Shown here: positions 1 to 64,000 of the stretch, one piece after another
Position numbering within the stretch: the first letter of the stretch is position 1
Layout of the letters: each line of letters opens with the position of its first letter
Assembly: GCF_964194025.1 (NCBI RefSeq)
Contig: NC_134476.1
Span: 19,220,001 to 19,284,000, forward strand
Reading direction: 5' to 3'
DNA length: 64,000 nt
From: Convolutriloba macropyga
Taxonomy: Eukaryota
The notes under the pieces: model-generated
Seen by the model: only the letters and a program-made list of their open reading frames with translations
Told to the model about the DNA's origin: nothing
Databases searched by the model: none
Program-made: the position numbers and the translations under genes

Positions 1-699
1 GTATGATATTAATATCCCTGGCTATGATGACCAGTATTTATACAAATTTAATTTATGGTAGCCAGCAAATACTGTCAGTATATATCGATAAGTTAACAAT
101 GTTTTTCAAATTCTCAATTTAACTTTTTAAAATTTTTTTTTGATTATTTATTCAAATGTAAATAACTTTAATTGAAGAGCAGAATATGTGGTACAGAAGA
201 TAATTCTGTATCAAATTATTTTTCTTTGACTTCAAAACTTATTCTTACTTTTGTTCACATATATTGTTTTTACCTGTAGTGATCTGTTCTTACAACCCAT
301 TTTTATTCGTATTTCATTCATCTGATTTTAGTCGTGCAATTGAGTTGTTCTCTTAATTCTTTTTCTATTAAGCCGAGTCAATCAAGCACGTAACGATTTT
401 TCATATCATCTAATACCCGATTGCAAATGCAACGAGTTTCCTATAAATATTGAATTAGGGCAAAATCCATTTTGCACTCGTTTTATTGGAATGGCAGCAC
501 AATTTCAATTGTCTTACTATTCAATTTAATAGCTCTACAAATACACAGGCGCTTAATAGATCTAATTTTGGATAAGCTTACAAGCTTAGTTAGAATCTAG
601 ATAGATTTTGTCAAGTTTGTCCAGTTTGCACAATTAGCAATTGTGTTTTGAGTAGCACGTGAAATCTGTTCAACATGCTAATAAAATTGATAAAATTAT

Positions 700-3240
700 C
701 GAAGCATGAGCAAGATGACCGGATTTTACGCGCGACCCAATATACAGCTTTTTAACTAAAATTGATCAACTTCTATCCGGATTGCCCCTGTAAGAAAGCT
801 TGTTTATCCAACAAAAATTCTGTTAAAGTTCTGATAAATATTTGTCCATCGGTTTAAAAATGAAAACAAACGGCCAAAATGATAGTCACTAAAAATGATT
901 TCTGAAAAAAGCCGCTCAACAGGTTACATTGCATTTTGGATTTAATTTTGTCAAAAAATTTATCTGCAAGCTCTGGGATCAATCCTCTTTCTTCTGTTTT
1001 CCACTGTAGGGACGAACAGATTGATCGTTAAAGCCTTTTGCCCTCAATACAATTGCTCTTCATTATGAGTTTTCATTTCAAGGCCAAGGCAAAAATTGAT
1101 TTGCTATTGAATAAAATTAATGCTTCTGCCACTCTAGTTCTTGGCAGCGAACAATCCACGAGACTCTTCGCTGCCAAAGAGAGATCCCAAAACACGGCAA
1201 CTCTACAATATCGTCATTAGGTCCCATAAAAATTCACCAAATATGAATTTGACGTGGTCCTTTACAATCAACTGGCAATTTGGCGCATTCACTTTGGGTT
1301 CAGATTGCTAACTAAGCTTGCATAAATGCTTGAAGGAATTCATTAGGTTCTGCAAAATTTCTACCGCACTGCCATTGTCCGGCAAGGCGGCCACTGCCAT
1401 TTTTGCGTTACATTTGACTTGAGTTTGAGATCAATCAATGGCAGTAGGCCCATAAAACACATATCCATGGCGATGGGATATTTCTTGGCGGTGCCTTTTT
1501 TCGAATGCAAGCCAGTGTCGTCTACGAACATGTCGGAAAGGCTGTCTATGAATTTTGAGGCAACACATTTTAGAAGCAATCTACATGTTTTCAGGAGCTA
1601 ACTTTCGATTGAGGTAATTGATGTATTTTGAGTGTCTATTATGAGCACTGTTATTTTGTTGGCAGCATCAAAAGCAGACTGCGTTGAATATTCCACTGAA
1701 TGAGTCCTAAAGTTATTCGCCGAAGCAGAGGTGGCTATTGCCTTCACGAAGGCAGCGCAAGAGTTCATCAACGCCAAAAATTGAACGCCAGGTTTTTTCT
1801 AATGGCGTGAGGAATAAAGCGTTGTAAACGGCCAAACTTCCAGCAGAAATTTTTCGGCAGTTATCCCGATGACAATTTGGTTGAAGGTTTTTTTTTTAAA
1901 TTGACAGAATTTTCTTTGAAGCCTGTCAAGATTCGTCTCCATTGAGTGTCTAAACTTGACATATTGCGACTGCCATGTGTTCTCTTGGCCGTTTTTTTGG
2001 CTGCCGTTGCGCTTATTCTTCAAATATAGAGGTGTAGTAGGGAATTGCGTTCAGGTCAACAAAAATTTGGATTAGCTTGAAAGGGTTGTAAGGGATTCCA
2101 TCGATTAGTTCAGGTACTGTTTTTCCATTTATTATGATCCCCGAAGTGGGCTCTTCTGTTCGGCACTTAATTGAAATGATTTTTTCCTGTTTCATTAACT
2201 TGTTTAATTTGCTCACGTCATCCTGCTCTCTTTGTATTTTTTAATGGTTTTCAAAATTAACCTCGAAGTGTTGTGCAGCGATGCTACTTGGAAAAGTTAA
2301 GTCTTTGAGAACTATGAAACACAGAAGCCGGAAAAGTTAGACTTTTTACTTGCTTCTCCATGTATAGACCAGTTTCTCACCCGTATCTAGAAATCGGAGG
2401 CTTTGAACACGCTCTTTTCCACTTACAAGCTCTTGGAATCAAACATAAGAGCAGTGACTGCTGCAACTTGATAGAGTTGAACTTTTGTAAATACCTGTAG
2501 CCCACTTGCTGCACTATGTGCTATGAGGATCTAAACCTCCAGATGATTGGGCATCATAGTTTTTACAGAGTATCCCATCAATTTCTTGTCATTGTTAAGC
2601 CAAGACAATGGAAGTTTGCTTTTAGCTCATTCACATTTTCAATATAATTACAGAATATTTTTCTCTGTGCGCTTGCTAGTGAGAAATTCAAAAGCGGAAG
2701 TTTTGTTCAAAACCGGAACAAAAAAACCAGTTCGCTGCACAAATCGTAGGAGAAATCTGGAGATCAATCTCTTTCGTCGGGATCTTGAACATCAGGATCA
2801 TTGAGCCTCTCTTTTTTCTATATTCCATGGTAAGCGCACCCCGGTGTTTCAGCAGAGATCCGGTCAGTTGTAGAAGCCTTGTTGCCCTCGTATAGAATTG
2901 ATTCCCGGCCTTCAAATTCCTTTATTTTGATTATGTTTTGAAGGTTTTAATGCAAAAATGGGTTTGCCATTGAATGACCTTAAAATGGTACTCGGTTTTC
3001 GCGACCAAAAGCCGAGTCTTCATATCTATTTAATCATAATCTTGTTATTTGGTCATTTCCTTCTAATTTGTGATTGATTTCAAAACTGACCTCTTAGCTT
3101 CCTGCATTCATGCTTTTGAAAAATCCTAATTCCTTAAGTACATCTAAGCACAAAGGCTACAGTTTATAATTGCTTCATCATAATCTGAGCAAATTTTATT
3201 CGATCTCATTAACCACTGATTGAAAAACCTGACTCTCTTG
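700..3240 (-). pseudogene. Decayed intronless coding relic of unknown origin (possibly endogenous viral)
   Basis: Chain of same-strand ORF fragments (2688-2915, 2013-2216, 1799-2023, 1361-1579) and long stretches with few stops; GC higher than the flanks; no recognisable TE motifs. Confidence 0.4.
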
Positions 3241-6200
3241 AACTAGCTCGTACACACACGTACCGGCGCTCGGAAGCAAACACTGAGATGGATTTTTGTT
3301 AAAAAAAACTTAAGCTCTCTCGCTGTGCCATCTCTGGTGAGGAACCAAACCTCAGAATTAGATTTTTGCTGTGACAGTTTGAATCCAACCACGGCGGAGA
3401 CTATTGACGGTCGAGTTAAGCATATTTAATTTTTCAACAAAATAAAAAAATTTATCTTCGGTCCTTGTAATACCAATTAGAAAATGAATACCGGCATTTT
3501 TTGTATCCCAAAAACCGTTCAGTACAATTTGGGCATGGAGTCTTCGGAAATCGGCTACGGGGCTCTTGTCCCAAGTCCCTCTTTTAGGATCTATGCAACT
3601 CCAAGGATGTGATGATGCAAAGCTGTGATACTTTTCAGGATACTTTTGGATTTTGAACTGAATGATGTTCGATAAAAAACAGCTAACTGATAATTTGACA
3701 TCTATAACTGAAAAAAAATGATATTTTGAATTATGTTCTTACACATGTCTCCTTCCTCCAAATTGTCAGAAAAAAATAGTTTTTGATTTAATAGGCAATT
3801 TTTCAAACAGTTAAGGGAAAAGTTAAACCATTAAGCAGTAAATTTTGGCCTTAGCTCTAAGCCATCCTTGGATATTGGTACAAAAATATCCCAACTAATA
3901 ATGAAGAAATTTTACAAAATCTATGAGTGGTCAACCCGTTTGTTGATTTTGTTAATTTAGCCCAAACTATCCAAATGAACAGAAAAGATGGAGGAAAGAC
4001 CTCTAATTTTGGCTTAAACCAGATAATGTAATTCAGTCTCAACATCCTTTAATGTGAATTTTATATTGCTGATGCCACAAGCATGAACACTACATATTAT
4101 ATTAATTGTGTTGAAACAATAAACCGATAAGGCTGGACGTGTTTGTAATGTTGAAGCACACAAACTCCCTCAGAAGTTTATTGATAACTCGCAGAACAAA
4201 CGTACTCATTTTCAAAATGATAGCGACTCCAATTATCATCCAGTAGTTAAAATCATAAACAAAGATCACTCTTGAGCTCTAAAGATTTTCTAGAAGGCTA
4301 GAAAATTTTCAGACACCGTCCATCGCCACGCGCTATGGGAATGAAGGAATTGTATTAAAAAAACAACGTCAAAAATCGGAAATTTATTGGTTTTGATTAT
4401 TTGGAAAAATGCTGGGACACGGTTGGATTAAGACGTCAAGAAAACCTTAAATTTCATCTCGCTTTTTACCACAATAGAGCAAACTCCAATTTTGAATTTG
4501 TCAGTTTCATCTAGATGGAAATGTAATAGTAATTATTATCATTATTATTACATTTCCATCTGCTTGAACGATGTTCAATTTGCTCGTAATTAGAAAACTT
4601 CTCCTTAGGTTCTTTGTTCAGCCATGCTCCAGTAAAATTGTGCTTCATATCAAAACCTGAACCCCTTTTTTTGAGACGCTTCCTATATAACGAAAAAGGT
4701 GTTGAATGTTAGCTTTGGTCATTTGTTGCCTGCACTTGGTGTTACATTTTTTTTTCGTTTTTGAGAGTCGTTGCACATCTATTTGAGCAGATAGGCTTCT
4801 TAACAGAAGGAAACCTAACCTATTTCCAAATAACGTTCTCTTGCAGTACTTTAATTTGATTTTATCAGCTTTCTCGTCTGCTTGCAGTTCATGCGATGCC
4901 CATATTGATTCATATCAACTTTCCGCATTTTTGTTTGAGGCGGGTAAGACTTTTATGTCCTTAGTTCCAGATACAATTTTCAACAATATTATCTGAACTT
5001 TGCTGCAATGTATATTGCAACGGACAATTTCCCACAATAGCAGGCGGCTATTGTAGCTCACCTTATACCAAGTAAGTTTGATCAACTTTTGTTAAATATC
5101 GAGGCATATAAAATACGAACGCGAATATATGGGAATGTAATTCATCCGTAGATGTCTTTAGAAAGCATTCAGCGCATGGTTGGAGACAGTTACAAAAATT
5201 TTTTTGTTTCCTCTGGGCTAAGTAAACCTCCCTTAGAATGGAACCAAACAACGGCGTCTCTTGACATATAATGATCTTCAATTGACGACTCTCTGATTAT
5301 TTTGAACAATTAGTAATTACACGTTCTAGCAAAATGTTTTTATCGACTTCCGAGCGATCGCCTATCCAAAGGGGGGCATTAAATTTTATCGACTTCTCGC
5401 GTTCTTTAATACGACCTAAGCCCGAAAAAGTGTCCATGTTTTCATGACAGGTTCAGAGACAATTTTATCCTGGAAAGGGTTAATATTTCTGGCATCACGA
5501 ACGCATCAACAGTAGAGATGTAGGAAACAATAGAGCGTTGCAACTTTGTGATGACCAGAGCTTTCGCACGAGACATACCAGACGGAGACCTTTCGCAATC
5601 TTCATGGGCCTCTTCAATTGTCAAAACTGACATCACGTATGCATACTACAAAATCAAACTTCTACAAGTAAGGAAGGCAGTAGTTCAGATTTATCCTGCC
5701 TCTAAGGTGCATGCGGCCGCTTCTCAATAATTGAGTTCACTTCATGTAAAAAGCCATCACTTAGCTGCCCATTTGAAGTTTCTTTGTTCACTAAGAGCTC
5801 GATTAATCATGAACATGCATTTCTGCTACACGCACGCAAAATTGCAGCCACACTGATGTGATCATCACATGTAATCAACATTTGCATGCTGTGCTAATTC
5901 GCCCCATTTTACCGCTTTATTTTGCCATATAAGGTAAGACAGGCTAGCTATTCAAATTCAATTCTAAAGCTAGAGGCTATATGCAGTGCGTGTGTAGTAA
6001 GCATTTAGTCACCAGTTATCACGGTTAGTAAGAGTAACGGTTCTTTCAATTTTGCAGACTAAACTTAATTTGGCACGCCGCACGCCGATATCAATCATAT
6101 CATATTGATTAGCAAATTGATAAAAAGCTTTTAGAAACTATCGAGCTTATAAGATCACTATATTTGGTAAGCCATGGCTTGCAAATCAACCTTTTCTTTG

Positions 6201-6578
6201 CAAAAAATTGTATAAGACGGACAATTAAATTACTTCGTTTTTATTGGACATAGCATCGCAGTGAATCGATGACACAGAATGTTACATGATTATCTCTTAC
6301 ATACAGATTTAAGACACGTTCTCTTCTCAAACATCGCTACCCACATATTTCGATAGTCGGGCAATGATGAAAAGGAGGACAGTATAGATTAGCGGAATGG
6401 CACATATTAGCTTATGGTTGATTAAGTTGCGATTGAACTCAGTGGATAGACTGCAGCACTTTTATAAAGCCATGCACAGACATTCAGCAAGACTAGAAAC
6501 ATTACATAATACCTCAATGAAATAAAGGTAATCGGTAATCAATGAAAATCTACGGATTAAGCTGGCCGTTAGAAAATA

Positions 6579-7019
6579 CGGATCTTTTCAACAATTGCCC
6601 CCCCCCCTTTTGCAAAAGGGGGGGGGGGGCTATTCTTGAATAGAATTTAAGCGAGCTATTTATTAACCAATCAGAGACGACTAATAACTTTCCACGCATG
6701 CACATACTATTAAATTGAATAGAATAAAATACACCGTGGTATAGCAATTAGCCGAACCCGAATACAAAGCGAAAAGAATTTCCGACTGGCGGGTCGGTGG
6801 GCGCTTCGCGCGCGATAACCGACCCGCGATTTCCGGATTACATCCCACAGCGCATGAGAGGCATGGCCATGAACAGCGGTCCGCAATTGCGCTTAAACTA
6901 ATATTCGGCTATCTAAAGTGTAGGCCAAGTAATATTGTGGTAAAGTATAGCACCAAAGGGGAGGCGATTCTCTACTAGGTACCAAGGGGGGGGGGGGGGG
7001 CAATTGTTGAAAAGATCCG
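6579..7019. mobile_element. MITE, 441 bp, TIR cggatcttttcaacaattg(C)n, 6-bp TSD aaaata
   Basis: The left end at 6579 and right end at 7019 are perfect inverted repeats extending into poly-C/poly-G. aaaata occurs at 6573-6578 and 7020-7025. Confidence 0.88.
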
Positions 7020-8341
7020 AAAATACCAATGCAAGAATCGCTGGAATGTCTGTACATAGAAACTAGCACAAAGACAAGATAGAAAAGAATTGTTGGTTGT
7101 TTTTAGGCCATGAAACCTCTTTTTTAATAGCCTCTTTCAATTAAAATCTTAATATATTGTGGGCCAAAAATGATATATTTTTTTCGAATTTTGACGATGA
7201 CTTTAGGGATGGATTTTGAAGAGGTTTTAGAGCATGGCTTTTGATTTTAACGCATTCGATGACTAAATATAGATAGACAATAATCGGCAAAATAGGGAGA
7301 CATTTCACACAACAATAAATATACCTTTTCATGGGCAGTGATTAAACCATTCACTCGAGCATCAAAATAATTTACCGTCAACATTTCACCAACTTTCTCT
7401 TTAATTCATCACAGGCGTTGGTTAACAAAGCAAACAAAGATTTATGCTCATTGTTTATATTCAAGCCCATGTCTCAAACAAAGTTTTAATTTCACATTCA
7501 TTTGACTTCAGAAATGAATTTCTTCTAGCCATGTTTGACTTCATCGACCTATTAACATAAGCCATAGTGTGTGAAAATACCTTAATGTTGACTGGATGCA
7601 AACATCCAATAATCGATCTTTTGTTCAAACTTTATCTTGATTCATGTACATATAAAACACGTTAGCTTATTTAAATAAGTTTGACACAGAAATAAATAGC
7701 AGGACCTTGATCTCTAAACTGCACTGGCGCCCTTAGTCGCCACTGTGTTTGAAATTTGCAACTCTAAGACCCATTTAGCTAGCAAGTTGTTCAATAAATT
7801 AGGCCAATAAATTAAATGTGAATGTTAGCAGCGCATGTAGTAAATGGTTAAGCAGCTTAAATTACTGGAGTCGAATAGTTCCAACTTGGCTAGACAGTTT
7901 AAATAAATCTAATGTTAGATAGCTCGAATGAATCCTGTTGGTAAAACCGGATATCAACTTTCGGAAACTCGGAATTGTTTTATTTAATGCAACTGTTTCC
8001 TAACACCCCATATAAGGAGGCAAACTAACTTCGCAGTCAACGTTACAGTCGAAGTTCAGTCTCTCATGAACTTAATTTCTAGTATTTCAGGCGTTCCACA
8101 TTTTGTTTCAAGGGTTTCGCCAAGTGGGGGGTTTGAAGGTGTTTAGGAAACAGGTTCGGATCAAATTTGGTTCAGAATTACAACTACAGGAAGCATTATT
8201 GGATAAATTAACGGTAGAAAAACAAAATTATCAAAAATAGTTCAGTTCAGGCAATTGTGGGAAAGAAGACGAGTTGTTCTCATCCATCCTCAGAATGGTC
8301 ACTTTCTGAGAGGCGAGAGAGAATTCCTTTGCGTTTGCTTC

Positions 8342-9268
8342 TTAGTTGCCCTCCTTTTCCGCTTTGATATCTGAAACATAGCAACTTGTTATATACAAAA
8401 ATCTCCGGATTCCCTAAAAGCAAAATCTGCACAAAAAAACACTTGAAATCCGACGGTACATAAATAGTAGCACTACATAACGACTCGGAAGTGTATTTTA
8501 CTACAGGTTACATAATATCAGTATTACAAAATCAATTCTGTTGAATTTATCATGTCAAACAAAAGACACGTCATTTTACTAAATTTTGATAATGAAGTAA
8601 GTAAATAAACTAGCCTGAAAAACATTACAGCTTTCAGAAAACCCAATAGCATAATTGTTGAAAAAACCGTTAACTGTAACGTTTCGACACCAGATCACTA
8701 TTGATAACAACTATTTAAAGAGTTCTTGGCGTTAAATTTAGAACATGGAAGAGAGCGGATATGATTATTCCATAAGCTCTACTAAAAACAAAACTGCTAA
8801 CCTTCAGCGGTGGGTTTGAACTCTTTGACTGTAGTCTCGGTCTTCTTCAAATCAGCGCCCTTTGCGATCTCTTTCTGCATCTTAGCCATCTGCAGAGCTG
8901 GAGAGTCCTTCTCTGCCTTCTCCACTTTCTTCAGCTTGTCGGCGGAGAAGTTCTCAACCTGCACATAAATATACCCTCATAGCATGATTGGTACTAATTA
9001 CAAACCGTGTTAAGATCCGCTGCGAGATGCTAGAAACATTTAGAGTCCACTAGGAAATACTGAAATAGGAGCGGGATCGATAAAATTTTGACCCTTGTAG
9101 ATTCACTTTCTCACCCATCACTTGATTTCGATGCCCCGAAACTTTGCTCATAACAATTTCAAAACTAGGTCGTAGAACCTAAAAAGACTTACGTTGAAAA
9201 TTCTGATGATTATATAAACGTACCTCGCTCATCATTTCCTTGGGTACGGCTCCAGATTCAGCAGACAT
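8342..9268 (-). CDS. Two-repeat beta-thymosin/WH2 actin-binding protein, 76 aa, 3 exons (9224-9268, 8802-8958, 8342-8370)
   Basis: Manual splicing with GT-AG sites gives the frame-consistent protein MSAESGAVPKEMMSEVENFSADKLKKVEKAEKDSPALQMAKMQKEIAKGADLKKTETTVKEFKPTAEDIKAEKEGN*. It has two LKK[V/T]E motifs, each preceded by the amphipathic EV/EI helix of beta-thymosin/WH2 domains. Missed by the ORF track because the exons are short. Confidence 0.9.
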
Positions 9269-10799
9269 TTTTGAATGGTTTTGTTTCAAACTGTTTTCTG
9301 TAACTTAATGCTGTTAAAGTTGCAAAATGCAATGTTTGGTTAATAGAAGCAGGTCCTTTCTGAAAAAGAATTGAAAGATTTACCAACTGTAATCTGTTCT
9401 TTTAATAACAAGACTGAATCAAAAATAACTCTCAATCGAAACAAAATTATTTTCAAGTAATGAGATTTAAAAAGCTATGACTAATTTTAGACCAGGCGCG
9501 TAATCAAAAGAACTTTGTGCAACAGACGTGCCACCAAGTGACTGGATTAATCTATTTAAAGTTCCAGTAATCTAAGCTGTAAAATTCAAAACTCAAATAA
9601 GTTTCCTAACTATGACGCAATGAATTGAGTAGCCCATTGAACGTAGGATCCTTCCTACATATTGGATTTAACCCGACCAATGAAAATTTCGCACAAAGAA
9701 AGTGCTATACTCGCAAGCCCGAAGTCAACGAAACATTTTTACAATCCTTTTATGGAAAGTACTGTAATTTGCTCGTGCTCATTTCCTTTCCCGTAGACGA
9801 GCATGTAGTATACCTATCGTAGAGTAATCTCAACAATGTGGAAACTTGTCCCATTCCACCCTAGCAACAACGCATTTTCATTAAAGAAAAGACCCAGGCT
9901 TCCAGTAAAGTTGGTCAGCTAATCTTGACCGAACACGGCCTTCAAAATGGATTTTTGCACGCATATTGTACAAATGTTGTTTAATTTTATGGAAAGTCTC
10001 CACATACCCAAGTCAATTGATCAAATTTAACGGCTCTTGGATTGTTTCGAGCAATTGCTTCTGAAACAAGTAAATTCAATTTGTCTTTAAAATTTTTTTA
10101 AATAAATTCCCAACAGAAATACTATATTATCATTGGCCAACTATATAACTACTATCATTCGTAAGAACTCATTTTACTTTACGGCAATATCTTTTCAAAG
10201 AATTCCTAAAACTGACAACAGCATTAAAATGCCACTATCTAGCTTTACAAAAGCAAGATTTCAAATGAAAATTAGAGTTATCAACTTGTTTCTGAAGAGC
10301 ATCTGCGGATCTCTTGTTTGGCCGCCTGCGTGTTTTCCATGAAGAAGTAGACCGTCAATTTAAGCAGTGTAAAGAGTACAAAAACATTTAAAAAATGAAT
10401 CAAAATAAAATCGGATCGAAACGCTCAACTTCCACAGTGATTTTTATAACTATTAAATCAGTCAAAAATCACGCCGCGAAAAACATTCGGAAATTTTGCA
10501 CTATCGAGATTTGACCTTAGTAGTGCTTCATGAACATTTTTCTGATGATCCCTATGCTAAAATTGAAATCTGAGTTGATTTGGTAGAAAAATCCAATTCT
10601 TTGATGTGGCGAAAAGAGTTGTCTACAAAGGAACTTGATCTCTTGTCATGCAAAATTATTTTCCGAGTACGTTCGTTGTTCAAAAACTTGCATCTGGTGT
10701 AGTATTGAACGCTTTTTTCTTTCCGGATGCAGTTTCTAAGGAACAAAAATGAGAATTGATCAAAACTGCGTTTAATACAATCCTTTTTTTACCAATCGT

Positions 10800-12061
10800 T
10801 AACTTGGAATGGGAGAGGAAACTTTAATACGTCTCCGTTGCGATACGCACTCATTGCTAGTATATTGGATATCGAGACACAAGCAGTAATTCCGTGAAAC
10901 GGTTGACCCACACAGCGCATTAACGATTGCCATCAATATGGATATGAGCACAGGCTGTACGAAGTAGGTGGTGAAATTATTTGTGTTCCAATTCTGAGAT
11001 TTCTACGATCTTTTCCACCTTTACTAGAAGCAACGACTAAGGAATCATCAGCATAATGTAACATCATAACATCACAGTTAATAGCTGTACTTATATATGA
11101 AATTAGAGATGACAATAAAAATTGCGTAAAACTAACTAAGCGGGAATTCAGCCTTTCGTTTGCCGCAAATAACTCGTTGGCACAAAATTATCCATTCTAA
11201 ATGCTTTTGTTACCTTTTCACTTTTTCAGCACTGTTGTTCGCTTTTTTAAACACTCCTGAGATCCTGTGACCATTGAAACCGATGAAAAATTGGATATAA
11301 GACGAAAATTGTTACGAGTTTAACTCAAACTATGGTACCTTAAAAATAGAACCCTAAAAATTTTTCAAAAAAATCCTCATATTTTGTCTTTTTTTTCAAA
11401 CAACCTTTTCACTAGTAACAGTTCTTAGCAGAAAATAATTGTCATTCTGTTAAAATTGAAGCGACTCCAATTATTTACATTAAACAATACAGTAAACTGA
11501 TACAAAGATTTGTCATAAATTTATTCACAAAACAGTGAAAAGCCTTTTGTACGCCGCAACTGAATCTTTCAAGTCAAAATCTGCAACCACAAAATCATCC
11601 ATTCTATGTGCTATTGTTACCTTTTCAGTTCTTTAGCTCTGTTGTTTACAACTTTTTAGAGAGCCCTGAGATCATGTAACTATCGAAACCTCTGGCTTAC
11701 ATATTTGGTCTAATTGCCTTACCTCTATTTAGTTGGTAATTGAAACCTCAAACACTGATGATTCTGCACTGGCGTCGTTTCTGAGAGATAAGAATCGTCT
11801 ATGGGCATCATCTGTACTTGTATTGTGTGTTCAACAATTTTTTTATTGATGTAGCATCTTTGAAAAGATCTATGTAAGTTGGTAGATGTCGCTGTAAATC
11901 AACTTGGTATAAATGTTTGAGCATAAATTGGATTTATATTGAAAACTGTTTTAATTTCACCTAAAATGATGTTACTTTAAAAAGTAGAAAAATAACAATG
12001 TTCAAAAATTCCTTATAGTTTGTCGAATTTTAAAACATTCTTTTGTACTAGCGACAGTTCC
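10800..12061 (+). repeat. Copy of the gag-containing repeat, target of the large Gypsy insertion (continues at 21271-22050)
   Basis: 10800-12061 plus 21271-22000 is colinear with ~25020-27800. Confidence 0.8.
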
Positions 12062-12502
12062 TATGGTAGCCGCCCTTGCGCAATATTCTTTATCTTTGGC
12101 TAACTGAGCGTGGTTCTTGGTTAAACTGCAAAATTAGAAGTTAAAATGTTAAAGAGATTAAGGTGAAGAAAAGTTGGTTTAAATAAATTAAGATTTAATA
12201 GAGTGGTTGACTCTGATGGTAAGCTTGGTGTTCAATGAATAAATTTAATCCTCGCTTTGGTCAGTAGCCAATGTCGGTTCTATCATCGTGGTAAATTAAC
12301 CAAGTCAACAAAGATATGTCAGTTTCATTGATTGCACTACAAGCCCGAGCTTTGTCAAATCACAGGTCTATTTTCTTTTCTGACATCTATCAACTTTGTG
12401 TCAGCCATAAATCAGGTAATAAATTAAGATCTTAAAAAAATCTTCAACCTTGAATCCCAAGGTCTTTATTACACTTTTTTTTATATACGTGTGACACTCA
12501 CA
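12062..12502 (-). repeat. 3' LTR of the Gypsy element
   Basis: Diverged direct repeat of 20832-21270, preceded on the minus strand by the PPT AAAAGTGGGGCAA (~12503-12515). Confidence 0.93.
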
Positions 12503-12612
12503 TTGCCCCACTTTTAACAAGAATAGAGTGCACCACTCACTCAAAATCAAACAATATTTTCATTCACAGATCTTGTTATATGAACGTCTTACTATACAAA
12601 AAGTTTGTAGAT

Positions 12613-13560
12613 TCATATTGACAGTTTAATTATCAGTTTTAGTTTTTCAGCCTTAACCTTTTCTGCCTCGACAAGTCCAAATTTGTTGTATGCTCCCCGT
12701 GCCGCATCATTTGTCAGAATTTGATATGCCCAGTTGATGGTCTTGAAGAATTCTTCGTCTCCAACAGCATTAGTGTGGGTCAAAATGCTCGCTTTGTGAT
12801 AGTGTTTCTTAATCTGATCTTTTGATGCAGAACTTTTTACCATCAAAATCTCGTATAGCTTTGCAGGCCGGTTCATAAAGTTTTTGTTCCGAATCCGGGT
12901 TAAACATTTCTCCGTGGCGTTTGTTTTGGCCTTTTCGTTTCTGAGAGTACTCTTTTGATGATCAATGAGAGAATCTTTTTTTTCGGCATCCGTTGGCCAA
13001 ACACTGGTTGTAGTGTTCCAGCTGCTCAAGCTGTGACCTGAATTGGTCATTCATTTTATCCATATTTTCGATTGCTTCGCCCTTCTTAGCAGCTTTGACT
13101 TTCAAATCGGCCTACTCTTTCTTCAATAGCTCTATGGGTTGCTCCTGTTCAGCATTTGTGGCTGCTGCTGCCTTTAGATTATCTCGTAACGCCTCACACT
13201 CAGCGCTCCTTTTTACCAAAACTTCTTTTTTTGCATTTTTGTTCTTGTTGCAATAGTTATCCAGTTCCTGTCGAAGCTCGAGGAGGTCTTTTTGAAGTGA
13301 AGAATTAGTGCTCTTCAACTTTTCTAACTGTAGGCACTGGTTTTGTGGTTCCACTTCAGTTCTGCAGAGCACTCGACCGAATATTGGCTGGAGCCAGATG
13401 TTCTAGCGTAGATATTTGCCGATTCCGCGACAGACAAGATTTCACTCGATAGACTCCCGGGAAATCTCGGAAGAAATTTTCCACAATTCTGTCAAGTAGT
13501 ACGCATATTCACCAATCTGTGGAATCTCGTTACCCCTTTTATTGCATAAAAAACCCTTTT
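12613..13560 (-). pseudogene. Coiled-coil protein with a C-terminal DnaJ J-domain, carried inside the Gypsy element
   Basis: ORF 12613-13050 contains LYEILMVKSSASKDQIKKHYHKASILTHTN-AVGDEEFFKTINWAYQILTNDAARGAYNKFG, a canonical J-domain layout with HPD changed to HTN. The upstream coiled-coil ORF 13112-13372 joins it through a stop codon and a frameshift. Confidence 0.85.
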
Positions 13561-13630
13561 TGCTTCTAAAGTTTCTCGATATTTTCAATCTTCAAGTCAA
13601 GATTTTTAATTTTTTTCCTCTCTTTTTTTG

Positions 13631-13770
13631 GTCTCGAACTGGAGACGTTTCCGTTTTTTTAGTCTCGAACTCAAGACATTTTTTCCTTGGTCTCGAACTC
13701 AAGACAGTTTTTTTCGTCTCGAACTCGAGACGTTGTCCTTTCTTCATTTTTTTGGCCTTGAACTCAAGAC
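13631..13770. repeat. Five copies of the palindromic 16-mer GTCTCGA-AC-TCRAGAC separated by T-rich spacers
   Basis: Copies at 13631, 13662, 13690, 13716 (perfect inverted repeat) and 13755. Confidence 0.85.
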
Positions 13771-13899
13771 AACTCATTTTTCTTTTCTTTTCTTTTTTTC
13801 AACAACTGACACATTTAAGGACTTTTTTCTTCAACCATTTTCTTTTTTTCCTCAGTGTTCATTTATTAATTTGAGTAATTGATTATACATACGTGTTCC

Positions 13900-15624
13900 C
13901 GTTCTGGAGTGATTGTTGCCAAGACGCTCCATTAACAACTAATTTTAAATAGATGAAAAATTAAGGAAAATTGTTCACAAATTGAAAAATGATGTAGACT
14001 GTTAAGACTGACACAGCAATGTCCTTCGCTTTTAACCAAATGTATAAGTTTTCGGTTCTTAAATTCCGAAAAATTGTTGTTATTTCATCTGTTAGAAAAA
14101 ATTGTTGTTGGAACTGGTCGTTCCAATGAAAAAAGTTTTTATGACTGTGTTTTCCATTTGAATCTTGGAATGCTTCCCGACTGATAATTCTTTTACTATT
14201 ATGCGGAATTGTTCGAGCAATTTGACTCTGTTTTACCTCTGATGTGGAGAAAAGGCTGCGAAACAGGTTTTCATCACTTACATTTAAGTTACTATTCATC
14301 GACCACTGATATATCTCACGATTGATTTTCTTCAGCGTTTCTCCATATTGTTGAAAACTGCCGTCTTCTAATTTGACAACATTTGGGTACAGCGGGTTGC
14401 ATGCAGCGATTGTATAATTGTGATACAAATTTTTGTATTAGGGTCCAAATATCTAACAGAAGTAAAGTTCTGACCCTCTACTTACACAGGAACTTCTTCT
14501 GTGCCAAAAGGAGTTTTAGTTATTGTTGCTACCATCTTGGCACATTTATGAACATATAACACCGATCCTGCTCATTCGACGTGAGTTTTTGTCTCGAAGA
14601 GCGTAGCTGATGGACTAACAATGTTTTTTCATATTTCAATCATTGCTTGAATATTCAGTCGTTGAATCTCGCATTGGAGCGTTCTAATTTACATTATAAA
14701 TTTTCTCTCTCTTTGAGAAGTTCGAAAATAAAGGTGTCAACAACGCTTGAATTTTGCAGTGTCCTCCTTATTAAAGTGTTTGATCGTTTGGCATGTTTGC
14801 TCACCTTGATTTCCAATAAAATAGTTAACTAAGTCGTCTTCAAAGTTTGTGGTTTTGATTAAATTAGTTTTCGGAAACCTAGGGATCCTTAAAATTTAAT
14901 AAATTTCTTTGTAGCAGCTTCCCCCAAATATTTCCGATGTAAATTGTTGCATTTATTACCACAATTCTAGTAAGTTTTTCTCCTATAGGTGAAACTCTGC
15001 AGGCACTGCATACATATCGCTTTCGCGTCCATTTTTTTGAAATGAAGCTTTAACTAACCTTTTCGACATAAGTGGTTTCGCTGGCCTGTTTCCGTTACCA
15101 ACCTGTTGACTCTAAAGGTCCTATCTCCAAAACCTGTTCTGGCAAAACGTTTGTTCTGCCAAATGTTCCTACAAACTCCCTCATTTAAAGGGTATATTGA
15201 TTTTAGTCTTCAATTTTCTGTGAGAAAGACAACATCGTCATATACGTTGCTTTTTTAAAGTGCCGACACTGTATATGCCGCTTCATACATGCAAAGTTTT
15301 AGTTTTTATCAAAGGCTGAACCTCAACATACATCAAACTACCTTCTTCTTTTGTTTTCAATACTCGAATTTTTTTATCACAGTTTGTACTGCAATCTAGA
15401 GAATAGATCTTTGATGATACGATATTGTCAAAATCATTACCGTATAAGTTGATACAAGGAGAAGGAAAAACAAAAATTCCTAGTAATGCCAGATACAAGC
15501 ATAGTAATACTCCATCACACGACGCTCCGGCGAACTCGCCTTTCTTTTCGATTCCATTATTTCTTTCTGGATTTTCTTGAAACAAAAACATTATCAGTTT
15601 CCTGACTGCTGAAGTACTCTTCAT
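13900..15624 (-). pseudogene. env-like glycoprotein relic (chuvirus G / class III fusion protein-like)
   Basis: Hydrophobic signal (VLLCLYLALLGIFVF), Cys-rich ectodomain pieces (GVCRNIWQ, CKLER, AGSVLYVHKCAKMVATITKTPFGTEEVPV, YLDPNTKI-YHNYTIAACNPLYP) and a C-terminal TM (IAVSVLTVYIIFQFV). Lies between integrase and the 3' LTR. Family assignment is from recalled motif pattern, not a search. Confidence 0.72.
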
Positions 15625-16067
15625 CTTGCTCAGTATAGCAGATCATTAATTTCTCGGGCATCGATTTTAATCAGCTGCTCGATTTTGTAGCCATTTTTGA
15701 TGCCACGGGATCACTATTAATCCTTTCTTCAGTACTTTTTGTTTTACAACCAAATTTCTGTGGCTTCTTTTCTGGTTTTGGAATTTCTGTATCTGCTGCT
15801 TTTTTTCTAATGTACTCTGTAGGTTTTGAAGACGTTGCACCTCCTACCTCGGCAACATTTTTTGCCTTCTCTTGCCCTTTAGAGGTTTCTTGCTCTGATT
15901 CATTAACTTCACTCTCAGACGTGTCATCTGTAACATTTGGTGAATCGTTAGCATCCTCAGCTTCGGATTGATTTTCTGTGTTTAGATTGCATTCAATGTC
16001 TGTACATGATTCTATTTCAATTATATCATCATTGTCTGAGCTGTTCAAATCGGTTTTCTTCTGCTCC

Positions 16068-19000
16068 TTAACTGCTGTTTTTTCGTTTAGCCTCAGACTC
16101 AGGCTTCAATGGTTTTTCTGGTGTTTTATATTTTTTCAGCCGGTCATAATGTACCTTAGTTGCTTTCTTCGTCTTTTTATCTTTTACCTTGAAACTCAAA
16201 TCGTTTATAATTTTAACTATTATGTATGGTTCTCTATAGAAACAAGTAAATTTTCTTGTTTCTCCTTTTTTAACCGCTGGGTTGAAAACTAACATTTCTG
16301 CGCCAACTTCATAGCTCGGCCCATAGCTACTGCGATCATTATAGGCCCTCTGACGTTCTTGTTTGACATCCATATATTCTCGCATCAACTGATGCGTTTC
16401 ATGTATTTTCTGTTTCATTGTGAAAACATAGTCACTGGGTGTTGCTTATATTGCGGTCGGTGGTGTGCTATAGATGCAGTCTATAGGTAGCGACAGTAGA
16501 AAACCCAATACCACATACGCTGTGCTGTGTTTTGTTACACTATGGATTGAGAATCGATAGGCCATCATCGCTAATGGTAAAAATTTGGTCCACTCATGTT
16601 GATATTGGCCTATGTATTTGGAGAGACATTGTTCTATTGTCCAATTTGTTCTTTCAATCATCGCGTTCCCTTTTGGGTGGCAGGACGTTGTTGATGTCCT
16701 CTGAATTTCTAGTTCACTGCAAAGACTACGAAATAATTTCAATCTAAAGTTTGACCCTTTGTCACTGTGTAGGTTGACTGGACAGCCGAATCTGACTATC
16801 CAGTGTTAAACAAACGCTTTTGACACGGTTTTTGACCCCTGAATCGGTAAGGCTATGGCTTCGTACCACTTACTGAATTGATCACCGATAAGCAAAATGT
16901 ACTTTTTTCCTTGAGACTCGGGAAGTGCACGCACGGTATCAAGAGATACTTGCCAAAATGGATGACTAGGTTTCCATTTTGTGAGTGAATGCCGATACTT
17001 CTGATAAGTGCCTTTCCTTTTTAGGCACACGTAACATCTTTCTGTCCAGTTTCTTACGTCCCTTCTCATGCACGGCCAATGAAATTTTTAACAAGCCCTT
17101 TGGTATGTTTTCTCAATCTCAAGGTGACCTGCGCTAGGAGAGTCATGCAACAACTCAAGCACGTTGGACACTCTCTCCCATGGTACAAGCATTTGGTAAC
17201 AAAACTCAAAGTTTGGTTCTGTTTGGTGTTTACGATGAGACAAAGATTTGTATAATGAACCCAAAATTTCCATAAATTCTTTGATACTCCATTTTTCATT
17301 TGCCGTGGTTCCGGTCTTTTTGTTTAGTACCCAGGAGTATACTTCTTTTATTAGTTTGTCATTTTACCGCGAATCTCGCACTTTTACTCTCTCCATTTTG
17401 TCTAACGGCCAACCTCGACTACCATAATCGGTATTGTCTTGCTCTGCATCCATCGCAAAAGCGTTAACAAAAGCTGTTTGTTCATCGTCTTCTGTGTTTA
17501 TGCGCGACAGACAATCAGCTTGTGGGATTTTTTTGCCTGCTCTATGCTTGATGTCAAAGTTATTTTGCCCAAGTTTCTCTATCCATCTCGCAATCATACC
17601 GTCTGCTTCTTTAAAACTATAGATCCAGACAAGAGCCCGAAGTTCCGTTATAATTAGAAAGTGCTGACCAAGTAAATAGTTTTTAAAATGTTGAATAAAA
17701 TGAACGATTGCAAAAAATTCCCGCTTAGTGGCTGAATAATTTCGCTGGATTTTACTCAGAGTTTTCTAGCATATGCAATAGCTCTATCCTCCGTTACTTG
17801 CTTTTGGGTAAGAATTGCTCCAATTCCTGTCAATGAAGCATCCGTAAATAATGTATAAGGATCCCTATCTTTTGGATATCCTAAAACTGTCGCATCCAAA
17901 GGCTTATTTCTTTAGCTCGGATACCGCATTTTTGCACTCTGTACTCCGTTAAAATATATTGACTTATTCAGTAATTGCATTTTGATCCCTTAATCTTTAA
18001 TCCATTCTCCGCTAAACGTTGGAAAACCAGTTCTAACTGTTTCAGATGTTCGTCGAAAATTCTTCCGAAAACGATAACGCCATCTAGATACACTACAGCC
18101 ATTTCGTAGGATAGGCCAGCAAAAATTAACTCCATTAAGTTTTGAACAGCACCCGGAGCAGACCCTAGTCCCATAGGGAGTCTTTTTCACTTATACAGGC
18201 CTAGAGGCGTTATAAAAGCAGTTAAATTCTGACTCTCTTCCTCGATCGCCATCTGAAAAAATCCCGACCACAGATTTATATTCGAAAAGTACATGTTTCC
18301 CTCCAGTGAATCAAAAACCTCATTAATTCGTGGTAAAGCCTGTACGTTTTTTTATTTGGTTGTTCAGACCACGACAGAATGTACGTCTGAATGGCACAGC
18401 ATCCTTTTTTAATTTTATTTTATGATAAGTTCGGTCGCAAAATCCCATATCATTTCAATTTTGCGAAAAAATTACTTTATATTTTGTGCAAAGTGACCTC
18501 ATTTTTGTCATTTCCTCACAAGATAAGCTCATTGAACTAGCTTTCACATGCTTCTCAAATTCAAATTCATCTCTATGTTTTGTTTTAATGTCAGGGTCAT
18601 TTTGTTGTATTCTTTAAATTTTTTCATTGTTTTCCGCACTTGCGCATTTTTGTAAACTTTCTTTGGTTCTAGTGTAGGGCACAAAACTCGAACCCATACG
18701 ACATCATCAACTTTGTCATTCAGCAATCTCGCTATAAATAAATGTGATTTGTCTTCAAATTCTTTCATAGGTGCGAATATAATTTCTGTTTGCTGTGTTA
18801 GGTTAACTTCTTCATCGACAATTTTGCATTTAATGAAACCTTCGCAGCGACGAGATAATTCGTGATACACAGCAGCAATTAAAAGCAGATTCTTTTTACT
18901 TCGTTGCGATGGGGACAATTGTAATGTTTTCCCAATTGTCCCGCAAAAATATTCGTTTTTTGGGGTTTAAACTACAGTCAAAATTATATAAGAATTCGAT

Positions 19001-19284
19001 GCTCAATAACAAGGCGTTATATCATTTTTGGTCACTAGAAACTTAACCGTTAGCTCAGATGTGAATTTTTGAAGTTGGACCTGAATAGCTGTTGACACTT
19101 TCACAGGCATTTTTCCATTGTTGGCAGCTATTATATTTTTATTGCACACTCTGATCTGGCTCGGTTTTCCCAGTGGATGGTAGGGTGTGTCGCTTAAAAG
19201 ATTAACACCACTTCCACCATCAATTAAGGCCATTATCAGTTTGTCTTTTATCATTATTTTGGCAAACAAACGTGTTTCCACCAC
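16068..19284 (-). pseudogene. Gypsy pol (protease, RT, RNase H, integrase), fragmented
   Basis: PR LIDGGSGVNLL; RT MGLGSAPG...VYLDGVIVFG; RH ARWIEKLGQNNFDIKHRAGKKIPQADCLSR; IN HDSPSAGHL, C-x2-C, WQVSLD, GDQFSKW, HPKGNAMIERTN; GPY/F-like YREPYII. Confidence 0.93.
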
Positions 19285-19332
19285 GCAAAATTTTTACGTA
19301 GCGAGCTGAAAATGAAGCACCGCCATCTTCAG

Positions 19333-20400
19333 CTAGTTCTCATTTAAATAGGGGCAGTTTTGTTTCAAATGAATTGGACTCCCACATTCAAAACCATTCT
19401 TGCATTCCACAGATGCATGATTTTGCTGACCGCAACGGCAACATTTCTCTTTCTCAAAACACACCGCCTTCTGTGACTGCTCGACACGACCCTCGTGCGA
19501 CCGATCTCGGCTTCTGTTCTCGCCTCCTGGTGTTGGCAATCGCGCTCTACTGTCGTAATTGGTTCGTCTATTATCAGCGCTTCTGTTATAGCTATTATAA
19601 TTTCTATTTTTATCCGGTTTCTCTTGAACCACGCTCACTTCCACGCAGAATCTCTTTTGGCCTTGCTCCTTGCAATGGAAACTTTTGATTATCTTGCCTG
19701 TTAGATTGGTTAGTCTGCAGTGTTTGCACTAAATTGTTAATCGAGTTAACTAGCTGAGTGTTTTCACTTGACTGGATGGCAGAAACCCGCGACTGATTAT
19801 CTTCCTCCTCATTTCTCGTGACTGCTTCATTTTGTAGTGCTATTTCTGAAGCTTTGTCTAAAGTCATATCCGCGTCGCCCAAGTTCTTTCTCAGGTCGAG
19901 TCGCACCTGACTATTTTTTATGCCTTTGAGAAAGCTCTTAAAATGAGATATTTTCTTATCTCATGAGACGACTCAGGGTGCTCTTTCAAGTCTAAAGTTT
20001 GCAAATCAACGAGAAGATCTGTTAATTTTTCACCCAGCCGCTGGACTCTCCTAGCTTGCCTCCCTCGGAAAACAACAGGTTTCGCATTATAATGTTGTCT
20101 GAAAGCTTTTACGGTCTCATCATAGCTTTTCCTAGTGTCCTCCGAAAGTGCACGATAGAAATCAATAGCCGACTTTTGCATCCTTAACGCAAAATAATTC
20201 GGCCGTTCATCAAATTCGGTTTCGGCGCCGTTTACTTTTCCTTTTCTTTGCCACTTCTGAAGTTGTGAAAAGAGCTCAGAGTGTGTAACATAACTTTCGA
20301 AATCATTTGAACCCGTAAAAGCCTCCAGTAAAAGCGTTTTTGAGGAGTGCCACGCCGTCAGTGTTTTATTTAAAAGCTGCTGTTTTTCAAAGTATTTCAA
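19333..20400 (-). pseudogene. Gypsy gag (frameshifted) with two CCHC zinc knuckles
   Basis: ORF pieces 19918-20400, 19610-19906 and 19333-19644; EAFTGSNDFESYVTH gag motif; knuckles CCRCGQQNHASVEC and FECGSPIHLKQNC. Confidence 0.88.
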
Positions 20401-20831
20401 TAATCAAGTTAGAAACCCGAACTAGTTTTTGACACTCTAACTCAGCTGTTTTTGAATCTTATCGACCCTGTATTTTTTTTTGAAAAATTTCAAAAAACTT
20501 GAGGTTCAATGGTGTATTTTAAGTCAAATTATTTCGAATTCACATTCGCTTGATTTTGAACGCTATTTTATTACCGAAAAAACATGTACGAACCGATTTA
20601 CGATATTCGAAATTTTAGTGAGTACTCACTTAAAGTTTCGAAGATGGCAGTGTTCCTTGTCGAATTCCGACACTAGTTCAAAATTTATCTTTCGAATCGT
20701 GATATTAAGACGTCAGGCTCGTGTCGAAAATTGATTTTCAAACAAAAAAAATAGATTTCCATTGGAAATCAGTACAACGCTCAGTTTTATTGGGTGGTTG
20801 TTTTCTATCTACTTCTAATCTCTGTCGCCAC

Positions 20832-21270
20832 TATAGTAGCCACCCCTGCTCAATACTCTATGTCTTTGGCTAATTGAGCGTGGTACTTGGTTAAAATGCA
20901 AAATTAGAAATTAAGTTGTTAAATAGATTAAGGTGAAGAAAAGTTGGTTTATATAGATTAAGATTTATTAATGTGGCTAGCTCTGATGGTAAGTTTGGTG
21001 ATCAATGAATGAATTTATTCCTCGCTTTGGTTAATACCCAATATCGGTTCTATCATCGTGGTAAATTATCCAAGTCAACAAAGATATGTCAGTTTCGTTG
21101 GGTTCGCTCGAAGCCCGAGTTTTGTCTAATTACAGGTGTATTTTCTTTTCTGACACCTATCAACTTTGTGTCAGCAATCAATCAGGTAGAAAACCAAGTT
21201 TTCAACTAAATCTTTAACCTTGAAACCCAAGGTTTTTAGTACAATTTTTTTTACACGTGTGACACTCACA
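20832..21270 (-). repeat. 5' LTR of the Gypsy element
   Basis: Begins TGTGAGTGTCAC on the minus strand, aligns by eye along its length with 12062-12502, and is followed by the PBS (plus-strand ctctgtcgcca at ~20820-20830). Confidence 0.93.
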
Positions 21271-22049
21271 TTCCTCCCAGATAATTATTGTTTTTCTATT
21301 GAAATTGGAGCTAACTTTATTTGTTTTCATCAAAACTTATAGTAAATTTGTTCCAACAGAGATACATTTTCAAAAATTTAATGTAAAGAACAAAACAAAA
21401 AATTTCTACCTCTAGACTCTTTCTTTCCTTTATTTTGAACATATTTGTTTACATTCTATGTTAAAAAACGACTTATTGCTTCGAAAATTGTTTGACAAGG
21501 GTTCGCAAAAAATGCCCACTTAGCTGTGCGTGGCGAGAGAACAGATCTATCATCATTCCCCTTAAAATACTGAACTAGGGCTTCCAATTGAGAATACAGA
21601 ATTGTGAACGAATACTGATAGCCACTTAACTAGTTTAAAATCTGAGAAATGAAAAAAAAATTGGGAAAAAACTCCATTTGACATAAAAATTTCAATTTTT
21701 ACCGAAGGTTTTTTTGTCGTTTTTCTAAAAACTGAAGCAGTACAAAACTGCAATTTGTTTTGCTTTGGATCTAGCAAGCAATTAACACTCCAGATTTAAA
21801 ACTGTCTTGCAAACACTGAACAACACTATGTTTTGATTTTGCTACATCAAAAACAAGGTTGGTATTAAAGTAATACAACAAATTATATTCATCAGTGTGC
21901 GATAGACACAAAACATCGCTGGGAATTGAACTCCCTTGTGACATGACAAGTCCTGACCCTGTGCTACGGTGCGACAAAAGGGAGGAAAATTTTAAGTCAC
22001 TTCATTGGGTGGATATGATTATCCCACTTGCCGTTCTATGGGAAGGCTC

Positions 22050-25000
22050 AAAAGAGGATTAACTGGCAGAGAAAATTGTCAGACATTATTGATCAATTTG
22101 TACTGTATGATGCAAAAAGTGTAATGTATGTTATCAAATTGAAAAACCAATGATCCAACTTCTCTATTTGTTACTTGGAACAGAAGGTCGCAGAATTTTT
22201 GTTCCGAGAATCCTCGCAGAAACTGATCAGCTTACAAGTTGTGAAATTTGGATTCTAACGGAAACTGAATTTTTTAAGACCACTAACTAATACTTTTGAC
22301 CGACATGTCTTCATTGCAACGAAAACTTCCGTGATTAATCAATTGAACGTTCTTAATGTAAACTTAGAGAGCCAATCGTTAACTTGGAAGGGAAGAGGAA
22401 ACTTTAATACGTCTCTGTTACGATATGCACTCATGCTAGTATTTTGTATGTCGAGACCCAGAAGAATTTATTTCGTGAAACGGTTGACCCACACAGCGCA
22501 TTAAAGATTTCCATCAATATTGATCTGATCACAGTTTGTACGAAGTAGGCAATGAAATTATTTGTGTTCCAATTCAGAGACTTCTACGATCTTTTCCATC
22601 TTTACTAGAATCAACAATTCAAAAATCATCAGCATAATGTAACAACGTAACTTCATTGTCAAAGCTGTTTAAAGATAGCTTAGATATGAAATAAGAGATG
22701 ACACTAAATATTGCACTAAACTAATTAAGTGGGAAATCAGCAATTCGTTGGCCGCAAAGTACTCCCCTATGTCAGAATCTGCCGACACAAAATTATCCAT
22801 TCTAAACGCTATTGCCACCTTTTCACGCTTTCAGCTCTGTTGTTTGCTTTTTTTTAATACTCCTGAGATCCTGTGACCATTAAAACCTATGATAAATCGG
22901 ATATATGATGAAAATTGCTACGAATTTAAATCAAACTACGGTACCTTAGAAATAAAACACTTACAATTTTTCAAAAAAATTATTTTTTCCTAGCAGATAG
23001 TTATTGTTTTTATGTTGAAGTGGAAACAACTTTAATTATTTTTATTAAACAAAACAGTATATTGAATAAGAGATGATAATAGTATTTGTATTAATAGGAT
23101 TTGATTAAATTTTTTAACAAAGCAGTGAATTAGCGTTTTGTACGCCGCAACTGATTTTTTAACGTCAGTACTGTGTGGCGCAAAACTATGGAATCAAATT
23201 AAAAAACGGATGATCATACTTCTTTATTTGTTGATTGAAAAATAAAGGTGAAGAACTTTTTCTATCGTGAATCCTCACATATATTGATGAATTTACATGT
23301 CGTGAAAACTAGATTCTAATGGAAACTGAGTTTTTTAGACCAATAACTAATACTTTTGACCGACTTGTCTTCATTGCAACAAAGAGTTCCTTGATGAATC
23401 AATTGAACGTTCTTAATATAAATTTAGAGAGCCAATCGTTAATTTGGAATGGAAGAGGAAACTTTAATACGTCTTCGTTGCGATACGCACTGGTTGCTAA
23501 TATTTTGGATATTGAGACACAGAAGCATTTATTTCGTGAAACGGTTGACCCACACTGCGCATTAAACATTTCCATCAATTTTGATATGATCACAGTTTGT
23601 ACGAAGTAGGTGCTGAAATTATTTGTGTTCCAAATCAAGGTCTTCTACGATCTTTTCCATCTTTACTAGAATCAACAATTCAAAAATTATCAGCATAATG
23701 TAACAACGTAACTTCATTGTTAAAAGCTGTTTAAAGATAGCTTAGATATGAAATAAGAGATGACAATAAATATTGCACTAAACTAACTCAGTGGGAAATA
23801 AGCAACTCGTTGGCCGCAAAGTACTCCTCAATGGCAGAATCTGCAGACACAAAATTATCCATTCTAAATGCTATCATTCCCTGTTCACGCTTTCAGCTCT
23901 GTTGTTTGCTTTTTTAAAATAATTCTGAGATCCTGTGACCATTTAAACTTATGGCAAATTCGATATATGATGAAAATTGTTACGAATTTATATCAAACTA
24001 CGGTACCTTAAAATTAAAACATTTACAATTGTTCAAAAAATCCTCTTTTCCTAGCAGATAGTTATTGTTTTTATGTTGAAGTGGAAACGGCTTTAATTAT
24101 TTTTATTAAAAAATACAGTAAATTGAATAAGAGATGATAATAGTATTTGTAATAAATTTTTTAACAAAGCAGTGAATTAGCGTTTTGTACGCCGCAACTG
24201 ATTTTTTAACGTCAGTACTGTGTGGCGCAAAACAATGGAATCAAATTAAAAAACGGATGATCCTACTTCTTTTTTTGTCGATTGAAAAATAAAGGTGCAG
24301 AATTTTTTTAGCGTGAATCCTCACATATTTTGATCAATTTACATGTCGTGAAATTTAGATTCTAATGCAAACTGAATTTTTCTAGACCACTAACTAATAC
24401 TTTTGACCGAAATGTCTTCATTGCAACAAAATGTTCCGTGATGAATCAATTCAACGTTCTTAATGTAAACTTAGAGAGCCAATCGTTTATTTGGAATGGA
24501 AGAGGAAACTTTAATACGTCTCTGCTGCACACTAAAAAAAGTTCAGGTAAATTTACCTGAACCAAGTTCAGGTAACTAGAAGTTCAGGTGAAGTTCAGGT
24601 GTAAAAGCACCTGAAATACACCTGAACTGATTTTCAGGTAAATTTTCACCTGAACAAGTTCAGGTGTGGTTACCTGAAAATAACTTTCATTGCATTCGGC
24701 AGTGAAAAAACAAAAATTCAGCAGAAACTAAAACACAACACAAATACAAACTTTAGGAGTTGCCTGAAAAATTCAGGTAGAATTCAGGTAAAAACACCTG
24801 AAAAAGAATTTTTGCCTGAACTGTTCAGGCATTTTTTTCAGGTGTTTTTCAGGCATGTTCAGGTAAAAGTTCAGCCAGTGATGCCTGAATTTTTCAGGTG
24901 AATTTCAGGTAAATTTCAGGTGCTTTCAGGTGTTGTTCAGGTGAGAACAATTTGCCTGAACGATTCAGGTAAATTCAGGTGTTTTTTCAGGTAACTTTAC

Positions 25001-25700
25001 CTGAACTTTTTTTAGTGTGTGCGATACGGACTCATTGCTAGTATATTGGACATCGAGACACAGAAGCAGTTATTTCGTGAAACGGTTGACCAACACAGCG
25101 CATTAACAATTAACATCAATATGGATATGATCACCCACATCCAGCAAGAAAATACAATTTTCCTTAATACTGCACCAGTTTCATCCGTGAATGTTGTTCT
25201 AGGGAATTCATCATAGGTTTCTAATGCTGAAAAATTAAAGCTGCAGTATTTAAAAGCAACAACTCATAATTGTGTCCAGTTTTTGCACCGCTTGCGCAAA
25301 TTCTTTATAGTTTGATTAACACGACTCAGAAATTCGAGACTGCTATCGGTTTTTAGTCCTATGTATGCACATTTATCAGAACTTTTAAAAACTCTTGTAT
25401 CTATAAATGTTGTGATATGGGACCTGTTTCAGTTTTCGATTGTAAATACTTTTTTTTAAATCCAAATTTACCTAAGGTTGTACGAAGTAGGTAGCGAACT
25501 CATTTGTGTTCCATTTCAGAGATCTCTGTTCACTTTTCCACCTTTACTAGAAGCAACGACTAAGGAATCAACAGCATAATGTAACAGCGTAACATCACAG
25601 TTAAAAGCTGTACAAAGACGTCTTAGATATGAAATAAGAGATGACAATAAAAGTTGCGTTAAACTAACTAAGCGGGAATCAAACGTTTCGTTGGCCGAAA
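22050..25700 (+). repeat. Tandem ~1.05-kb units containing a decayed gag fragment of a second Gypsy family
   Basis: Units start near 22100, 23170 and 24215 (gtactgt...gcaaaa). Each encodes the gag-like motif LRYALIASILDIETQK.LFRETVDPHSAL.I.IN. Further copies at ~10800 and ~28250. Confidence 0.8.
24528..25019. mobile_element. CACTA/EnSpm(CMC)-like MITE, 492 bp, 2-bp TSD (tg)
   Basis: TIR cacactaaaaaaagttcaggtaaa / tttacctgaactttttttagtgtg with dozens of subterminal ttcaggt/acctgaa motifs. It interrupts the gag-like repeat whose uninterrupted form is seen at ~10830, 22410 and 23470. Confidence 0.88.
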
Positions 25701-26544
25701 ATAACTCATTTTCAATTTTTAGCTCCGTTTCTTTTGTAACTCTACTGGAGGTATCTGCAACTAATTTTTTAATGTCAAAATCTGCAACCGGAAAAATATC
25801 CGTTCAAAATGATATTTTTACCAATTCAATTTTTTAGCTTTCGTGTTTGCAGTTTTTTCAAACAGTCCTGAGATCTTGTGACTTTTTAAATCTCCGGCCT
25901 ACATATTTAGTCCAGTTGCCCCCTTCTTTTTATTTGGTAACAGAAACATCAAATACTAGTGAATCTGCAGTGTGATAGATAAATGTCGTCTATTAGCATC
26001 ATTAAAGCTTATAATGTGTGTTCAATAGGTTTTACTTGATGTAGCATATTTGAAAAGATCTATGTTAGTTGTCAGTTATGATCCAGTAGATGTCATTTTA
26101 AATCAATTAGATTTTACGGTTTGAGCACAAATTGCATTTATAGTGAAAACTGTTACAATTTCATCTATTAAGATTACCCTTTTAAAAAAAGGACCAACAC
26201 AGTTTTAAAAAAGTCCTCATAGTTTGTCGAATTTCTAAACATTCTTTTTAACTAATGACAGTTCTTCCCAGACAATTATTGTTTTCCTGTTGAAATGGGA
26301 GCTAAATTCATTTGTTTCCCTCAAACAGAATAGTAAAAATGATCCAGCAGAGCAACAACTCCAAAAATTTTTTGTGAAAATTGAAAGAAAAAAAATTTTC
26401 GGCCTATCTCTAGACTGTTTATTTTTTATTTTGATCACAATTGTTCACATTCTATGTTTAAAAACAACTCAACACTATGTTAAAGTATCTTCCGACTAAT
26501 AGCAGGCCTTAAAGTTGATAACCTAAACTGGCTAATTTCGAATT

Positions 26545-26690
26545 ACTCTCGAATGACAGGCGTGGCAAACAATTTAAAAGAGGCATTAGGCTAGGAAACT
26601 TTTTATTGACATAAATTTTCCGACGGCAAAGAAGTTGGAACCCACAATTTCTCAGATAAATGCCGGAGATTTTAACCAATGGACTAAAGA
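26545..26690 (-). mobile_element. tRNA-derived SINE copy (diverged)
   Basis: actctcgaatgacaggcg core; minus-strand tagtccattggttaa and gggttccaact boxes; lies in a block absent from the paralogous 21460-21480 segment. Confidence 0.55.
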
Positions 26691-27202
26691 TTTTATGTAG
26701 AGTTTATCATAGAATTTTTTCATAAGTTTGCATCAAATTTGACCTCCGAAGAGCACAATTCAATTCACTCAACCAAATCAGAAACTCAAGCGCGAAAACA
26801 TTACTCCAGAAAGGAAATTGAACAATGATTCAGTAATGCCGTAAGGCAATAATTTTGCACTAAAATGACCCAGACGTTTACATTTATTGCTTCGAACACC
26901 GTTTGACAATGGGTCACAGAAAATAAATGTCCTTTAAGCTATGCGCGGCGAGAGAACAGATCTGTCATCATTCCCCTTAAAATACTACATTGGGTCTTCC
27001 GATTTAGAGCACTGAATTAGAAAAAAACTAGTGGCCATTTAACTGGTCTAAAATATGAGAAATGAAGAAAAATTGGGGAAAAAACTCCATTTAGCAAAAA
27101 AGGTTTTATTTTCTGCCACAAGTTTTTTGTCATTTTTCTAGAAATTGAAGCAGTACAAAACTGCAATCTTTTATGTTTTGGATCTAGACAATTTTTGGTA
27201 CG

Positions 27203-27546
27203 CAGTGTTTTCAACGCCACCAGTTAATGTCATACCGTACCATGATACTATATACCATATTGTATAGTCAAACTCTTTTACATAAGAATAGTCTGCCGAC
27301 AAGTTCATATTACATTATTAATTACGTGATTTCCTTTACTTTGTACATCACGCCCTGCAAACCAGTCTTTCACCATTTATATATTTCACGCTGAATGAAA
27401 ACATAATGGCCATATAGTTTGTCTGCGAAATTCTTTCGCTTGCTTTTGCTCCGCTGAATGGGTTCAATATTTAGTTAATAACTTCCGAGATCGAAATACT
27501 TAAATTAAAAGTTTGTAGCTGAGTCGGAAGCTAGCTTATAACACTG
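27203..27546. mobile_element. Possible hAT-like non-autonomous insertion (cagtgtt...aacactg ends)
   Basis: Absent from the paralogous segment at ~21770-21790; 7-bp inverted termini; no clear TSD. Confidence 0.4.
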
Positions 27547-27899
27547 CCGCGCTAAATTAACACTTAATTTAGGTGTAAGTTTGCCTTACAAAAAACTGAA
27601 CAACACTAAACTTCAATTTTGCTAAAGCGAAGTCACTGTTGGTATCTAGGTAACACGACAAAGTGCATTCATCAGTGTGCCACAGACCCAAAACATTGTT
27701 GGAGATAGAACCCGATTGTGATATGACAACTCCTGACCCTGTACTACGGTGGGACAAAAGTGAGGCAAAACTTTAACTGAGTTCATTGGGTGGATGGGAT
27801 GATCTCACTTGTGGTTCTACTACAGGCAACCCCGGAAGCAGTTACAATTCCACCAGAACCACTTTAAAAGAAAATAATATAGGAATCATCTGCCCAATC

Positions 27900-30800
27900 T
27901 GAAGATGAAAGAGGAGCCATGAAGCCTCAAAAGAAGATTAACTGGCAGAACAAATTTCAAAAATTATTGATCAGGTTGTACTGTGTTGTTCAAAACTATG
28001 GAATCAAAGTAAAAAACGGATGATTTTACTTCTTTTTTGTCGATTGAAATTCAAAGGCGCAGAATTTTTATATCGAGAATCCTCACATAAATTAATTAGT
28101 AAACATGTCGTGAAATTTGGATTCCAACGGAAACTGAGTTTTTTTTACACCACTAAATAATTCTTTTGACCGATATATCTTCATTGCAACAAAAAAGTTC
28201 TGTGAGGTATCAATTAAACGTTCTTATTGTAAACTGAGCCAATCGTTAACTTGGAAGGGAAGAAGAAACATTGATACGTCTCCATTGCGATACGATTTCA
28301 TTGCTATTATATTGGATATCGAGACCCAAACGTAGTTTTTTCGTGAAGCGGTTGAGCCGCACAGCGCATTCACGATTGCAATCAGTCTGCATATGAGAAC
28401 CAGAAAGAAAGGACAATTTTCCTTTATAATGCAGAAGTTTAAACCGTAAATGATGCTAATGTCTTTCAATTACGATTTCTTATATAGTTTGAAATGATAT
28501 AACAAACGATAATGATGACATTGTTTTGCTTTTCATAGGGGCAACCACTAATGTGCGTTGAATTCCAAAACTGTTATTAGCTACGGCAAAAATGCTTGTT
28601 ATTTTTTCAATTTGTAGCTGCTGTATTCCCTTGGAAATTTTGAAACTTGGACGCTATGCAGTGTTATGAACAACGCAATGTAATAAACACCGCAACGTAA
28701 TGAACAACGCAATGTAAAAGCGGTCTCATGGGACAATACTTTCAATGACGACTAAACTATTAACCTGCTAATCAATTACGTAGAAGAAATGATGTTAATT
28801 TTTTCAAGCTCAGAGGACAACTATTCTGCTACAATGTCTGATTCCTCCATCGTGGAAGCGAATCCTCTCAATTTTAATGCTTTTATTGACAATTCAATTC
28901 AGATGGACACCACCCAATGCTTAGTAGAGGTCTCTTTCAAGCTCTGGGACTTTTCCGAAGCATAAAGACATCTCATTGGATAGTCAACCAAATAAATATT
29001 TGTCTTATCAAAAACAAGTGGCAAAAGAATTTCCTAATGTATTACATTGCTTTAGAAAATCCGAAGCACATCAAGTAGTAACAAAATTTGGGCAAAATTA
29101 TACGCCAAAAGACAAGAAAGGAAAACAGCTGCCGATGACTTAACATGAAAAAAAAACTAACTCAAGGGGGAAGCATTGAAGGAATTTCCAGTTGCTCAGA
29201 CAACAACTTCATCTCACCTATCGTTATACGGGTGAAAATTGATAAAGCTGTAAAATTAGCCCTTGAATCTATAGTTCTGAACAAGGCTATCCACAAAAAT
29301 AAATATCACAAGTTCCACATTGAAAAAGTTTAAACGAATTTCACAAAACGTGAATGACTCTGAAACAACAACCACTATGCATTTTACAACTTTGGAGTTG
29401 AAGCATGCTCATAGCCAAAAGAATCTACATCCTGACACGGCAAAACTTTAGTTTTATTCTTATCTCAGGTGACACTACCGAAAAGTACTACTTAAAATAT
29501 GGCTTTAATGGACTCAGCGACATGCTTGCTGATTTTCACAAATACATGGCTTACCTTCTAAATTATTACTGCTTTATAGATGATATTTTGAATGTAAACA
29601 GAGACACCATTTGAATTGAGTCAATGATAGTTTGGAGAAATTAGATTAAAAGAAACTTCGCATTAAAATTCGAAGTGTCATTTTGCAGAATCGAAAAAAT
29701 GAGTGGCTAGGTATGATCTAACTTAAACTGAGATTTTTCCTCTCAAAAGCTTGACAGCTTCGTCTTTTACATTTCTGCCCCAAATACGTTTAGGAAATTG
29801 CGCTCTTTAATAGTTTCGGTTCCTCATTTGATTGAATTAATCCCTAATCTGGCCCCATTGTGTCATTCATCGGAATCTTGCTAAAACAAAGTGTTAAGTT
29901 TGTTTGGAAGGAGCAACATGAACGCTTTTCTAACGCCACAAAAACAAAAACTGCCCAGTCAACTTCGAATCGTCATTTCAGCTTCTCACTCGCCAAGCGA
30001 AATAAGTGCGGTGCCTGCGGGTACAGTTTTGGAGCCGTGTCAGAAAGATTTTGATTTGAAAACTATCTATTTCGCTTCACGATTCTGGAAACCAGCCGAG
30101 GAACGATATACTACTAACAAGCTCTAGTTGTCATGTGTGGTTAGGTCAATATAATATCTTAAACATTGCCTTAATGTAAAAACACAGTCATTACAGAAGA
30201 TCGAGCCTTACTTCCAAATTTTTTTAAAAAAAACAGCCTTCTAATAAATCCTATAACCACCAATTAACTCATTTGGATAACTGTCTCTCACCCTATATAT
30301 TCGTCATAGAACATATTCCAGGCGCACAAATTCATATCAAAGAGCGAATCATATCTGTTTATGATGGAAAATTGACAGTCGAAATCCAAAATATGCAATT
30401 CAGTAGAGCTTATAATAGCCAAATTAATGCCAACGCAGTCTTACTGCCTATATTATACAGAAACACTTCCCAAAAATTGATCTGATGACACAAGTGAATC
30501 TAAATTTATTTCCCCGTCACCTGCCCCGCCAATTCCTGTTAAAATTAAATAGACTATAAGGTACAATTAAAAGTCAGTCCTTCGGTACTGCAAATTCAGA
30601 TCACGGGTACACTCGCAGCGCAAATACCAGTCGATAAAGGTTTAAATGTTTTTCTAAACATTAAATGGGCGTTAATGAATGCCCTTCCAAATAAGCCATC
30701 ATATCAGCGCTGGCAAAAGTTTACGGCCAACAAGTTCGATCTTTTGCTGCCACAATGAAATAACTTTTTTCTGCCACGATTGCTTTCCTAAGCTTTCCCA

Positions 30801-32200
30801 CAATTCTGATTGGTAATCAAAAAATCTTGATCAAAACAATCAAAAAAATGATCGGGACGTTATTCATAAAATATCTCCTCGCTACAATGATCAACTAGAA
30901 AGCATTCCTTGAAGAAGACTGGGACTGTGCGTTGACAAAGGATGACAACAGACTCACGCAGATCAGCGCTTACCTTCAGTAGTTTTGCCATGCCCGCAAT
31001 TTCAAAATTGGGTGTTGGCGCCTAGATGCAAACATTTGCGTTTCCAAATATAATTCTACGGAAGCTAGGGAATGATGTGCTTTTGTCAAATTGTGTGGTG
31101 GCCACACATGCATTGCGAAATTTTTGTCGGTTCTCTTGAATTTTCCCCGTGCACTGCAATTGGCCAGAATCTTAAGCTTGTATCAACCATATCAAAATTT
31201 AACCTTCTTTTAAATTGCTTAGTTCCGAACCAAAGATTTCTAATTGACGTTGGTGGGCCGTTCTTAAATGAGAAAAAAAAGAAACATAATTTTTAGCCAA
31301 TATGTTTGTTCCTGAAAATAAAAATCCGAAAATATTTTTTATCAGGCCTACGGACAAAATTTTGTTTTATTTAGGAAAATAGTTAAATTCACGGTGTTCC
31401 CAGATCAGTCCAATTAGATCAATCTAACTGTCTTTTGGGTAAAAAAAAAAGTTTCTGTAGTGTTAAAAAGGATTAAAATAAAGGCTCCAGCAAATGATTA
31501 CACACGAATTGGCGTTCTTAAAAGGCTCATTTAAACCGTAGATTTTAATGTATGAAAACATAAATGGAGAAAACAGGAAATTGTTGGTGAAGTCAAGTTT
31601 TTCGGCTATTGATAACAATTTCGGCATATGAAATTAACATACTACACCAGAAAGGCATAATACTCCGCTAAGCAATACCAGCACAGAACCAAAATTATCG
31701 CAGTTGTCATATGATAGTATAGTTAACTTATATTTAGACGAATACATTTCGAGTGCAAAAATTAATTCCGGAGCCAATCTGGGCAGATGCGATGGACTTC
31801 CAATAACTATTCATTCATAATGCAGATCTGGGAAGACCCATCCCAATCTCAAAGCAAGTCTGGACCTCACCAGTAAAATCAACGCAGGTGAAAAAAAATG
31901 GAGAGAAAACTTGTAGGTTTGTACACAGCATCAGATGAAAAAATAACAGCAGTGGGCTTATTTGCAACACTGTATATGATGGAGCGCGGCACGGTATTTG
32001 ATCGCGCATTTTAACCTCTTATGTGGCAAAATTCCGTGCTCGCGAGGAAAGAAACACTCCGCTGACATTTTACGCTGTCCAAAAAATTTTCACAATTACA
32101 AAACCGTTGATTGAAATATTTTCAGTCATCATAAGGCGTTACCACAAAATGTGATAACACCAAAAATGATGACAGGAAGCGCTGTTTCATCCAATATATC
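27900..32200 (+). mobile_element. Highly decayed Gypsy (second family): gag, RT, RNase H and integrase remnants
   Basis: CSDNNFISPIVIRVKIDKAVKLALES..LNKAIHKNKY (RT start), YCFIDDIL (YxDD), IYFASRFWKPAEERYTTNKL (RH), WWPHMHCEI...CTAIGQNLK...IDVGGPF (IN). Confidence 0.85.
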
Positions 32201-35200
32201 CCCAGGCTGAGGTCCCAGACAGAAACCAGATATGTCCAGAACGAAATGAACGCACGAAGGGGGTGTCGTGCGTTCAAAATTGCACGGTCTGGAAATACGG
32301 ATGAACGCACGATGGTCTGGACATGAACGCACGGCGGTCTGGAGATCAACACACGATGGTCTGGTGACCGCACGATGGTCTGGACATGAACGCACGAAAG
32401 TCTGGACATGAACGCACAAAAAATTTTCGTGCTTTCATGTCCAGACTTTCGTGCGTTCATGACCAGACCATCGTGCGGTCGTGTCCAGATCATCGTGCGT
32501 TCATGTCTAGACTTTCGTGCGTTCACCAGACGGAAAAAATTACCTGCTGGTGTTCAGTGCAGATCCTTGAAGCTGAAGACAGAGAGGGTTCCAAAACTCC
32601 ACAAATCCAGTTATTTAAAGTCTTTTTTTTACGTGAGGTACATGAACATTTTTATACTATTAGGAGACATTGCCTTTTTTTGTTATCGTGAGCAAAATTG
32701 AAGGTGTCTATCTATCAGTATTAAGAATAAAATGAACCTCTAATAAGATAAGACTGTTTTTGACACTCATTAAAGAAAGCTGAAAACAACATAAACATAT
32801 ATCATTATCATCACATCATAAACATTGGCATAATCAAACTAAAAGCCAATCGAAGCGAGAGAACAACTCCTTGAACCGACAAAAAAAGACCTATTTTTCA
32901 AATTACTTATTCGAAATAATCGCAAACTTCAGTAAGAAAAACTGTTAAAATTAAATAGACTATAAGGTACAATTAAAGGTCAGTCCTTCGGTACTGCAAA
33001 TTCAGATCACGGGTACACTCGCAGCGCAAATACCAGTCGCTAAAGGTTTAAAAGTTTTTCTAAACAATAAATGGGCGTTAATGAATGCCCTTCCAAATAA
33101 GCCATCATATCACGCAGATCAGCGCTTACCTTCAGTAGTTTTGGCATGACCGAAATTTCAAAATTGGGTGCTGGCGCCTAGAAGCAAACATTTGCGTTTC
33201 CAAATATAATTCTACGGAAGCTAGGGAATGATGTGCTTTTGTCAAATTGTGTGGTGGCCACACATGCATTGCGAAATTTTTGTCGGTTCTCTTGAATTTT
33301 CCCCGTGCACTGCAATTGGCCAGAATCTTAAGCTTGTATCAACCATATCAAAATTTAACCTTCTTTTAAATTGCTTAGTTCCGAACCAAAGATTTCTAAT
33401 TGACGTTCGTGGGCCGTTCTTAAATGAGAAAAAAAGAAACATAATTTTTAGCCAATTTGTTTGTTCCTGAAAATAAAAATCCGCAAAATATTTTTTATCA
33501 GGCCTACGGACAAAATTTTGTTTTATTTAAGAAAATAGTTAAATTCACGGTGTTCCCAGATCAGTCCAAGTAGATCAATCTTACTGTCTTTTGGGTAAAA
33601 AAATAAAGGTTTTTGTAGTGTGAAAAAGGATTAAAATAAAGGCTCCAGCAAATGATTACAGACGAATTGGCGTTCTTAAAGGGCTCATTTAAACCGTAGA
33701 TTTTAATGTATGAAAACATAAATGGAGAAAACAGGAAATTGTTGGTGAAGTCAAGTTTTTCGGCTATTGATAACAATTTCGGCATATGAAATTAACATAC
33801 TACACCAGAAAGGCATAATTCTCCGCTTAGCAATACCAGCACAGAACCAAAATTATCGCAATTGTCATATGATAGTATAGTTAACTTATATTTAGACGAA
33901 TACATTTCGAGTGCAAAAATTAATTCCGGAGCCAATCTGGGCAGATGCGATGGACTTCCAATAACTATTCAATCATAATGCAGATCTGGGAAGACCCATC
34001 CCAATCTCAAAGCAAGTCTGGACCTCGCCAGTAAAATCAACGCAGGTAAAAAAAAATGGAGAGAAAACTTGTAGGTTTGTACACAGCATCAGATGAAAAA
34101 ATAACAGCAGTGGGTTTATTTGCAACACTGTATATGATGGAGCGCGGCACGGTATTTGATCGCGCATTTTAACCTCTTATGTGGCAAAATTCCGTGCTCG
34201 CGAGGAAAGAAACACTCCGCTGACATTTTACGCTGTCCAAAGAATTTTCACAATTACAAAACCGTTGATTGAAATATTTTCAGTCATCATAAGGCGTTAC
34301 CACAAAATGTGATAACACCAAAAATGATGACAGGAAGCGCTGTTTCATCCGATATATCCCCAGGCTGAGGTCCCAGACAGAAACCAGATATGTCCAGAAC
34401 GAAATGAACGCACGAAGGGGGTGTCGTGCGTTCAAAATTGAACGGTCTGGAAATACGGATGAACGCACGATGGTCTGGACTTGAACGCACGACGGTCTGG
34501 ACATGAACGCACGATGGTCTGGCGACCGCACGATGGTCTGGACATGAACGCACGAAAGTCTGGACATGAACGCACAAAAAATTTTCGTGCGTTCATGTCC
34601 AGACTTTCGTGCGTTCATGACCACACCATCGTGCGGTCGTGTCCAGACCATCGTGCGTTCATGTCTAGACTTTCGTGCGTTCACCAGACGGGAAGAAATA
34701 CCTGCTGGTGTGCAGTGCACATCCTTGAAGCTGAAGACAAAGAGGGTTCCAAAACTCCACAAGTCCAGTTATTTAAAGTCTTTTTTTACGTGAGGTATAT
34801 GAACATTTTTATACTATTAGGAGACATTGCCTTTTTTTGTTATGTTGAGCAAAATTGAAGGTGTATATCTATCAGTAATAAGAATAAAATGAACCTCTAA
34901 TAAGATAAGACTGTTTTTGACACTCATTCAAGAAAGCTGAAACAACATAAACATATATCATTATCATCACATCATAAACATTGACATAATCAAACTAAAA
35001 GCCAATCGAAGCGAGAGAACAACTCCTTGAACCGATAAAAAAGACCTATTTTTCAAATTACTTATTCGAAATAATCGCAAACTTCAGTCAGAAAAACTGT
35101 TAAAATTAAATAGACTATAAGGTACAATTAAAGGTCAGTCCTTCGGTACTGTAAATTCAGATCACGGGTACACTCGCAGCGCAAATACCAGTCGCTAAAG

Positions 35201-37165
35201 GTTTAAATGTTTTTCTAAACAAAAAATGAGCGTTAATGAATGCCCTTCCAAATAAGCCATCATATCACGCAGATCAGCGCTTACCTTCAGTAGTTTTGGC
35301 ATGACCGCAATTTCAAAATTGGGTGTTGGCGCCTAGATGCAAACATTTGCGTTTCCAAATATAATTCTACGGAAGCTAGGGAATGATGTGCTTTTGTCAA
35401 ATTGTGTGGTGGCCACACATGCATTGCGAAATTTTTGTCGGTTCTCTTGAATTTTCCCCGTGCACTGCAATTGGCCAGAATCTTAAGCTTGTATCAACCA
35501 TATCAAAATTTAACCTTCTTTTAAATTGCTTAGTTCCGAACCAAAGATTTCTAATTGACGTTGGTGGGCCGTTCTTAAATGAGAAAAAAAAGAAACATAA
35601 TTTTTAGCCAATATGTTTGTTCCTGAAAATAAAAATCCGCAAAATATTTTTTATCAGGCCTACGTACAAAATTTCGTTTTGTTTAGGAAAATAGTTAAAT
35701 TCACGGTGTTCCCAGATCAGTCCAAGTAGATCAATCTAACTGTCTTTTGGGTAAAAAAAATGAAAGTTTTTGTAGTGTTAAAAAGGATTAAAATAAAGGC
35801 TCCAGCAAATGATTACACACGAATTGGCGTTCTTAAAAGACTCATTTAAACCGTAGATTTTAATGTATGAAAACATATATGGAGAAAACAGGAAATTGTT
35901 GGTGAAGTCAAGTTTTTCGGCTATTGATAACAATTTCGGCATATGAAATTAACATACTACACCAGAAAGGCATAATACTCCGCTAAGCAATACCAGCACA
36001 GAACCAAAATTATCGCAGTTGTCATATGATAGTATAGTTAACTTATATTTAGACGAATACATTTCGAGTGCAAAAATTAATTCCGGAGCCAATCTGGGCA
36101 GATGCGATGGACTTCCAATAACTATTCATTCATAATGCAGATCTGGGAAGACCCATCCCAATCTCAAAGCAAGTCTGGACCTCACCAGTAAAATCAACGC
36201 AGGTGAAAAAAAATGGAGAGAAAACTTGTAGGTTTGTACACAGCATCAGATGAAAAAATAACAGCAGTGGGCTTATTTGCAACACTGTATATGATGGAGC
36301 GCGGCACGGTATTTGATCACGCATTTTAACCTCTTATGTGGCAAAATTCCGTGCTCGCGAGGAAAGAAACACTCCGCTGACATTTTACGCTGTCCAAAAA
36401 ATTTTCACAATTACAAAACCGTTGATTGAAATATTTTCAGTCATCATAAGGCGTTACCACAAAATGTGATAACACCAAAAATGATGACAGGAAGCGCTGT
36501 TTCATCTAATATATCCCCAGGCTGAGGTCCCAGACAGAAACCAGATATGTCCAGAACGAAATGAACGCACGAAGGGTGTCGTGCGTTCAAAATTGCACGG
36601 TCTGGAAATACGGATGAACGCACGATGGTCTGGACATGAACGCACGATGGTCTGGCGACCGCACGATGGTCTGGACATGAACGCACGAAAGTCTGGACAT
36701 GAACGCACAAAAAATTTTCGTGCGTTCATGTCTAGACTTTCGTGCGTTCACCAGACGGAAAAAATTACCTGCTGGTGTGCAGTGCAGATCCTTGAAGCTG
36801 AAGACAGAGAGGGTTCCAAAACTCCACAAATCCAGTTATTTAAAGTCTTTTTTTACGTGAGGTATATGAACATTTTTATACTATTAGGAGACATTGCCTT
36901 TTTTTGTTATCGTGAGCAAAATTGAAGGTGTCTATCTATCAGTATTAAGAATAAAATGAACCTCTAATAAGATAAGACTGTTTTTGACACTCATTCAAGA
37001 AAGCTGAAAACAACATAAACATATATCATTATCATCACATCATAAACATTGACATAATCAAACTAAAAGCCAATCGAAGCGAGAGAACAACTCCTTGAAC
37101 CGATAAAAAAGACCTTTTTTTCAAATTACTTATTCGAAATAATCGCAAACTTCAGTAAGAAAAAC
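30536..37165 (+). repeat. Three near-identical tandem copies (period ~2155 bp) of integrase relic plus hairpin array
   Basis: Unit starts ctgttaaaattaaatagac at 30536, 32942 and 35097. Near-identical ORFs recur at 31072/33228/35383 and 31815/33973/36130. Copy 1 has ~250 extra bp (30706-30955). Confidence 0.95.
32241..32531. repeat. Foldback array of ~21-bp units (gtctggacatgaacgcacga) in direct then inverted orientation; also at 34399-34690 and 36556-36757
   Basis: Tandem gtctggacatgaacgcacg units flip to cgtgcgttcatgtccagac across an aaaaaatttt centre. Confidence 0.9.
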
Positions 37166-37869
37166 TAACATTTTTCCTAGACAAGTTATAGCAAAAATTC
37201 TTTTTTTTCCTACACTCTACTTACACAAGGGATTCTCCATACCAAGTTGGGTTCAATTTGGACAATATCTTGACCCAATCAGAAATAACTATAATTAAAA
37301 TTCGCTAATCGCGAAATTCGCAAATTTCTGTATGAAATACTAACTTTTTTCCTAGGCAAGCTATATAGATCCATTGCTCCACCAGTATCAATTTGGTACC
37401 TTTGATACATCAGCAAAATTTACAAATAACACATCGGCTACGAATCCTGTTTTAATTGTGCATCAAGTTCTGACCTTCTCAGAACAGCATGAAAGTTTTC
37501 CAGACCACTCTATCAACATTGGCTCCCCGGCTACCCGAAATTAACAAACTGGATATGCTCCGACCCCAGAAGTATTATCCCAGGAATATATGGAAAGCTC
37601 AATTCGGGAATATGAAATAATAAAGTTCAATATGAAGGAAAACACTAACTTTTTTTCTAGACAAGCTATAGCAAAAATACTTTTTTCCTACACTTTACTT
37701 ACACAGGGGATACTCCATATCAAGTTTGGTTCAATTTGGACAATATCTTGACTCAATCAAAAAAAAACTATAATTAGTTTTCGCTAATCGCGAAATTCGC
37801 AAATTTCCGTATGAAATACTAACTTTTTTCCTAGGCGAGCTATATATATCCATTGCTTCACCAGTATCA

Positions 37870-40680
37870 ATTTGGTACCTTTGATGAATCACCAAAATTA
37901 CCAAATAACACATCGGCTACGAATCCTGTTTTAATTGTGCATCCGAAATCAAACTGGATATGCTCCGACCCCAAAAGTATTATCCCAGGAATATATCGAA
38001 AGCTCAATTTGGGAAGATGATATAAAAAAATTCAATATGAAGTAAAACACTTCAGCAGAGTTTTTAGAAATTATTAAACTCAGTTCTGTTGATCATATGC
38101 AATTGAATTTTTAGAGCTTGATATTATTAAATAAGATAACCGGTACATAAAAACCAATTGACGTGTAATCGGCAAAAAAATATTTTTTTCTATTGTCCAG
38201 TATAATTTGTGCAATAAAAGTCTCTTCTAAGGAGAAATTTCATTCGGAAAGAAGGTATTAAATTCCATTAGGTATAATTTAGTTCATTTAGTGATCCTTT
38301 GATGTTTGAATACAAGTATCTTTTTTGTTCAATAATGGATTCGCTTTTTAGATCAATCTTTTATCAATTATAAGTTTCTCACCACATGAAAACATAATAC
38401 AAAATTTGTTCAAATAGCTTGTCTGCTAATTTTCAATCAAATCTTTGGATCCGCACAGTCAGTTCAAAACTTACATTCTAATTTCTGAGCCTTGATTTTT
38501 TTTAAAAATAAACAAAAAGCTGAGATGGAATCAAATTTTACTCCTTTGCAAGTAATCGACATTTAGTCACTGTTGTAATTTGTGTAACACGACAAATACA
38601 ACTTGTGTTTATGTGTTCTAATGCTTACACCAAAGTTGGCAAATAAAACATCGGTTAACATTTCGGTTTAAACTGTGCATCAGGTGATACCATAGGAAGA
38701 TATCGAACTCACTATTGGGGAAGCTGCAACAATAAACTCAAGAGGGAGTAAAACGTTTCAGCAAAAAATTTGAAAATTATCAAACTCAGTTCTGCAGAGC
38801 ACTTTCAATTAATTGATTAAAACAGGATGTCTTTAGATATGATTATCGGTACAGAAAAATTAGTCGATATGTATTCGCTGAAATATTAACTTTATTGATT
38901 GTTATCTATATTTTTGGGAAATAAAAATCTCTTCCGCGGGAAATATCAAACGGTAATGCGCTACTATATTCCTTATGGTATTTTTTTCAGTTAGTGATCC
39001 TTGAAGAAATCAAAGTTCAGAAGCTGGAATGTAGATTGTGAACCAACTCTGAGGAACAAAAGCAGGTGATTGAAAACTAGCCAACAACCTATTTGAACAA
39101 AATTGTGTATTATGTTTTTATGTGACGAGAAACTTATAATTGGTGAAAAATTGATTAAAATTATAAATTCCGTAATGAAAAAAAGGTAGTTTTAGTCAGA
39201 CAAATGTCATACGGAGATACAGTACTATATTCCATATTGTGTAATTTAGTTCATTTAGTGGTCCTTTGATGTCTGACCACGAGTATTTTTTTGTTGATCA
39301 TTACGCATTCACACTTTAAATCAATTTTTCATCGATTAAACGTTTCTGGCCACATAAAACAAAAATACATAATTTGTTCAAATAAATTTTCCGCCAATTT
39401 TTAGTCACCTGACTTTTTCTCACCAATTCGGTTCACAAACTACATTCTAGCTTCTAAGCTTTGATTTCTTCAAAGGACCACTAAATGAAATAAATTTTAC
39501 CACAAGGAATATAGTAGCGCTTTACCGTTTGACAATTCAACCTAAAAAAGAATTTGATCGCCCAAATTATACAGATAACAATAAATAAAATAAAATATAT
39601 TTCACGAGTTACACAGCAAACAAATTTTATGTATTGGTTATTATATCTAACATTATCAAGTTTTAATATGTAAATGTAAAAGATCAACAGAACCGAGTTT
39701 ATTAAGATTCAAAATTTCGGCTGAAATGTTTTAATTCATGCTGAATGTATTGTTTTCAGCTTCCCGAACTGTGAGTTCGATATCTTCCTATGATATCACT
39801 TGATCCAAAGTTGAAACTGGATTGGTAGTCGATGTTTCATTAGCCAACTTTGGTGTAAGTATTACATGATCACAAACTGTAATTGTGGTGTTACACAAAT
39901 TACAACAGTGACTAAATGTCAATTACTCGCAAAGGAGTATAATCTGGTTTCATATCAGCTATTTGTTTATATTTTGAAAAAGGAGGCTCAGAAATTAGAA
40001 TGTAAATTTTGAACCGACTTTGTGGAACAAAAGATTTGATTGAAAATTAGCAGACAAGCTATTTGAACAAACTATGTATTATGTTTTCATGTGGCGATAA
40101 ACTTATAATTGATAAAAGATTGATCTAAAAATTGAATCCAGTAACGAACAAAAAAGATACTTGCATTCAGACATCAAATGATAACTAAATGAACTAAATT
40201 ACACCTAATGGAAATAATACCTTATTCCGGAATGAAATTTCCCCTTAGAAGAGACTTTTATTGCACAAATTATACTGGAAAACAAAAAAAAATATTTTTT
40301 TGCCGATTACACGTCAATCGGTTTTTATGTACTGGTTATCTTATTCAAAAATATCAAGCTCTAAAAATTTAATTGCATATGATCAACAGAACTGAGTTGA
40401 ATAATTTTTAAAAGATCTGCTGAAGTGTTTTACTTCATATTGAATTTTTTTATTTCATCTTCCCGAATTGAGCTTTCGATATATTCCTGGGATAATACTT
40501 TTGGGGTCGGAGCATATCCAGTTTGTTGATTTCGGGTAGCCGGGGAGCCAATGTTGATAGAGTGGTCTGGAAAACTTTCATGCTGTTCTGAGAAGGTCAG
40601 AACTTGATGCGCAATTGAAACAGGATTCGTAGCCGATGTTTTATTTGTTAATTTTGGTGATGCATCAAAGATACCAAAGT
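37870..40680. repeat. Large imperfect palindrome (arms ~37870-39205 and ~39268-40680)
   Basis: 37981-38130 is the reverse complement of 40350-40500; 39001-39050 of 39430-39475; 38570-38640 of 39845-39915. Confidence 0.88.
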
Positions 40681-41049
40681 GTAGATTCATCCGACCAGTC
40701 AATGTTACCAAATCCGTAGTCGTTAGAAAATCGTTTGCTCCTTTTGCTGCTACATCTCTACGATCAGATTTAGTTAGGGCATTCGATGGACAGGGTCAGT
40801 GATCATGTATAACGAGGGATTTACTATAGCGGATGGTGGTTCAGGAATTGATACTGGCGAAGCAATAGATGGGGGTCCCTTGAAGGTCTTCCAAAAAAGT
40901 TTTAAAAAAATTAAAAAATTGTTTATTTTTAAAATCAATTGTTTGCATCTATCTGCAAACATCCACTTTTAGCTTTAGGGTCACGCCAAAACTAGTGAAT
41001 GTATGGTCAGATCTGCTTGATTCTGGCTCTTGATATGTTGGATATTTTG

Positions 41050-41900
41050 ATGAAATAGCCCTTCCTGTTATCATTTTTGTTGCCATCTCATTTTTTGGTC
41101 CTTCTGATAACTGTGAAATCCTTAAATTAAAGGTCTTTGTGATTGTGGAAAATCTCCGGAGGGCTTAAGTTGCCAGCGGAGTGTTTCGTTCCTCACAAGT
41201 ACGGAACTTTGCCACAGAAGAATTTAAGATGCGCGATCACATTCTTTGCCGCACTCCCTCATTAGCAGTGTCGCGAATAGGACTTTCATCACTGTTATTT
41301 TTATATCTGATGCTGTGTACAGCCCCCAAGTTTTCTCTCCGTTCTTCTACATGGTTTAATTTTAATGGTGATATCCAGATTTTGTTGCACGCTGTGATAT
41401 TGAGATGGGTGTTTCCAGATCTGCATTACAAATAAATCTCGATTCGTAGTCCATTGCATCTGCTTCAAGTTTATTGGCCAAAGTACATGCTTCAGTTATG
41501 CATTGATCAACTTCTGCATCACTGCGAGATTTTTCTGCCCAAGCTGTCTCCAGAATTAGATTTTCCTCTCAAAGTGTTTTCGTCTAAATCTAAATTAACT
41601 ATACTATCATATGACAACTGCAATAGTTTTGGTCCTGTGCTGGTATCGCTCAGCGGAGTATGATGTTTTTCTGGTGTATTATGGTATATTCATATGCCGA
41701 AATTGTTATCAATAGCAGAATGACTTGACTGTACCAACAATTTACCGTTTTTTTCTTTTTTATTTTCATACATGAAAACCTACGGTTTAAATGAGCCTTT
41801 ATGCAACGCCGGTTCTTCTGCAATCAGTTGCTAGAGCCCCTATTATAACTTTATTTCCCACACCGTGAATTTAACTATTTTCTTCCAAAAAAAAACAAAA
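41050..41900 (-). mobile_element. Inverted diverged copy of the second Gypsy family's integrase C-terminal region
   Basis: Reverse complement of ~35700-36500 (for example gagtgtttcgttcctc at 41180 vs gaggaaagaaacactc at 36360; plus-strand ORF MRDHILCR vs minus-strand ORF MRDQIPCR). Confidence 0.8.
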
Positions 41901-42880
41901 TTTTGTCCAAAAAAACAAAATTTTGTCCTTATTTGGTCTGTTTCTTTCTATACTAATTTTATTATAATCGCTATTACATTTTGACTTCTCACTGATAACA
42001 TAAAGTGAAAAGAAATTTAACAGAACTTAAAAAAATAGTAGAGCAGCCAAAAGAGTTGAGATTCCTTTGCCTTTATATATAAAAAGATTCGATTAATATT
42101 AAGTTTTCCATAACGTTTCATTTTACACATGAAAGAGAAACTTATAAGACATTAGCAGAGACAGCAAATTTACATTTTTTTAATGACAGAGCAATTAAAA
42201 AGTAGGCCAGCAAAGACCTGACTGACCAAATTAAAGCAAAGAGAGGCAAAATTGGTGACAGAATGTGAAAAGTGCAAGCAAAAAATCTCAATATCAAGGC
42301 ACAATTTTAATCAATATTCTTGTCGCAAACGTCAGACCTCTAAATTTCCCATTACAAAAAGTTTTTGTCCACCCAAAAGACAGTTTGATCAACTTGGATT
42401 GATCTGAGACCACCGTGAATTTAACTATTTTCTTCCAAAAAAAAAACAAAATTTTGTCCAAAAAAACAAAATTTTGTCCTTATTTGGTCTGTTTCTTTCT
42501 ATACTAATTTTATTATAATCGCTATTACATTTTGACTTCTCACTGATAACATAAAGTGAAAAGAAATTTAAAAGAACTTAAAAGAATAGTAGAGCAGCCA
42601 AAAGAGTTGAGATTCCTTTGCCTTCATATATAAAAAGATTCGATTAATATTAAGTTTTCCATAACGTTTCATTTTTAAGACACATGAAAGAGAAACTTAT
42701 AAGACATTAGCAGAGACAGCAAATTTACATTTTTGTAATGACAGAGCAATTAAAAAGTAGGCCAGCAAAGACCTGACTGACCAAATTAAAGCAAAGAGGC
42801 AAAATTGTTGAAAGAATGTGAAAAGTGCAAGCAAAAAATCTCACTATCAATGCACAATTTTAATCAATATTCTTGTCGCA
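41861..42880. repeat. Tandem duplication, period 550 bp
   Basis: caccgtgaatttaactattttcttcc... begins at 41861 and 42411 with near identity for ~470 bp. Confidence 0.9.
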
Positions 42881-44535
42881 AACAACAATTCTTGTCGAAG
42901 TCAACAATCAAAAACGGAGGTTAAAGCTCAAGTCAAAATTGAAGTCATGAACAAACTTGCTTTTTGCTTTAAAAAACCTGTAGAATCTCAATACTCCTCT
43001 TCGAGTCGTAAAAAAAACACGATGTCCCCAATAATAGCCGCTATCGCGGCTATCAAACAAATGTGCTAAGTTCATTTAAATAGCCTCCCTCGTATTCGCA
43101 GCTCTCCATTATAGCGGGCCTATTTTTTTTACAAAAAAGTTGAATTGTATTGGGGTACTGGCGGCCTTTTTTAGATCCGTTCGCACATTTCAACGATTTT
43201 TGAACAAAAATTTATATGATGATTTTGGTCACGCATTGTTGTTTAGTGAAAAAATTATTTGAATTATAGATCAGCGCCAGCGCATGTCCCGTTGCTTTAC
43301 TTATCGAATAAGTTTTTGTTTGGCTTAGTTGACACCTTGTTCAACATTTTACGTTAACTTTTTGACTTCTTTTTAGGCTAGTTTCACTCTTCTCTGATTC
43401 TGCTCAGATTAACTAAATTCACTAGCGCGGCTTCAATTGACGTCATTAGAGGTTATTATTAACTACCAAAAGCAATTATGAAATCTAACGTGAAAAAAAT
43501 ACACCAAATGCTGTGCACTTTTTATTTAATTTTATGTCAACTGCTGCCACTTGAGTTCAGCTGCTGCCATTTGTGAATTATAGAAATTGAGCTCACGCAA
43601 AACCAAAAAGTCAAGCTAGTAAAAAATGACTCGAAAAGTCAAAACGGTCAAAAAAATTTGCATAAAACTTTTAAAATAATTGCTTCAAACTTCGCTCGAG
43701 AGCTATTAAAAACTAAATCAAAATAGAAATGGGATAAACACAAAGTCCAATATTAGATGCCCGCTTCTTATTTTTTCCAAGTTTTAGGGAAAGTCTCTAA
43801 TGCTCTTTGGTATTGACGCTAACATATTTATCCTCTCATTATGAAACAAGAGTATGTCTATTTACAAAATAAGAAAACTTCGTACTTTGAAATTTTGGTT
43901 TTTGAACAACAATCAAACTTTTCCATTTTTGCTGTTCTTTCAATCTCAGTCGTTGTTGTGGGAATCAATGGCGGCCATTTTCCGGCAATCTCCTTCCCAT
44001 GGCGGAGTACTTCCCACGACGGAGTATCGAATTCTTATAGCCACAATAATTCCTATCAAACTTATTGTGCATCTAAAGTTTTGCTTCCACGCTTTATGGA
44101 TAATGTAGCATATGTACGGTGTTCTGAAAATTTGAGGAAAACAGATATCCGAAAAGAGGATATTCAAAATGACAAAACAGAATAATTATGAACAAATATT
44201 CACGTAGACAGGTAATCACACAGCCATCATATAAATTTTAAATTACCACATCATTTCTTATAATAGCAGCCAACTGCAGAAAAAATTCACGAGGGGTCAC
44301 ATGTTCGCTAAATGATTTAAAGCAAGCTAAGTTTACGCATTGACTTGTAAATTTACTTCGAGTTTAAGTCAACTCTCTATTTTCACACGGGAGTTCAGTT
44401 TTCGGATTTACGTGCTTTGAGAGCAAGAGGAAAGACCTCTCTGTAAATACATGGGCACAATAAAGAAAGCCGAAAAAATCCAGTCTATGATAGGTTAATC
44501 GGGTTTCTGTTCCGTCACCTCGACACCTTTATCCA

Positions 44536-44541
44536 TTTATT
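44536..44541 (-). promoter_or_regulatory. Candidate polyadenylation signal AATAAA of PRPF8
   Basis: tttatt on the plus strand, about 125 nt downstream of the PRPF8 stop codon. Confidence 0.5.
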
Positions 44542-44666
44542 TGATAACTTCATCATAGGCTATTTTCAGAATCGGAAGAAATCTAACAGCTGATGCCATA
44601 TCACAATTAAGACAATACTGTTGCAAAAGCAACCAGTGTTCGCAACCAATTTGGCGTAGAAGCAAC

Positions 44667-63392
<18,726 letters not shown>

Positions 63393-64000
63393 CTAAAAAA
63401 AAATCAAATAGAAGTCAACGCAATACGAGCTATTGTTATTCATCATGAGTCTTTTATACTTGATTCTCAAAATACATACTCCTGAACTGAAAACATAGCC
63501 GGCAAATTGCTGGAAAACAGCCGTCGTTGATGCGCTTGATGCACATCGGGCACAAACTATTAAAGCTCAATAATTAAGCTCTTAAGCTCAATAATTAATC
63601 TATTAAGCTCAATAATGGTGCCAGCTAGCAACCGCTTTACTGAGCTTTGATAATGCACTAAGACTTAATGACCCGGCTTTAACGGTCTATAACGTTTCTT
63701 TTGATTTTGTTTTGACATTGACCCTATCACTATATTCCCTGATTGAAAGAGTGAAAGAATTTGAAATCCATTCAGTTGAAACAGTGAGTGAGGTCAGTCA
63801 CAAGTCAAACTTGAAAATCGTGGCCTGAAAAACGTGATCTAAATGTAGAGCGAATTAAAAAAAAACCATCACCGGAAAATGTTCCAGAAAATTGGTAGAA
63901 AATTGATCCTCTTCGCTGACCCAATGAACTTCCTAAACAATTATACAGAACATCTCGAGACAATAACCGGGGAAAAACAGAGAGAACACTGACAAAAACT

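What the first reader, a model, noticed from the sequence alone, without database searches (positions are those of the whole stretch)
12613..13560. LTR retrotransposon carrying its own J-domain (DnaJ/Hsp40) co-chaperone gene
Seen: between the env-like ORF and the 3' LTR, on the element's sense strand and without introns, lies a disrupted ORF with a long coiled coil and a C-terminal J-domain (YEILMV..SASKDQIKKHY..ASILTH[TN]...EEFFKTINWAYQILTNDAARGAYN). Known: J-domains recruit Hsp70 through the HPD motif, and polyomavirus T antigens and some pestiviruses exploit this. Inference: this is a gag-pol-env-DnaJ retroelement that could use host Hsp70 for particle assembly, uncoating or glycoprotein folding. 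I know of no described Gypsy with this architecture. HPD to HTN may be decay after insertion, as all the other ORFs are decayed too.
Basis: partly seen in the sequence, partly recalled or inferred. Interest (0 to 1): 0.8.

Follow-up and report, generated by a model that had tools for sequence, protein, structure and literature searches.

The report
Enveloped retrotransposons carrying an Hsp70 co-chaperone
A group of virus-like jumping genes in this animal genome carries, behind its envelope gene, its own selected gene for a small adaptor protein ending in a J-domain, the module that switches on the cell's Hsp70 chaperone, which suggests these elements steer a host chaperone for their own ends.

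Summary
Confirmed and extended. The window holds an old, decayed Ty3/gypsy element (minus strand, 12062-21270): gag, pol, a chuvirus/gB-type env, a fourth gene, LTR. The fourth gene is a family trait, not a one-off insertion. In 22 copies picked by integrase alone, 14 have it directly after env, all 14 with HPD; none has a complete env followed by the LTR without it. The window's HTN is decay: 28 of 30 family-A copies read HPD. Net dN/dS between subfamilies is 0.08 (0.05-0.12), like env and integrase. A sister family keeps the layout at 28-30% protein identity. Six database proteins at 22-43% identity share the design; four tested have no close copy here. The protein is a Tudor/KOW/SH3-like barrel, a coiled coil and a J-domain. 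These J-domains form one clade apart from sampled host ones. Likeliest role: a cytosolic adaptor bringing Hsp70 to the element's particle or RNA-protein complex; anti-silencing is the main rival. Expression and target are untested. Ten literature searches and four look-ups in this scan's notes found no earlier description.

The parts
21271..21274 (-). 4-bp target site duplication, 5' side
   Evidence: Same 4-mer on both sides of the element; 4-bp duplications also flank other copies
20832..21270 (-). 5' LTR
   Evidence: 86% identical to the 3' LTR; same termini as family copies
20818..20830 (-). Primer binding site (starts TGGCGAC), shared by families A and B; tRNA-Ser type by recall, not tested
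19336..20358 (-). gag, broken; zinc knuckle in open-frame copies
   Evidence: tblastn of a family gag, 74-81% identity; zf-CCHC
15670..19408 (-). pol, broken and with deletions in the RT region; order protease-RT-RNase H-integrase
13816..15557 (-). env, broken; chuvirus/gB-type (class III) fusion glycoprotein with N- and C-terminal hydrophobic segments in open-frame copies
   Evidence: PF24664 E 1.8e-10 in family A and 2.3e-14 in family B, both over the cut-off; hydropathy; mapping
13600..13800 (-). Spacer of short A-rich tandem repeats between env and the J gene (family A only)
   Evidence: sequence
13529..13560 (-). Pyrimidine tract and position of a putative splice acceptor in front of the J gene (decayed in this copy)
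   Evidence: YAG|G in the same register in 38 of 43 listed copies of both families; inferred, no RNA data
13360..13528 (-). J gene, N-terminal beta-barrel domain (Tudor/PWWP/KOW/SH3-like), broken in this copy
   Evidence: AlphaFold model of an open-frame family-B protein; structural matches Z 7.4-8.4; net dN/dS 0.06
12859..13359 (-). J gene, coiled coil, broken in this copy
   Evidence: one long helix, residues 57-197 of the model; net dN/dS 0.09
12633..12858 (-). J gene, C-terminal J-domain and tail; HTN here, HPD in the family
   Evidence: PF00226; Z 9.3 to the Sis1 J-domain; HPD in 28 of 30 family-A copies, net dN/dS 0.03
12503..12515 (-). Polypurine tract
12062..12502 (-). 3' LTR
12058..12061 (-). 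4-bp target site duplication, 3' side

Best explanation
This is a decayed copy of an env-carrying Ty3/gypsy element (a gB-type errantivirus) whose lineage has a fourth, long-retained gene. The gene encodes a soluble three-part adaptor: a small beta-barrel, a coiled-coil spacer of variable length and a J-domain with HPD. Shown: it is inherited with the element and under purifying selection in all three parts. From established J-domain biology: an intact HPD J-domain stimulates Hsp70 and delivers it to whatever the rest of the protein binds. Inferred: it is made from a spliced subgenomic RNA, works in the cytosol or nucleus, binds through its basic barrel to the element's own RNA, Gag or RNA/DNA-protein complex, and brings Hsc70 there for particle assembly, reverse-transcriptase maturation or uncoating. 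I put about 0.95 on a selected element gene, about 0.85 on Hsp70 recruitment, and about 0.5 on the whole statement including an element-derived target.
For: Copies: 150 of 1436 candidates scored, all with E below 1e-36. All 20 long stretches picked by the J match lie in the element. Of 22 integrase-picked copies, 14 have the gene directly after env, all with HPD. Net dN/dS A1 versus A2: whole gene 0.08, barrel 0.06, coil 0.09, J-domain 0.03, env 0.13, integrase 0.12; family B 0.09-0.16. Families A and B keep frame, position and HPD although no LTR similarity is detected. Fold: J-domain Z 9.3, rmsd 2.8 over 75 residues to Sis1; barrel Z up to 8.4, rmsd 1.2 over 47 residues. All 8 full-length proteins compared have HPDxGG with 2-4 basic residues before it. 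Three of the seven best-conserved barrel positions are arginines. No signal or membrane segment. Precedent: virus-encoded type III J-proteins recruit host Hsp70 (PMC3486835, passages); Hsp70/Hsp40 act in viral capsid assembly and uncoating (PMC7356129, passages).
Against: No expression data. Family A has no in-frame ATG ahead of the barrel, and the one leader donor found would not supply one, so its start is unexplained. None of 18 stretches around other gB-env genes of this genome shows the gene, so it is not needed by gB-env elements in general. The barrel's best structural matches include Tudor and PWWP readers of host chromatin and methylated proteins, which fit a host target equally well. 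The barrel folded alone had mean pLDDT 59, and the full model rests on 7 sequences with pTM 0.30. HPD is changed or missing in 4 of 23 family-B copies, two of them open-frame copies reading HLD. The genomic context of the database homologs was not seen.
Confidence: 0.5

Rival explanations
1. Anti-silencing or host-remodelling adaptor: the barrel binds a host target (Piwi/Argonaute, methylated proteins, or chromatin at the element) and the J-domain brings Hsp70 to take that complex apart or misdirect it.
For: Top barrel matches are Tudor (PHF20 Z 8.4, TDRD3 8.1, SMN 8.0) and PWWP (8.4) domains. Host J-proteins work in silencing: DNJ-12 links an Argonaute to HSP70 (PMC11194074, abstract) and SILENZIO silences transposons (PMC8616336, passages). 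Neighbouring gB-env families carry RING-like extra ORFs in the same slot, which suggests a slot for host-interaction genes. The J-gene/LTR module is far more diverged at silent sites between A1 and A2 than env or integrase (0.75 versus 0.20 and 0.13), as if exchanged as a unit.
Against: KOW and other SH3-like barrels score within about 1 Z unit (7.4-7.8), so the fold does not single out Tudor. No sequence similarity to Tudor was found in Pfam or the PDB. The conserved barrel residues are basic, not aromatic. The barrel is under strong purifying selection (0.06), not the fast change expected in an arms race.
Confidence: 0.27
2. Hsp70 sink or stress modulator: the protein mainly titrates or redirects Hsp70 to change the host heat-shock state, much as the phage RB43 J-protein stabilises sigma32, with no specific element client.
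For: Precedent in PMC3486835 (abstract start and passages). The J-domain is the most constrained part (0.03).
Against: The barrel is kept in all full-length homologs at 22-43% overall identity and is as constrained as the rest, which argues for a specific client.
Confidence: 0.1
3. Luminal co-chaperone for Env folding, made by splicing the J gene to the env signal sequence, as one of the first reader's options implies.
For: The gene follows env directly. Family A needs an upstream exon for its start, and in-phase donor-like sites exist in env and gag.
Against: No hydrophobic segment in the gene itself. Family B has its own ATG right at the barrel, 22 bases after the env stop. No in-phase donor scored above threshold just after the family-A env signal region.
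Confidence: 0.07
4. A processed host DnaJ pseudogene or other passenger sequence carried by the element without function.
For: Only that the window's own copy is broken and lacks HPD.
Against: Net dN/dS 0.08; the same gene in a family with 59% gag and 32% env identity; element J-domains on one side of a 100/100 branch apart from 13 host J-domains; a barrel-coil scaffold unlike any host J-protein sampled.
Confidence: 0.02

Closest known systems
HSV/gB-type errantiviruses (env-carrying Ty3/gypsy elements; Chary and Hayashi, PMC13524379)
   Same: LTR-gag-pol-env order, integrase last in pol, gB-like env with terminal hydrophobic segments, multiple near-identical copies.
   Different: A fourth sense gene after env. 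[quoted passage not shown] Placement in their POL tree was not tested.
LTR retrotransposons with non-env accessory ORFs (bdelloid Vesta/Juno GDSL and DEDDy ORFs, PMC5408684; planarian Burro, PMC6431247)
   Same: Extra ORFs captured after pol or env and kept family-wide.
   Different: None of the passages found names a chaperone or J-domain; here the gene comes in addition to env and has a three-domain adaptor design.
Virus-encoded type III J-domain proteins (polyomavirus T antigens, molluscum contagiosum virus, phage RB43 057w; PMC3486835)
   Same: J-domain with HPD on an otherwise unrelated protein, carried by a virus to engage host Hsp70.
   Different: Those are DNA viruses and phages; T antigens have the J-domain at the N-terminus. 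Here it is C-terminal, follows a barrel and coiled coil, and sits in a reverse-transcribing element.
Anakin (chuvirus-glycoprotein retrotransposon of mosquitoes; PMC7642597, search listing; named in PMC12440569, passage)
   Same: Env related to chuvirus/Monjiviricetes fusion proteins.
   Different: Anakin is BEL/Pao by recall, not Ty3/gypsy; no J gene is mentioned in what I saw, which was only the listing.

Membership tests
Ty3/gypsy (Metaviridae) LTR retrotransposon | LTR pair, target site duplication, PBS and polypurine tract | tested here: met
Ty3/gypsy (Metaviridae) LTR retrotransposon | gag, then pol in the order protease-RT-RNase H-integrase | tested here: met
   Pfam order in window pieces and in open-frame copies of both families
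Ty3/gypsy (Metaviridae) LTR retrotransposon | RT groups with Ty3/gypsy in a tree of reference elements | not tested
   No reference RT set was fetched
HSV/gB-type errantivirus | Third ORF after pol homologous to gB-like class III fusion proteins | tested here: met
   PF24664 over the curated cut-off in both families; that PF24664 proteins are class III/gB-like is recalled
HSV/gB-type errantivirus | Ectodomain flanked by signal peptide and transmembrane segment | tested here: met
   Hydropathy peaks 2.07 (N) and 1.56 (C) in family A, 1.25 (N) and 2.18 (C) in family B; simple window scan, the weaker peaks are marginal
HSV/gB-type errantivirus | Five-domain gB trimer fold with conserved disulfides | not tested
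J-domain protein, type III / class C | J-domain fold | tested here: met
   PF00226 E 1.7e-16; Z 9.3, rmsd 2.8, 75 residues to Sis1
J-domain protein, type III / class C | HPD motif after a basic helix II | tested here: met
   Family level: 28 of 30 A copies, 19 of 23 B copies, 8 of 8 full-length proteins. The window's own copy reads HTN and does not meet it
J-domain protein, type III / class C | Similarity to DnaJ limited to the J-domain (no G/F region, zinc finger or DnaJ C-terminal domain) | tested here: met
   Pfam and PDB matches confined to the J-domain and generic coiled coils
J-domain protein, type III / class C | Stimulates Hsp70 ATPase | not testable with these tools
   Needs a bench assay
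Tudor / PWWP methyl-reader domain | Tudor barrel fold | tested here: inconclusive
   Z 8.0-8.4 to Tudor and PWWP domains, tied with KOW and other SH3-like barrels at 7.4-7.8
Tudor / PWWP methyl-reader domain | Sequence homology to Tudor/PWWP families | tested here: inconclusive
   No such hit for 10 barrel sequences in Pfam at E up to 1, or for their profile in the PDB at E up to 10
Tudor / PWWP methyl-reader domain | Aromatic cage | not tested
   Not mapped on the model; conserved positions in the barrel alignment are mostly basic or aliphatic
Integrase C-terminal SH3-like domain (possible origin of the barrel) | Detectable homology to the element's own integrase C-terminus | tested here: inconclusive
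   The three best of 39 pol windows cover that domain, but probability is under 1%; one of 10 barrels hits PF22938 at E 0.15
Processed host pseudogene insertion | Present in one or few copies, decaying neutrally, nested within a host gene family | tested here: not met

The most novel reading that the evidence does not exclude
An old lineage of enveloped Ty3/gypsy elements, spread over several animal hosts, encodes a Tudor-like-barrel / coiled-coil / J-domain adaptor that aims host Hsp70 at the silencing machinery (Piwi/Argonaute complexes or repressive chromatin at the element). It would be a chaperone-based counter-defence encoded by a retroelement.
Probability: 0.2. Interest if true: 0.9.

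Novelty: new variant of a known kind. Interest (0 to 1): 0.72.

Why it matters
Reverse-transcribing viruses and elements are known to borrow host chaperones; this lineage appears to carry its own Hsp70-targeting module, a device described for polyomaviruses, a poxvirus and phages in the papers I read. The gene is constrained as tightly as integrase and env, lies in families with LTR pairs up to 99.8-100% identical (recent activity), and has homologs at 22-43% identity. It is a small soluble protein, so finding its barrel's partner would show directly which step of an errantivirus life cycle, or of host defence against it, is Hsp70-limited.

Tried and rejected
Expression: no RNA holder listed for the family-B stretch; this is no evidence either way. 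Contigs of 4 runs (one study, kind not on record) laid on it showed no leader-to-J joint with GT..AG ends among the 15 joints shown; 268 more were not shown. Deletion junctions in the held loci did not have GT..AG ends, so the LTR-J-LTR mini-element is not shown to be a spliced retrocopy. A donor scan with approximate, recalled splice weights gave several in-phase candidates and could not identify the family-A start. Barrel origin from the integrase C-terminus: profile probability under 1%. ESM Atlas: no usable hit for the barrel, only unnamed clusters at 0.79-0.80 for the whole protein. Foldseek against the PDB gave no match at E 0.001 or better; BFVD gave one, a phage J-domain. The barrel folded alone was low-confidence and was not searched. 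Context of outside homologs: P0128 and P0134 found nothing in JGI metagenome contigs; cluster look-up gave sources but no names. The first homolog search returned only relatives of family B (118 of 1459 candidates). The family-B integrase region was set out of frame and left out of the dN/dS comparison. The share of open frames in J versus env was not used, because many copies were picked for their J frame. The J-domain donor could not be identified: 81 columns, most forks open, and only 13 of the 18 top host loci entered the tree. No complex prediction was obtained. No match for P0122, P0134, P0196, P0125 in this genome at E 1e-50 to 1e-70 shows no close copy, not absence of distant kin.

Full report
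1. The observation. It sits in an LTR element on the same strand. The LTRs are 20832-21270 and 12062-12502, with 387 of 448 aligned bases identical, so this insertion is old. A 4-bp target duplication, a primer binding site and a polypurine tract are present. Between the LTRs lie broken gag, pol and env genes. The J gene aligns to open-frame relatives over 13528-12633 and carries four indels and one stop.

2. It is a family trait. A search of the window's genome (1.18 Gb) with the J frame gave 1436 candidates; the 150 scored all had E below 1e-36, many in open frames of about 300 residues. I fetched 10 kb around 20 of these 150, favouring open frames. All 20 lie in the element: 19 have pol and/or env sequence upstream, the other is an LTR-PBS-J-LTR mini-element, and 19 have the 3' LTR just downstream. 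To avoid picking by the gene itself, I took every seventh of the integrase matches listed, 22 copies. Fourteen have the J gene directly after env, in sense, and all 14 read HPD. Two more have tandem env expansions with a J match listed 2-3 kb beyond the stretch. Of the remaining six, three break off inside env (one of these resumes at the LTR after 2.5 kb of unrelated sequence), one ends in a tandem env repeat, one is rearranged and keeps only the start of the gene, and one abuts an inverted J-bearing deletion derivative. None has a complete env followed by the LTR without the gene.

3. A second family. The integrase search also listed 23 matches at 59-62% identity. I fetched 11 of them, favouring long open pol frames, plus one stretch found by chance. 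All 12 have the same order: pol, env, J gene. Families A and B share 59% of gag, 81% of RT, 66% of the integrase core, 32% of env, and 43%, 26% and 35% of the barrel, coil and J-domain; no LTR similarity is detected. LTR pairs are 99.8% identical in two family-B copies and 89-100% in six family-A copies, so both families were recently active. A fragment of a third family is present (60-64% to P0185); its context was not mapped.

4. Selection. I measured pairwise synonymous and non-synonymous distances between natural copies, skipping codons at breaks, and subtracted within-subfamily diversity. Between A1 (21 copies) and the window's subfamily A2 (7 copies) net dN/dS is 0.08 (95% bootstrap 0.05-0.12): barrel 0.06, coil 0.09, J-domain 0.03. 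Env gives 0.13 and integrase 0.12. Family-B subfamily pairs give 0.16 (0.06-0.36), 0.09 and 0.12. Within subfamilies the whole-gene ratio is 0.39-0.66, as expected when decay after insertion is mixed in. Subfamilies were defined by identity to one reference and silent distances near 1 are imprecise, but the intervals are far from 1. HPD is present in 28 of 30 family-A copies (20 of them picked by the J match) and 19 of 23 family-B copies; the window is the only HTN. Two open-frame B copies read HLD.

5. The protein. AlphaFold on a 7-sequence alignment gives a four-to-five-strand barrel (residues 1-50), one long helix (57-197) and a J-domain (mean pLDDT 80.5, pTM 0.30). The J-domain matches Sis1 at Z 9.3. 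The barrel matches Tudor and PWWP domains at Z 8.0-8.4, but KOW and other SH3-like barrels score 7.4-7.8, so the class is not settled. Ten barrel sequences found no Tudor or PWWP family in Pfam or the PDB. Their invariant and near-invariant positions are three arginines, two valines, a glycine and a proline. The protein has no hydrophobic segment. The third ORF is a chuvirus/gB-type fusion protein by Pfam in both families.

6. Beyond this genome. A profile search of 1.84 billion representatives returned, among the best 150, further proteins of the same design. Six full-length ones are 22-43% identical to each other and to A and B, with HPDxGG in all and a coil of variable length. Four were searched here and have no close copy; they come from short ENA or Logan contigs. 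They probably belong to other hosts, but their flanks were not seen, so their being in LTR elements is inferred. In a tree of 50 J-domains the 12 element-type rows lie on one side of a 100/100 branch, apart from 13 host rows and 25 database rows. Families A and B are closer to database J-domains of the HPDKGG type (53-56%) than to the host ones sampled (33-38%). Five of the 18 top host loci did not enter the tree and intron-split genes may be missing, so no donor is named.

7. How it is expressed. No RNA run was available. The sequence suggests splicing. A YAG|G lies in the same register before the barrel in 38 of the 43 copies listed, across both families, preceded in family A by a pyrimidine tract of variable length. 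Both leaders carry a donor-like A|GTGAGT. Family B has an ATG two bases after the acceptor. Family A has none before the barrel, and its leader donor would not provide one, so its start remains unexplained.

8. Mechanism. Shown: a selected, inherited gene for a barrel-coil-J protein. Established: HPD J-domains recruit Hsp70 to a client chosen by the rest of the protein, and viruses encode such type III J-proteins (PMC3486835, passages). Inferred: the basic barrel binds the element's RNA, Gag or nucleoprotein complex in the cytosol and Hsc70 remodels it (0.5 overall). The main rival is a host target in silencing (0.27), which the Tudor/PWWP likeness and the known roles of host J-proteins in Argonaute loading and transposon silencing allow (PMC11194074, abstract; PMC8616336, passages). 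A general Hsp70 sink (0.1) and luminal Env folding (0.07) are less likely. A passenger pseudogene is refuted. Against any claim of general need: 18 stretches around other gB-env genes of this genome, picked from the 68 candidates scored, show no J gene; some carry RING-like ORFs in that slot.

9. What is known. gB-type errantiviruses are described across animals (PMC13524379: abstract, first part of the first results section, passages, and a term search of 7 supplementary files, none with DnaJ, J-domain or Tudor). Accessory ORFs after pol or env are described (PMC5408684 and PMC6431247, passages); term counts for DnaJ or chaperone were zero. PMC12440569 (passage) has no DnaJ, and the single hit in PMC9004415 is a host gene name. 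Ten full-text searches were run: LTR retrotransposon + DnaJ domain + gypsy; errantivirus + glycoprotein B + envelope + metazoan; retrotransposon + J-domain + Hsp70 + encoded by + transposable element (38); endogenous retrovirus, accessory ORF, DnaJ, gypsy; viral J-domain, Hsp70, polyomavirus, virus-encoded; reverse transcriptase + Hsp40 + Hsc70 + activation + retrotransposon; retroelement, DnaJ-like, J domain, ORF downstream, env; chuvirus, glycoprotein, retrotransposon, Anakin; piRNA + Hsp70 + DnaJ + Piwi + transposon silencing; transposon-encoded, J-domain, DnaJ, Repbase. By titles and abstract starts none describes a retroelement-encoded J-domain. Repbase, Dfam, GyDB, most subscription journals and preprint supplements could not be searched, and a repeat-library entry could already note this domain. 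This scan's notes hold nothing alike.

10. Verdict. A real, selected accessory gene in a known kind of element: a new variant of gB-type errantivirus. The combination of a reader-like barrel and a J-domain in an enveloped retrotransposon would surprise a specialist and is easy to test at the level of the single protein. Interest 0.72.

Noticed in passing
L098-L107 (other gB-env Ty3/gypsy families of this genome): Extra ORFs after env with weak RING-finger Pfam hits (L099, L101, L104) or a 611-aa frame without a hit (L098, L105); no J gene.
   Followed up: partly
L093-L097, L103, L108-L110: A family with an about 898-aa gB-type glycoprotein gene, no long pol frame within 4 kb upstream, followed by a conserved 284-aa frame without a Pfam hit; possibly a different kind of endogenous viral element.
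   Followed up: no
window 12062-13528 versus subfamily A1: Net silent divergence between A1 and A2 is 0.75 in the J gene against 0.20 in env and 0.13 in integrase, and the LTRs are only about 75% alike: the J-gene/LTR module looks exchanged by recombination.
   Followed up: partly
L035:280-2307: LTR-PBS-J gene-LTR mini-element with a 4-bp target duplication and 96% identical LTRs, inserted into a third-family J gene; it moved without gag, pol or env.
   Followed up: partly
L132, L133, L135, L043, L017: Tandem arrays of units holding the J gene or parts of it, with 1.4-2.7 kb spacing.
   Followed up: partly
families A and B: Family A has gag and pol in different, overlapping frames; family B has one gag-pol frame of about 1680 residues.
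   Followed up: no
window 30900-37200: Three tandem copies of a 2.16-kb unit at 95-99% identity, each with an internal 22-bp repeat array.
   Followed up: no
window 37400-40700: Nested long inverted repeats, arms up to 311 bp at 94%, suggesting a foldback or MITE-like element.
   Followed up: no
window 10800-11700 and 22100-28400: Copies of a roughly 1-kb dispersed repeat on both sides of the LTR element.
   Followed up: no
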